This document shows, in pieces, positions 1-53,258 of a stretch of 53,258 nt of DNA; the first letter of the stretch is position 1; every line of letters begins with the position of its first letter. Made by a program: the position numbers and the translations under genes. Origin of the DNA: Bacilli bacterium (GTDB taxonomy: Bacteria > Bacillota_I > Bacilli_A > RFN20 > CAG-826). The notes under the pieces were generated by a model. That model was not told the DNA's origin and did no database searches. It saw nothing but the letters and a program-made list of their open reading frames with translations. The stretch is from the NCBI GenBank assembly GCA_041652475.1, contig JBAZHG010000004.1:1-53258 (forward strand), read 5' to 3'.

Positions 1-918
1 GGTCCGAGAGCTGTTGATGGCGACGCCGAATTTGATGTCGAGGTTGGTCCCGGCGATCTCGATGATGCGGTCGACCGTTTCCTGGGCTTCGAACAAACTG
101 ACCTGCGGGCCGCAGGTGATGGCCACGATGGCCTTGCGGGCTCCGGCAAGACTCGATTCAAGCAAGGGGCAGCTGACGGCCGATTGGGCCGCGTTCAAGG
201 CCTTTTCGTCGCCTTGGCCCATGCCGAAACCGATTAGTGAGATGCCGCTTGATTTCAAAACGTTGCGCACGTCGGCAAAGTCGAGGTTGATGACGGCCGG
301 CATCAAAATGAGGTCGGTGACCGTCTTCACGCTTTGCGACAGGACGTTATCGGCTTGACGGAAGGCTTCGCCGATCGGCTGGCTGCCGGCGCTCATCAAA
401 AGTTTGTCGTTGCTGACGATGATCATCGAGTCGACGGCTTTTTTGAGTTCGGTCAATCCGGCCACGCTGTTGGCGATGCGCCGCTTGCCTTCGAAGGTAA
501 ACGGCCGGGTCACGATCCCGACGGTCAGGCAACCTTCTTCCTTGGCGATGCGGGCGATGACCGGGGAAGCCCCGGTGCCGGTGCCGCCGCCCATGCCGGC
601 CGCGATGAAGACCATGTTCGCCCCTTTGACGATGGCGCGGACGTCTTCGATGCTTTCTTCGGCCGCTTGGCGCCCCACTTCGGGGTTGCCGCCGGCGCCC
701 AGACCACTCGTAGTCTTGTTTCCAAGGATGAGCCGTCTCCGGGCCTTGCTGGTCGATAAGGCTTGTTTATCGGTGTTGGCCACCCAAAAATCGATCGAGT
801 TGATTTCGTCGTCGATCATGCGGTTGACGGCGTTGTTGCCGGCCCCGCCGACGCCGATGACGACGATGCGCGCCGCCGGTTCAAAGTTGTCGAGTTCGGT
901 AAATTTTTGTTCTTCCAT
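1..918 (-). CDS. ftsZ: Cell division GTPase FtsZ (C-terminal end cut by window edge)
   Basis: Absent from the ORF track because it runs off the window. Reverse translation from the ATG at 918 gives MEEQKFTELDNFEPAARIVVIGVGGAGNNAVNRMIDDE... and later the tubulin signature NMVFIAAGMGGGTGTGASPVIARIAK. It lies directly downstream of ftsA. Confidence 0.93.
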   Translation of the reverse strand, partial: MEEQKFTELDNFEPAARIVVIGVGGAGNNAVNRMIDDEINSIDFWVANTDKQALSTSKARRRLILGNKTTSGLGAGGNPEVGRQAAEESIEDVRAIVKGANMVFIAAGMGGGTGTGASPVIARIAKEEGCLTVGIVTRPFTFEGKRRIANSVAGLTELKKAVDSMIIVSNDKLLMSAGSQPIGEAFRQADNVLSQSVKTVTDLILMPAVINLDFADVRNVLKSSGISLIGFGMGQGDEKALNAAQSAVSCPLLESSLAGARKAIVAITCGPQVSLFEAQETVDRIIEIAGTNLDIKFGVAINSSRT

Positions 919-929
919 GGGAATACCTC

Positions 930-2171
930 TTATAATTCATCCTCGTACGCGCTGTACGAGGTTTTTCCTTTGGCTGATTTGACCCGTTCAAGTGAGGCGA
1001 CCGGGATCGGCGTTTCTTCATGCATGGCGGCGTATTTATGGGCGATGACGATCAATCCGAGCGCCGGGGCGTAAGCCGGGGAGCGCGCGCCGAGAATCGG
1101 AAGGCGCGGCCAGAGGCACGAAGGCAAGGGCCCTTGCGCCTGCAATAAGGGGAGGAATCCTTTCAGCTTGCGTCCGGCGCCCATGATCACCCACGGAATG
1201 TTCATTATGGCGATCGAGGGAGCCACTTCTTGTTTCAACAAATCAAGGTAACGCCAGGCTTCGGCGGACCAAGATTCGACGAAGGCGGCGATGACCCGAT
1301 TGAGGTCGCTTTGATGAATCAAGGCTTGCCCCTGGGGATCGTTGACCGATTGGTAAACGATGCCGTCGAAGAAATTCTCCCGGGCGTCATAGCCGAATTG
1401 CTCGTGGAGCCGGAGCGCTTCTTCGTAGGGGATGCCGAGTTCGGTTTCAATCTTTTCGGTCAGAGCCCGGGCCCCGAGGTCGAAATGGGTGGCCGCGAAG
1501 AGCCGCCTATTGGCCACGAACGAAAGGCTGGTATGGTTGGTCCCGACATCGACGATGACGTATTCGTTCGGGATGTCGTCCTGGGTCGTCAAGAGTTCGG
1601 CGATGGCATGGCTGTCGACGGCGAAATGGCGGACTTTCACCTCGGCGCGGCGGAGCGCTTCGAGGTAATCGGCGTGGACCGCCTTGTCGAGGAAATGGAT
1701 GTCGGCCGTCAAGGTGATGCTGTCGGACACTTCGTTTAGGGGCGGAGTGTCGAAGGAGCGGTCGCCTTCCAATTCAAAACTTTCCGGCACGAGCCCGATT
1801 TGGACGTGGGCTTCGTCAATTCCTTCCTTGCGGAAGAGGTTTTGGAGGTTTTTGAGGTCCATCGGGGCGATGAGACCTTGCTGCGAGATGATGTTCGTCG
1901 TCTTGGTGGCCGAATAGATTTGAAGGCCGTGGACCGGCAAAGAGGCGACCACCGAGGTGATTTTCTGATTGAGGTTCTTTTCCAGTTGGGCGATCAGCTT
2001 GCGGATGACCGAAGCCGTGTTGTCGATATCGGCCAGGCGTCCGTCAATCAGTTGAACCGGCACCGGGACGCTCAAGGCGTCGACGACGATCGGTTGCTGA
2101 TCCAAAAAATAGCCGGCCACCAATTTGGTGGCTCCCGACCCGATGTCCAAGGCGATCGTCAATTTTTCCAT
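930..2171 (-). CDS. ftsA: Cell division protein FtsA (actin-like ATPase)
   Basis: 413-aa ORF. The N-terminus IALDIGSGATKLVAGY is the actin/HSP70-fold phosphate-1 motif, and the gene sits immediately upstream of ftsZ. Confidence 0.88.
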   Translation of the reverse strand: MEKLTIALDIGSGATKLVAGYFLDQQPIVVDALSVPVPVQLIDGRLADIDNTASVIRKLIAQLEKNLNQKITSVVASLPVHGLQIYSATKTTNIISQQGLIAPMDLKNLQNLFRKEGIDEAHVQIGLVPESFELEGDRSFDTPPLNEVSDSITLTADIHFLDKAVHADYLEALRRAEVKVRHFAVDSHAIAELLTTQDDIPNEYVIVDVGTNHTSLSFVANRRLFAATHFDLGARALTEKIETELGIPYEEALRLHEQFGYDARENFFDGIVYQSVNDPQGQALIHQSDLNRVIAAFVESWSAEAWRYLDLLKQEVAPSIAIMNIPWVIMGAGRKLKGFLPLLQAQGPLPSCLWPRLPILGARSPAYAPALGLIVIAHKYAAMHEETPIPVASLERVKSAKGKTSYSAYEDEL

Positions 2172-2181
2172 AGGTTCCTCA

Positions 2182-2358
2182 TTATTGGCATAGCATGAAA
2201 CGGATTGGCGTTAATAAATATATTAGCAGAAGAGTGACTGATACGGCCATCATCAACCATTTAATCAAGACGAGGTTTTGGCGCTGCTTGCGGGCTTGCC
2301 CCAAGCGCGCGTCGAAAGTCAACAAGGGTGAATTATTGGTTTGATGCTGTATTTTCAC
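2182..2358 (-). CDS. Hypothetical 58-aa bitopic membrane protein (GTG start), below the ORF-track size cutoff
   Basis: Manual reverse translation gives VKIQHQTNNSPLLTFDARLGQARKQRQNLVLIKWLMMAVSVTLLLIYLLTPIRFMLCQ*. There is a basic N-terminus and one hydrophobic helix. A G-rich SD-like AAAGGGGGGA lies 7 nt upstream of the GTG. The ORF fills the gap between the FtsL-like ORF and ftsA. Confidence 0.4.
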   Translation of the reverse strand: MKIQHQTNNSPLLTFDARLGQARKQRQNLVLIKWLMMAVSVTLLLIYLLTPIRFMLCQ

Positions 2359-2381
2359 GCGTCATTCCCCCCTTTATAGCG

Positions 2382-2576
2382 TCACATCGTTTCCGATGAG
2401 GAGTCCATTTCCGAAGTTTGACTGGTCGAGGATTGTTGTTGCGCTTCGACCGACATCAAGGAGAGCGGCACGGCCACCGAGACCGTCATCAGCATGAAAG
2501 CCATGGCGAAGACGGCGACTTTCCGGGTACGGTAATAGTTGGCCTTGCGGTGGAATTTGACGAGTTTGTCTTTCAT
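2382..2576 (-). CDS. FtsL-like small bitopic membrane protein (64 aa)
   Basis: The inner ATG of the 134-aa track ORF gives MKDKLVKFHRKANYYRTRKVAVFAMAFMLMTVSVAVPLSLMSVEAQQQSSTSQTSEMDSSSETM. This is a basic N-terminus, one TM helix and a short Ser/Gln-rich tail. AGGAA lies upstream. The position immediately after rsmH is the usual ftsL slot, and the longer track ORF overlaps rsmH. Confidence 0.5.
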   Translation of the reverse strand: MKDKLVKFHRKANYYRTRKVAVFAMAFMLMTVSVAVPLSLMSVEAQQQSSTSQTSEMDSSSETM

Positions 2577-2586
2577 GGCGATTCCT

Positions 2587-3516
2587 CTACTTTCGTATGA
2601 TGATGCGGAGCTTGGCCCCGACGGCGCGATGATTGTCATTCGCTTCGGTTTCACCGGGGACGATCGGTTGCCGATTGTGGTATTCGTAGGCCAACTCCGG
2701 GGTCTTGACCATGGCGGCGAGGCCGTGGCGGGTCCCTTCGCTGACGCACAAGGACTTGAAGTAGTTCTTGACGAGCCGGTCCTCACCCGAATGGAAGGTG
2801 ATGACGGCCAGGCGCCCGCGCGGCTTCAGCAGGGCGACGGCTTCTTTCAGCGCCGTTTCGAGGTTTTCGATTTCGTTATTGACGGCGATGCGCAAGGCTT
2901 GGAAAGCCTGTTTGGCCGGGTGGCCCTTTTTCGAGAGTTCTTTCTGGGGTTTGACCCGTTTGATCAAGGCGACGAGGTCGCCGGTGGTCAACAGTGGTTT
3001 CGTTCCCCGGTCTTTGACGATGGCTTTGGCGATTTGATAGGCTTGGGGTTCGTCGGCGTAATCGCGGAAAATCCGCGTCAGTTCGCCAACATCACGCGTG
3101 GCCACCAGTTGGGCCGCCGTCAAGGTTTGGCGCCGATCCATGCGCATGTCGAGGGGCGCGTCTTCGCGGTAGGAGAAACCCCGGTCGGGATCGTCGAACT
3201 GCGGGGAGGAGACGCCGAGATCCATCAAGATGCCGTCGACGCGGTCGACGCCATGTTCGGCCAAGGCCAGCCTCACTTGCGTGAAATTGGCGTGGATCAA
3301 GGTCAGTTGCTGAGGATGGGATGCGACGAGGGCTTGCCCGGCTTCGATCGCTTGGATGTCGCGGTCGATGGCATAGACCCGCCCGGTCGTCAAGCGGTCG
3401 AGGATTGCTTTGGTATGGCCGCCGCGGCCGAAGGTCATGTCGACGTAGATGCCGTCCGGCTTCACGTCGAGGCCGGCCACCGCTTCTTGGAGAAGGACCG
3501 GGGTGTGGTCGCCCAT
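2587..3516 (-). CDS. rsmH: 16S rRNA (cytosine1402-N4)-methyltransferase RsmH/MraW
   Basis: HTPVLLQEAVAGLDVKPDGIYVDMTFGRGGH is the hallmark RsmH N-terminus. The start is trimmed to MGDHTPV (ATG at 3516), which overlaps the mraZ stop as TAATG. Confidence 0.92.
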   Translation of the reverse strand: MGDHTPVLLQEAVAGLDVKPDGIYVDMTFGRGGHTKAILDRLTTGRVYAIDRDIQAIEAGQALVASHPQQLTLIHANFTQVRLALAEHGVDRVDGILMDLGVSSPQFDDPDRGFSYREDAPLDMRMDRRQTLTAAQLVATRDVGELTRIFRDYADEPQAYQIAKAIVKDRGTKPLLTTGDLVALIKRVKPQKELSKKGHPAKQAFQALRIAVNNEIENLETALKEAVALLKPRGRLAVITFHSGEDRLVKNYFKSLCVSEGTRHGLAAMVKTPELAYEYHNRQPIVPGETEANDNHRAVGAKLRIIIRK

Positions 3517-3941
3517 TACGATCCCTTGAGGGTTTCGGCCGTGGCCTCGTAAGAAGCGTCGGCTTCGGCCTGGTAAGCTCTCCAAGCTTCTTCCGACCAC
3601 ACTTCGATGTGATCTTTGACACCGATTAGGCGTACGGCGCCGTCGAGGCGATATTCTTTGGCGGTCGCCGCCGGTATTTGGATGCGCCCATGGTCGTCGA
3701 TCGTCAATTCGAAGGTCGAAGCCAAGGTGATCCGCATGTAATCGCGGGCCGCTTTTTGGGTGAAGTTCAATTTTTCAAGGTCGGCCTGCAAAGCTTCAAA
3801 GGCCGATGAGGGATACAAAGACAGGCATTTTTCGTAACCGCGCATCGCAAATAAGGCGTCGTTGACGGCGAGACGGAACCGCGCCGGGATGACGAGACGG
3901 CCTTTATTGTCGATTGAGTAGACGTAGTTCCCGAAAAACAT
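3516..3941 (-). CDS. mraZ: Transcriptional regulator MraZ
   Basis: 141 aa. MFFGNYVYSIDNKGRLVIPARFR and a second DDHGRIQIPA repeat give the two SpoVT-AbrB/MraZ DXXXR-type repeats. It is the first gene of the dcw cluster. Confidence 0.92.
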   Translation of the reverse strand: MFFGNYVYSIDNKGRLVIPARFRLAVNDALFAMRGYEKCLSLYPSSAFEALQADLEKLNFTQKAARDYMRITLASTFELTIDDHGRIQIPAATAKEYRLDGAVRLIGVKDHIEVWSEEAWRAYQAEADASYEATAETLKGS

Positions 3942-3998
3942 TTCCCACTTTCTCCCACTTTATGACTTAATTCTATCGAGGCCGTTTGATTTTGTAAA
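3942..3998 (-). promoter_or_regulatory. mraZ promoter (-35 TTTACA, 17-nt spacer, -10 TAGAAT) followed by phased MraZ-box-like direct repeats
   Basis: Read on the minus strand: TTTACA(3998-3993)-17 nt-TAGAAT(3975-3970)-TAAGTCATAAAGTGGGAGAAAGTGGGAAATG. The 8-mer AAGTGGGA is repeated exactly at 10-bp phase (3943-3950 and 3953-3960 on plus), with a third degenerate AAGTCATA repeat. Confidence 0.55.
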
Positions 3999-4023
3999 GC
4001 GTTAGTTCCTACTTTTATAAATA

Positions 4024-4063
4024 ATTAAAAAGCGCTTCCCCGGCGAGGGCCGGACGAAGCGCT
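4024..4063 (-). terminator. Intrinsic terminator downstream of pheT
   Basis: On the minus strand, AGCGCTTCgtccggccctcgccgggGAAGCGCT (8-bp outer stem with an inner CCGGC/GCCGG stem) is followed by TTTTTAATT. Confidence 0.6.
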
Positions 4064-4092
4064 GGTTTCCGGATGGTGAATCCAGTGAAGGG

Positions 4093-6489
4093 CTAGACTC
4101 GGAAAGTCAGGTTGAAAGCCGTCGCCAAAGCGACTTTGACCCGTTCGATCACCTGGGCGCATTCGGTCTCGGTCAGGGTCTTCTTCTCATCGTTGATCAC
4201 GATCGAAAGGGCGAGCGACTTTTTGCCTTCGGGGACATGCTCGCCAGTGTAGACATCAAAGATGAACACGTCGCGGATCAAGTCCTTTTGAGTTTTCCTG
4301 ATGACTTTCAAAATAGCTTGGGCTTCGACGCTTTGGTCGATGACGAAAGCCAGGTCGCGGGTGACGGCCGGATATTTTGATAGCGGGCTCATCTTGGTGG
4401 CCGAGACCCGAAGGTTCAAGACATAACCAAGATCGATTTCCAGCATGACGACCGGGGCTTTCTTGAAGTCGAATCGGCTATAGGCTTCTGGTGACAATGT
4501 GGCGATGACGCCGACCTTTTGATTGTCAATCAGGATGCTGGCGCTTTGCCCCGGATGCAGTTCGGCGCTATTATCGGCCAATCGTTCGTAGCGATAACGT
4601 CCGGCGTCGATGCCGAAGGTGGTCATCACGGCTTCAAACAGGCCCTTGGCGTCATAGAAATCGTATGGCTTGGTCGCCAGTTGGCCCCGAAGCGATTTTT
4701 CTCCGACCAAGACGAGGCCTAAGTGCGTGGCGAGGGTTTTTCTCGTTTCGATGCCACTGATTTCGAAAATGGCCAAGTTCTTGGTTTGGCGGGCGACGTT
4801 GTAGTTGGCCGCCTCCAGCAGCGAATGGGTGAGGCCGCCGCGCACGTATTCGTGCTCGTCGGTCATCGGGTTGCTGACTTGGAAAAGCTCATCGTGGTTT
4901 AGAAGTCGGAACTTGTCTATTTCCGATTGATGAAGCAAGGTGTAGGTCAACACTTCATGGAGACCGCGATTCAAAAGCAGCTGCCGCAGCCGTTCGACCT
5001 TGGCTTGCGAGGCGGTCAACCCCGTATGCAAGGCCGTCAAAGACGGCAGTTTCACTTCGATGTGCTCGAATCCGCGAATCCGGATCACTTCTTCGGTCAA
5101 GTCGGCGACCCCATCGATGTCAATCCGATGGGCCGGGACGATGGCGATCGGTTCCGGTTCGTCGATGATTTGGATTCCAATCCGATTCAGCGTGGCGCTG
5201 ATTTCCGCCGGTGTGAACTTGGTCCCTAAGCGGCGGTTAATGGTTTCATGAGCAAAGGGAATCCGTTTCAAACGGTGATCGACCAGATCGTGGGCGACCG
5301 TTTTCGAAAAGGATCGGTAACCGAGCACTTCGCCGATCAGGCTGATGGTCAAATCCAGCACGTCCTCGGCTTGATGGGGATTGATTCCCTTGATGAAGCG
5401 CTGGCTTGATTCCGACGGCAGGTTGAGCCGGATCGAAGTCTGGCGCACGGTCGGGCCGTAAAAATTCGCCGCTTCGACGGCGATGTTCTTGGTGGTTTCC
5501 TTCACTCCGGTCAGGGAGCTGCCCATGACGCCGGCCAAACAGGCGATGGTGGTTCCCGAGACGATTGAGAGGTCGCCGGGTTGCACCTCATAAGTCTTTT
5601 CGTCAAGGGCCAAGAACGGAGACTTCAGATCTTCGACGATGGTCAACCGGGGTTCTGGCAAGGCATCCAAATCGTAAAAATGAAGCGGTTGTCCGGTCAA
5701 GAGCATGACGTAATTCGAAATGTCGACGAGGGGACTGATCGGGCGCATGCCCAAGGCCAAAAGGGCTCGGGAAATATATTCCGGAGTGGAACCTTTTCCG
5801 ATTCCTTCGACGGTTCTGATCGAGAATTGCGGGCATTTTGCCGTTTTGACATTGACTTCAAAGGCCGGGGCATGCCCCTTTTTTTCAAGGGGGCGATGCC
5901 ATGGCTTCAACGGCCGTTCAAACAAGATCGAAAGTTCCCGGGCTACGTTGTAGACCGCCAAGGCGTCGGGCCGGTTGGCCAATACTTTGATCGTCAAAAT
6001 GACGTCGTCGAGTCCTAATAGGCTCAAAACGTCCTCGCGTCCGATTTCGGTTCCATGCGGCAGGACTTCGATTCCGTCGATCGATGCTTGCGAGAGCCGT
6101 TTCGGATCGACGCCGAGTTCGAGCAAAGAACAGATCATGCCGTGGCTTTCATGGCCGCGGATGGTTGATTTTCCGATGCGGACTTCGGCGAGTTCAGCCC
6201 CAGGCCGGGCCACGATCACCGTTTGCCCCGTTTTGACGTTAGGAGCCCCGCAGACGATCGGGACGATGCCGTATTTGACGCCAAGGTCGACTTGGCAGAC
6301 CGTTAAATGGTCGCTATTTTCCATCAAGCGGGCATCTTTGACGTAACCGGTGACAAGATGCGTGCCCACGGCTAAGGTCTCGACCGTTTCGACCTCCAAG
6401 CCGGCGTTCGTCAATTTGTCGGCGATGACGGAGGGTTCGATGCCGGACAAGTCGATGTATTGTTTAACCCAATTGAGTGATATTTTCAT
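4093..6489 (-). CDS. pheT: Phenylalanine--tRNA ligase beta subunit
   Basis: 798 aa, starting MKISLNWVKQYIDL. It has the tRNA-binding OB domain (CQVDLG...IVCGAPNV) and the B3/4 and B5 regions typical of PheT, and lies downstream of pheS. Confidence 0.95.
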   Translation of the reverse strand: MKISLNWVKQYIDLSGIEPSVIADKLTNAGLEVETVETLAVGTHLVTGYVKDARLMENSDHLTVCQVDLGVKYGIVPIVCGAPNVKTGQTVIVARPGAELAEVRIGKSTIRGHESHGMICSLLELGVDPKRLSQASIDGIEVLPHGTEIGREDVLSLLGLDDVILTIKVLANRPDALAVYNVARELSILFERPLKPWHRPLEKKGHAPAFEVNVKTAKCPQFSIRTVEGIGKGSTPEYISRALLALGMRPISPLVDISNYVMLLTGQPLHFYDLDALPEPRLTIVEDLKSPFLALDEKTYEVQPGDLSIVSGTTIACLAGVMGSSLTGVKETTKNIAVEAANFYGPTVRQTSIRLNLPSESSQRFIKGINPHQAEDVLDLTISLIGEVLGYRSFSKTVAHDLVDHRLKRIPFAHETINRRLGTKFTPAEISATLNRIGIQIIDEPEPIAIVPAHRIDIDGVADLTEEVIRIRGFEHIEVKLPSLTALHTGLTASQAKVERLRQLLLNRGLHEVLTYTLLHQSEIDKFRLLNHDELFQVSNPMTDEHEYVRGGLTHSLLEAANYNVARQTKNLAIFEISGIETRKTLATHLGLVLVGEKSLRGQLATKPYDFYDAKGLFEAVMTTFGIDAGRYRYERLADNSAELHPGQSASILIDNQKVGVIATLSPEAYSRFDFKKAPVVMLEIDLGYVLNLRVSATKMSPLSKYPAVTRDLAFVIDQSVEAQAILKVIRKTQKDLIRDVFIFDVYTGEHVPEGKKSLALSIVINDEKKTLTETECAQVIERVKVALATAFNLTFRV

Positions 6490-6494
6490 ATTGG

Positions 6495-7526
6495 CTATCC
6501 TTTCACGAATTGCTTGATGAAGCGGATATCGTTTTGGTAGATGCGCCGGATGTCGTCGATCCCATAGCGAAGCATGGCCACGCGCTCGATGCCAACCCCA
6601 AAGGCGAATCCCGACCAGACCGCGGGGTCATACCCCGACATCTTTAAGACGTTGGGGTGAACCATCCCGGCTCCGAGTATTTCAATCCAACCGGTCCCCT
6701 TGCACATGGAACAGCCCTTGCCGCCGCATTCGCTGCAGCTGACGTCGACTTCGACGCTTGGTTCCGTGAATGGGAAATAACTGGACCGGAAGCGAATTTC
6801 GCGCTTGGGTCCAAACAACTTCTTGATGAATTTATCCAACGTGGCTTGCAGATGGCCGAGATTGATGTCCTTGTCGACCAACAAACCTTCGATTTGGGCG
6901 AATTGGTGGGAATGGGTGGCATCGTCGTCGTCCCGGCGATAAACTTTGCCGGGGCAGATCATGCGGATTGGGTGCCCGGAGGACTGTTCCATCGTGCGGG
7001 CCTGGACTGGGGAAGTATGGGTTCTTAAGAGCCGGACCGGATCGATGTAGAACGTGTCCTGCATGTCGCGGGCCGGGTGGTCCTTAGGGATGTTCATCAA
7101 TTCGAAATTGTAATGGTCGCTTTCGACCTCGGGTCCTTCGACTACTTGGTAGCCAAGGGCGATCAAAATCGAAATGATGTCGTCTTTGACGATGTAAAAC
7201 GGATTGCGAACGCCGGGTTCTTCCGAGGAGCCCGGCAAGGTGATGTCGATTTTCTCGGCTTCGTAACGGATCCGGAGAGCCTCTTTTTCAAGGGCAACCC
7301 GCTTGGTTTCGAGCCACGCTTCGATTTGGGTCCGGGCCTGGTTGATCAATTGGCCGTAGGCGGCTTTGAGCTCGGCCGGGACGTCGCGCATCTGGGCGAA
7401 AAGGCCCATCAATTCCGATTTTTTGGACAGGTAACGGTTGCGCGACTCCTGAAGGTGCGCTTCCGTGGCGATCGCGGCGACCGCGCTTTGGGCTTCGGCC
7501 AGGATCCGATTGATGATTGTTTCCAT
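6495..7526 (-). CDS. pheS: Phenylalanine--tRNA ligase alpha subunit
   Basis: 343 aa. Class II aaRS motifs are present (HPARDMQDTFY, ...RTHTSPVQ..., FGVGIERVAMLRYGIDDIR). Confidence 0.95.
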   Translation of the reverse strand: METIINRILAEAQSAVAAIATEAHLQESRNRYLSKKSELMGLFAQMRDVPAELKAAYGQLINQARTQIEAWLETKRVALEKEALRIRYEAEKIDITLPGSSEEPGVRNPFYIVKDDIISILIALGYQVVEGPEVESDHYNFELMNIPKDHPARDMQDTFYIDPVRLLRTHTSPVQARTMEQSSGHPIRMICPGKVYRRDDDDATHSHQFAQIEGLLVDKDINLGHLQATLDKFIKKLFGPKREIRFRSSYFPFTEPSVEVDVSCSECGGKGCSMCKGTGWIEILGAGMVHPNVLKMSGYDPAVWSGFAFGVGIERVAMLRYGIDDIRRIYQNDIRFIKQFVKG

Positions 7527-7529
7527 GAG

Positions 7530-7760
7530 ATACCCCCTAAAAAATAAAAAAAGTCATTCCTAAGGAACGACGTCGCGCCGTGGTGCCATCCTATTTCGTA
7601 AAAAGGTTTTACGCACTAAGGTATTAACGCTACCAACGGGACTTCGTCCATACTCGGAGGTGAATTCGCCCGGGCGCCTTGCGAGTGGTTCCACTGGTCA
7701 CTCTTCCCTATCAATTAACCGCTGGGCTACTACGGCTCGTCAACGTATATGGCTATTATA
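7530..7760 (-). promoter_or_regulatory. T-box leader (Phe specifier UUC) with extended -10 promoter and terminator/antiterminator
   Basis: On the minus strand: TGATATAAT (-10 at 7760-7755); specifier loop ...GCGAAUUCACC... (UUC at 7664-7662 followed by a purine); conserved T-box AATAGGATGGCACCACGG (7595-7578); terminator GTCGTTCCttaGGAATGAC (7571-7553) plus TTTTTTTATTTTTT. Confidence 0.85.
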
Positions 7761-7779
7761 TCAAATCAAGATGAATAAA

Positions 7780-8517
7780 TCAGCGGTATTTCATATCGTA
7801 AAAGACGATTGCGGCCGCCATGGCCACGTTCAAGGATTCGATGTGGGCCATCGGGATGATGATCTTATGGTCCAAGCGGGCGACCAGTTCCGGGCGGAGC
7901 CCATGTCCTTCGGACCCGAAGAACATCACGCATTGATCGGGATAGCGGAAGTCCTTTAAAGGAACCGCCGTTTCGTCAAGCACGGTCCCGACGAAGCGGT
8001 AACCGCGGGTTTTCAATTCATGGAGATCTTCTTCGTTACCCTGGCGTGTCGCCACGCTGAAGAGGGCCCCTTGGCTCGCGGCGACCGTCTTTTGGTTGTA
8101 GCGTGAGGCGCATTCTTTCCCGAGCATCACTAAATCGATGCCGAAGGCGGCCGCTGAGCGAAGGATGGTCCCGAGATTGCCGGGGTCGTTGACCCCGTCG
8201 AGATAGGCGATGCATTTTCCCGATAGCGGGGCTTCATTCATCTGGCGGCACACGGCGAGAACATCCTGGGGGCTGACTTGCCCGCTCAGCTTCTGGATGA
8301 TGTGGTCGGGAACGATGATTTGGTCAATCTTGTCTTTTACGCCTTCAAGCGGTTTCGACGCGATGATCGTTTCGACATGATCGAATTGAAGCGCCATGGA
8401 AACGAGATGGTAACCGTACACCAAAAAGCTCGTTTCGCTGTCGGGCCCTTTGCCCGATTTCAGGGCATGGAGCCGCTTGATGAGGGGATTGGTGGCGCTC
8501 GTAATCGTTTTTATCAT
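7780..8517 (-). CDS. TrmH/SpoU-family RNA 2'-O-methyltransferase (YsgA-like)
   Basis: 245 aa. SpoU motifs are present: DGVNDPGNLGTILRSAAAFG, VMFFGSEGHGL, IPMAHIESLNVAMAAAIVFY. The position upstream of pheS matches B. subtilis ysgA, from memory. Confidence 0.8.
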   Translation of the reverse strand: MIKTITSATNPLIKRLHALKSGKGPDSETSFLVYGYHLVSMALQFDHVETIIASKPLEGVKDKIDQIIVPDHIIQKLSGQVSPQDVLAVCRQMNEAPLSGKCIAYLDGVNDPGNLGTILRSAAAFGIDLVMLGKECASRYNQKTVAASQGALFSVATRQGNEEDLHELKTRGYRFVGTVLDETAVPLKDFRYPDQCVMFFGSEGHGLRPELVARLDHKIIIPMAHIESLNVAMAAAIVFYDMKYR

Positions 8518-9161
8518 CGGTATTGACCTTTTAAGATTTTATCATGCTCAGAGCGATAATCAGGATAGTATTGGGTCAAAATCTCATAAAACTTTTTCGA
8601 ATGGTCGAAAGCGAAATGATGGGCCAGTTCATGGACGACGACCGCATCGATGATCGGAATCGCGTAATGGATCAAGCGCAAGGCCAAGGTAATGCTGTGC
8701 CGGGTCTTGTTGTTGCTGCCGAGACGGCCTTTCATCTTACGGACGACGACCTCGTAAGGCCGGTCGACCCCCATCACCCGTTCGTAATGACGGATTCGTT
8801 TGGTGAAAAACAGTTCGGCTTTCTTTCGCAGTTCTTTTTGGAAATCGGCGGCGAGATAATCGTCGAGGGGATCCGGGAAGATCGTCGATAGATACGCATC
8901 ATGGTTACCGGCCTTGTGGCCGAGAAAGTACACGTGGCGGCTGGAGATGGCTTCATCTTTGATCAGCAGCGGTTTCAATTTTGGCCAATGCTTGGTGACC
9001 GTGCTTTTGATGATCGAAAGCGGGACCCCAATCGGGGCATGGACGATGAGGCGGCCGGGTTCCGGCTTGATGGTGATCCGGCGCATGGCCTTGCGGGTCA
9101 AGACGACCGGAAAGCGGCGTCCCTCGCATTCGATTTCGGTCATAGATTTCATGCCCTTCAT
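8514..9161 (-). CDS. YgjP/DUF45-family (SprT/WLM-like) zinc metallopeptidase
   Basis: It carries the HELAHHFAFDHSKKFY zinc motif (HExxH). The track ORF (to 9350) is trimmed because its 5' part overlaps the opposite-strand gene at 9208. Start candidates are the ATGs at 9161, 9152 and 9143; 9143 has the best SD-like GAAGGG. Confidence 0.7.
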   Translation of the reverse strand: MKGMKSMTEIECEGRRFPVVLTRKAMRRITIKPEPGRLIVHAPIGVPLSIIKSTVTKHWPKLKPLLIKDEAISSRHVYFLGHKAGNHDAYLSTIFPDPLDDYLAADFQKELRKKAELFFTKRIRHYERVMGVDRPYEVVVRKMKGRLGSNNKTRHSITLALRLIHYAIPIIDAVVVHELAHHFAFDHSKKFYEILTQYYPDYRSEHDKILKGQYR

Positions 9162-9207
9162 TTTAACAAGTTTCGAAGGCGGCGTCTCGTGGTAATATAA
9201 TGTCATC

Positions 9208-9699
9208 ATGAAATTGACCGTCCGCCAAATGACTTTAGCCGCGCTATTGACCGCCTTGACCTTCGTTTTGACGGCGTTCGTCCATGTACCACTCAGCATA
9301 GGATACTTCAATCTCGGGGATATCATCGTCTTGTTCTCGGCCATCTTCATCCATCCGATCTTCGGAGCCTTCGTCGGAGCGATCGGGGCCAGTTTGGCCG
9401 ATCTTTACGGGGGCTACTTGTTCTTCATCCCGTTCACCATCGGGGCCAAAGCCCTCGAGGCGATCGTGGCCGGATATTTGTTCCGCAAGATAAAAACCCC
9501 ATATTCCTATGGGGCTTTATTGATCGGGGCGGCCTTGATGGTGGCCACTTATGCCGTCAGTTATTTAATCTTCGATCCGACCGGAGCCATGCTCGCGGCC
9601 ACGATCCCGTTCGATTCGTTGCAGGGATTGGCCGGGGCCACCGGGGCGGCGCTATTATACATCGCCATCGCCCCGCATCGGGCCCGGCTGCGCCTTTAG
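9208..9699 (+). CDS. ECF-transporter S-component-like integral membrane protein (substrate unknown)
   Basis: 163 aa with about 5-6 predicted TM helices, Gly/Ala-rich. The N-terminus TLAALLTALTFVLTAFVHVPLSIGYFNLGD resembles PF12822-type S components. No adjacent ECF A/T genes or riboswitch. Confidence 0.5.
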   Translation: MKLTVRQMTLAALLTALTFVLTAFVHVPLSIGYFNLGDIIVLFSAIFIHPIFGAFVGAIGASLADLYGGYLFFIPFTIGAKALEAIVAGYLFRKIKTPYSYGALLIGAALMVATYAVSYLIFDPTGAMLAATIPFDSLQGLAGATGAALLYIAIAPHRARLRL

Positions 9700-10784
9700 C
9701 GGAATTTCGTTTCTTTAAGTTCCTTGACGACGTTGGCGTCGATCGCCTGAACCAGTTTCGTCAATAAATCGACCGTGGCTACATAGTCGTCGTAGTTGAT
9801 GATCGAGACGTGGCTGTGGTAATAGCGGCACGGAATCGAAAGGGTCATGGTCACCACCCCGTCGAATTGTTTGTGGATTTCCCCGCTGTCGGTCCCGCCG
9901 GCGGTCATGATGTCATAGGTGTACTTAACGTTATTCTCTTTGGCGATTTTTTCGACAAAGTCGAAGAGGCCCCGGTGGGCAATCACGCTCCCGTCCATGA
10001 TCGACAGGGCGACGCCGGCCCCGAGTTTGGTGTCGTTTTTGGGGCTGGTCGGCAGATCGTAGCTCATCGTGACGTCGATGGCAAAGGCGATGTCCGGCTT
10101 GACGTGGTAGGCGGCCGTCCGCGCGCCGCGGAGCCCGACTTCTTCTTGGACGGTGCCGGCGGCCACGACCGTGGCTTTATGCTTGATTCCTTTGAGGTTG
10201 CGCAGGGCTTCAATTCCGGCGGCGACCCCGAGGCGGTTGTCCCAGGCTTTCCCGAGCAGGCTCTTGCCGTCGTTTAAGACCCGGAATTCGGTATATGGGG
10301 TAATCATGTCCCCGATTTTGATGCCAAGGGCTTCGACCATGGCTTTGTCGGTGACCCCCAAATCGAGGTACATGTCTTTGATTTCGAGCACTTGCTTGCG
10401 CATTTCCGGGGACATGCCGTGGGGCGGCTGGGCCCCGATGACGCCGGTGATCCGTTTGCCGGACCTGGTCGTGATCGTCATCACCTGAGCCAAGATGACA
10501 TGGCCCCACCAGCCGCCGAGCGGATGGATGCGGATCATGCCCGAATCTTCGATTTTGTGGACCACGAAGCCGACTTCGTCCATGTGGCCCGATAGGAGGA
10601 TGGTCGGTTGTCCCGGATCGCCTTCCTTGTAGGCGAGGAAACTGCCGAGGTTGTCGAATTCGACCCGATCGGCATAGCCTTCGACCATCTTGGTGGCCAG
10701 CTGGGCGACTTCCTTCTCGTGGCCGGGGATGCCATTCGCTTCGCTGAATTGTTTCAAAAAGCTCAAACGTTCTTCTCTTGTCAT
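9696..10784 (-). CDS. M42-family metallo-aminopeptidase (glutamyl aminopeptidase/YsdC-like), copy 1
   Basis: 362 aa. Family-typical motifs: NGIPGHEKEVA, LSGHMDEVGFVV, KAWDNRLG, QEEVGLRGA, GGTDSG. Confidence 0.85.
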   Translation of the reverse strand: MTREERLSFLKQFSEANGIPGHEKEVAQLATKMVEGYADRVEFDNLGSFLAYKEGDPGQPTILLSGHMDEVGFVVHKIEDSGMIRIHPLGGWWGHVILAQVMTITTRSGKRITGVIGAQPPHGMSPEMRKQVLEIKDMYLDLGVTDKAMVEALGIKIGDMITPYTEFRVLNDGKSLLGKAWDNRLGVAAGIEALRNLKGIKHKATVVAAGTVQEEVGLRGARTAAYHVKPDIAFAIDVTMSYDLPTSPKNDTKLGAGVALSIMDGSVIAHRGLFDFVEKIAKENNVKYTYDIMTAGGTDSGEIHKQFDGVVTMTLSIPCRYYHSHVSIINYDDYVATVDLLTKLVQAIDANVVKELKETKFR

Positions 10785-10817
10785 GTTGTTTCTCCTGTGA
10801 TGGAAGTAATTATACCA

Positions 10818-11309
10818 TCAATACTTTTCGGTTTGGCGCCGGTAATTGACGCCCAGTTTCTTGTAATAGGCGTCGGCGACTTGCGTTGGGGTGACGTCCA
10901 AGAGGGCGCTGAAGTCGAGATAGCCTTGAAACGCTGCTTCGAAATGCTCGATCGTGAAATCCTGCGCCAGGACGTCGATCAGATGATAAGTGGTCAAGAC
11001 CTGTTCGACCATGTCACGCGAAGGCCGGGTGATTTCATAAATCGTCTTCTGGCTCCCGATGGCGATTCCAAGCGAGAGGAAAAAGTGCATTCCGTCGGCA
11101 TACTCGTCCATGATGACTTCTAAGGGCGAGGGTCCCTTGAGCGACCAAAACTTGAAGGCCCGGGTCTCGTTGGCCAATTCGCCGAGTTCGACGAGGAGCG
11201 CCAAAAGGCGACGGCGCCGCGTCGAGGGATAATCGAGCCCGTGGTTGGCCTGGATGTGGGCATCGAGCTCCTTTTGTTTGGCAAATAGATCCGACAGTTC
11301 GATTTTCAT
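10818..11309 (-). CDS. Dimeric (all-alpha, dUTPase_2 family) dUTP diphosphatase-like protein
   Basis: 163 aa. LFAKQKELDAHI...LLALLVELGELANETRAFKFW...DEYADGMHFFLSLG matches the pattern I recall for PF08761 dimeric dUTPases. Its start overlaps the glgP stop (ATGA). Confidence 0.6.
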   Translation of the reverse strand: MKIELSDLFAKQKELDAHIQANHGLDYPSTRRRRLLALLVELGELANETRAFKFWSLKGPSPLEVIMDEYADGMHFFLSLGIAIGSQKTIYEITRPSRDMVEQVLTTYHLIDVLAQDFTIEHFEAAFQGYLDFSALLDVTPTQVADAYYKKLGVNYRRQTEKY

Positions 11310-13711
11310 TTGACTTTTTCGAGGTGCCAGATGTCGGCGTTGTACTGCTCGATGGTGCGATCCGAACTGAAGAAGCCGGATTTGGCCAGGTTGACGAGGG
11401 CGCTCTTGGCCCAGGCCGACCGGTCCTCGTATTTGACGACCATATCTTCATGGGCTTTGACGTAGGCGTCGAAGTCCTTCAAGATGAAATATTCGTCGTT
11501 GTGGTACATCAATTCGTCGAAAATCGGCCGGAATTTGTCGGCGTTGCCGTCGCTCCAAGTGCCGTCGATCAAGGAATCGATGATGCGGTGGATCCGGAAA
11601 TCCTTGTTGTAGACGTCCCAGGGATTGTAGGACCCCTTGCGGCGCATCTCCTCGACTTCCGGGGCTTTGAGCCCGAAGATGACGGCGTGGTCCAATCCCA
11701 CGAGGCCCGAGATTTCGACGTTGGCCCCGTCGAGTGTCCCCAAGGTCACGGCCCCGTTCATCATGAACTTCATGTTGCCGGTCCCGCTGGCTTCCTTGCC
11801 GGCGGTGCTGATCTGCTCGGAGACGTCGGTGGCCGGGATGATCATTTCGGCCAGGCTGACGCCATAGTTCTCGATGAAGACCACTTTCATATACGGGGAT
11901 ACGTCGGGATCGCGGTTGACCCGTTCGGCCACGGCGTTGATCAGTTCGATGATCTTCTTGGCGTAGACGTAACTGGGCGCCGCCTTGGCTCCGAAAATAA
12001 AGGTCTGCGGGTGGATTCTGAAGAAAGAATCGTCTTTCATCCGAATGTACAAATACATGATGTGGAAGAGATTCATCAATTGGCGTTTGTAGGCATGGAG
12101 CCGTTTCACCTGGACGTCATAGATTGAATTGGTGTCCAGTTCGATCTTGGTCTTGGTTTTGACATAATCGGCCAGGGCGACTTTCATCTCGTGTTTGATG
12201 GCCAGGAAGCGTTTTTGGACCTCCTTGTCCTCGGCGAATGGCAGGAACTTTTCGAGTTGGCTCGGGTCGTGGATCCAGCCGTCGCCGATTTTCTCGCTGA
12301 CGAGGGCGGCCAGCTTCGGGTTGGCGTACAGGAACCAGCGCCGGTGGGTGATGCCGTTGGTCTTGTTGTTGAATTTTTCGGGGAAGAACTTGTAAAAATC
12401 AGAAAAGGTGTCCTTCTTCAATATTTCGGTGTGCAAGGCGGCCACGCCGTTGACCGAGAAGGTCGTGTACAAGGCCAGGTTCGTCATGTGGACCATCCCG
12501 TCGCGGAGGATGGCCATGTTGCGCTTGGCATCGTCGTTGACGCCGATGTCGTTGTAATGGATCTGGCTCCGGCGATGGATCTCCTCGATGATCATGTAGC
12601 AGCGGGGAATCAGCTGCTGGACGTAATGGACCGGCCATTTTTCGAGGGCTTCGGCCATGGTCGTATGGTTGGTGTAGGCCATGCAACGGGTCACTTGGTA
12701 CCAGGCATTGTCCCAAGAATAACCGTATTCGTCGATTAAAAGGCGCATGAATTCGGGAATGGCCAAAATCGGGTGGGTGTCATTCAATTGGAAGACGAAG
12801 TATTTGTAAAAATCCTTCAATGATTTATAGCGTCGAAAATGGCCCCGCATCGCCGATTGGAGTCCGGCCGAAACGAGAAAATACTGCTGGCGCAACCGGA
12901 GGATGCGGCCGTGCTCGGTCGTGTCGTCGGGATAAAGGCCGTGCGTCAGTTCGCGAACGGTTTGCAGGTATTCTTCAAATCTTTGGTTGATCGGAAGGTT
13001 TTCCTCGCTGGGTTCGGCGCTCCAAAGCCGCAGGTAATTGGACACGTGGTTGCGGTAGCCGACCACCGACATGTCGTAGGGAACCGCCTTGATGCAAACG
13101 GCGTTGGCGGTCCGGATGGCGTAGCCCCCGTCGGGTTTGATGTAGGTTTCGGCGTTGCCGTAGAACTTGACTTCGACGGCGTGCTTCAGTTTGCGGACTT
13201 CCCAGACGTTGCCGTTGACGAGCCATTGGTCGGGAACCTCGACTTGGCGTCCGTCGACGATCTTCTGCTTGAAGAAGCCGTATTCATAGCGGATGCAGTT
13301 GCCGTGGCCCGGATATCCGAGCGAGGCGATGCTGTCGAGAAAGCAGGCGGCCAGGCGGCCAAGGCCGCCGTTGCCGAGCCCGGCATCGGTTTCCAGGATT
13401 TCGAGTTCATGGATGTCGACCCCGAGTTCTTTAAGGCCTTGCTTGGCCGTCTCGTAGATGCCGAGGTTCTGCATGTTGTTGACCATCAGCCGGCCAATCA
13501 AAAACTCCATCGAGAAGTAAATCAACTGTTTCTGGCCGGTGACGAGGGTTTGTTCCCGGGTGCGGCGCCAATCTTTGCCGGCGAAATCGCGGACCATGCG
13601 CCCCAAAATGTCGTAGCGCTCGGTGATGTGGCTGTTTTTAACGTCGCGGCCGTATTTTTCAATCAGCCGCGTTTCGAATTCCTTTTTGAACTCAACGATC
13701 GAATCGAACAT
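11306..13711 (-). CDS. glgP: Glycogen/maltodextrin phosphorylase
   Basis: 801 aa. Typical GT35 sequence: FSMEFLIGR, GLGNGGLGRLAACF, and the PLP-lysine region EQISTAGKEASGTGNMKFMMNGA. Confidence 0.93.
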   Translation of the reverse strand: MFDSIVEFKKEFETRLIEKYGRDVKNSHITERYDILGRMVRDFAGKDWRRTREQTLVTGQKQLIYFSMEFLIGRLMVNNMQNLGIYETAKQGLKELGVDIHELEILETDAGLGNGGLGRLAACFLDSIASLGYPGHGNCIRYEYGFFKQKIVDGRQVEVPDQWLVNGNVWEVRKLKHAVEVKFYGNAETYIKPDGGYAIRTANAVCIKAVPYDMSVVGYRNHVSNYLRLWSAEPSEENLPINQRFEEYLQTVRELTHGLYPDDTTEHGRILRLRQQYFLVSAGLQSAMRGHFRRYKSLKDFYKYFVFQLNDTHPILAIPEFMRLLIDEYGYSWDNAWYQVTRCMAYTNHTTMAEALEKWPVHYVQQLIPRCYMIIEEIHRRSQIHYNDIGVNDDAKRNMAILRDGMVHMTNLALYTTFSVNGVAALHTEILKKDTFSDFYKFFPEKFNNKTNGITHRRWFLYANPKLAALVSEKIGDGWIHDPSQLEKFLPFAEDKEVQKRFLAIKHEMKVALADYVKTKTKIELDTNSIYDVQVKRLHAYKRQLMNLFHIMYLYIRMKDDSFFRIHPQTFIFGAKAAPSYVYAKKIIELINAVAERVNRDPDVSPYMKVVFIENYGVSLAEMIIPATDVSEQISTAGKEASGTGNMKFMMNGAVTLGTLDGANVEISGLVGLDHAVIFGLKAPEVEEMRRKGSYNPWDVYNKDFRIHRIIDSLIDGTWSDGNADKFRPIFDELMYHNDEYFILKDFDAYVKAHEDMVVKYEDRSAWAKSALVNLAKSGFFSSDRTIEQYNADIWHLEKVK

Positions 13712-13720
13712 GTTCGCTCC

Positions 13721-15601
13721 TTATTCTTCCTCGTGGTATTTGAGGATCAGGGCCCCGAAACTGGCCAGCTTGATCGTCAAGCTGTGGGGCCGCTCCTCGG
13801 GTCCCGGCGTTTCATAGGTCTCAAGCGAGGCCCCGTTGTATTGGTTCCAGCCGCCATAGACGTCCTTGTCGGAGTTGAAAATCTCGACATAGGTGCCGGG
13901 CCGGGTGACGCCAATGTTGTAATTATAGTAGAAATTCCCGGTCATGTTGAAGACGAAAATCAAATGGCTGGGCCCGACGCGGCGTTCGAAGGCGAAGACG
14001 CTTTGCTCGGCGTTGTCGACCATGAGCCAATTGAAATGGCGCGAATTGTACTCCTCGACGTGCAGGGCCGGCTCGGCTTGATAAATCAAGTTCAAATCGC
14101 GGACCAAGCGGGCGATCGAGTCGTGCTTGGGGTAGGATTTGAGGTTCCATGGCAGCGACCGCTGCTCGTTCCATTCGTCGAAACTGGCCAGTTCGTTGCC
14201 CATGAAGTTGAGTTTCTTGCCCGGATGGGCGTATTGGTAGGCGAAGAGGTTCCGCAGCAAGGCGAATTTGGTGTCGTAATCGCCCCACATCTTGTTGATG
14301 ATGGTCCCCTTGCCGTGGACGACTTCGTCGTGTGAAAGGGGCAGAAGGAAGTTTTCCGAATAGAAATACGCCATCGAGAAGGTGATTTTGCTATGCTCGT
14401 ATTTCTTGAAAATCGGGTCTTTGGAATAGTACTTCAAAGTATCGTTCATCCAACCCATGTCCCATTTGTAATCGAAACCGAGGCCGCCGTGCTCCAGCGG
14501 GCGGGTGACCCCCGGATGGGCGGTCGAATCCTCGGCGATCATCATCACTTGGGGATGGGCGAAATGGATCTTGCCGTTGAGGCGTTTGATGAACTCGATG
14601 GCGCCGGCGTTTTCGCCTTTGCTCGAGTCGCCGTCCCAGTAGATGATGTTGCTGACGGCGTCGACCCGGATCCCGTCGAAATGGAAATATTCAAGGAAAT
14701 AGTTGACGCCGCTCATCAGGAAACTGCGGATCGGGTCTTTGCCTAGGTCGAATTGGGGCGAACCCCATTGGCTGAACGTGTTCTTGCCGTCGGCGTATTC
14801 GTACATCCGGGTCCCGTCAAACTCGATCAGGGCGTGGTGGTCGCCGGCAAAATGGACCAAGACGTAATCGAGGATGACCCCGAACCCGGCCTGGTGCATC
14901 CGATCGACGAACGACATCAGTTGCATCGGGTTGCCATAACGGGAATCGACTGAGTAAAAACCGGTGGCCTGATAACCCCACGAACCGTCAAACGGGTATT
15001 GGGTGATCGGCATGATCTCGACGTGGGTGAAGCCATGGTCGCGCAGGTAGGGAATTAGGTGATCGGCGATTTCCTCATAGCTGAGGTTGCGGCCGTCGAT
15101 GGCTCCCTTCCAGGAACCGAGGTGAATCTCGTAGATGCTCATGGGGCGGTCGAATTGCCGCGAACGGGCGTTCAAATGCTCGCCGTCGTGCCAAAGGAAA
15201 TTTTCAACGTCAAAGAGGCGCGAGCAGGTGTTGGGCCGGTACTCGCTGCAGAAGGCGAAGGGGTCGGCCTTGTCGATATAAACGCCTTTAGCGTTTTGAA
15301 AATGGTATTTATATGATTGGTAATTGATCAGCCCGGGGATGAAAAGCTCATAGACTCCGGCGTCGTCGACGCGGGCCATCTTGTGGGACCCGGGATTCCA
15401 GTCGTTCCATTCGCCGATGACGCTGACGTCAGTGGCGTTGGGAGCATAGAGCCGGAAGACGACTCCCGGTTCCCTAATCGTTTTCACGCGTCCATTTTTG
15501 TATTTTTGACTCGTCTCCCGCGTGATGAAATGGGCTCCGAAGTAACGATAAGCTTCGATTGATTGTCCTAATAGATAATCGTAAAGAATGCCGTAAGCCA
15601 T
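13721..15601 (-). CDS. glgB: 1,4-alpha-glucan branching enzyme
   Basis: GH13 motifs are present (GVILDYVLVHF, DGIRVDAV, IAEDST, LSHDEV). The start is moved from the TTG at 15619 to the ATG at 15601 (MAYGILYDY), which is preceded by GGGGGTGG. Confidence 0.92.
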   Translation of the reverse strand: MAYGILYDYLLGQSIEAYRYFGAHFITRETSQKYKNGRVKTIREPGVVFRLYAPNATDVSVIGEWNDWNPGSHKMARVDDAGVYELFIPGLINYQSYKYHFQNAKGVYIDKADPFAFCSEYRPNTCSRLFDVENFLWHDGEHLNARSRQFDRPMSIYEIHLGSWKGAIDGRNLSYEEIADHLIPYLRDHGFTHVEIMPITQYPFDGSWGYQATGFYSVDSRYGNPMQLMSFVDRMHQAGFGVILDYVLVHFAGDHHALIEFDGTRMYEYADGKNTFSQWGSPQFDLGKDPIRSFLMSGVNYFLEYFHFDGIRVDAVSNIIYWDGDSSKGENAGAIEFIKRLNGKIHFAHPQVMMIAEDSTAHPGVTRPLEHGGLGFDYKWDMGWMNDTLKYYSKDPIFKKYEHSKITFSMAYFYSENFLLPLSHDEVVHGKGTIINKMWGDYDTKFALLRNLFAYQYAHPGKKLNFMGNELASFDEWNEQRSLPWNLKSYPKHDSIARLVRDLNLIYQAEPALHVEEYNSRHFNWLMVDNAEQSVFAFERRVGPSHLIFVFNMTGNFYYNYNIGVTRPGTYVEIFNSDKDVYGGWNQYNGASLETYETPGPEERPHSLTIKLASFGALILKYHEEE

Positions 15602-15687
15602 GGGACCACCCCCCGTCAATCATATTAATTATACAAAACGCGTCTCTTCATTCCTATGAAAAGCGCACCGAAAGGGCGGATATTTCC

Positions 15688-15716
15688 TTGCTAAAAAGGG
15701 TCTAATCCACTAATAT
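15688..15716 (+). promoter_or_regulatory. Candidate sigma-A promoter of ackA (-35 TTGCTA, 17 nt, -10 TAATAT)
   Basis: The hexamers at 15688-15693 and 15711-15716 have a consensus-like 17-nt spacing, about 25 nt upstream of the ackA RBS AAGGAG. Confidence 0.4.
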
Positions 15717-15741
15717 TTTAATGTTGCCAAGGAGTACAGCC

Positions 15742-16935
15742 ATGGGAAAAATCCTCGCCGTCAATGCCGGTTCCTCGAGCCTGAAGTTCAAATTATTCGA
15801 AATGCCCTCGGAGCAAGTCGTCTGTTCGGGCATGGCCGACCGGATCGGTCATGACGACGGCATCTTCAAGATCGAATTCGGATCCCAAAAAATCCGCGAG
15901 GTCCATCCCCTCCCGAACCACGCCGTCGGCGTCGAACTCTTGCTAAAGGCCTTGGTTGACAACCACATCATCGCCAATTACGAAGAAATCGTCGGGATCG
16001 GCCACCGGGTCGTCCAAGGCGGGAAATATTACGCCAAGAGCACCATCTTTGACGAAGCCTGCGCCGCCAACATCGAAGCCTTGATCCCGCTCGCTCCCTT
16101 GCACAACAAACCAAACCTGGTCGGCTACCAAGCCTTCAAGACGATCCTTCCAAGCGTCGGCCACGTGGCCGTGTTCGACACCGCCTTCCACCAAACGATG
16201 GAACCGCAGGATTACCTCTTTCCGATTCCGTATGAGTATTACGAGCAATACGACATCCGCCGCTACGGTTTCCACGGCACCTCGCACCAGTACTTGGCTA
16301 ACGAGGGCATCAAGCTCTTGAACTATCCGGCCCATTCAAGGATAATCTCCTGCCACATCGGCTCGGGGGCTTCGATCACCGCCGTCAAAGACGGCAAGTG
16401 CGTGGCCACGACCATGGGTTTGACCCCGCTCGGCGGGTTGATGATGGGCACGCGAACCGGGGACATCGATCCTTCGGTTTTGCATTTTGCCGCCCTGCGC
16501 AGCGGAAAAACCCATGAACAGATGTATGAAATCTTCAATAAAAAATCCGGCCTTCTCGGCGTTTCGGGCATTTCCAACGATACCCGCGAAATCGAGGAGG
16601 AAGTATACAAAGGCAATCCGCGCGCCATCTTGACGAGCCAACTGTTCGTGCGCCGCATCGCCGATTATATCGGCCAGTATTTCGTCCGCCTGGGCGGCGC
16701 CGATTTGATTATCTTCTCGGCCGGAGTCGGCGAAAACGCCGGTTTCTACCGGGCGATGATTCTCGAGGAGATCAAAAGCGCGCTTCGAATCGAATACGAC
16801 GCCGAATTGAACCTGCCGCTACGCGGCAAAAAAGCCATCATCTCGACGCCGGAAAGCGCCATCGCCGTCGCCGTGATTCCTACCGACGAAGAAGTGATGA
16901 TCGCCCGCGACACCTACCGGATTCTCAGCGAATAG
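15742..16935 (+). CDS. ackA: Acetate kinase
   Basis: MGKILAVNAGSSSLKFKLF is the canonical AckA N-terminus. Also present are FHGTSHQY and EEVMIARDT. The start is trimmed to the ATG at 15742, behind AAGGAG. Confidence 0.95.
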   Translation: MGKILAVNAGSSSLKFKLFEMPSEQVVCSGMADRIGHDDGIFKIEFGSQKIREVHPLPNHAVGVELLLKALVDNHIIANYEEIVGIGHRVVQGGKYYAKSTIFDEACAANIEALIPLAPLHNKPNLVGYQAFKTILPSVGHVAVFDTAFHQTMEPQDYLFPIPYEYYEQYDIRRYGFHGTSHQYLANEGIKLLNYPAHSRIISCHIGSGASITAVKDGKCVATTMGLTPLGGLMMGTRTGDIDPSVLHFAALRSGKTHEQMYEIFNKKSGLLGVSGISNDTREIEEEVYKGNPRAILTSQLFVRRIADYIGQYFVRLGGADLIIFSAGVGENAGFYRAMILEEIKSALRIEYDAELNLPLRGKKAIISTPESAIAVAVIPTDEEVMIARDTYRILSE

Positions 16936-17851
16936 TCGACTGTATGTTTATACGCAAAGATTCAGGTTTCGGCCTGGGTCTTTTTTTCTTGAATCGAGTT
17001 CCGTAGGCCAATCCGAGAAGCGCGCCGCAACAAGCCCCGACATCCGGTAATCCCAAAGCTTTGATTGCGTTATGAAATTGGCGTTTGCTCTTGGCCTGGA
17101 TTGTTTGCCATAACGTCATCAAGACGGTATCCACGACGTAAGTCGAGTGATGGAGTTCGCGGGCTTGGGCTTCTTCAAGATGCAGGCGTCCCAAGCGATT
17201 GGTTTGCAGCAGGGCATAATGACCGGTTTCGCCCCGATATTCGACTTGCAAGTTATAGAAATCAAAGGTTTTTTTGACAGCAAGACGAAGTGCGATCAGC
17301 AAACGCCTCGCGGTCAGAGTTCGTTTTATTTTTCGTCGAGCCAAGATGATTTCGTTGGCGACCGAAACCAATAACCCGGCCCCGACGCTGGCCCGGCGAT
17401 GACCGACGCTTAAAGTCGTCAATTGATGGATCAGGTCGTAACGAGCCGCGATCGTCCGGGGCTTTTTCGCTTCATATCGGGCAAAACGGAAAGCCAAAGG
17501 CATCAAGCGGACGAGATTGCTCGAATCAATCATCAATTCGTTGCCTGTGGCAACAGCGGATGACTTTTCATCTATAATGAAACCCGTTAATTCCTGATTA
17601 ATCCATATGCGATTTTCATCGTGAGCGCCATTCTCAAAGTAATGCCTTCGATACTGCGTCAGGAGGTCGTTCCTGAGGATTGGTTTCCGATCGTCGATCA
17701 GTTCCTGCAAGCACAAAGCGGCCGCGGTCAAGTCCGGCCAGGAAGGAAGTCCAAGCAAATCTTGGGCTGAAGGCTTCTGAAAAGAAGCTGAACCATCCCG
17801 TTCTCCTTCGGCCATCAAGGCGAAAAATTCCGTTTTCAGGCGTTTTTTCAT
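16925..17851 (-). CDS. Hypothetical protein, ADP-ribosylglycohydrolase (ARH/DraG)-fold-like with degenerate metal-binding motifs
   Basis: This is the only long ORF in a 0.95-kb gap and is visibly more AT-rich than its neighbours. The C-terminal block YVVDTVLMTLWQTIQ...FHNAIKALGLPDVGACCGALLGLAYG parallels the ARH-family pattern ...Y..DT...A.W.....F..A...AVN.GGDTDT.AAIAG.L.GA.YG. The N-terminal LLGLPSWPDL parallels LLG.A.GDALG. The start is trimmed to MKKRLKTEFF (17851), because the longer track ORF overlaps nrnA and its promoter. Confidence 0.45.
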   Translation of the reverse strand: MKKRLKTEFFALMAEGERDGSASFQKPSAQDLLGLPSWPDLTAAALCLQELIDDRKPILRNDLLTQYRRHYFENGAHDENRIWINQELTGFIIDEKSSAVATGNELMIDSSNLVRLMPLAFRFARYEAKKPRTIAARYDLIHQLTTLSVGHRRASVGAGLLVSVANEIILARRKIKRTLTARRLLIALRLAVKKTFDFYNLQVEYRGETGHYALLQTNRLGRLHLEEAQARELHHSTYVVDTVLMTLWQTIQAKSKRQFHNAIKALGLPDVGACCGALLGLAYGTRFKKKRPRPKPESLRINIQSTIR

Positions 17852-17907
17852 CTTTCTCACAATAACATAAGCGCGCCGAGAAAATAAGAATGGCCAATCC
17901 AAATTAC

Positions 17908-17936
17908 TTGGTAATTGAACCCCGATGGCATACAAT
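17908..17936 (+). promoter_or_regulatory. Candidate promoter of nrnA (-35 TTGGTA, 17 nt, -10 TACAAT)
   Basis: Hexamers at 17908-17913 and 17931-17936, upstream of the GGAG RBS and the ATG at 17957. Confidence 0.4.
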
Positions 17937-17956
17937 TTGTCTATGGAGCGTGTCTT

Positions 17957-18952
17957 ATGAGAAATAACCCCGTCATCAAAAAGGCCAGCCGGCCTTACCG
18001 CCACATACTGAAGCAAATTTACCGTCAAATCAATAAGTACGACCACATCGTCGTTTTCCGGCACCAGATCCCCGATTTTGACGCCTTGGGAACCCAAATG
18101 GGCTTCGTCGCCTGGCTCAAAGACAATTTCCCTTTGAAGGACATCCGTTATGTCGGCGACGACCACACGACTTTCACCCCGCGCCTTTATCCCCCGATGG
18201 AAGTGATTGGCGACCCCTATTTCGAAACGCCGTTTTTAGCCATCGTCCTCGACACCGGCAACCGGGAACGGGTGGCCGACAACCGCTTCACCAAAGCCGC
18301 TTGCATCGTCAAGATCGACCATCATCCGGTGGTCGACTCCTTCGGCCACATCAACCTTGAGGTGACCTCGATGGCGGCCACGAGCGAAATCATCACCAGC
18401 CTGATTTACCAATTCCCGGGCCGACGTGTCCTCTCGAAGACGGCGGCTTCCTACCTTTATTCGGGCATTGCCGGCGATTCGGGCCGCTTCATGTATTCCT
18501 CGACTTCCCCTCACACGTTCGAAACCGCGCGCATCTTGCTGGAGACCGGCATCGATTTGTCGCGGGACGTCTATCAGAAAATGTATTTGAAAAACATCGA
18601 CGACCTCAAGGTCACCGCCTACGTCTTGAACAACTTCACGATTTCACCCCACGGGATCGCCTATTACCTTTTAAGCCGCGAAATCCAAGAACAACTGAAA
18701 ATCACCCCGGAACGGGGCAAGGAAAACGTCAACATCTTCTCGAACATCGACGGCATCAACGTTTGGTGCTCGATCAGCGAGGACCCCAAAGACAATGTCT
18801 GGCGTATCTCAATCCGTTCCAAGGAGAAGGCCATCAACCAGGTGGCGGCCCAGTTCGGCGGAGGCGGCCACGCCCAAGCCAGCGGCGCCAAAATCGACTC
18901 CCTGGACGAACTCCCGAAATTCATCGCCGCCCTCGATACTTTATTCGAATAG
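17957..18952 (+). CDS. nrnA: DHH/DHHA1 phosphoesterase, NrnA-type oligoribonuclease/pAp phosphatase
   Basis: DHH motifs are present: HQIPDFDALGT, LDTGN, KIDHHP, and DHHA1 GGGGHAQASGA. The start is trimmed to MRNNPVIKK (17957). Adjacency to dnaE matches B. subtilis ytqI/nrnA, from memory. Confidence 0.85.
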   Translation: MRNNPVIKKASRPYRHILKQIYRQINKYDHIVVFRHQIPDFDALGTQMGFVAWLKDNFPLKDIRYVGDDHTTFTPRLYPPMEVIGDPYFETPFLAIVLDTGNRERVADNRFTKAACIVKIDHHPVVDSFGHINLEVTSMAATSEIITSLIYQFPGRRVLSKTAASYLYSGIAGDSGRFMYSSTSPHTFETARILLETGIDLSRDVYQKMYLKNIDDLKVTAYVLNNFTISPHGIAYYLLSREIQEQLKITPERGKENVNIFSNIDGINVWCSISEDPKDNVWRISIRSKEKAINQVAAQFGGGGHAQASGAKIDSLDELPKFIAALDTLFE

Positions 18953-19026
18953 ACTCGAATAACGCGACCGCTTTTCCGATATCGGGCCGGCCGCAAATGT
19001 GATAAGATTACAAAGAGGTTTTCGCC

Positions 19027-22000
19027 ATGTTCACACCGCTTCATATTTATACGTCATATTCGTTCCTGCAAAGCGGTTTTACCGTGGCTCATTTGGTCAA
19101 TGCCTTGAAGGAAAAGAACTTTCGGGCCGCGGCCATCACCGACTATCAGGTTTTGTTTGGTCTCCCGGAATTTTTCAGCGAAGCCGCCAAGCAGCAACTT
19201 GACGCCATCCCCGGCCTTGACATCACCTTCAACCAGGAATTAATCACCCTCTTAGCCATCGACGAGACCGGTTACCGCAACTTGATTCAGATCACGAGCG
19301 CCCTTTCCCGCGAACCTCTTAAAGCCGAATTTTTAAAAGAGCATCGCGACGGTTTGCTGGCCGCGGTTTCCACCAAGCAAGGCCAGATACCGGAACTTTT
19401 CAACTCCGACCAGGCGGCGATCCCGGCGGTCTTGGCCCAACTTGACGCCGTTTTCCCCGGCCTTTACCTCGGCCTCGAGATTTACACCTCGAGCGACGGG
19501 GACCTGGCCGACCATCTGCGGGAAGTCGCCAAGAAATACAACTACGAGACAATCGCCTTTCCGTTTGTCAAATACCATAAATCCAGCGACGCCATCATCT
19601 TGAAAATCACCCACGCCATCGCCCATGACGAAACAATCGACGAACACGAGGAAGCGGGACCTTACTATCTTTACGAACTTGAGCAGATTGAGGAACGCTA
19701 TACCCCCGAAGAAATTGCCTTGACGAGCCTCTTGGCTAGCCAAGTCAAGTTCAAATTTGCCCAGAAACGCGGAGCTCTGCTCCAATTTCCCAAGGGCAAA
19801 AACCAATCCGCGGCCAAAATCCTGCGGGAACTGGCCATCGTCGGCTTGCAAAAACGCGCGATCGACTTCACGAACATCGAATACCTGCAACGGCTCGACT
19901 ACGAGCTGCGCATGATCGACGAAATGGGATATTCCGATTATTTTCTAATCGTGTCCGACTATGTAAACCACGCTCGCACGAATGGAATCCCGGTCGGGCC
20001 CGGCCGCGGTTCGGCCCCCGGATCGCTCGTCGGCTACGCCCTCGAAATCACCGACGTCGACCCAATCAAGTACCAACTCCTGTTTGAGAGGTTCTTGAAT
20101 CCTTCCCGCAAGACGATGCCAGACATCGACATCGATTTTGCCGACATCCGCCGCGAGGAAGTAATCGATTACCTGCGCCAAAAATACGGTTCTGAGCGGG
20201 TCGCCAACATCATCACTTTCCAAACGATCCAGGCCAAGCAAGCTATCCGCGACATCGGCCGCGTTTATAAATTCTCGCCCCGGACGATCGAGGCCATGGC
20301 CAAATCGCTTCCGGACAGCAAACTCGACCTGCGCACCGCCTTCAAGCGGATCCCGGCTTTCAAAAACGTCGTTCTGGCTGATAAAGAGTGCCTTGAAATC
20401 GTCAAACTGGCGACCCGGATCGAGGGATTGATCCGTCAAAGCGGCATGCATCCGGCCGGCGTCGTTTTGAACGACGAGGACATTCGCCTCTCCTTGCCGG
20501 TGATCGAAAATAACGGCAACCTCATCACCCAATACGAAATGGACTATCTCGAAGACCAAGGTTTCCTCAAGATGGACATCCTCGGGCTCCGAAATTTGAC
20601 CATCGTCGACAATTGTTTGAAGCTGATCAAGGAAAACCACGGCGTCGACCTCTCGATGAACGCCATTCCTTACACCGACCCCAAGATCTTCGATTTGATT
20701 CGCAGCGGGTTGACCATGGGCCTCTTCCAGCTCGAAAGCGATGGGATGCGGCGGGCCATCAAGGAAATAAAGCCGACCAGTTTCGACGACATCGTGGTCC
20801 TCTTGGCCATTTTCCGGCCCGGTCCGATGGATAACCTCGCCAGCTATGCCGCCCGCAAGGCCGGGACCGAGAACGCCTCGATCCTCGACGCCCAATTGAA
20901 CGACATCTTGATGCCGACTTATGGCATCATCATCTACCAAGAGCAAATCATGCAGATTGCCGAACGGATGGCCGGGTTCTCGCTCGCCGAAGCCGATTTA
21001 TTCCGGCGCGCCGTCAGCAAGAAAGACGCCGAGAAGCTCCGCGAGCTCCAAGAAAACTTCGTCGAAGGGGCCATCCGCAAGGGCTATCACCAAGCCCATG
21101 CCGTCTCGGTCTTCAACCACATCTACAAATTCGCCGACTACGGTTTCAATAAATCGCATTCGGTCGCCTACGCCGTCTTGGCTTGCCAAATGGCCTATTT
21201 GAAGGTTTATTACCCCTATGAGTTCTACGCGGCCATCCTCGAGACGAGCAACGCCATCAACGACACCAAATTTTCCTACTACATCGAAGAATTGCAGCAA
21301 CTCAAGGTTACGATCGCCAATCCCGACGTCAACCAATCGAACCTCTCCTTCAGCGTCCACAACCAAAAGCTTTATTTCCCCTTGAACGCCATCCGCGGCA
21401 TTTCGGCGGACATGGCTTCGCGCATCGTTGAAGAACGCGAACTCAACGGCCCTTTCAAGAGTTTCTACGAGTTCATCACCCGGCTCTACACCGACAAGAT
21501 CACCCCGAAGCAAATCGAGCATCTCGTCGACGCCGGGGCCTTCGACGCCATCCACAAGTCACGGGCCACCCTCCGGGCTTCGATCGGGAACGGCCTCCAG
21601 AACGCCGCCATCCATAGCGCCCTCGACGAGCAGCCCGAAAGCCTGATCAAGAACAACATCCCGAGCGCTCGGCTCGTCAACGCCGCCGACGACATGATCG
21701 ACAACGTCGACCGCGAGCTTGAAGCGCTCGGCGTCGTCCTTTCGGCTTCGCCTTACAAACACAAGAAAGCCCTCCTGCGCGGCTATAACTTGACCCCGAT
21801 CAGCGAGGCCAAGGATTCCAAGGGTTCCTTGACGATCGGGGGCATCATCCGCGCCCGCAAGGTCATCAAGACGAAGTCCGGCCAACCGATGGCTTTCATG
21901 ACCGTGTACGACGATACCGGCGACATCGAGGTGATCGTTTTCCCGCGGTCGTTCGCCGACGTGGCCACGCAACTCGACAAAAACCGGCTCGTGGTCATCG

Positions 22001-22074
22001 CCGGGCACGTCGAAACTGACAAAACCACCAATTTCGTCGCCGAAAAAATCACCATCATCGAGGAACATCCGTGA
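19027..22074 (+). CDS. dnaE: DNA polymerase III alpha subunit, DnaE type
   Basis: 1015 aa. PHP-domain N-terminus FTPLHIYTSYSFL, the palm PDIDIDF, FNKSHSVAYA, and a C-terminal OB fold. Confidence 0.95.
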   Translation: MFTPLHIYTSYSFLQSGFTVAHLVNALKEKNFRAAAITDYQVLFGLPEFFSEAAKQQLDAIPGLDITFNQELITLLAIDETGYRNLIQITSALSREPLKAEFLKEHRDGLLAAVSTKQGQIPELFNSDQAAIPAVLAQLDAVFPGLYLGLEIYTSSDGDLADHLREVAKKYNYETIAFPFVKYHKSSDAIILKITHAIAHDETIDEHEEAGPYYLYELEQIEERYTPEEIALTSLLASQVKFKFAQKRGALLQFPKGKNQSAAKILRELAIVGLQKRAIDFTNIEYLQRLDYELRMIDEMGYSDYFLIVSDYVNHARTNGIPVGPGRGSAPGSLVGYALEITDVDPIKYQLLFERFLNPSRKTMPDIDIDFADIRREEVIDYLRQKYGSERVANIITFQTIQAKQAIRDIGRVYKFSPRTIEAMAKSLPDSKLDLRTAFKRIPAFKNVVLADKECLEIVKLATRIEGLIRQSGMHPAGVVLNDEDIRLSLPVIENNGNLITQYEMDYLEDQGFLKMDILGLRNLTIVDNCLKLIKENHGVDLSMNAIPYTDPKIFDLIRSGLTMGLFQLESDGMRRAIKEIKPTSFDDIVVLLAIFRPGPMDNLASYAARKAGTENASILDAQLNDILMPTYGIIIYQEQIMQIAERMAGFSLAEADLFRRAVSKKDAEKLRELQENFVEGAIRKGYHQAHAVSVFNHIYKFADYGFNKSHSVAYAVLACQMAYLKVYYPYEFYAAILETSNAINDTKFSYYIEELQQLKVTIANPDVNQSNLSFSVHNQKLYFPLNAIRGISADMASRIVEERELNGPFKSFYEFITRLYTDKITPKQIEHLVDAGAFDAIHKSRATLRASIGNGLQNAAIHSALDEQPESLIKNNIPSARLVNAADDMIDNVDRELEALGVVLSASPYKHKKALLRGYNLTPISEAKDSKGSLTIGGIIRARKVIKTKSGQPMAFMTVYDDTGDIEVIVFPRSFADVATQLDKNRLVVIAGHVETDKTTNFVAEKITIIEEHP

Positions 22075-23198
22075 AACGGCTGACGATTATCGACGGCAAT
22101 TCCCTCCTGTTCCGAGCCTATTACGCCTCGGCCTACCCCGGCACCACCTTGATGCGGACCAAAGACGGCATCCCGACCAACGCCATCTACATTTTCGCCA
22201 ACATGTTGGTGCGAATACTCGCGGATATCGTGCCGGATGACGGCCTTTTGGTCGCCTTCGACACCGGGGCGAAAACCTTCCGTCACCAACAATTGGAAAC
22301 CTACAAAGCCCAACGCAAAAAAGCTCCCGACGAGCTAGTCGCTCAAATGCCGATTGCCCGCGAGCTTCTTTCGGCCTTGGGCGTATTCACCTTCGAGATG
22401 AACGGCTATGAAGGCGACGACGTGGCCGGAAGCGCCGCTTTTTTGGCTCATAGGCAAGGCCACGAAGTGCACCTTTACACCTCCGACCGCGACTTCCTTC
22501 AGCTCGTCAACACCACCATTAAGGTCCATCTGATCAAACGGGGGATGTCCGACATCCGGATCATGAACCGCGACCGCGTCATCGAAGAATACGGATTGAC
22601 TCCCGAGCAAATACCCGATTTCAAAGGCCTGTGCGGCGACGCCAGCGACAACCTGCCCGGCATCCCCGGCATCGGTGAAAAAACGGCCACCAAACTATTG
22701 GCCGAATACGGCACGTTTGAAGCCATACTCGCCCAAGCCGACGCCATCGGCGGGAAAATCGGCGCCAACTTGAAGGAGCACCAAGCCATCGGAGCCCTTT
22801 CCAAACAACTGGCCATCATCGATACCGCGATGAAACTGCCGTTTGCCTTGGACGACACGGTTTACCATGGATACGATTTCGAAACGGTCACCGCCTTCGG
22901 GGCTCGCTATGAGCTGAAGACGTTTTTGACCAAATTGCCGACCGGGTGGAGAGTCAACCAAGACGCCGTGGCCTTGGAAGTGCGCGAAGTGGCCTCCTTG
23001 TCCGCTTTCAAGCATCGGGGCGCCGTCGGGCTCTACTTCGACGCCGCCGGTGGCAACTATCACAAAAACGCCGTATATGGACTCGCCCTGAGCGGCACCG
23101 AAACGACCGTTTACCTATCGCTTGAAGCTGCCCGAAAAGATCCGGCCCTCCTGAGATTTTACGCGACGCGACCGTCACCAAATACGTTTACGACCTGA
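22071..23198 (+). CDS. polA: DNA polymerase I, N-terminal segment (5'-3' exonuclease plus start of the 3'-5'-exo-like domain); frame terminates prematurely
   Basis: GTG start overlapping the dnaE stop (GTGA). FEN motifs are present: LTIIDGNSLLFRAYYA, YKAQRKK, GYEGDDVAGS, GDASDNLPGIPGIGEKTA. The reading frame is lost near 23126-23155. Confidence 0.85.
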   Translation: MKRLTIIDGNSLLFRAYYASAYPGTTLMRTKDGIPTNAIYIFANMLVRILADIVPDDGLLVAFDTGAKTFRHQQLETYKAQRKKAPDELVAQMPIARELLSALGVFTFEMNGYEGDDVAGSAAFLAHRQGHEVHLYTSDRDFLQLVNTTIKVHLIKRGMSDIRIMNRDRVIEEYGLTPEQIPDFKGLCGDASDNLPGIPGIGEKTATKLLAEYGTFEAILAQADAIGGKIGANLKEHQAIGALSKQLAIIDTAMKLPFALDDTVYHGYDFETVTAFGARYELKTFLTKLPTGWRVNQDAVALEVREVASLSAFKHRGAVGLYFDAAGGNYHKNAVYGLALSGTETTVYLSLEAARKDPALLRFYATRPSPNTFTT

Positions 23199-24664
23199 AA
23201 ACCACTTACGTCTATTGCCACCGGTTCGGACTGCCACTTTCCGGTCCCTATGTCGACTTGCTTCTGGCCGCTTATACCTTGGATACCTCTTCGAACACCG
23301 CCCCTGAAGCGATTCTTAGCCTGTATGGGGCGAACTTTGCCCTCGAGGACACGGTCGATCTCTTGGAAGCCGGCCAACCGATTTACGCCGGCCAAGTCGC
23401 CTATTTCATGCCGCGCCTGTGGAACAAACTCGAAGCCGAACTCCACATCAAGGACGGCTTATCGATTTTCTATGACGTCGAGATGCCATTGGCCCTCGTC
23501 CTCGCCAAGATGGAACTTGAGGGTTTTCCGATCGATGGCAAACTCTTGAGCGAAATCGGGGCTTCCTTCAAGGAAAAGCTCGACCAAGCGACCCAGCGCG
23601 TCTATGAGGCGGCCGGGCACGAATTCAACGTCGCCTCGCCCAAACAAGTGGCCGCCGTCTTGTTTGACGAACTGGGATTGCCCAAGAACCGCAAGGGTTC
23701 GACCGGAGCCGACGTTTTGAAGTCACTTTCAAATCTTCATCCGCTGCCATCATTGCTCCTCGAGCACCGCAAGTACGCCAAGCTCCTGTCGACCTACATC
23801 GACACTTTGATCGACCATATCTATCCCGACGGCAAGCTTCACGCCGTCTTCAACCAGGCCTTGACGAGCACCGGGCGCCTTTCAAGCACCGACCCGAACC
23901 TCCAAAACATCGCCCTGCGCGACGAAGAAGGCCGTTTGGTGCGCCAAGCGTTTTATTACCCGGATCCTAACTACGTCTTGATGTCCTTCGATTATTCGCA
24001 AATCGAACTGCGGATTCTCGCCCACTTAAGCCATTGCCCGGCTTTGATCGAAGTCTTCAACCGCGACGAGGACATCCATGCGGCCACGGCCAAGCGGCTG
24101 TTCGCCCACGAAGGGGAAATCACCTCATTGATGCGCCGGAGGGCCAAAGCCGTCAATTTTGGGATCATCTACGGCATTTCCGATTGGGGTCTTTCGGAGC
24201 AACTCGAAATACCGCCCCAAGAATCGCGGCAAATCATCAACGCTTTCTATGCGGCCTATCCCGAGATCAAGCAATACATGATCGATTTGGTGGATCAAGT
24301 CCAGAAGAATGGTTTCGTCACCACCTTGACCGGCCGGCGCCGCTACCTCCGGGAAATCCACGACAGCAACTACCAAACCCGGGAATTCGCCAAGCGGGCG
24401 GCCATGAACGCCCCGATCCAGGGCACGGCCGCCGATCTCATCAAACTGGCCATGATCAAAATCGACGACGAGCTCACAAGCCGCAAGTTGGCGAGCCGCC
24501 TTGTCTTGCAGATCCACGACGAATTGGTGTTCAAAGTGCCGCTTGATGAAATCGAAATCATCAAACCTTTGGTTTTGCGGACGATGGAAAACGCCCTTCC
24601 CCTCAATGTCAAGCTCCAAGTGGTGGCCACCCAAGGCCGGACTTGGTACGATTTGAAGGATTGA
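23126..24664 (+). CDS. polA: DNA polymerase I, C-terminal segment (polymerase domain), in the -1 frame relative to the N-terminal segment
   Basis: The frame is open from 23126, but the first start-type codon is the TTG at 23258 and it has no SD. Family A motifs are present: DYSQIELRILAH (motif A), RRRAKAVNFGIIYG (motif B), QIHDELVF (motif C). The sequence EILRDATVTKYVYDLKTTY continues the upstream ORF if 1 nt is restored. Confidence 0.85.
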   Translation, partial: SCPKRSGPPEILRDATVTKYVYDLKTTYVYCHRFGLPLSGPYVDLLLAAYTLDTSSNTAPEAILSLYGANFALEDTVDLLEAGQPIYAGQVAYFMPRLWNKLEAELHIKDGLSIFYDVEMPLALVLAKMELEGFPIDGKLLSEIGASFKEKLDQATQRVYEAAGHEFNVASPKQVAAVLFDELGLPKNRKGSTGADVLKSLSNLHPLPSLLLEHRKYAKLLSTYIDTLIDHIYPDGKLHAVFNQALTSTGRLSSTDPNLQNIALRDEEGRLVRQAFYYPDPNYVLMSFDYSQIELRILAHLSHCPALIEVFNRDEDIHAATAKRLFAHEGEITSLMRRRAKAVNFGIIYGISDWGLSEQLEIPPQESRQIINAFYAAYPEIKQYMIDLVDQVQKNGFVTTLTGRRRYLREIHDSNYQTREFAKRAAMNAPIQGTAADLIKLAMIKIDDELTSRKLASRLVLQIHDELVFKVPLDEIEIIKPLVLRTMENALPLNVKLQVVATQGRTWYDLKD

Positions 24665-24666
24665 AT

Positions 24667-26097
24667 ATGCCGGAACTACCCGAAGTCGAAACCGTCCGCC
24701 GGCTCTTGGAACCGGCCATCATCGATCGAACGATCGCCCAAGTGACCGTCCATTATTGGCGCATGGTCCAATCGGACCACGCCCGTTTTGTCCCGACCTT
24801 GGTCGGACGCACTTTTAAAAAAATCGATCGCGTCGGAAAATTCCTCGTTTTCAGGTTCGATACCGATTTGATCATGATTTCGCACCTGCGGATGGAAGGT
24901 AAGTTTCTGGCTCTCAAGGGCCATGAGCCCGACAGCGATTATGCCCGGGTGGTTTTCCATTTTACCGACGGCGGCAAGCTCGTCTATGACGATTCGCGTT
25001 GCTTCGGGATCATGAAACTGACCACGTCCGATCGCTATCTATGCGAAGAACCGCTGACCAAAGTCGGCCCGGAACCCTTCGTGATCGAAAGCGCTGAGGG
25101 ATTATGGTCGGCCTACCGGAAGTCGACCCGCCCAATCAAAGAACTCTTGTTGGACCAAACCGTGATGACCGGACTCGGCAACATCTACGCCGACGAGGTC
25201 CTCTTCAAAGCCAGAATCCATCCGGAGTTGCCTGGAAACCTCTTGACGCTGAAAGAGGCGAAACGCCTCCTTGAATATTCAAAAACGGTTTTGGCCGAAG
25301 CCATCGAAGCCGGCGGGTCGACGGTGCGGACTTATCATGCCGCCCAGGGGGTCGACGGCCGCTTCCAGCAAAAGCTTTTGGCTTACGACCGCGGTGGCGA
25401 ACCCTGTCTCCGCTGCGGCCACCCGCTCACGAAAATCAAGGTCAAGGGCCGGGGTTCGACTTATTGCCCCCGCTGCCAAATCAACCGGGCGATTCCTCTC
25501 GTCGTCGCCGTGACCGGGACGATGCATTCGGGCAAATCGACCCTGCTCCACATCGCCGCGGAACGCGGCTATCCGGCTTTGTCAAGCGACGCCTTGGTCA
25601 AAGAACTATATGAAGAACCGGGGAGCCTTTCGAAGCTCGAGTCGATCATCAAGGCCCCTTTCCCGAACCATCAATACGAATCCGGATGGGTTTTACACGC
25701 CATCCTTAAGGATCCCAAGACGAAAAAACGCCTGGAGAAATGGGTCCATCCCACCATTAAGAAGCGCGTCTTGGCTTGGATTGCGCGCCAAAGGGCAAGC
25801 CACGTCTTCATCGAGGTTCCGCTCCTTTATGAAGCCGGATGGGACGGTTTCGCCCAGTATGTCATCGGAGTCAAAGTCGCGCCGGCGCTTCTTAGAAAAC
25901 GCATCGAGGCCGATTATCCGAATCCGGAAATGGCTCTGTCCCTGGCGGCCACCAACCAATTCCCGTCCTACGAAAAACGCGTCGATCGGCTTTTGGTCAA
26001 CGACGCGTCTTATGAAGTTTTTCTAGCCGAAGCGCGACAAGCGATCGAGGCGGCAATAACCGAATCAATAAAGGCCGCTCAGTCCGCCGACTTCTAG
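24667..26097 (+). CDS. Fusion protein: formamidopyrimidine-DNA glycosylase (Fpg/MutM) plus dephospho-CoA kinase (CoaE)
   Basis: 476 aa from MPELPEVETVRR, the catalytic Pro2-Glu3 N-terminus. It has the H2TH region and the C4 zinc finger CLRCGHPLTKIKVKGRGSTYCPRCQ. After a 6-aa linker (INRAIP) comes the CoaE-like LVVAVTGTMHSGKSTLL P-loop and about 190 aa more. There is no stop or start codon between the two modules. Confidence 0.82.
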   Translation: MPELPEVETVRRLLEPAIIDRTIAQVTVHYWRMVQSDHARFVPTLVGRTFKKIDRVGKFLVFRFDTDLIMISHLRMEGKFLALKGHEPDSDYARVVFHFTDGGKLVYDDSRCFGIMKLTTSDRYLCEEPLTKVGPEPFVIESAEGLWSAYRKSTRPIKELLLDQTVMTGLGNIYADEVLFKARIHPELPGNLLTLKEAKRLLEYSKTVLAEAIEAGGSTVRTYHAAQGVDGRFQQKLLAYDRGGEPCLRCGHPLTKIKVKGRGSTYCPRCQINRAIPLVVAVTGTMHSGKSTLLHIAAERGYPALSSDALVKELYEEPGSLSKLESIIKAPFPNHQYESGWVLHAILKDPKTKKRLEKWVHPTIKKRVLAWIARQRASHVFIEVPLLYEAGWDGFAQYVIGVKVAPALLRKRIEADYPNPEMALSLAATNQFPSYEKRVDRLLVNDASYEVFLAEARQAIEAAITESIKAAQSADF

Positions 26098-26964
26098 TTC
26101 GTTTTCGGCATAGTCCTTCAGCAAGCGGACCAGCTGGCGACTGCGAATCTTCCCGGCATCGCTCGTCGCGTACAAGGTGCCGATCTCATGAATTTTGAAA
26201 TCACTCGTGAACAGGGTGGTTTTTTTGTTTTTGGCCCGTTCGAGAAGGAGCGGATAGACGATTTGGTCCCGGAGAAAATCGCTTTTGTATTCGTTGCCGA
26301 AATCGTCGATTCCCAGGACATCGATCGTCGTCAAGCGTTCGAACAGCTGTTTGAAACCGGGCTTGTCGTTGATGGCCGCGTCCAGCAGTTCCTTGAAGCG
26401 GACCCCGGCGTTGATGACGGCCGCCTGCTTGGCCCCCTGCGAGAGCAGTTCATTTATGAAAGCCACCATCAGGTAACTCTTGCCGACCCGATGGGCCCCG
26501 GTCAGGAAGAGCCAGCGCGAGGTTTGGCCGCGGATGACCCCCAAGGCGGCGGCAATCACTTGGCTGCGCGATTGCTTGCCGTCGAGGGACGCCAGGGTGG
26601 CGTCTTTCCACTTCTCGTCGAAATCGTCGTATAGATACCGGCGGTCTTGTTCCAATTTGGCCATCAGGAGCGGGCAAGGGGCGAAGGTCCGCTCGATGAA
26701 GCGACCGACCCGTTCCAGGCGAACCTGGTAATGGCGCTGGGGTTTCTTGCAACCGGACAGGTCCGGGCATTTCGAACAATAGGCTTGATCGTCTTGGAAG
26801 GCGATGAAAGCGGCGATGTTTTCCTTGACCTCGGCTTCGCTAGCTCCAAGGCGCTGGATTTCTTGGTTGATGCGCGGGTTGGCCATCAATGCTTGGTACT
26901 GTTCGTCGATCGCCGCGTCGAGGTTGTCGTCGAAGAGATCGGTTATTTTGACCTTATCCATCAT
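26065..26964 (-). CDS. dnaI: Primosomal helicase loader DnaI
   Basis: 299 aa. N-terminal Cys-rich zinc region (CSKCPDLSGCKKP...APCP) and an AAA+ Walker A LFLTGAHRVGKSYL plus a DDFG Walker B. It lies downstream of and overlaps the dnaB-type gene. Confidence 0.85.
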   Translation of the reverse strand: MMDKVKITDLFDDNLDAAIDEQYQALMANPRINQEIQRLGASEAEVKENIAAFIAFQDDQAYCSKCPDLSGCKKPQRHYQVRLERVGRFIERTFAPCPLLMAKLEQDRRYLYDDFDEKWKDATLASLDGKQSRSQVIAAALGVIRGQTSRWLFLTGAHRVGKSYLMVAFINELLSQGAKQAAVINAGVRFKELLDAAINDKPGFKQLFERLTTIDVLGIDDFGNEYKSDFLRDQIVYPLLLERAKNKKTTLFTSDFKIHEIGTLYATSDAGKIRSRQLVRLLKDYAENELEVGGLSGLY

Positions 26965-28205
26965 TTGGAGCCTGCCTTTTCTTTTTCGTAGGAAGCAATC
27001 AGAGCCTCGATGTCGACCGTTTCAGACGGAGCCGGCTCCGTTTCATCGGTCGGTGCCGAGGCGGCCTTCGGGGCTTTCTTGCGCTTGGTGGTCTTCAGTA
27101 AATACTCCATGGCGTCGACGGCCGAACGGACTTGAGCCCGGGCCAGCGAAGAGGCGACCTTTTCCACCAAAGCCCGGGGCAAGGTCAAATCGGCGATCTC
27201 GAGGACGAAATCCAAGAGGGCGTTGATGACCGGGAACGGCAGCCGGTAATTTTCCTGGATGTCGCTGATCAATTTCAAATCGGCCGGGGTCGGGGCCGTG
27301 TTGTGGTTGCGGTATCGCAAATAGTTTTTCGGATCGGTTTCTTCCATCAAGCGGATTTTCTGAGCCTTGGAAGTGGCGCTTGTGACCTTGGTTAGGCTGC
27401 GGCGCCGGGTTTTGGCGAAAGCGAACTTCGTCTCGAGGGCAGCCATCTCCCGCAGTTTGTCGAAATCGACGATGGTGTGGCCGTTGGTGACGACCGCGGT
27501 CAAAAAGATTTCGGCCATGGCCAACTCGTCGATGCCGTATAAGTTGGCGATGCGATCGACTTCTTCGAGCACGGCGTCGGTCAAGACCTCCGGCTTCAAG
27601 GTGCTTTTTTTCAAGACCTCATCGGCAAAGCCGCGCCGGTCGAACCGGGATTCGGGATGGCCGCTTAAGTGTCCGATGAGTGGTTCTTTCGGGCTTTTTG
27701 CATACAGCGGATTGCTGAAATCGGGATGAAAAACTTCGCCAAAAGATGCCGAATCCTCCTCATAACCATCAAGTTCGCGGGGAGCCTGATAGCGCAACCG
27801 CAGCCGTTGGACCATGGCCGCGCCGACGTATTGCTCCAGTAAGCCGCGGAGAATCACGTCGTCAAAGAAAGCCGCGGGACTTTTCGGGGCGAATAATTCG
27901 AAGATATGCTCCTGATAATCAGGATGTGGCTTTGAATAGGTTTTCAGGAGTCCAACCGCTTCGAGGGTGGCTTTGGCCATCGACAAGTCGGCAATGGTGA
28001 TTTGCATGTGGTTGGTCAAGGTGTCGACCAGCCAGGGTTGGCCGTCAAGATGTAAATCCAAAAAGGCATCCAGCGTCAAAAACAAAGCGGCTCCGCGCTG
28101 GCCGATCAACGGTTGGTACAATTCGACGATGAGCCGCCGGTCGGCATCCGAGATCAGGCTCTGTCTCCGAATCAAGTAGAAATCATGCGTGGATAAGTAT
28201 TTCAT
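26961..28205 (-). CDS. dnaB: Replication initiation/membrane attachment protein, Bacillus DnaB type (DnaD-like domains)
   Basis: 414 aa. The N-terminus ...FYLIRRQSLISDADRRLIVELYQPLIGQRGAALFLTL is typical of DnaB/DnaD-family winged-helix domains. It is paired with dnaI, as in Bacilli. Confidence 0.78.
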   Translation of the reverse strand: MKYLSTHDFYLIRRQSLISDADRRLIVELYQPLIGQRGAALFLTLDAFLDLHLDGQPWLVDTLTNHMQITIADLSMAKATLEAVGLLKTYSKPHPDYQEHIFELFAPKSPAAFFDDVILRGLLEQYVGAAMVQRLRLRYQAPRELDGYEEDSASFGEVFHPDFSNPLYAKSPKEPLIGHLSGHPESRFDRRGFADEVLKKSTLKPEVLTDAVLEEVDRIANLYGIDELAMAEIFLTAVVTNGHTIVDFDKLREMAALETKFAFAKTRRRSLTKVTSATSKAQKIRLMEETDPKNYLRYRNHNTAPTPADLKLISDIQENYRLPFPVINALLDFVLEIADLTLPRALVEKVASSLARAQVRSAVDAMEYLLKTTKRKKAPKAASAPTDETEPAPSETVDIEALIASYEKEKAGSK

Positions 28206-28454
28206 CGGGTTCTCTAATATTTATAGCATATACCAGACCGATGGTATTTTAAACGTAAAAATGCGTGCCAAACGGATTAATTTTTGCTTTTAACTGTGAT
28301 GTTTTTTCCACATGGATGCCGGAAATGGCGTGCCCGGCACCACTTTCCGCGGTGGATAATTTATTCCTTGCGCCATCATCAGGGACCGGAAATTATTTCT
28401 ATTGTGATTGCTAAGCGTTTTTGCTAGGATTTTATTGGTTTAAGAGGAGAATCC

Positions 28455-29276
28455 ATGAAACACTTCATGCTTGACGCTTACGGTGTCAAACACAACAACC
28501 TCAACGATGTCAAGCACATCCAGAATACTTTAAACGAAATCACGGCGCGCCTGAAACTGAACCCTGTGGCACCGCCGTTTTTATTGCCCTATTATTACGG
28601 GGTTGAGCCCGAGGACATCGGCGTCAGTGCCTTCGTGTTCCTGCGGGGCGGCCATTTGACGATTCATACCTTCCCCTTGTTGGCTTGTTATTTCGTGGAT
28701 TTGTATTCCCCCGACGATTTTTCCGAAACCAAGGCCGAATCCCTCTTCTATGACAACTGGGAGTTCGACAAGGAAAAATCCAACGTCGTCACCGTCGATC
28801 GGAGCATCGGCCGCGAGGAAGTCATCGCCTTTGAACCCCAAGACATCTTCGGCCCCCACGTCCTCGCCCGGATGAAGGCCAAGAAGCCGGTTACCATGGA
28901 ATACGTATTCAAGTTCCTGGAGCAGTTGGTCCATGACGTCGACATGACGCCGATCATCCGCCCCTACGTCATCTACGACAACAACGACAAGCCGAGTTAT
29001 CTGTCCGGTTTGACCATGATCGCCGAAAGCCACATCAGCTTCCATTACAACCTGGCGACCGGCGACATCTTGTTCGACATCTTCTCCTGCAAGATGTTCG
29101 ATCACGCCTCGATTAAGAAAATCCTTAAGAAGAAAATGGCGGAAATCCCCTCCTTCGTCGTGATCCCGCGCGGGACCCGCCACCAATATTTGAAAGAAAG
29201 CCTCCGGAACAAACGTACCTTGTCCGAACGTATGAAAAAGTACAGCCTGGCCTGGAAGACCAACTCTTTTAAGTAA
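28455..29276 (+). CDS. Tandem-duplicated, fused pyruvoyl-dependent S-adenosylmethionine decarboxylase (SpeD/SpeH class 1)-like protein; pseudo-dimer with one intact Glu-Ser processing site
   Basis: 273 aa behind the strong RBS AAGAGGAG. The N half has KHFMLDAYGVKHNNLND...GVSAFVFLRGGHLTIHTFP...FVDLYSPDD. The C half has GPHVLARM...LSGLTMIAESHISFHYN...LFDIFSCKMFD. Both align by eye to the SpeD/SpeH pattern G.H...E..GC....L.D...GVSGVVvisESHltIHtwPE.GYa..DvftCG. The ES-H and Cys are kept only in the C half (E191-S192 at 29025-29030). The N half has GG in place of ES and Pro in place of Cys. Confidence 0.7.
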   Translation: MKHFMLDAYGVKHNNLNDVKHIQNTLNEITARLKLNPVAPPFLLPYYYGVEPEDIGVSAFVFLRGGHLTIHTFPLLACYFVDLYSPDDFSETKAESLFYDNWEFDKEKSNVVTVDRSIGREEVIAFEPQDIFGPHVLARMKAKKPVTMEYVFKFLEQLVHDVDMTPIIRPYVIYDNNDKPSYLSGLTMIAESHISFHYNLATGDILFDIFSCKMFDHASIKKILKKKMAEIPSFVVIPRGTRHQYLKESLRNKRTLSERMKKYSLAWKTNSFK

Positions 29277-29291
29277 AATATCCATCTTCAA

Positions 29292-29320
29292 TTAACCAAT
29301 GTACGCTAAAATGGTAAAAT
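29292..29320 (+). promoter_or_regulatory. Candidate promoter of the pfkA-pyk operon (-35 TTAACC, 17 nt, extended -10 TGgTAAAAT)
   Basis: Hexamers at 29292-29297 and 29315-29320, with TG at 29312-29313. The RBS AGAGGGTG precedes the ATG at 29351. Confidence 0.4.
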
Positions 29321-29350
29321 ATTTTTTAGATTGATGCAGAGGGTGAACTT

Positions 29351-30310
29351 ATGGTTAATCGTATTGGTGTCCTGACTTCCGGCGGCGACTCGCCGGGCAT
29401 GAATGCCGCTATCCGCGCCATCGTCCGCGCCGGCCTCAAAAACGGCAAGGAGATGTTCGTCATTTATAATGGCTACAAAGGTTTGGTCGAAGGGCAGATC
29501 GAGCAAGTCGACCGCTCTTTCGTTTCAAGCATCATCAACCTCGGGGGCACCATCATCCGCTCGGCCCGCTTGCCCGAATTCGCCAAGCCGGACGTGCGCC
29601 AACGCGGCGTCGACCAACTGCGCAAGCACGGCATCGACGCTTTGGTCGTCATCGGAGGCGACGGTACCTACATGGGCGCCAAGAAACTCTCCGAGATGGG
29701 CATCAACTGCATCGGGCTCCCGGGCACGATCGACAACGACATCGCCTGCACCGACTACACGATCGGGTTCGACACCTGCTTGAACACCATCATCGGCGCC
29801 GTCGACAAGCTCCGCGACACGACCTCGAGCCACCAACGCTGCTCGATCATCGAAGTAATGGGCAACCGCTCCGGCGATTTGGCCTTATTCTCCGGGATCG
29901 CCTGCGGCGTCGAACTGATCGTCTCCAGCGACCATTTGATTCCCAAGAAGGACATCATGGACGCCATGCACGCCCAAAAGAAATCCGCCAAACAGCACGC
30001 GATGATCATCGTGAGCGAAAAACTCTTCGACGTCCAAGAACTGGCTCGCGAAATCGAACGCGAAGTCGGATTCGAGGCCCGAGCCGAAATCCTCGGCCGA
30101 ATTCAACGAGGCGGTTCCCCTTCGGCTTTCGACCGGATCCTGGCTTCCCGCATGGGGGCCTACGCCATCGATTGCCTGTGCCAAGGAAAATCGGGGCGCT
30201 GCATTGCCATCGTCGGCAACGAGATGGTCGATTACGACATCTACGAAGCCCTGGCCATGCAACGGAATTCCCATTCGCACCTCGTCAAAGTCATCGACAC
30301 TTTGAAATAA
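29351..30310 (+). CDS. pfkA: ATP-dependent 6-phosphofructokinase
   Basis: 319 aa. RIGVLTSGGDSPGMNAAIRA, GGDGTYMGA, PGTIDNDI and MGNRSGDLAL are canonical PfkA motifs. Confidence 0.95.
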   Translation: MVNRIGVLTSGGDSPGMNAAIRAIVRAGLKNGKEMFVIYNGYKGLVEGQIEQVDRSFVSSIINLGGTIIRSARLPEFAKPDVRQRGVDQLRKHGIDALVVIGGDGTYMGAKKLSEMGINCIGLPGTIDNDIACTDYTIGFDTCLNTIIGAVDKLRDTTSSHQRCSIIEVMGNRSGDLALFSGIACGVELIVSSDHLIPKKDIMDAMHAQKKSAKQHAMIIVSEKLFDVQELAREIEREVGFEARAEILGRIQRGGSPSAFDRILASRMGAYAIDCLCQGKSGRCIAIVGNEMVDYDIYEALAMQRNSHSHLVKVIDTLK

Positions 30311-30312
30311 CC

Positions 30313-31767
30313 ATGATCAACATCAACAAGAAAACCAAAATCGTCTGCACCGTCGGACCGGCCTCGGATCGGTATGAAACGTTCCTGGAACTCGTCAAAG
30401 CCGGGATGAACGTCATGCGGATTAATTTTTCCCATGGCGACTACGACGGCCACGAGAAAAAGATTGCCATGGCTCGGCGCCTGGCCGAGGAAACCGGCAT
30501 CTACGTTCCGGTCATGCTCGACACCCGCGGCCCGGAAATACGCCTCGGGTTATTGGAAAACGACGCCTTCGACGTCCCGAAAGACCACGTGTTCGCCATT
30601 TCGATGACACCGCTGCTCGGCACCCTTGAGCGAATTTCGGTCAGTTATCCGAATTTGTACGACGACGTCAAGGTCACCGACCATCTGCGGATTGACGACG
30701 GAAACCTCGATTTTTTGATCATCGACAAAGACGAATCGTCGCGGGAACTGATCGTGAAAGCGCTCAACGCCCACCGGCTTAAAAGCCGCAAGGGGGTCAA
30801 CGCCCCGTTCGCCCGTTTGTCGATGCCGTTTATATCGGCCCGCGACCGTGAGGATCTCGCATTCGGAGTCGCCCATCAAGTCGATTACATCGCCGCCAGC
30901 TTCACGCGACGACCCCAAGACGTCCTCGACATCAAGGAACTAGTGCGTTCGCTCGGCGGAGCTCCGATCCCGGTCATCGCCAAAATCGAAAATCCCGAAG
31001 GAGTCGAAAACCTCGAGGCCATCCTGCGCGTCTGCGATGGAATCATGGTCGCCCGAGGCGACCTCGGCGTCGAGATTCCGGCCCAGGAAGTCCCCATCGT
31101 TCAAAAGCGCATCGTGGCCTTGTGCCGCCGCTATGGCAAACCGGTGATCACCGCCACCCAGATGCTCGACTCGATGCAAACCCATCCGCGCCCGACCCGA
31201 GCCGAGGTCAGCGACGTGGCCAACGCCATCGTCGAAAGCACCGACGCCGTCATGCTTTCGGCCGAGTCGGCCTCCGGCGCCTATCCTATCGAAGCCACCT
31301 CGATGCAAGCCAAAATCGCCATGACGATGGAAGGCGAACTCGATTACGCCAAGTTGTCGCTGGAAGCCTACGAAAGCAGCGAAAAGGTCAATTCCGACGC
31401 CATCGCCAACTCGGTGGCCAACACCGCCATCTTGATTGGGGCTAAATTGATCGTTTGCTTCACCGAAACCGGAAACGCCGTCCGGCGCATTTCCAAAACC
31501 CGGCCGGTTTGCCCGATCATCGCCATTTCCGATTGCCGGCAAACCGTTCTTGAACTGGGCCTTGTTTGGGGCGCTTATGCCTTCTTGGCTCCGCAACTGC
31601 CGCAGCTGATCGAAGACATGGAAGTGATGGCCCTCCTTAAAGCCCGGCAATTGGGTTTCCCGACCGGTACCCCGATTCTTCTTACCGGCGGGGTTCCGAC
31701 CGGAGCCGGCAAAACCAATTTCATGAAAATACTGACCCTCAACCAATTGAACGAGGAAGCCTTGTGA
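30313..31767 (+). CDS. pyk: Pyruvate kinase (short form, no C-terminal PEP-utilizer domain)
   Basis: The start is trimmed to MININKKTKIVCTVGPAS (ATG 30313, 2 nt after the pfkA stop). Also present are MNVMRINFSHG, IIAKIENPEGV, MVARGDLGVEIP and ATQMLDSM. Confidence 0.95.
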   Translation: MININKKTKIVCTVGPASDRYETFLELVKAGMNVMRINFSHGDYDGHEKKIAMARRLAEETGIYVPVMLDTRGPEIRLGLLENDAFDVPKDHVFAISMTPLLGTLERISVSYPNLYDDVKVTDHLRIDDGNLDFLIIDKDESSRELIVKALNAHRLKSRKGVNAPFARLSMPFISARDREDLAFGVAHQVDYIAASFTRRPQDVLDIKELVRSLGGAPIPVIAKIENPEGVENLEAILRVCDGIMVARGDLGVEIPAQEVPIVQKRIVALCRRYGKPVITATQMLDSMQTHPRPTRAEVSDVANAIVESTDAVMLSAESASGAYPIEATSMQAKIAMTMEGELDYAKLSLEAYESSEKVNSDAIANSVANTAILIGAKLIVCFTETGNAVRRISKTRPVCPIIAISDCRQTVLELGLVWGAYAFLAPQLPQLIEDMEVMALLKARQLGFPTGTPILLTGGVPTGAGKTNFMKILTLNQLNEEAL

Positions 31768-32636
31768 AGCCGATCATCGCCATGGACATCGGCGGCACCA
31801 ACATGCGGATCGCCCTGATCGATGAGCGGTTTCGCATCCTCAAGGTGATGCGCTTTCCGACCCTCGTCGGCGACAAAGCCGCCTTCATGAACCAAGTGGC
31901 GGCGACGATCGAAGCCCTCGGAAGCGACATGAAGGACGTCAGCGCCATTTCGATCGGAGTTCCCGGCCAAGTCGATGCCTCGGGCCATATCAAAACGCTC
32001 CCGAACATCCACATCGACGACGTGGCCTTGGCCCCGTTTCTCGAAGAACGCTTCCATAAGCCGGTCCACATTCGAAACGATGCCGAAATGGCGGCCCTTT
32101 GCGAAGCCAAGCTCGGCGCCGGGAAACGTCATAAACGCACCTATTTCGTGACTATCTCCACCGGCGTCGGCGGCGCTTTGGTCGTCAACCACGCTTTGGT
32201 CAATTCCAGTTATGAAATTGGGCACACCTTGTTTCCTTACAAAGGAAAATTCTATGAATTCGAACGAATCGCCTCTGGCTCGGGGTTAATCGCCCTATGC
32301 GCCATGAACGGGCTCGAAATCCAAGCGACCAGCCTCTTTTTCAGCCTAGTCAACAGCGGCAACCCCCAGGCTTTGGCCATCTTCGAAGATTGGCTCGATC
32401 TCATGGCCACTTTTTTAAATCGAGTGCAGAATCTCTTCGAACCTGATATCATTGCCCTAACCGGAGGCGTCATGAAATCGCGCGACGTCTTCTTCGAGAA
32501 ACTGGCCCGCAAGGTCCATCGCGTCCCGGTGGTCCCCGCCGAATTCGGCGATGACGCCGGCTTGATGGGCGCCGCTTCATTGGTGTTGTTCGCCGCGACT
32601 GTTACCACGAAAACGAAATTAGGAGATGCTTTATGA
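31764..32636 (+). CDS. ROK-family sugar kinase (glucokinase-like) lacking the Cys zinc motif
   Basis: GTG start overlapping the pyk stop (GTGA). IAMDIGGTNMRIAL, NDAEMAALCE and ISTGVGGALV are ROK motifs. Where ROK kinases have GH...CxCGxxGCxE, this ORF reads GHTLFPYKGKFYEFE, with no cysteines. Confidence 0.75.
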   Translation: MKPIIAMDIGGTNMRIALIDERFRILKVMRFPTLVGDKAAFMNQVAATIEALGSDMKDVSAISIGVPGQVDASGHIKTLPNIHIDDVALAPFLEERFHKPVHIRNDAEMAALCEAKLGAGKRHKRTYFVTISTGVGGALVVNHALVNSSYEIGHTLFPYKGKFYEFERIASGSGLIALCAMNGLEIQATSLFFSLVNSGNPQALAIFEDWLDLMATFLNRVQNLFEPDIIALTGGVMKSRDVFFEKLARKVHRVPVVPAEFGDDAGLMGAASLVLFAATVTTKTKLGDAL

Positions 32637-33490
32637 AAATCGCCATCAGTTCCGATTCCACGTTGTCGATCACCCAAGTCGAAGCCAAAGAAATCGGCAT
32701 CTTCGTGATGCCCTTGAACGTCATCGTCGACGGCAAGGAATATCATGATGACATCGACATCACCAAGGAGGAGTTGGCTGTTTTCATGCGCGCCGGCAGC
32801 CGCATCTCGACCTCGACGCCGACCCCGGTCGAAATCGAAACCTTCTTCAACGATATTTTCGCCCAAGGGTATGAACAAGTCGTCCATTTCACCATTTCGA
32901 GCAAACTCTCGTCGATGTACGAGCTCTTCACGGTCACTTGCCGCGATCTCTACGGCGACAAGGTCCTGGTCATCGACTCCCTGGCCATCTGCTCGTTCAT
33001 GGCCAACCACGTTCTGATGGCGTTGAAACTACGCGATCAAGGATTGTCACCGCTCGAAATCAAAGAAAAAATCACCGCTCGGATTGGGATGGAATACATC
33101 ATCTTCGTGCCCGAATCGCTGACATTCCTCAAAAACGGGGGCCGGGTATCGCCCGCCGTGGCCGCCATCGGTAACTTCATCGGACTGAAACCGATTTTGA
33201 CTTTCGAGAATGGCGCCATCGGCAAGAAGGGCGCCACCCGCAGTTTGAAGAAAGCTCTCGAGGAAGAATTGATTTCCATCAAGAAAACCCAAATATTCGA
33301 TGCGGCTCGCTTCAGCATCGACATCCTGCAATTCGACACGACTCCGGCCAACATCGAGATGATGTACGCCATGCTCGAGAAACATTTCCCGGATTTTGAA
33401 ATCCGCCTGCGCCCGCTTTCAATTAACGTCTGCGCCCATACCGGGCCGGGCACGGTCAGCTTCGGTTTCAATCCCAAGGTCACTTCGTAA
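32633..33490 (+). CDS. DegV-family fatty-acid-binding protein
   Basis: 285 aa. MKIAISSDSTLSITQVEAKEIGIFVMPLNVIVDGKEYHDD..., TSTPTP, and LTFLKNGGR(V/I)S are typical of DegV. Its start overlaps the ROK stop (ATGA). Confidence 0.85.
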   Translation: MKIAISSDSTLSITQVEAKEIGIFVMPLNVIVDGKEYHDDIDITKEELAVFMRAGSRISTSTPTPVEIETFFNDIFAQGYEQVVHFTISSKLSSMYELFTVTCRDLYGDKVLVIDSLAICSFMANHVLMALKLRDQGLSPLEIKEKITARIGMEYIIFVPESLTFLKNGGRVSPAVAAIGNFIGLKPILTFENGAIGKKGATRSLKKALEEELISIKKTQIFDAARFSIDILQFDTTPANIEMMYAMLEKHFPDFEIRLRPLSINVCAHTGPGTVSFGFNPKVTS

Positions 33491-33735
33491 TTGCTTTTAA
33501 CTCCGCCAAGTTCTATAATTTGGCTACTGGCGATGATGAAGACACGCTGCCGCTAATCTGAATCAGCGAGGAATCGACTTGGTGCAAGGATTCCATCGGA
33601 TGACGGACAGTACCGCTTCGGAGCCGCGAATGATGAATTCGCCGTCGGCGGCGTTAACGCGCTCGAGAGCGCATCGAATGATGCGAATTAAGGTGGTACC
33701 GCGCAATTAGCGTCCTTATATGGACGCTTTTCTTA
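33491..33735 (+). promoter_or_regulatory. T-box leader of thrS (candidate specifier ACC) with promoter and terminator
   Basis: -35 TTGCTT (33491-33496), 17 nt, -10 TATAAT (33514-33519). Candidate specifier ...CAGUACCG... (ACC at 33612-33614). T-box AATTAAGGTGGTACCGCG (33686-33703). Terminator AGCGTCCttatatGGACGCT plus TTTCTTATTT (33708-33735). Confidence 0.85.
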
Positions 33736-33746
33736 TTTAGGGGGAC

Positions 33747-35672
33747 ATGACCATGATTAAGTTGACATTAAAAGACGGCCAACCGTACGAACTCCAAGAA
33801 CCCGTTTCCGGTTTTGAGTTGGCCAAAACACTGAACCCGAGCCTCGCCAAAAAGAGCCTGGCCTACCGCCTCGAGGGCCGTCTATTCGACATGAGACGCC
33901 TAATCGATCATGACGGAGCCCTGTCTTTCATCGACGAAACCGATCCCGAGGCCTTGGCCATGCTTCGGCATGACGCCTCGCACTTGATGGCCCAAGCGCT
34001 TCAAAACCTTTATCCCGGGATCAAGTTCGGATTCGGACCCAGCATCGAGGAAGGTTTCTATTACGACGTCGACGCCCCGAGCGTGATCACCGACGCCGCT
34101 TTCCCCGAAATAGAGAAGGAAATGAAACGGCTGAGCCAAGCCAATTTCCCGATTCTGCGGGAAGAGGTCGCCAAGGAAACGGCTTTGAAGCTCTTCCATG
34201 ACAACGAATACAAGGTCGAACTCATCCAGGACATCAACGATCAAATCAGCGTTTACCGCCAAGGCGATTTCCTTGACCTATGTTCCGGCCCCCACCTTCC
34301 GAGCACCGGCTACGTCAAGCATTTCAAACTTTTGTCGGTGGCCGGCGCCTACTGGCGCGGCAATAGCGCCAACAAACAGCTGACCCGCATCTACGGGACG
34401 GCTTTCTTCACCCAGGAGGCGCTATCGGCTCACCTTGAATTGTTGGAGCAAAGAAAACTCCGCGACCATCGGAAACTCGGCCGCGAACTCGGCTTGTTCA
34501 TGATTTCCGAATACGGACCCGGATTCCCGTTTTGGCTCGACAAGGGGCTGACCTTGAAGACAATCCTTGAACGGTTCTGGTATGAAGTCCATCGCCGCGA
34601 AGGTTACACCTTCGTCGAAACCCCGATCATGCTTTCGCGCGAACTGTGGGAAATCAGCGGCCACTGGTACAATTACCGGCAAAACATGTATACATCCTCA
34701 ATCGAGGAGAAAGACTTCGCCATCAAGCCGATGAACTGCCCGGGTGGGATGCTCGTTTATAAAAACAGCCTCCACTCCTACAAGGATCTTCCTTTGCGTG
34801 TCGGCGAACTCGGCCTCGTCCACCGCCACGAAGCCAGCGGCGCTCTAAGCGGATTGTTCCGCGTCCGGAACTTCACCCAAGACGACGCCCACATTTATTG
34901 CCGAAGCGATCAACTCATCAGCGAAGTGGTCCGCCTTTTGAATCTGTTCGACTACTTCTACGACATCTTCGGGCTCAAATACGACATCCACCTTTCAACC
35001 AGGCCCGAAAAGGATTATATCGGTTCAATCGAGATTTGGGACAAATCAGAAAAAGCTTTGGCCGAAGCCTGCCGTTCGATCGGTAAGACCTTCACCCTCA
35101 ATCCCGGCGACGGGGCTTTCTACGGCCCCAAGCTCGACTTCAAGCTCAAGGACTCGATGAACCGGATTTGGCAATGCGGCACGATTCAACTCGACATGAA
35201 CCTTCCGGAGCGTTTTGATTTGACCTATGTCAACGAGAATAACGAAAAAGTCCGCCCGATCATGCTGCACCGCGCCATCTACGGGAGCCTCGAACGCTTC
35301 ATCGGCATTTTGATCGAGCATTACGGCGGCGCTTTCCCCCTGTGGCTGGCCCCGGTCCAGGCCATCGTCTTGCCGGTCCATCAGGAACTGCACCTCGATT
35401 ACGCCAAACAAGTGGTTGCCGAGTTGACCAAAAACGGCCTCCGGGTCGAACTCGACGCCAGTGAAGAAAAACTCGGTTATCGCCTTCGCAACGCCCAAAT
35501 AAACAAAATCCCGGTCACCTTGGTGGTCGGCGACAAGGAAGCGGCCTCCCATATGGCGATGGCCCGTCGCTACGGCCTGGAAAAACAGGTGCCTTTTGCC
35601 CTTGACGAGCTGGTGCGCGGTTTGCTTGAAGAGATCGCCCTTAAGTCCCAAACGGCGACCGCGATTAAATGA
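33747..35672 (+). CDS. thrS: Threonine--tRNA ligase
   Basis: 641 aa with a TGS N-domain (IKLTLKDGQ), the editing-domain HDASHLMAQA, class II motifs (FRVRNFTQDDAHIY, GAFYGPKLD), and a C-terminal anticodon-binding domain. Confidence 0.95.
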   Translation: MTMIKLTLKDGQPYELQEPVSGFELAKTLNPSLAKKSLAYRLEGRLFDMRRLIDHDGALSFIDETDPEALAMLRHDASHLMAQALQNLYPGIKFGFGPSIEEGFYYDVDAPSVITDAAFPEIEKEMKRLSQANFPILREEVAKETALKLFHDNEYKVELIQDINDQISVYRQGDFLDLCSGPHLPSTGYVKHFKLLSVAGAYWRGNSANKQLTRIYGTAFFTQEALSAHLELLEQRKLRDHRKLGRELGLFMISEYGPGFPFWLDKGLTLKTILERFWYEVHRREGYTFVETPIMLSRELWEISGHWYNYRQNMYTSSIEEKDFAIKPMNCPGGMLVYKNSLHSYKDLPLRVGELGLVHRHEASGALSGLFRVRNFTQDDAHIYCRSDQLISEVVRLLNLFDYFYDIFGLKYDIHLSTRPEKDYIGSIEIWDKSEKALAEACRSIGKTFTLNPGDGAFYGPKLDFKLKDSMNRIWQCGTIQLDMNLPERFDLTYVNENNEKVRPIMLHRAIYGSLERFIGILIEHYGGAFPLWLAPVQAIVLPVHQELHLDYAKQVVAELTKNGLRVELDASEEKLGYRLRNAQINKIPVTLVVGDKEAASHMAMARRYGLEKQVPFALDELVRGLLEEIALKSQTATAIK

Positions 35673-35812
35673 TTGACAAGCAACGCCAATATTGTTAATA
35701 TAGACAAGCAATAAAATAGAAAGCAGAAGCGCCCCTTCTCACCTGATTCAGCCTCTGGATAGGTCAATAGCTAGTCGACAAAGATAAACGGGCGCTATGC
35801 ACCCGTTTTTTA
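35673..35812 (+). promoter_or_regulatory. infC-rpmI-rplT promoter plus L20-type leader ending in an intrinsic terminator (attenuator)
   Basis: -35 TTGACA (35673-35678), 17 nt, -10 TAATAT (35696-35701). A leader of about 85 nt is followed by the hairpin ACGGGcgctatgcaCCCGT plus TTTTTT (35788-35812), just upstream of the infC RBS. This arrangement matches the L20-controlled attenuation described for B. subtilis infC. Confidence 0.55.
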
Positions 35813-35831
35813 TTAGCAGGAGGATCTTTGT

Positions 35832-36380
35832 ATAGCTTATTATAATTTTCCCATCAAGCCCAACCAGAAATCGAGCGATCTCGTCAATGAGACGATCCGT
35901 TTTCCGCGGATGCTCGTCATCGGACCCGAGGGTCAACAGCTCGGGATCTTGTCGCGCGATGCCGCGCTAGCGGCTGCCGCCGGATTCAACATGGATCTGA
36001 TGTGCGTGGCCCCGAGCGCCAATCCGCCGGTGTGCAAGATCCTCGATTACGGCAAGCATCGTTTCGATCAGCAAAAGAAACAGCGCGAAGCCAAGAAAAA
36101 CCAGCATGTCATCGACATCAAAGAGGTGCAACTAACACCCCAGATTGGCGAACATGACCTAATGGTCAAAGTCAAGGCGGCTCGCCGTTTCCTTGAGGAA
36201 GGAAACAAGATCAAGATCGCCTTGCGTTACCGCGGTCGGCAAATCGCCCACCAGGAAAACGGCAACGCCACCATGGAAAAATTCATCCAAGCGGTCGAAG
36301 ACCTGTCGACCATCGAGAAAAAACCGGCCCTTGAAGGGAAATTGCTCATCGCCATATTGGCGAGCAAAGCCAAGAAATGA
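35832..36380 (+). CDS. infC: Translation initiation factor IF-3, probable non-canonical ATA start
   Basis: The track ORF starts at the ATG at 35910, but the frame is open from 35817. The upstream residues ...SSDLVNETIRFPRMLVIGPEGQQLGIL match the conserved IF3 N-domain (INE.IR..EVRLI...G.QLGI). AGGAGG (35818-35823) lies 8 nt before the ATA at 35832. IF3 genes classically use AUU/AUA starts. Confidence 0.8.
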   Translation: MAYYNFPIKPNQKSSDLVNETIRFPRMLVIGPEGQQLGILSRDAALAAAAGFNMDLMCVAPSANPPVCKILDYGKHRFDQQKKQREAKKNQHVIDIKEVQLTPQIGEHDLMVKVKAARRFLEEGNKIKIALRYRGRQIAHQENGNATMEKFIQAVEDLSTIEKKPALEGKLLIAILASKAKK

Positions 36381-36392
36381 AGGAACAACATT

Positions 36393-36584
36393 ATGCCTAA
36401 AATGAAAAGCAAACGCGCTTTGATGAAGCGCATCAAGATTACCAAATCCGGGAAGATCATCCACAAGTCCGCCTATACCGGCCACTTGGCTCCCAACAAG
36501 ACCACGAAGCAAAAACGCCACCTGCAAAAAGGCCGGCAGATGCACCCGACTGATGTCAAGCGGGTCCGCATCCTAATTTCGTAA
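36393..36584 (+). CDS. rpmI: 50S ribosomal protein L35
   Basis: MPKMKSKRALMKRIKITKSGKIIHKSAYTGHL..., 63 aa, located between infC and rplT. Confidence 0.95.
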   Translation: MPKMKSKRALMKRIKITKSGKIIHKSAYTGHLAPNKTTKQKRHLQKGRQMHPTDVKRVRILIS

Positions 36585-36599
36585 TCGGAGGAACAAACC

Positions 36600-36959
36600 A
36601 TGGCACGAGTCAAAGGTGGCAGCGTCACCCGTCAAAGACGCAAGACAGTCATTAAGCAAGCGAGCGGCTATTTCGGCAGCAAGCACATTTTATTCAAAAC
36701 GGCGCAGGAGCAGGTCATGCACTCGCTCCAATACGCCTACAACGATCGGCGGAACATCAAATCCGATTTCCGCAAACTGTGGATCAAGCGCATCAACGCC
36801 GCTTGCCACATGTGCGACATTTCCTACAGCCAAATGATGCACGGCTTACGGCTAGCCAACATCTCCATCAACCGGAAGATGCTGTCGGAACTGGCCATCA
36901 ACGATTTCCCGAGCTTCCAAAAGCTGGTCGTTGACGTCAAAAAGCAAATCAGCAAATAA
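36600..36959 (+). CDS. rplT: 50S ribosomal protein L20
   Basis: [29 protein letters not shown]... is the canonical L20 sequence; 119 aa. Confidence 0.95.
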
Positions 36960-36982
36960 AAAACGGCAAATGCCGTTTTTTT
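36957..36982. terminator. Bidirectional intrinsic terminator between rplT (+) and the lpd-like gene (-)
   Basis: AAAAAA-ACGGCAaaTGCCGT-TTTTTT. The perfect 6-bp stem is flanked by an A-tract and a T-tract. Confidence 0.7.
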
Positions 36983-38194
36983 CTAGATGCTCGATAGCGC
37001 TTGGCCGATGACCTCTCCGATAGTCGGATGGGGGAAGACCAAGCGTTTTAGTTTGGATATGGGTATTTTTTCTTGGATGGCCAAGGTCAAGACATTGATG
37101 ATGTCGCTGGCCATGTTTCCGATCAAGGCCGCGCCAAGCAAGTATTCCTTTTGGGGATCAAGTATTAATTTTACATATCCTTCGTCATGCCCGGTCACGT
37201 AGGCTTTGGCGTTGGCCCGGTATGGGAGTTTCACGGTCAGATATTCCATTCCGGCGGCTTTCAAGGCCTTTTCGCTCGTCCCGGTGGTGGCGATTTCCGG
37301 ATCGGTGAACATGGCCGCGGGAATAACTCGCGACGAGAAGTCGCCCGTGAACAAGGCTTTGGCCTCGGCGCCGGCCTTATGCGCCAACAAAGGGGCTCCG
37401 GCGGCATCGCCCAGTTTGAGCACGCCTTCGGGCAAAGTGATGGCGAGCGGTCGCCGGCCGACGGCGACCATGACGGCGTCATAATCATCTTCCCCGTCCG
37501 ACGAGGTCAGGCGCACTTGGCCGTCCTTGGTGGAAAATGCCAGGACCTGGCTGTTCGGCCTTATGGTCCAACGGCGGTGTCGTTGCAAGGTGAGGTAACG
37601 CCGGACCAAATCGTCGTCAAAACCCGATAGGACCGTCGGCAGCGCTTCGTAAATGGTGACTTCGCTGCCGAGATTCGTGAAGATGGTCGCCCATTCAAAC
37701 CCGATATAGCCGCCTCCGATGATCGCCAGGCGCTTCGGGAGCGTCGTCAATGAATAGATCGATTCGCTGTCGTAGATGTTCACCCCGTCGATCCCGGGTA
37801 TTTTAAGGGCAATCGGGACCGATCCGCCGGCGAAAATGATATGCCTGCCCTCATAAATGGCCTCATTTACCTTAACTTGGTGTTGATCGATGATTGTCGC
37901 CTCGCCTTGGACCATTGTCACTTTCGCACTTTCGAGATTGGCGACGAGATTGGCCGAAATCGTGGCCACTTTCGCAAAGACGTCGGCAAAAAGCATCAGC
38001 AAATCCCCGTTAAACGGTGCCTTTGAGGCATGAAGCAAGGCTTTGGTCGGGACACATCCCTGATGGAGGCAGGTTCCGCCCCATTTGTCTTTTTCAATCA
38101 AAAGGACCGCGAGGTTTTGCCGGCGGATTTCAAGGGCGGCTTCGACCCCGCCCGGGCCGGCGCCGATCACGACATAATCAAACGTTTGGTTCAT
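36983..38194 (-). CDS. Dihydrolipoyl dehydrogenase-like flavoprotein disulfide reductase (probable glycine-cleavage L protein), compact 403-aa form
   Basis: FDYVVIGAGPGG (FAD), the redox disulfide GGTCLHQGCVPTK, the NAD fold IIGGGYIGFE, and C-terminal FPHPTIGE. It is the last gene of the gcv cluster and its start overlaps gcvPB by 17 nt. Confidence 0.78.
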   Translation of the reverse strand: MNQTFDYVVIGAGPGGVEAALEIRRQNLAVLLIEKDKWGGTCLHQGCVPTKALLHASKAPFNGDLLMLFADVFAKVATISANLVANLESAKVTMVQGEATIIDQHQVKVNEAIYEGRHIIFAGGSVPIALKIPGIDGVNIYDSESIYSLTTLPKRLAIIGGGYIGFEWATIFTNLGSEVTIYEALPTVLSGFDDDLVRRYLTLQRHRRWTIRPNSQVLAFSTKDGQVRLTSSDGEDDYDAVMVAVGRRPLAITLPEGVLKLGDAAGAPLLAHKAGAEAKALFTGDFSSRVIPAAMFTDPEIATTGTSEKALKAAGMEYLTVKLPYRANAKAYVTGHDEGYVKLILDPQKEYLLGAALIGNMASDIINVLTLAIQEKIPISKLKRLVFPHPTIGEVIGQALSSI

Positions 38195-39638
38195 AATCCT
38201 TGAATTTCAAGATCGGATGGCGGGCGGCATTGACCTCGTCGAGACGTCCGACCGGGGTCAGGTGCGGGGCCAGCTTGACGCAATCGGGTTCGTGTTTGGC
38301 TTCCTCGGCGATCTTGGTCATGATGTCAATGAATTGGTCCAGGGTATCCTGGCTTTCGGATTCGGTCGGCTCGATCATGATCGATTGCTCAAACAAGAGC
38401 GGGAAGTAAATCGTCGGGGCGTGGACCCCATAGTCGAGGAGTCGCTTGGCAACGTCAAGCGTGCGCACCCCGGTGCTTTGATCGATTAAACCGTTGAAGA
38501 CGAATTCGTGCATGTAGTGAGCCTCGATTTCGAGAGCAAAGCGATCGCGGAGTTTCTCCTTGACGTAATTGGCGTTCAACACGGCGTAAGGACCGACCTT
38601 GTTCAAAGCGGTTCCGATCGATTTCAAGTAGGCGTATGCCCGGACGCAGACCAAAAAGTTTCCATAGAAACCGCCAATCTGGCCGATGGCATTGGGATTG
38701 TGTTCGATTTCGTAGCGCCGACCTTTCTTGACGATGCGCGGGTTCGGGAGCAAATCGGCTAAATGTTTTTTGACGCTGACCGGTCCGCTGCCGGGTCCCC
38801 CGCCGCCGTGCGGGGTCGAAAAAGTCTTGTGCAGGTTCATGTGCATGATGTCGAAACCCATGTCCCCGGGGCGGGCCACGCCCAGCAAGGCGTTGAGATT
38901 GGCTCCGTCATAATAAAGCAGTCCCCCGGCCTCGTGCACCAGGCGGCTGATTTCCAAAATATCGGTTTCAAACAAGCCCAAAGTGTTGGGATTGGTCAGC
39001 ATGATGCCGGCCACTTCCTCCGACAAAGCGGCTTTCAAAGCCTCAAGGTCGACAAGTCCTTTCGGGGTCGACTTAATGGTGATGCAGTCGAAACCCAGCA
39101 TCGCGGCCGAAGCCGGATTGGTGCCGTGGGCGCTATCGGGAATGATCATCTTGGTCCGTTTAATATCGCCACGGCGTTCGTGATAGGCTTTCATGATCAT
39201 CAATCCGGTCAATTCGCCGTGAGCCCCGGCAAAGGGGTTGAGCGAGGTGGCGTCCATCCCCGATATATTCGTGAGCATGTCCGCTAGTTCGCCATAAAGA
39301 CGCAATAGCGGCTGGACGCTTCTTCCCGATTGGAGCGGGTGGATGTTTCGAAAGCCATCGAGCGAAGCCACTTCGTCATTGATTTTGGGATTGTATTTCA
39401 TGGTGCAGGAGCCAAGTGGGTAAAAACCGTTTTCAACCCCGAAATTCAGCTTTGAGAGATTGGTATAGTGGCGCACGACGTCCAGTTCCGACACCTCGGG
39501 AAGTCCCGGCGCCTCTTGGCGCAGCAAGGCGGGGTCATAAACCTGCGTCAAATCGAGTTCGGGAAGGTCCTGCTCGGGCAGGTTGTAGGCGCGCCGTCCG
39601 GGGATTGAAAGTTCGTAAATCAGTTTATCGTATTTCAC
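38178..39638 (-). CDS. gcvPB: Glycine dehydrogenase (decarboxylating) subunit 2
   Basis: The PLP-lysine region MHMNLHKTFSTPHGGGGPG is present. The start is set to the GTG at 39638 (VKYDKLIYELS), behind GGAGGTGG, overlapping the gcvPA end by 14 nt. Confidence 0.92.
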   Translation of the reverse strand: MKYDKLIYELSIPGRRAYNLPEQDLPELDLTQVYDPALLRQEAPGLPEVSELDVVRHYTNLSKLNFGVENGFYPLGSCTMKYNPKINDEVASLDGFRNIHPLQSGRSVQPLLRLYGELADMLTNISGMDATSLNPFAGAHGELTGLMIMKAYHERRGDIKRTKMIIPDSAHGTNPASAAMLGFDCITIKSTPKGLVDLEALKAALSEEVAGIMLTNPNTLGLFETDILEISRLVHEAGGLLYYDGANLNALLGVARPGDMGFDIMHMNLHKTFSTPHGGGGPGSGPVSVKKHLADLLPNPRIVKKGRRYEIEHNPNAIGQIGGFYGNFLVCVRAYAYLKSIGTALNKVGPYAVLNANYVKEKLRDRFALEIEAHYMHEFVFNGLIDQSTGVRTLDVAKRLLDYGVHAPTIYFPLLFEQSIMIEPTESESQDTLDQFIDIMTKIAEEAKHEPDCVKLAPHLTPVGRLDEVNAARHPILKFKDYEPNV

Positions 39639-40953
39639 GGTCGGCCACCTCCACGGCATTGATAAAGGCGTCGAGCAATGCTTTGGTCATCTTCTCGCTG
39701 GCGTAGAAAACGCCGCGATGGTCGTCTAAGGGCATCGCCCCGAGATAACCTTTCGCTTCAAGGCGCTTGTTTAATTCAAAGATGTTCTTCTTGTACGTCA
39801 AGGTCACTTCATAACCATAGGCCGATGGGTAGGTCGGCGCAAAGTTCTTCGTGGCGATGAGCCGTTCGGCCAAATAGTGGGTCGCCTTGATGGCGTTCAC
39901 GGCCACTTCCCTCAATCCGGCCCGGCCGAGGGTCGCCGCGTAGATGGTGGCCTGCAAGGCCATGAGCGATTGGTTCGAGCAGATGTTGCTGTTGGCTTTT
40001 TCGCGGCGGATATGCTGTTCCCGAGCTTGGAGCGTCAAGACGTACGCCCGTTGGCCGCGGTTGTCTTTGGTCATCCCGCAGATGCGACCCGGCATTTTTC
40101 GAACGTACCGGTTGACCGTGGCCAGATACCCAAGGTAAGGGCCCCCGAAACTGAGGGGGATGCCGAGGGTTTGGGCCTCCCCGCAGACGATGTCGGCTTC
40201 AGCTTGCGCCGGTGTGGCGAAGACATTTAAAGCCAATAGGTCGGCGTAGACGACGAACAAAGCCCCGCCCTGATGGACTAGGGGTGTGAATTCTTTTAAT
40301 GGAGTGACGATCCCGTACCGGTTCGGGTAGCCGACGAGGAATCCGGCGCTTGGAGTTTCCAAAGCCTGGATCAGTTTGGCCTGAGTGACTATTCCCGAGT
40401 CGTTCACTGGGACCGTGATCAATTCGACGCCACGAAAATGGGCGTAGGTATTCAGCGTCTCCAAGACGTGGGGAAGCAGCCCTTCCGAGGCGATGAAGCG
40501 CGACCGTCCGGTTTGGTTTACGGCCATCATCATGGCTTCGGCCGCGGCGGTGGCCCCGTCGTACATCGAGGCGTTGCTGACGTCCATTCCCGTCAGTTCG
40601 CAAATCATCGTTTGGTATTCGAAAATATACTGGAGGGTCCCTTGAGCCACCTCGGGTTGATAAGGGGTGTAAGAAGTCAAAAATTCCTGACGCGACGCCA
40701 AGGCGTCGACGATGGCGGGGCGGTCATGGTCGTAAGCCCCGAAACCGCGCAGGGAAAGCAGGGGCTGGCCGGTCATTTGTTTGAAAGCCGTCCGTACCTC
40801 GCCGTCGGAAAACGGCCGTTCGAGGCGATAAGGTTCCTTCAAACGGACCGCGGATGGTAGATGGGCGAAGAGCTCATCAAGCGAAGACAAGCGCAAAACG
40901 CCCAACATGGAGCGGACGTCTTGCTCCGTGTGCGGCAAATATCTATGGTTCAT
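39625..40953 (-). CDS. gcvPA: Glycine dehydrogenase (decarboxylating) subunit 1
   Basis: 442 aa. YLPHTEQDVRSML, TSYTPYQPEVAQGTLQ and REQHIRREKA(N/T)SNICSNQ are typical GcvPA sequences. Confidence 0.92.
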   Translation of the reverse strand: MNHRYLPHTEQDVRSMLGVLRLSSLDELFAHLPSAVRLKEPYRLERPFSDGEVRTAFKQMTGQPLLSLRGFGAYDHDRPAIVDALASRQEFLTSYTPYQPEVAQGTLQYIFEYQTMICELTGMDVSNASMYDGATAAAEAMMMAVNQTGRSRFIASEGLLPHVLETLNTYAHFRGVELITVPVNDSGIVTQAKLIQALETPSAGFLVGYPNRYGIVTPLKEFTPLVHQGGALFVVYADLLALNVFATPAQAEADIVCGEAQTLGIPLSFGGPYLGYLATVNRYVRKMPGRICGMTKDNRGQRAYVLTLQAREQHIRREKANSNICSNQSLMALQATIYAATLGRAGLREVAVNAIKATHYLAERLIATKNFAPTYPSAYGYEVTLTYKKNIFELNKRLEAKGYLGAMPLDDHRGVFYASEKMTKALLDAFINAVEVADREIR

Positions 40954-41318
40954 TATTCGTGGCTATGGGCGTAGTCGGCCTCGTTGAGTAGTTTCGAGGC
41001 ATCGACGGGTCCGGTTAACAGGACCTTGATGAGCCAGGTGCCCATCGGGTCTTGGTTGATCAACTCGGGATGATCGACCAGCGCTTCGTTGATGGCGATG
41101 ACTTTTCCGGCGACCGGCATCATCAATTCGGAGGCGGCTTTGACGCTTTCGATGGCGCCGAATTCCGCTTCGGCGGCAAAACTCGCCCCGATGGCCGGCA
41201 AATCGACGAAAACGACGTCGCCCAGGCTGTGCGAGGCGTATTCGCTAATTCCGATTTCGGCTTCGCCACCCTTGATTTTGACCCATTCGTGGGTCTTCGA
41301 GAATAAGAGTTTGTCCAT
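40953..41318 (-). CDS. gcvH: Glycine cleavage system H protein
   Basis: 121 aa. THEWVK and the lipoyl-lysine motif IESVKAASE are present. Confidence 0.92.
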   Translation of the reverse strand: MDKLLFSKTHEWVKIKGGEAEIGISEYASHSLGDVVFVDLPAIGASFAAEAEFGAIESVKAASELMMPVAGKVIAINEALVDHPELINQDPMGTWLIKVLLTGPVDASKLLNEADYAHSHE

Positions 41319-41337
41319 GTTGCATGCTCCTTTATGC

Positions 41338-42420
41338 TTAGCGCTTGTATTTCTTTTCCATGAATTTGTTGTCGCGGACGCGGGCGGGAATCGTCTGGCC
41401 GCGAATGACGACGTCGACCGCCTGGCCGATTTGACTATAAGCCTTGTCGATCAAGGCCAAAGCCAACCCGGAGGCGTGATGGGGCAAAAGGTAGCCGGTC
41501 GTCACGTGTCCGATCGTTTTCCCTTCGACGGCCACTTCGTGGTCGGCTCGGGCGATGCCGCGCGACAGTAGCTCAATACCGACCAGGGCGCGTTTTGCCC
41601 CTTCGGTCCACTGCTTCTCCAGAACGGATTTTCCAATGAAATCTTTCGTAAAGTTGCAGGCGAATTTAAGCCCGGCTTCGATCGGGGTGATCGTGTCGCT
41701 GAGCTCATGCCCGTAAAGCGACAAAGCGCCTTCGAATCGCAGGGTGTCGCGGCAGCCGAGGCCGCATGGCGTCACTTTGGCGCTGTCGACGAAATGCTTC
41801 CAGAGTTTCCAAATGGTGTCCGGATCGGCATAGAGTTCGAAACCGTCCTCGCCGGTGTAGCCCGACCGGGAGACCATGACTGGACGTCCTTCATATTCAT
41901 CGATCAGGTATTGCATGAATTTCAACTCGGCGATTGCTTGCTTGAAAAGCGGGCTGACGACGGAAATGCTTGCCGGCCCCTGGACGGCGATTTGGCCGTA
42001 ATCGTCGGAAAGATTGGTTATGTCGACGCGGTGGCCGGATGCTTGCTTGCGGATCCAAGCCTCGTCTTTGGCGATGTTCGAGGCGTTGACGACCAGAAGG
42101 TATTTTTCGACATCGAGCGGATACACGAACAAATCGTCGATGGCGCCGCCGTCTTCGTGGCACATGATGGCGTAGGTCGCTTTGTTGAGCGGGCCCGGAT
42201 TGACGAGGTTGGTCACCAATCGGTTGACCAAGGCCAAACTGTCGGGGCCTTGAATCATGATTTCGCCCATGTGTGACACGTCGAAGATGCCGACGTGGTT
42301 GCGGACGGCGTCGTGCTCATTGGCAATCGAGGAATACTGCAGCGGCATTAAATAATCGGCGAAAGGGACGATTTGAGCCTGCAACCGGACATGTTCAGGG
42401 TAAAGGACCGTCTTTTTCAT
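41338..42420 (-). CDS. gcvT: Aminomethyltransferase (glycine cleavage T protein)
   Basis: 360 aa. [29 protein letters not shown] and [12 protein letters not shown] are present. Confidence 0.93.
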
Positions 42421-42461
42421 GTTATGCTCCTTCTATCTCAATCAAGTTGTGAACTTCGAAG

Positions 42462-44081
42462 TTATCGGGTGCGTTCGAGTTGGGCGGCGATTTTTTTCAA
42501 GAGGTTGCCGGCTTCGAGGTAGGCTTGCTGGAAGGAACCGGCCTCGAATGAGGACTCGGCCGCCGAGAGGACCCGGTGGTAATCGGTCAGCCGATGGCGG
42601 TCGCGGTTGGCCAGCACGATGGCGCTTTCGGCCAAAAGGGCGGTTTTAACTTCTTGCTCGATGCGCAAAAGGAGCGTCTCGCCGTCGCCCTTCAAATGCT
42701 TGACTTGGGCGTCGATCACTTCGATGTCGATCGGAAGCACTTTCAAGGTTTCGTGGACGATGCGCAAACTCTCGTAAAAATCGTCGAAGAGCGGTTGGAT
42801 TTCGCTCGTGATCGCTTCGATGTTCAAATCGGCGACCTTGTGCTCGCCTTCCTTGAATTTCCCGTAATAGACGTTGACGAGCTGGTAGGCTTCGTCGGAT
42901 TTGGTTTTCAACGAGGCCAAGTAACGGTTGAATTCTTCGATCATGGCCACGGCGTTGGCCGTTTCGTTCTGGAGGTTCTTGATGATCCCGACTTGGAGGG
43001 AATAAGGTTGTTTCGTGGCCGATAGAACGAGCGTGTCCAAGCCGCGTTTGGTCATGTTGATCTTGGAAATCGACTGGCGGATCGTTTCGATGTTGGCCGC
43101 TTGTTGCGGGCCGATGACGTAGTATTGCTTTATTTGCGGAAGCGTCGAGTTCAAGCGGATGAACGAACGTTCAATCTCGTTGACGCGGTTGTAGGTGATT
43201 TGATAATCCTTTTCAAAAACGGCTTTGGCTTCCTTTTCTTCTTCGAAACGGGCATAGAAACCTTCGATTTTTTCAATTGAGGTTTGAAGGCGGTCGTGGA
43301 TTCCGTTCACGTCGAGGTTGGCGATTTGACCGGTCAATAGCGCCAGTTCGTCGGTGATTTTGTCAATGGTGATGTTCAGCATCAAATGATGGATCGGATA
43401 GCCCTTTTTGACCATGCGTTCGCTCTCTTCGCGGAGGGCTTTGATCTTTTCGGGAACGAGTCGCTCGATCATGACGCATAAGGTCGGGGCTTCGAAGATG
43501 ACGCCTTCGACTTGGCGGCCGAGTCGTTTCAGTTTCTCAATCAGGGTCAAAGATTCGGCATAATCGGCGATTTCAATCAAGTCGTCGATTCTCTTCAAGG
43601 TGGCGTCGACGTTGTTGAACAGGCGTTCAAACGACTTTTCGATCAACGACAATTCGCCCTGGCGGAGCCGATAGCTTTCGCGCAAGCGGCGGATGTCTTC
43701 TTTAATCGAATAGGCGGACGTCCGGGCATCGTCTTCCGGCTTCATGATCTTTTCAAGGTCGCGAGTCAAATTTTTGACTTCGTTTTCGAAATTGGCGACC
43801 ATGCTCCGAGCCGGTTCGAATAGCGATTTGAAACCCTTCATGTTCTTTTCCTCGACCATGCCGCGCAGGGAGTTCACGGTCGAAGAAACCGGGCTTAGAT
43901 ATTCGTCTTTGATTTTGTCGTAACGGGCTTCGTATTCGTCGTGGATCGAGACATAGAGAATATTGCGGTTGGCGATCGAGGCCAAACGATCGACGATCGT
44001 TTTATTGTGGGAGGTGAAAAGCGCGTGGCTGTGCTCGTAACGCTTCTCAAGATCGGTCAGGCTCTTTTTTGGAAAAAACAT
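42462..44081 (-). CDS. ezrA: EzrA-like septation ring regulator lacking the N-terminal transmembrane anchor
   Basis: 539 aa, highly helical and charged. MVKKGYPIHHL parallels B. subtilis MKEKGYKLEHI, and the C-terminal AIVLANRDRHRL...AESSFEAGSFQQAY parallels the conserved QNR patch (FGNRYRSQN...AERRFYAFDY). The N-terminus MFFPKKSLTDLEKRY aligns to B. subtilis residues just after the TM helix (..YFFRKKIYAEIDRLE). Synteny with rpsD/tyrS matches Bacillus. Confidence 0.72.
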   Translation of the reverse strand: MFFPKKSLTDLEKRYEHSHALFTSHNKTIVDRLASIANRNILYVSIHDEYEARYDKIKDEYLSPVSSTVNSLRGMVEEKNMKGFKSLFEPARSMVANFENEVKNLTRDLEKIMKPEDDARTSAYSIKEDIRRLRESYRLRQGELSLIEKSFERLFNNVDATLKRIDDLIEIADYAESLTLIEKLKRLGRQVEGVIFEAPTLCVMIERLVPEKIKALREESERMVKKGYPIHHLMLNITIDKITDELALLTGQIANLDVNGIHDRLQTSIEKIEGFYARFEEEKEAKAVFEKDYQITYNRVNEIERSFIRLNSTLPQIKQYYVIGPQQAANIETIRQSISKINMTKRGLDTLVLSATKQPYSLQVGIIKNLQNETANAVAMIEEFNRYLASLKTKSDEAYQLVNVYYGKFKEGEHKVADLNIEAITSEIQPLFDDFYESLRIVHETLKVLPIDIEVIDAQVKHLKGDGETLLLRIEQEVKTALLAESAIVLANRDRHRLTDYHRVLSAAESSFEAGSFQQAYLEAGNLLKKIAAQLERTR

Positions 44082-44201
44082 GATTTGCCTCTTTGTAAGT
44101 ATATCACAAGTAATTAACTTGAAAATTGCTTCCCGCTATTAACAATCATACTAAAATAACCCCGTATAAAAAAGTATTTTTTATATGAAGGAACCTTTCG
44201 A

Positions 44202-44385
44202 TTGACAAGGCCTGGATAACCTTATATATTAATTGAGCATGTGTGGCAGCAGGTAGATACGATCCGTCCGACCTCGCGAACATTGGAGTAAAGTAACCGA
44301 AGCTCTAAGGTGAAATCGTAATCGCGACATCCGGGATCAGGAATCAACCCCTATTACATTGCCGAAACATGTAAAGGAGATACAT
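44202..44385 (+). promoter_or_regulatory. rpsD promoter (-35 TTGACA, 17 nt, -10 TATATT) and ~150-nt leader (possible S4 autoregulatory leader)
   Basis: Hexamers at 44202-44207 and 44225-44230, followed by a long untranslated leader before the RBS AAAGGAG. Autogenous S4 control through the rpsD leader is described in B. subtilis. The structure was not verified here. Confidence 0.4.
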
Positions 44386-44991
44386 ATGAGATTTACAGGA
44401 TCAGATTGGAAGCGCTCGCGCCGTCTGCACTTTTCCACGCTGGAAACCGGCAAGGAACTGACCCGGCGCCCCTACGGCCCCGGCCAACACGGCAACGACC
44501 GCAAACGGAAACCGTCGGAATTCGGCAAGCAATTGCTTGAAAAGCAAAAACTCCGCTTCATGTACGGGGTCAACGAACGACAATTCCGCCGCTTGTTCAT
44601 GCTCGCCAAGGCCAGTAAGGAAGTCACCGGCCTCGCCTTCATGCAAGTGCTGGAATCGCGCCTCGACAACATGGTCTACCGGATGGGCTTTGCCCGGACC
44701 CGGAAGATGGGCCGTCAGCTCGTCAACCACGGCCACGTGACCGTCAACGGCAAGAAAGTCGATATCCCGAGCTATCTTTGCTCGGTCAACGACGTGATCG
44801 GCATCGCTGAAAAAAGCGCCGACCTCGTCGCCGTCAAAGCCTCGCTCGAATCGATCGCCGGTACCCTTGGGTACGTCTCGGTCGACAAGGAAAAGCTTAC
44901 CGGCAAGTACTTACGGTTGCCGGAACGCACCGAATTGGCCCAAGACATCGTTGAATCGCAAATCGTCGAATACTACAACCGCTTGTTGTAA
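44386..44991 (+). CDS. rpsD: 30S ribosomal protein S4
   Basis: The start is trimmed to MRFTGSDWKRSRRL (ATG 44386, behind AAAGGAG). Also present are YGPGQHG, FRRLF, LESRLDNMVYRMGFA..R..ARQLVNHGH and an S4 domain. Confidence 0.95.
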   Translation: MRFTGSDWKRSRRLHFSTLETGKELTRRPYGPGQHGNDRKRKPSEFGKQLLEKQKLRFMYGVNERQFRRLFMLAKASKEVTGLAFMQVLESRLDNMVYRMGFARTRKMGRQLVNHGHVTVNGKKVDIPSYLCSVNDVIGIAEKSADLVAVKASLESIAGTLGYVSVDKEKLTGKYLRLPERTELAQDIVESQIVEYYNRLL

Positions 44992-45010
44992 TCAGTCATC
45001 CCAAAAGAGC

Positions 45011-45044
45011 AAAAAACAAGGCCGTTTGGCCTTGTTTTGTTTTT
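45011..45044. terminator. Bidirectional intrinsic terminator between rpsD (+) and tyrS (-)
   Basis: AAAAAA-CAAGGCCgtttGGCCTTG-TTTTGTTTTT. Confidence 0.7.
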
Positions 45045-45063
45045 CAAATCAGTATTTTCGGGC

Positions 45064-46314
45064 TTAGTGATGGTTGGCCAAATAGTAGTTCTTCTTGCCA
45101 CGCCGGACGACCGTGTATTGGCCGAAAAGCCCGTCTTTGGAGTTAATGACCTTGTCAAGGTCGGTGACGATTTCGCCGTTGATGGAAATCGAGCGTCCGG
45201 ATATGAACTCGCGGGCTTCCCGTTTGCTCGAGGCGGCTTTGACGGCCAACAGCAAATCGACGAGGGGTATCTCGTCGGCGACTTCCACCGTCAATGATCC
45301 AAGGGCGTCTTCCAATTGTGATTTCGACAAGCGCCGGATGTCGCCGCTGAAAAGGACTTCCGACATCGTGATCGATTCTTTGGCGGCGTTTTCGCCGTGG
45401 ACGATCCGGACGACTTCTTCGGCCAACCGTTTTTGGCCGAGCCGCAGATGGGGTGAAACCCGATGCTCTTCGGCGATCTTTTCGATCTCCTCGCGCGGTA
45501 GGAAGGTAAATACCTTCAAATACCGGATCGCGTCGTCGTCGCCGGTGTTGATGAAGTATTGATATAGTTTGTAGGGCGAAGTCAGACTCGAATCGAGGAA
45601 CAGGGCTCCTTCTTCGGACTTGCCGAATTTGCGGCCGTCACTCGTGGTTATCAAAGGAGCGGTAAAAACTGCCAAGGGTTCTTGGTCGGTGCTCATCTTG
45701 CGGATCAATTCCAAACCGGCGGTCAGGTTGCCCCATTGGTCGGACCCCCCGATTTGGATTCGGCAGCCGTAGCGGCGGAACAAGGTCCAAAAATCAATCG
45801 ACTGCAAGATCATATAGCTGAACTCGGTGTAGGAGATGCCCGATTCGAGGCGGTTGGCGACGATTTCCTTGCTGAGCATGTAATTGATCGGGAAGAGTTT
45901 CCCGTATTCGCGCAGATAATCGAGCATGGTGAGCTTTGAAAGCCAATCGTAATTGTTGACGAGCAGCCCTTGGCTCGGGTCGCGCAGGTTGATGAACCGT
46001 TCCAGCTGGCCGCGGATGGCATTGGTGTTCTGGCGCAAATCGTAATTATTCAATAGATTGCGCTCCTTGCTCTTGCCACTCGGGTCGCCGATCATGCCAG
46101 TGCCCCCACCGACGACGGCGATGACCCGGTGTCCGGCCTGCTGGAAGCGCATCAAAAGCGAGATCATGACAAAATTGCCAAGATGCATGCTGCTGGCGCT
46201 CGGGTCGAAACCGCAGTAAATCGTCTGTGGCGTCTTCAAGAGTTCCTTGAAGGTATCCATATTGGACACGTCTTTGACTAAACCCCGGAATTCCAAATCT
46301 TCGAATAAACTCAT
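45064..46314 (-). CDS. tyrS: Tyrosine--tRNA ligase
   Basis: 416 aa. It has the HIGH-type motif (SSMHLGN), the KMSKS-type motif (KFGKSE), and a C-terminal S4 domain. Confidence 0.95.
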   Translation of the reverse strand: MSLFEDLEFRGLVKDVSNMDTFKELLKTPQTIYCGFDPSASSMHLGNFVMISLLMRFQQAGHRVIAVVGGGTGMIGDPSGKSKERNLLNNYDLRQNTNAIRGQLERFINLRDPSQGLLVNNYDWLSKLTMLDYLREYGKLFPINYMLSKEIVANRLESGISYTEFSYMILQSIDFWTLFRRYGCRIQIGGSDQWGNLTAGLELIRKMSTDQEPLAVFTAPLITTSDGRKFGKSEEGALFLDSSLTSPYKLYQYFINTGDDDAIRYLKVFTFLPREEIEKIAEEHRVSPHLRLGQKRLAEEVVRIVHGENAAKESITMSEVLFSGDIRRLSKSQLEDALGSLTVEVADEIPLVDLLLAVKAASSKREAREFISGRSISINGEIVTDLDKVINSKDGLFGQYTVVRRGKKNYYLANHH

Positions 46315-46321
46315 ACAGACC

Positions 46322-46551
46322 TCCTAAAAAAATAAAAACGCCCTCTAAGGACGCTTTCACGTGGTACCACCTTAGTTGCCGGACACCCGGCCCCTCATTG
46401 TCGATTTAACGCATCGGACGGTCGGTTTTCGCCGACATGCTCGCAAGGGGTATTTCCCATCGTTACCTTGCACCTGACGTAACTCGCTTTCGATGGTACT
46501 GGCCTTGGTCAATGCACTTAATATTGTACCCAATTACCGTGTGATTATCAA
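46322..46551 (-). promoter_or_regulatory. T-box leader of tyrS (specifier UAC) with promoter and terminator
   Basis: On the minus strand: -35 TTGATA (46551-46546), 17 nt, -10 TACAAT (46528-46523). Specifier ...GAGUUACGUC... (UAC at 46481-46479). T-box AACTAAGGTGGTACCACG (46377-46360). Terminator GCGTCCttagaGGGCGT plus TTTTATTTTTTT. Confidence 0.85.
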
Positions 46552-46553
46552 AT

Positions 46554-47552
46554 CTAGTATTTGGTGCTGTCGCGCTTCACGAAGGTCGACTCGAATTTAT
46601 GGACGTGGGGAACGTCGTTTCCGGACAGGAGGTCGCCCATGATCTGCATGGCCTTGGCTCCAACTTCCTTCATGTCGATGTGCAACGACGAGACGTGGGG
46701 ACGCAGGATGCTGGCGTACTTGGTCCCGACGATCGAGAGAACCTCGACTTCCTCGGGGACCCGAAGCCCGCTGTCGATGGCGGCATTGATGACCGCGGCC
46801 GCCAGGCTATCGCGGTGGGCGAGGAAATAACCCGAGCGCGTCGATTTGAAGATTTCCATGAAATCGGCATAGGTTTGCCGGTAGCTGTCCTCGACGCTGT
46901 AGATGCCATAGCCGCGCATGGCCTCGACGTGAGCGTCGACGAAGGCTTTCTCAATCCGCTGCAGGAGGCGGCCCGAATGGTGCAAGTGCAGGAAATACAT
47001 CTTCTTGTCGCCTTTGGCGAAGTATTCCTTGATGACGTTTTTAATTTCTTTTTCGTAGCCGAAATTGATGCAGGCGACCCGCTCGTCGCTCAGGGCGTTG
47101 TTGATAACGACGAGGGGGATCTTGTAGGAACTGATTTTATTGACTTCTTCGACGTCGAGCTCGTCATCAAAGATGATTGCTCCGTCGACGTGTGAAGTGA
47201 TGACTTTTTCAACCATTTGGAGGGCGTCATCTTTCGAATGGTTGGTAACGAAAAGCGTCAATTGATAGCCTTTGATCTTGGCTTCATCGGTCATGCCGTT
47301 CAGCATGTTGGCGATGTAGACGTAGTTGGCGCTGGGGATTACAATCCCGATATTGGTGGTGCGATTGGTGGCCAAGCCCCGCGCTAAAGCGCTCGGCTTG
47401 TAACCCAATCTTTGAATCGTTTCTTGGACTCGCTGCCGGGTTGCTTCGGTGACATTGTCATTATGGTTGATGACCCGGGAAACCGTGGCTAGGGAAACGC
47501 CGCTGGCTTTAGCGACTTCGTAAATGGTGACCCGATCCTTAATGTTACGCAT
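46554..47552 (-). CDS. LacI-family transcriptional regulator (CcpA-like by position and N-terminal similarity)
   Basis: 332 aa. HTH TIYEVAKASGVSLATVSRVINHNDNVTEATRQRVQETIQRLGYKPSALARGLA, followed by a periplasmic-binding-protein-like core. I cannot confirm the HPr-Ser-P contact residues by eye. Confidence 0.82.
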   Translation of the reverse strand: MRNIKDRVTIYEVAKASGVSLATVSRVINHNDNVTEATRQRVQETIQRLGYKPSALARGLATNRTTNIGIVIPSANYVYIANMLNGMTDEAKIKGYQLTLFVTNHSKDDALQMVEKVITSHVDGAIIFDDELDVEEVNKISSYKIPLVVINNALSDERVACINFGYEKEIKNVIKEYFAKGDKKMYFLHLHHSGRLLQRIEKAFVDAHVEAMRGYGIYSVEDSYRQTYADFMEIFKSTRSGYFLAHRDSLAAAVINAAIDSGLRVPEEVEVLSIVGTKYASILRPHVSSLHIDMKEVGAKAMQIMGDLLSGNDVPHVHKFESTFVKRDSTKY

Positions 47553-47627
47553 AAGAAACCTCCTGCAATGAGTATTTTACATTGTATCAGGAAAATTTAC
47601 ATATGCAATGAAAATAATTGTAAATTA

Positions 47628-48725
47628 TCAATAAATCGGATAGGTGACTTTTTGCAGGCGTTTCGACATCACTTCCCGACGGCCGACCTTGGCTTGGGGT
47701 TTGCCGTCGAGATTGACGAGATCGCCGGTGAAATTGACGACCAGTGGAACCAGATGACCGCCGACCCCGTACATGTCGACCGGGGTCTTGGCTTTTTCGA
47801 ACTCGGCGATTTTCGCGGCCGTGAACCCACTGCTGACAATGATTTTGACTTCGGGATAACCGGCTTCGTTCAAGGCTTGACGCAAACCGAAAACCAATTC
47901 TTTGCAGACGCCGTGAGGGTCGAATCCGCTTGTATCCTTACCATCAAAGTACCGATCGATCAAAGCCATCGAAGTGTCAATGCGGACCGCCGCCAAGTTG
48001 CCTTTCAAATACCGGGCCAGCATCACGCTATCAGAGACGACATCGTTATTATAATCAATCAAGGCCGTGATGGGAGCGTCTGGAAAGGTCTGGTGGTATA
48101 GTTCCGCGGCTAATTTGATGTCTCCGTCGCATATTTGAATCAGGGCGTGGGGCATGGTGCCCATGCCTTGGCCACCCCACCAATGCCCTTGGGCGTCAGT
48201 GCTGACCTTGCGGATTCCGGCAACATAAGAGGCATAGCCGTCCCCGATTTGGGTGTGGTAGTCGTCTTGGCGGTCGGCCATCGAAAAGACCGGCTTTCCG
48301 TTGGCGGCCCGTAGGACCCGCATCGTGTTGGTGGCGGCGCTTGTCCGGCGCGACAAAATCCCGTCGATCATGCTTTCGAGGAACCCGAAATATTCGTACT
48401 TCCCGGTAATCTTCAAGACTGGTTCGCCCCCGGAGATGACATCGCCGTCGTTGAGGGCTTGGATTTCAAGCTTCTCGGGATGCGCGGCAAAGGTGTGGAT
48501 CAAGGCGATGGCCTCGTCGACCCCGCAGACCATGATGTCGTCGGAGCGTTGAAAAAACTGCATCGTGACCACGTGGTTCGGAATCAGCGTTTTCACAATC
48601 CGATGCGTTTTCAGGAAATAGTTCGCGGCATAGAAACCAGTCCCGAGTTTGGGATCGAATTGAAAGGTCCGATTGGTCAATCGCGAGATTTTTCCGGCTT
48701 CTTTTAAGGTGATTTCCAGTTCCAT
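47628..48725 (-). CDS. Nicotinate phosphoribosyltransferase-family (type II PRTase, short archaeal-like form) protein
   Basis: 365 aa. GMGTMPHALIQ, AVRIDTS and VKIIVSSGF fit the NAPRTase/QAPRTase TIM-barrel family. Confidence 0.7.
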   Translation of the reverse strand: MELEITLKEAGKISRLTNRTFQFDPKLGTGFYAANYFLKTHRIVKTLIPNHVVTMQFFQRSDDIMVCGVDEAIALIHTFAAHPEKLEIQALNDGDVISGGEPVLKITGKYEYFGFLESMIDGILSRRTSAATNTMRVLRAANGKPVFSMADRQDDYHTQIGDGYASYVAGIRKVSTDAQGHWWGGQGMGTMPHALIQICDGDIKLAAELYHQTFPDAPITALIDYNNDVVSDSVMLARYLKGNLAAVRIDTSMALIDRYFDGKDTSGFDPHGVCKELVFGLRQALNEAGYPEVKIIVSSGFTAAKIAEFEKAKTPVDMYGVGGHLVPLVVNFTGDLVNLDGKPQAKVGRREVMSKRLQKVTYPIY

Positions 48726-48728
48726 AGG

Positions 48729-49298
48729 TCACTCCCATTGAAAATAGTCATCGCCGGGTTTGAAAGCATCATCCACGAGCAGGGGGACATCATCCAAACC
48801 AGGGTCGAATAGTTTCCGTGAACAAATCATGGCTTCGTCGGCTTGGCCGTGGTAAACCCGGCCATCCGGCAACAAAGTCCCCGTTAGGGTAACGGCGACC
48901 GATTGGCCGACCATAAGGTCCCCGCTCGCGCCCCGAGCGACCTTGACGTCGTGCCCAAGGGTCACCAAAACTTCAGAAGGAGTTTTCTTTTCAACCACCC
49001 GGGCGACGCGAAACCCGCTTTGGTAGGGCGGGAGGAAGACATCGATCCCATCATTAGCCAGCTTGTCGTTGATGATGCCAATCAATACCGGCGGTACGTT
49101 CGTCAAAAGGCCGTGGGCGTGGACTTTGGCCAAGGCCATAAAATTGAAGATGTTGACACCAATCAAGCGCTCGCCTCCGTATATCAAATGAACGTCGCCG
49201 CGAGCGAGTGACCGCGTCGGGAAAGCCTCGGGTTCGAAAATAATCAAAAGGACGTCTCCGAGTGTGAGGGGTTGATAGAAAAGCGAATAGCGGTTCAT
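48729..49298 (-). CDS. YtpR-like protein (DUF4479 plus divergent tRNA-binding OB domain)
   Basis: 189 aa. GDVLLI, GVNIFN, MICS and the C-terminal GDDYF parallel B. subtilis YtpR landmarks (GDTLLI, GFNIFN, GMICSAKEL, GDAFQF). Adjacency to an M42 peptidase (ytoP-like) matches Bacillus synteny. Confidence 0.6.
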   Translation of the reverse strand: MNRYSLFYQPLTLGDVLLIIFEPEAFPTRSLARGDVHLIYGGERLIGVNIFNFMALAKVHAHGLLTNVPPVLIGIINDKLANDGIDVFLPPYQSGFRVARVVEKKTPSEVLVTLGHDVKVARGASGDLMVGQSVAVTLTGTLLPDGRVYHGQADEAMICSRKLFDPGLDDVPLLVDDAFKPGDDYFQWE

Positions 49299-50377
49299 CG
49301 CCGCTCCTGACGGAAGGAATCGATCAATTGGGGGTTCAACCGCCGCAGCATGACCAGCAAGGCCTTTTTGGCCGAAAGATAATCATCGGCATCAAGTATC
49401 GATGAATTGGTATGGATGCTGCGGGCACAGATGCAGTGGGTCAAAGTCAAAACGCCATCGGCGTTGCGATGGATGGCTCCGGCGTCGGTGCCCCCCGGGC
49501 TGTCGAAGTACTGGACCGGAACACCGGCTTCCTTGGCGCAGGCTTCTTGAAATTCCAAAAGGGGTTTATAAGCGATCATTGAACCATCGACGAAACGCAG
49601 CAAAACGCCCTGGCCCAATTGGCCCCATTGGCTTTGGTCGCCCCCGGCGTCACGAGCCGGTGAGCAATCAAGCACGATGGCCAGATCCGGTTGGATCTTG
49701 TAGGCGGCCGTGGTCGCTCCTCGGAGCCCGACTTCTTCTTGGACCGTGCCTCCGACGTAAAGGTCATATGGTAATTGTTCGTTTTTCAATTCGTCGAGGA
49801 CGTCGAGGCCAAGGGCCAAACCATAGCGGTTGTCAAACGCCTTCGCCATCAATCGTTGGCCCCCATTCAAAGAGACGAAGGGTCCGGAAGCCACCATCAT
49901 CGCGCCGACATAAATTCCGGCGTCTTGGGCTTCCTTCAGCGATCGATAGCCAAAGTCGAACCGGAAATCTTTGATTTCGGGAACCTTTGGTTCCGCGCCT
50001 TTGGTGAAATGGGGTGGGGTCGCGTCGATTGTTCCGGTGAGATAAGCCCCGGATTTGGTCTTCAGCAAGACGCGTTGGCTCGTCAATGCCAAAGCATTCA
50101 AACCTCCGACGGCGTGGCCTTTGACGAGGCCGTTATCGCACATGTCGATGACGATGAAGCCGACTTCATCCATATGGCCGGCCACCATGACGCGCACCGG
50201 ATGTTCCATTTTGGATTTCTTGTGGGCGAAGATGCTGCCGAGATTGTCGGTCACGACCGATAATCCCCTTTTTTCATAAGCCTCTTTCAAATAGCGGGCG
50301 ACTTCGTTTTCTTGACCCGAAATCCCGTTTAATTGCGTTAGCGTCTTCAATTGGTCCAATTGTTTTTCGTCCAACAT
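49295..50377 (-). CDS. M42-family metallo-aminopeptidase, copy 2 (YtoP-like)
   Basis: 360 aa. NGISGQENEVA, VAGHMDEVGFIV, KAFDNRYG, QEEVGLRGA and GGTDAG are present. It is a paralogue of the gene at 9696-10784. Confidence 0.85.
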   Translation of the reverse strand: MLDEKQLDQLKTLTQLNGISGQENEVARYLKEAYEKRGLSVVTDNLGSIFAHKKSKMEHPVRVMVAGHMDEVGFIVIDMCDNGLVKGHAVGGLNALALTSQRVLLKTKSGAYLTGTIDATPPHFTKGAEPKVPEIKDFRFDFGYRSLKEAQDAGIYVGAMMVASGPFVSLNGGQRLMAKAFDNRYGLALGLDVLDELKNEQLPYDLYVGGTVQEEVGLRGATTAAYKIQPDLAIVLDCSPARDAGGDQSQWGQLGQGVLLRFVDGSMIAYKPLLEFQEACAKEAGVPVQYFDSPGGTDAGAIHRNADGVLTLTHCICARSIHTNSSILDADDYLSAKKALLVMLRRLNPQLIDSFRQERR

Positions 50378-50382
50378 AAGCT

Positions 50383-51006
50383 TTATTCCTTCCTAATCAC
50401 GAGGCGGTAAATCGGCTGCCCCAAGGCGCGAAACGCCGTTTCATACTCCGTCATGGCGTCGTTTTCTTCGTCCAAAACGTAAGCGTCGGCGCTCGATATA
50501 ATATTATAACCGTGTTTCAATAAATTCTTGGCGCTGTATTCAAAAAAATCCCGATTGTCGGTCTTCAAGGCCAAGAATCCGCCCGGTTTCAAAATGCGGG
50601 CGTATTGATCGAGGCAGTTGTCGCTGGTCAAGCGGCGCTTCTCATGGCGTTTTTTAGGCCAGGGATCGGAAAAATTCAAATAGATGCCGTCGAAACTCCG
50701 CTCCTTGATTTCACCCAGGAAGAAGGTAATGTCGGCGTGAACGAAATGGACGTTAACGAGGGCTTCTTCCAGCAGTTTGCGACCGGCGATGGCAACCGGG
50801 ACCAAGACGCGTTCAACGCCGAAATAGGTATTTTCGGGATGGCGCGAACCCATCGTGATTAGAAATTGGCCTTTGCCGCTTCCGATTTCTAGGTAGACCG
50901 GAGTGGTGACTTCATCCAGTTGCCGGCGAAATGACGCTTCGTCGATGACGAGGTCGGGATGCACTTCAATGAATGGTTTGGCCCAAGGCTTATTCTTTAG
51001 CCGCAT
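50383..51006 (-). CDS. trmB: tRNA (guanine46-N7)-methyltransferase
   Basis: The start is trimmed to MRLKNKPWAKPF (compare B. subtilis MRMRHKPWA). Also present are LEIGSGKGQF (SAM site) and NFSDPWPKKRHEKRRL. The start overlaps the upstream dipeptidase gene by 17 nt. Confidence 0.88.
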   Translation of the reverse strand: MRLKNKPWAKPFIEVHPDLVIDEASFRRQLDEVTTPVYLEIGSGKGQFLITMGSRHPENTYFGVERVLVPVAIAGRKLLEEALVNVHFVHADITFFLGEIKERSFDGIYLNFSDPWPKKRHEKRRLTSDNCLDQYARILKPGGFLALKTDNRDFFEYSAKNLLKHGYNIISSADAYVLDEENDAMTEYETAFRALGQPIYRLVIRKE

Positions 51007-52357
51007 ACAACCGGCCCAATTCATCGATAGCCCGCGCGTAAATGGCGATGCTTTGATGGAAATTCCTGAGGTCGATCTTCTCGTCGAAATCATGAATGTG
51101 GTCGTCTTGTCCCGGGAAGCCCGGTCCGAAGGCGATGATGTTTTCGGCTTCTTTGGCGTAGGTGCCGCCCCCGATGGTCATCATGGCCGTCTTGGTGTCG
51201 CCGCTTTCCTCTTGGTAAGCCCGGAGTAAGGTCTGGACCATGGCCGATTGGGGATCGAAGAGCAGGTGGCGACTCGTCATCGTGACTGTAATTGGCAGTG
51301 GCGTCACCGCTTGGATATGCTTGATGGTATCCTTGACGGAGACCGTTTCCGGGTACCGAAAGTTGACGACCATCGAGAAAAGGTTGTCCTGGTAATTGAT
51401 CAAACCGACGTTATAAGTCGAGTGATGGAGCAATTCCGATTCATAATAGGCGTCCAGATGGCGTCCAAAGGGTTCTTGGTAGTGATAGGCGAGCCGTTTC
51501 AAGACCTCGAGTCCATAATGATCGCCGAGAACCTGCATCATTTGGATTCCGGCGTTGACGCCAAGCTCCGGCATTGAGCCATGGGCGGCCCTGCCGAGAA
51601 TAGTGAGCCTCGTCGTCTTTTCGTCGTGGGTGAGCGAATAATTGTATCCGGTGGCCGCGAGCGCTTTTTCAAGCGTGACATCCCTATCGATAACGGCTTC
51701 GGCCCGATCGGCGACCGAATTGGAGACAACCCCGGCTTTCATGACTCGAATCGGGCTTAGATCGACCCGGCCTTCGATTTTGTAGTTGGTGATGCCTTTT
51801 TCCCCATAGATCAGCGGGAATTCGCCGTCGGGAGTGAATCCGGCCACGGCATGGGGTTTCTTCAAGGCATGGAAATAGTGGTGGAGGCAGGCGCTTCCCC
51901 GTTCTTCGTTCCCGCCGATGACGAGGCGGACCCGATAACCTTTGATGAGGCTGTGGTCCTTCAAAAGGCGCATGGCCAAGTAACTAGCGACGGCCGGACC
52001 TTTGTCGTCGGTGGCCCCGCGGCCATAGATGCGGTCGTCAGTGACCGTGCCGCTGAAGGGCGGATAAGTCCAAGTTCCGCTGACCGGGACCACGTCGGCA
52101 TGGGCATAGACGCCGATGAGCGGGCCTTGCCCGAAACTGATTTCGGTCGCGTAACCGTCATTGTAGGTGACTTCGAAGCCATCGCGTTCGGCGATCCATC
52201 CGATGTAAGCCAGGGCTCGATTGACTTCCAAGCCGAAAGGTTGCCCCTTGGCGATGGTCTTTTCATCGTACACCGACGGGATTTTGATCCAATCGGACAG
52301 GATATTGTTGGCTTCCTTTAGATACTTTTGGCTCAAGGCTGAAAATTTCGAATTCAT
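50990..52357 (-). CDS. M20-family dipeptidase (PepV/Sapep-like)
   Basis: 455 aa. GVYAHADVVP, YGRGATDDKGP, GGNEERGS and the overall length fit PepV-type dipeptidases. Confidence 0.82.
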   Translation of the reverse strand: MNSKFSALSQKYLKEANNILSDWIKIPSVYDEKTIAKGQPFGLEVNRALAYIGWIAERDGFEVTYNDGYATEISFGQGPLIGVYAHADVVPVSGTWTYPPFSGTVTDDRIYGRGATDDKGPAVASYLAMRLLKDHSLIKGYRVRLVIGGNEERGSACLHHYFHALKKPHAVAGFTPDGEFPLIYGEKGITNYKIEGRVDLSPIRVMKAGVVSNSVADRAEAVIDRDVTLEKALAATGYNYSLTHDEKTTRLTILGRAAHGSMPELGVNAGIQMMQVLGDHYGLEVLKRLAYHYQEPFGRHLDAYYESELLHHSTYNVGLINYQDNLFSMVVNFRYPETVSVKDTIKHIQAVTPLPITVTMTSRHLLFDPQSAMVQTLLRAYQEESGDTKTAMMTIGGGTYAKEAENIIAFGPGFPGQDDHIHDFDEKIDLRNFHQSIAIYARAIDELGRLYAAKE

Positions 52358-52358
52358 G

Positions 52359-52997
52359 TTATTGCTCCTTCTTCTTTTTAAAGGCGTCGACGATCAGTTG
52401 GAAACGTGGATACCGGGAAATGGCCAAAGCCAGAATCGGCAAAAGGATTCCGGCCAAGACCGCTTCCGGTAGGCCGTTAGTCAAGATCACGAAACCCATT
52501 AATAACCAATAAGTGGCAAATCCGAGCCCGGCAAAATCAGATGAAGCCTCGATGGCCGGTCCGCTGATGAGCCCTAAGAATAATAACACCAAAACCGAAT
52601 GGACCAGGGTCATAACGACCCCTGATCCAGCGATGACGAGTTTATTGGCGACGTTTTTGGTAATCTTGCGGGCTAAATCGAACATCAAGCCGGCCGCGAG
52701 GCCAAAAACCATTCGGGGCAAAACTGAAATCAGCGGGTTAGCAAAATACACGTCAAGAAAGCTGACTGGGGCGACGATGGCCCGAATGAACGACAACGAT
52801 CCAAACGCGAAACCGTAGATCAATCCGGCTTTCCAACCAAAGAGCAACGCCCCGAATAGAACCGGGATGTGCAGCAAGGTGAAGGATACAAAGGGTGATA
52901 GCGAGATAAACCCGATTTGAGGTACGAAAGTCATCAGCGTCATCAAGCCGATGAACATGGCATGAATCGACATTTGGATGATTTTGGGGTTATTCAT
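52359..52997 (-). CDS. ECF-transporter S component (possibly pantothenate-specific PanT, by context)
   Basis: 212 aa with about 6 TM helices. The N-terminus IHAMFIGLMTLMTFVPQIGFISL...TLLHIPVLFGALLFGWKAGL is typical of an S component. It starts 4 nt after the coaX stop. Confidence 0.6.
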   Translation of the reverse strand: MNNPKIIQMSIHAMFIGLMTLMTFVPQIGFISLSPFVSFTLLHIPVLFGALLFGWKAGLIYGFAFGSLSFIRAIVAPVSFLDVYFANPLISVLPRMVFGLAAGLMFDLARKITKNVANKLVIAGSGVVMTLVHSVLVLLFLGLISGPAIEASSDFAGLGFATYWLLMGFVILTNGLPEAVLAGILLPILALAISRYPRFQLIVDAFKKKKEQ

Positions 52998-53001
52998 TTT
53001 C

Positions 53002-53258
53002 TTAGTCTCGATTTCTTAAATATATTTGATACAATCCGTCCAACAATAGGTTTTCGTCATAGACGAACTGCGGCAGGAGCTTTTGGATGTGCTTGGCGTA
53101 ACCGCCGGTGAGTACCACCTGTTTGTCGGTGCCCAATTCCTTTTGGACTTGTTCCGCTAACCCTCGGACCAAGGCCGCGTGGCCATACAATGTCCCGCCG
53201 TTGATGGCGTCGTTGGTGTTGCGTCCGATGACCTGCTTTGGCAATTCCAAATCGACTT
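53002..53258 (-). CDS. coaX: Type III pantothenate kinase (C-terminal part; N-terminus beyond window)
   Basis: ...IGRNTNDAINGGTLYGHAALVRGLAEQVQKELG...VVLTGGYA is the conserved CoaX C-terminal region (G.NT...i.sG...G). The ORF continues off the window edge. Confidence 0.85.
   Translation of the reverse strand, partial: VDLELPKQVIGRNTNDAINGGTLYGHAALVRGLAEQVQKELGTDKQVVLTGGYAKHIQKLLPQFVYDENLLLDGLYQIYLRNRD

Follow-up and report, generated by a model that had tools for sequence, protein, structure and literature searches.

Organization of the locus

The stretch of DNA under study (the window, 53,258 nt in full) carries an open reading frame (ORF) whose 273-aa product contains two modules with the fold of S-adenosylmethionine (SAM) decarboxylase (AdoMetDC), joined in a single chain. 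The features of the gene are collected in Table 1. The motifs that an earlier note on this DNA had read from the ORF, namely RGGH, E191-S192 and the C212 of DIFSCK, were found to be quoted correctly, as were their coordinates. More than 120 homologs with lengths of 258–294 aa share the two-module architecture, so the ORF is not an artefact of assembly. Elsewhere in the window, polA has a putative frameshift around position 23150. Purifying selection is strong on both modules of the two-module gene, the dN/dS (omega) of the whole ORF against its relative L012 being 0.038 and the values for the N-terminal module (N-module) and the C-terminal module (C-module) being 0.026 and 0.058, respectively.

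The strong ribosome-binding site noted earlier upstream of the gene (AAGAGGAG, with a 5-nt gap to the ATG) was confirmed, and its GAGGA core is kept in the related loci L012–L015, which together with the window's own gene are referred to here as the window clade. Conserved features further upstream resemble a promoter and DnaA-box-like motifs, with the candidate promoter scoring under the threshold of a consensus scanner. The same note had also described an unexplained structured region upstream. This was not borne out, as there was no Rfam match at gathering thresholds in the whole window nor at E ≤ 1 for positions 28150–28500, and the folding z-score of the region was only −1.7; a riboswitch or structured leader was rejected on these grounds.

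Table 1. Coordinates of the two-module gene, its modules, key residues and upstream signals in the window.
Feature	Position	Strand	Basis
Candidate promoter: TTGTGA, 17-nt spacer, TG-c-TAGGAT (extended −10)	28402..28430	+	Conserved block, alignment of five relatives
Shine-Dalgarno AAGAGGAG	28442..28449	+	Sequence; 5 nt before ATG
Two-module ORF, ATG start, 273 aa plus stop	28455..29276	+	ORF list, sequence
N-module, aa 1–126, catalytically degenerate: no pyruvoyl Ser, no Cys	28455..28832	+	Pfam, family conservation
S58, equivalent of T. maritima S55, predicted donation to live site	28626..28628	+	Alignment, PMC1282579
R64-G65-G66-H67 at Glu-Ser-His position	28644..28655	+	Aligns to T. maritima E62-S63-H64
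H71-T72-F73-P74-L75-L76-A77, N-module counterpart of HTWPE	28665..28685	+	Alignment of 121 homologs
P86 at catalytic-Cys position (T. maritima C83)	28710..28712	+	hhalign pairs with C212
C-module, aa 127–245, predicted catalytically competent	28833..29189	+	Pfam, family conservation
E191-S192, predicted self-cleavage site	29025..29030	+	Aligns to T. maritima E62-S63; cleavage predicted
H197-Y-N-L-A-T-G-D, degenerate HTWPE-equivalent of C-module	29043..29066	+	Alignment
C212 in DIFSCK, equivalent of T. maritima C83	29088..29090	+	121/121 homologs
C-terminal tail, aa 246–273, with invariant W267	29190..29273	+	W267 in 121/121; pLDDT 64–84

Module architecture and residue pattern

That a single chain holds two AdoMetDC-fold modules, as the note had proposed, was supported by profile searches of each half and by structure prediction. 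Against the Pfam family PF02675 (AdoMet_dc), the whole protein scored 87 bits with two stretches matched, and each half alone passed the cut-off of 25 bits (residues 1–132 with 54.3 bits, E=1.9e-14; residues 133–273 with 36.7 bits, E=5.8e-9). Profile–profile alignment of one module with the other (hhalign) gave a probability of 97.7% (E=1.5e-12) over 107 columns at 12% identity, pairing the GGH of the N-module with the ESH of the C-module and P86 with C212. The AlphaFold2 model, for which an alignment of 119 sequences was used as input, has a mean pLDDT of 91.2 and a pTM of 0.90 and recovers the AdoMetDC fold, with one secondary-structure pattern present twice. Using Foldseek, it was matched to the AdoMetDC of Thermotoga maritima (1tmi, 1vr7, 1tlu; target TM 0.80, rmsd 1.8 Å) and to human AdoMetDC (1msv, 1jl0) over approximately 300 columns with a probability of 1.00, at a global TM-score of 0.40–0.43. 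The protein is therefore a member of the PF02675 fold superfamily, with a profile score above the gathering score and a fold like that of solved AdoMetDC structures.

The catalytic residues of the T. maritima enzyme are S63, H68 and C83, the last acting as proton donor (PMC10407285). This Ser/His/Cys set is present once in the protein, as S192, H197 and C212, with the N-module counterparts being G66, a retained H71 and P86. Position 65 is Gly in 120 of 121 homologs and position 66 is Gly in 108 (Ser in 13), and with GG in place of Glu-Ser the N-module has no Ser for pyruvoyl formation. Position 86 is Pro in 72 homologs, Asp in 25 and Gln in 11. The description of this half as lacking both the pyruvoyl-forming Ser and the catalytic Cys was thus upheld, as was that of the C-module as retaining Glu-Ser-His (E191-S192-H193) and the Cys. 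Residues kept by the N-module are H3, D7, D54, G56, S58, H67, T69, H71, F73 and D82; of these, H71 and F73 occur in all 121 homologs and position 58 is Ser in 118 and Thr in three.

Invariant residues of the C-module among the 121 homologs are F132-G-P-H135, M164, I167, R169, A190, S192, H193, H197, D208, F210-S-C212 and R239-G240, and S192, H193, H197 and C212 are also the same in more distant two-module relatives. Position 191 is Glu in 102 homologs and Gln in 19. In the stretch equivalent to HTWPE, positions 198–204 following the invariant H197 are variable, with Leu, Glu or Ile as the equivalent of the Pro. The C-terminal tail is missing from the more distant two-module relatives, which have lengths of 225–245 aa.

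The nearest single-module relatives read FGPHLMLD...GISGFVxIAESHISIHTFP...DIFSCK. Compared to these, the N-module has kept HTFP and S58 without ES and the Cys, and the C-module is the reverse, with ES and the Cys kept and HTFP gone. In the AdoMetDC fold, Ser and Cys come from one half and His and Glu from the other half (PMC1282579), and such complementary losses would be explained by one of two shared sites having been lost. HYNLATGD had earlier been taken for the block on the substrate side of the live site. With the His/Glu strand coming from the opposite half, however, the live site near S192 would be lined by H71-T-F-P-L-L-A, and HYNLATGD is predicted to face the dead site.

We propose that the proenzyme adopts, within one chain, the arrangement of the prokaryotic homodimer. 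Self-cleavage between E191 and S192 would generate a large beta chain (residues 1–191, ~22.06 kDa) and a small alpha chain (residues 192–273, ~9.71 kDa before the Ser-to-pyruvoyl change), with the N-terminal Ser192 of the alpha chain being converted to the pyruvoyl group. The live site would then be composed of pyruvoyl-192 and C212 of the C-module with S58 and H71, the latter as the catalytic/processing His, both predicted by homology to be donated in trans by the N-module. The symmetry-related second site would be dead, with its Ser and Cys gone from the N-module and its HTFP block gone from the C-module.

A role as a pseudoenzyme without catalysis or as a regulatory subunit, comparable to the prozyme of trypanosomatid AdoMetDC, is highly improbable. 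One half of the chain is plainly degenerate and standalone degenerate single-module homologs are known, P0254 being one, but the C-module residues for processing and catalysis are all kept and are invariant in the 121 homologs and beyond, and such fixed Ser, His and Cys residues are not to be expected of a pseudoenzyme.

Family, gene neighbourhoods and substrate

Genomes representing at least 448 species of Bacilli and Clostridia encode the fused architecture, among them common Bacilli of the gut (RF39, Acholeplasmatales and Anaeroplasmataceae types), and the fusion is therefore ancient. A BLASTP comparison of the two halves gave 15% identity (E=0.41), for which reason a recent tandem duplication was rejected. 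The suggestion of a local duplication and fusion of speD likewise did not stand, with the modules being 12–15% identical and the fused form so widespread. This is a large and apparently undescribed family of the Firmicutes, the members of which are currently labelled "S-adenosylmethionine decarboxylase" or "hypothetical". A phage or mobile origin was also rejected, as tblastn against 50,697 phage records gave single-module SpeD homologs only, at no more than 34% identity. In Clostridia, three large uncharacterised proteins precede the two-module gene. PADLOC gave no match for these or for the two-module protein, and a role of the latter in a defence system was rejected, save possibly for this clostridial operon.

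Gene neighbourhoods were drawn from the 80 best-scoring loci of the 448, of which 78 were counted. In 49 of these 78, the gene directly upstream, in the same orientation, encodes an agmatinase, a frequency that may differ family-wide, with gaps mostly of −4 to +9 nt, and in three further loci an agmatinase heads the same cluster. Neighbouring agmatinases scored 199.5 and 192.3 bits against TIGR01230 (cut-off 174.3), identifying them as agmatinase and not arginase. In some loci the agmatinase/two-module pair has an ABC transporter for polar amino acids next to it, and in the distant relative P0188 the two-module protein is naturally fused to a PAD_porph/agmatine deiminase domain (267 bits).

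These partners bear on whether the protein could be a bona fide S-adenosylmethionine decarboxylase (SpeD) producing decarboxylated SAM for spermidine, with the fusion as a mere structural variant. The Pfam family is AdoMet_dc, some sources label the relatives accordingly, and the protein has the catalytic Ser, His and Cys along with P74 of the HTWP-like block. Location has also been considered, as speD of Bacillus subtilis presumably lies near dnaB; our literature search found no paper on speD–dnaB synteny in this species, and most family members are found next to agmatinase and not at a dnaB-type position. Against this reading, which we consider quite improbable, the protein scored 62 bits with the equivalog model TIGR03330, below its cut-off of 75.65. 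Neither module has the ribose-binding Glu of AdoMetDC (L75 and A201 stand in its place), and none of the 121 homologs has it in the N-module, where position 75 is Phe, Leu or Tyr; SAM is therefore unlikely as the substrate. The Pro of HTWPE, a marker separating AdoMetDC from arginine decarboxylase (ADC), is fully conserved in true AdoMetDCs (PMC10407285), but at the equivalent position 74, 64 of the homologs have Pro and 57 have Ser. No aminopropyltransferase gene (speE) was found in the 53-kb window, in agreement with the earlier note, nor among recurrent neighbours within 10 kb at the 78 loci, where the main partner is agmatinase.

Doubt over SAM and the plausibility of arginine, both raised earlier, were thus supported. 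Adjacency to agmatinase, the deiminase fusion of P0188 and the missing ribose-binding Glu all argue for arginine, and the activity of the family is likely that of an arginine decarboxylase with agmatine as product. The reading that we favour, with a probability of roughly two in three, is that of a single-chain pseudo-dimer of class 1b AdoMetDC-like modules with one active site, functioning as a pyruvoyl-dependent decarboxylase that most likely converts L-arginine to agmatine. In most relatives, agmatine would then be converted to putrescine by a translationally coupled agmatinase. An ornithine decarboxylase of the SpeDC type was rejected as the main reading, since the diagnostic residues are missing and the partner scores as agmatinase and not arginase. 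Where SpeDC has its signature (Q...ETS...GHF...Y; PMC10407285, Fig. S5), the protein reads T187...A-E-S192...H197-Y...L206, and only the Tyr is shared, by 80 of the 121 relatives and not by the window's protein.

In the window's own clade, the substrate is less certain than in the family, because an adjacent agmatinase is missing and R76/E77 have been replaced. Polyamine genes, those for agmatinase and agmatine deiminase included, were found neither in the 53-kb window nor within 10 kb of the gene at L012–L015, and a tblastn search of the window with 52 agmatinases revealed no remnant, the best hit (E=0.028) lying elsewhere in the window. The closest outgroups of the clade, L016 and L017, have the order dnaB< agmatinase> X> pfkA> (X being the two-module gene). 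Position 76 is Arg in 113 of 121 homologs and Leu in the window clade only, where the near-invariant R76/E77 have become L76/A77 (HTFPLRE to HTFPLLA), which could reflect a changed substrate or altered regulation.

A shift of substrate or role within this clade (towards ornithine, lysine or some other amino or guanidino acid) is unlikely on balance, as is the alternative that agmatine is here an end product not bound for putrescine. Such a shift would follow from the loss of the adjacent agmatinase that L016 and L017 carry at the same position, the changes at 76–77 are beside the predicted live site and confined to the clade, and purifying selection on the gene is still strong. However, all catalytic residues and most other conserved residues are as in the family, the ornithine decarboxylase signature of SpeDC is missing, and an agmatinase could be located elsewhere in the genome. 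A second clade without adjacent agmatinase keeps R76, so loss of the linkage does not call for a new activity.

The single-site model of the arginine decarboxylase leaves two residues of the C-module unaccounted for, H197 and S184, which are invariant although expected at the dead site. A rather unlikely extension of the model would have the dead site serve as a second functional pocket, perhaps allosteric or effector-binding, with the agmatinase loss of the window clade and its R76L/E77A changes marking a new specificity. The dead site may be functional in that the residues lining it (H67, D7, S184 and H197) are invariant and the omega of the N-module is below that of the live module. Human AdoMetDC, which has a putrescine site, would be an analogue for an allosteric role. 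Should either the pocket or the clade specificity prove true, the family would represent an independent replay, in reversed order, of eukaryotic AdoMetDC evolution, with a regulatory or catalytic innovation of its own.

Comparison with known systems

The AdoMetDC-fold pyruvoyl enzymes offer a textbook example of how a homodimer whose sites are shared gave rise, in eukaryotes, to a fused asymmetric monomer. The parallel drawn in the earlier note with the one live and one dead half of the eukaryotic enzyme, arrived at independently, was supported: this outcome, with complementary residue loss, has arisen again with the opposite module order and likely a different substrate. If the family are indeed arginine decarboxylases, they would represent a further independent origin of ADC activity from AdoMetDC and would give the small-genome bacteria that carry them the otherwise missing step with which putrescine synthesis begins, and a systematic annotation error relevant to polyamine production in the gut would be corrected.

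The best structural match of each module is to class 1b AdoMetDC (T. maritima TM0655, 1TLU/1TMI/1VR7; B. subtilis SpeD), with which the C-module shares ES-H...H...(T/S)C. Those enzymes, however, are homodimers of 125–130-aa chains with two equivalent sites and HTWPE, whereas here there is one chain, one predicted site and no HTWPE. Pyruvoyl arginine decarboxylases derived from AdoMetDC (SpeDA) are also known, such as that of Capsulimonas corticalis (WP_119321511; PMC10407285, PMC13625781). The fold, the Ser/His/Cys chemistry and the genomic clustering with agmatinase (speB) or agmatine deiminase are alike, and the association with agmatine-consuming enzymes (SpeB or AguA) is found in the family though not in the window. 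The characterised SpeDA enzymes differ in being single-module homodimers from other phyla, with no Bacillota among those mentioned in PMC10407285, while the present protein is fused and asymmetric.

Bacterial SpeD–SpeDC fusions were described from Desulfotignum phosphitoxidans (WP_006968726), Ca. Omnitrophica (KXK35843) and Victivallis vadensis (WP_116885763) and were proposed as a model for the fusion step (Li et al., 2023; PMC10407285). These too have two class 1b AdoMetDC-like modules in one chain of approximately 270–320 aa and, in the V. vadensis type, a single module able to self-process. Their live AdoMetDC module is N-terminal, however, whereas here the N-module is the dead one (GG, no Cys) and the C-module is predicted to be live. 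Their C-terminal module is an ornithine decarboxylase (Q...ETS...GHF) or a degraded remnant and their neighbour is speE, as opposed to agmatinase and hosts of the Bacillota here. Both modules of the published fusions, as read from an OCR'd figure, match profile positions 146–264 only and score 7–16 bits with the N-module profile. Membership in the SpeD–SpeDC family was rejected for lack of a colinear match, and the fusion described here is therefore independent.

The eukaryotic class 2 AdoMetDC (human 1JL0/1MSV, PF01536) is similarly an internally duplicated alpha-beta-beta-alpha sandwich with a single pyruvoyl site, to which one half contributes Ser and Cys and the other His, as proposed for the present protein. 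It is the N-half that is cleaved in the eukaryotic enzyme, whereas the predicted cleavage site is here in the C-module, so that the order is reversed; the two also differ in that the present protein matches PF02675 only, without a match to PF01536, and is missing the ribose-binding Glu.

Two AdoMetDC-like modules in one chain

The motifs and coordinates that an earlier note had reported for the fused gene were all present in the sequence, and its reading of an AdoMetDC fold in both halves held up under profile and structural comparison. The Pfam AdoMet_dc model (PF02675, cut-off 25 bits) matched the entire protein in two stretches with 87 bits, and the halves separately with 54.3 bits (aa 1–132) and 36.7 bits (aa 133–273). 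Using profiles made from 119 homologs, the N-module (aa 1–126) could be aligned with the C-module (aa 127–245) over 107 columns at 12% identity (probability 97.7%, E=1.5e-12), pairing G65-G66-H67 with E191-S192-H193, H71 with H197, D82 with D208 and P86 with C212. The AlphaFold2 model, built on a 119-sequence alignment (mean pLDDT 91.2, pTM 0.90), has one order of strands and helices that occurs twice. In a Foldseek search of the PDB, its top matches were the T. maritima AdoMetDC structures 1tmi, 1vr7 and 1tlu (target-normalised TM 0.80, rmsd 1.8 Å), and human AdoMetDC (1msv, 1jl0) was matched over ~300 columns with probability 1.00 and TM 0.40–0.43. These results confirm the two-module AdoMetDC-like architecture.

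A search of 5.8 billion proteins returned 132 relatives, every one of 258–294 aa and with identity down to 33%, while among genomes scanned at one per species, at least 448 encode a relative. The hosts among the matches listed were mostly uncultivated Bacilli, labelled Mollicutes, Acholeplasmatales, Anaeroplasmataceae or 'Staphylococcus sp. CAG:324', with Clostridia in addition. When 1.84 billion cluster representatives were searched exhaustively with a profile, 76 matched at E≤1e-30 and the total at E≤1e-3 was 3,496. All two-module relatives, including distant ones of 225–265 aa, have an N-module without Glu-Ser and Cys, and the C-module motif is (A/T)(E/Q)SH...H...D.FSC. An earlier proposal was that speD had been duplicated locally and fused; however, the two halves share only 15% identity by BLASTP (E=0.41), and this divergence together with the spread of the fused form across so many genomes indicates that the fusion is ancient. 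The 'dead' N-half is constrained as strongly as the live half, with dN/dS against the 93% identical relative at locus L012 being 0.038 over the whole gene and, module by module, 0.026 (N) and 0.058 (C).

Residue pattern and the predicted active site

Conservation was counted over 121 aligned homologs. In the C-module, S192, H193, H197, D208, F210-S211-C212 and R239-G240 are invariant, and 102 homologs have Glu at position 191 while 19 have Gln. At the Glu-Ser position of the N-module G65 occurs in 120 and G66 in 108, and position 86, equivalent to the Cys, is P, D or Q; H3, D7, D54, G56, T69, H71, F73 and D82 are invariant there and S58 is present in 118. Thirteen Clostridia homologs have N-G-S-H in the N-module, with the Cys likewise missing. 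Members of this subclade (P0049, P0059, P0069, P0083, P0087, P0088, P0098, P0102, P0103, P0106, P0110, P0116) have a Ser at the pyruvoyl position without the preceding Glu or the Cys.

When compared to the nearest single-module relatives (FGPHLMLD...GISGFVxIAESHISIHTFP...DIFSCK), the N-module has retained HTFP and S58 and lost ES and Cys, whereas the C-module has retained FGPH, ES and Cys and its HTFP is degraded to HY(N/F)x. Such complementary losses are the pattern expected if one of two shared sites was lost. Processing and catalysis in T. maritima AdoMetDC need S63, H68 and C83 (PMC10407285). The eukaryotic enzyme has its pyruvoyl Ser and Cys in one half and its catalytic His and ribose-binding Glu on a strand of the other, the prokaryotic protomer being the union of both residue sets and the sandwich two protomers (PMC1282579). 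By analogy, we infer a trans arrangement in which the live site would combine pyruvoyl-192 and C212 of the C-module with H71 and S58 of the N-module. On this layout H71-T-F-P-L-L-A should line the live site, and HYNLATGD, previously taken for its 'substrate-side' block, should face the dead site instead. Predicted processing would leave residues 1–191 as a beta chain (~22.06 kDa) and residues 192–273 as an alpha chain (~9.71 kDa). The model does not explain why four residues expected at the dead site are also invariant, namely S184 and H197 in the C-module and D7 and H67 in the N-module.

A standalone 131-aa single-module homolog, P0254 (L092 4001–5217), has SGGAH and FSSED, without Glu-Ser or Cys. 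It is encoded on a 1.58-Mb contig by a gene that runs into the start of an Arginase-family gene, and may represent a 'dead' partner subunit that stands alone.

Gene neighborhoods and the probable substrate

Three lines of evidence speak against SAM as the substrate. The B. subtilis-type AdoMetDC equivalog model scored 62 bits (cut-off 75.65), where HTWPE has its ribose-binding Glu, all 121 homologs have F, L or Y in the N-module (position 75) and the query has A201 in the C-module, and 64 members have the HTWPE Pro while 57 have Ser in its place, a Pro that never varies in true AdoMetDCs but does so in arginine decarboxylases (PMC10407285). An ornithine decarboxylase of the SpeDC type was rejected as the main reading, its signature Gln...Glu-Thr-Ser...Gly-His-Phe...Tyr (PMC10407285, Fig. 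S5 and text) being absent.

ORFs within 10 kb were clustered for the best 80 loci of the at least 448 genomes, the fused gene being called in 78. The same ~300-aa gene lies directly upstream on the same strand in 49 of these, with gaps mostly of -4 to +9 nt, and heads a five-gene cluster containing the fused gene in 3; a further 16 have the fused gene between dnaB and pfkA without it. Scores of 252 bits against PF00491 and of 199.5 and 192.3 bits against the TIGR01230 equivalog (cut-off 174.3) identify this gene as an agmatinase, the arginase and formimidoylglutamase models falling far under their cut-offs. The distant member P0188 (602 aa; L093 1221–3029) is a naturally occurring three-part protein in which the two modules are joined to a PAD_porph domain (267 bits), a domain of the agmatine deiminase family. 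The pair of agmatinase and fused gene at L019, L040, L052 and L054 adjoins a polar amino-acid ABC transporter (SBP_bac_3, permease, ATPase), which fits arginine uptake, and no aminopropyltransferase recurs among neighbors within 10 kb at the 78 loci. The agmatinase partner, the PAD_porph fusion, the transporter and the lack of both an aminopropyltransferase and the ornithine decarboxylase signature therefore favor arginine. Mainly from these gene neighborhoods, the family is most likely a pyruvoyl-dependent arginine decarboxylase, with agmatinase then making putrescine. We give odds of roughly two in three to the prediction that the fused protein is a pseudo-dimer with one active site that works as a pyruvoyl decarboxylase, probably on arginine.

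For the window's own protein the arginine assignment is held less firmly than for the family, given the missing agmatinase and a change at R76/E77. The window and L012–L015 (80–93% identity) have the fused gene between a divergent dnaB-dnaI pair and pfkA-pyk with agmatinase absent from the locus, as it is from the same dnaB/pfkA context in a second clade (L024 and eleven others). Because the nearest outgroups L016 and L017 (54–55% identity) have agmatinase between a reverse-strand dnaB and the forward fused gene and pfkA, the simplest history is that it was lost or relocated in the window lineage. No remnant was found in the 249-nt intergenic region or the rest of the window, and Pfam scans of 30 further window ORFs gave no polyamine genes. 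R76 is near-invariant (113/121), and it and the adjacent E77, beside the predicted live site, are replaced by Leu and Ala in the window clade only. A clade-specific shift is a live rival; strong purifying selection persists on the gene in this clade.

Several other arrangements were observed. In the second dnaB/pfkA clade, at L008 10001–11772, the fused gene's stop and the start of pfkA share 4 nt, an arrangement that suggests co-translation with the glycolytic pfkA-pyk operon. In Clostridia (L060, L073–L077, L081, L087–L089; ~3000–10000 each) the fused gene closes a conserved cluster of an agmatinase or TIR_2 protein, a ~748-aa protein, a ~301-aa KGGVGR-motif AAA ATPase and a ~747-aa protein, for which PADLOC gave no match. 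P0185 is another natural three-part fusion, of the two-module protein to a radical SAM domain.

Features of the fused gene and its upstream region
Feature	Position	Strand	Remarks
Fused two-module ORF	28455..29276	+	ATG start, 273 aa
Shine-Dalgarno AAGAGGAG	28442-28449	+	5 nt before the ATG
Candidate extended -10 promoter (TTGTGA, 17-nt spacer, TG-c-TAGGAT)	28402-28430		conserved block in alignment with L012-L015
Three DnaA-box-like 9-mers (one mismatch to TTATCCACA)	28188-28359		within 172 bp, in and beside the intergenic region between dnaB and the fused gene

An 'unexplained structured region' upstream had also been noted, but as an RNA element it found no support: Rfam gave nothing at gathering scores over the entire window or at E≤1 over 28150–28500, and the minimum free energy lay 1.7 sd under that of shuffles, 10 of 200 folding equally well. 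The candidate promoter, which a consensus promoter scanner did not call, lies ~25 nt before the ATG and so leaves scant space for a leader. The DnaA-box-like 9-mers are partly conserved in L012–L015 and possibly form a DnaA-binding cluster upstream of dnaB; their window-wide count is at chance level, only the clustering and partial conservation being notable.

Elsewhere in the window, polA (22071–24664) is split by a frameshift near 23150–23153, with residues 1–360 of the relatives' single 864-aa PolA on 22071–23150 and residues 362–864 on 23153–24661 in another frame. Either polA is truly split or a pseudogene here, or the assembly is wrong at this point. A single 484-aa ORF at 24643–26097 corresponds to a fusion of MutM (Fapy-DNA glycosylase) and CoaE (dephospho-CoA kinase), also present in relatives (Pfam list, L008 and L010).

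Comparison with known systems

Fused AdoMetDC-like pseudo-dimers are already known, namely eukaryotic class 2 AdoMetDC and the bacterial SpeD-SpeDC fusions of Omnitrophota, Desulfobacteria and Lentisphaerota, in some of which the second module is degraded (PMC10407285). Both carry the live AdoMetDC module at the N-terminal end, whereas here it is C-terminal. The SpeD-SpeDC fusions also adjoin speE, while the usual partner of the present family is agmatinase, and the two are not colinear, both SpeD-SpeDC modules (sequences read from Fig. S5) matching the live-type part of the profile only. SpeDA, the AdoMetDC-derived arginine decarboxylase, is described as a single-module protein from other phyla, with Firmicutes, Bacillota and Mollicutes unmentioned (PMC10407285); its activity is like that predicted here, but the present protein has two fused modules. 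No description of the family was found in the literature searched. Firmicutes of gut and environmental origin carry it widely, probably under a systematically wrong annotation, and it repeats a classic evolutionary transition independently and in the opposite order. The fused protein is thus predicted to work like SpeDA and has the build of a class 2 AdoMetDC in reverse, but fits the definition of neither group.
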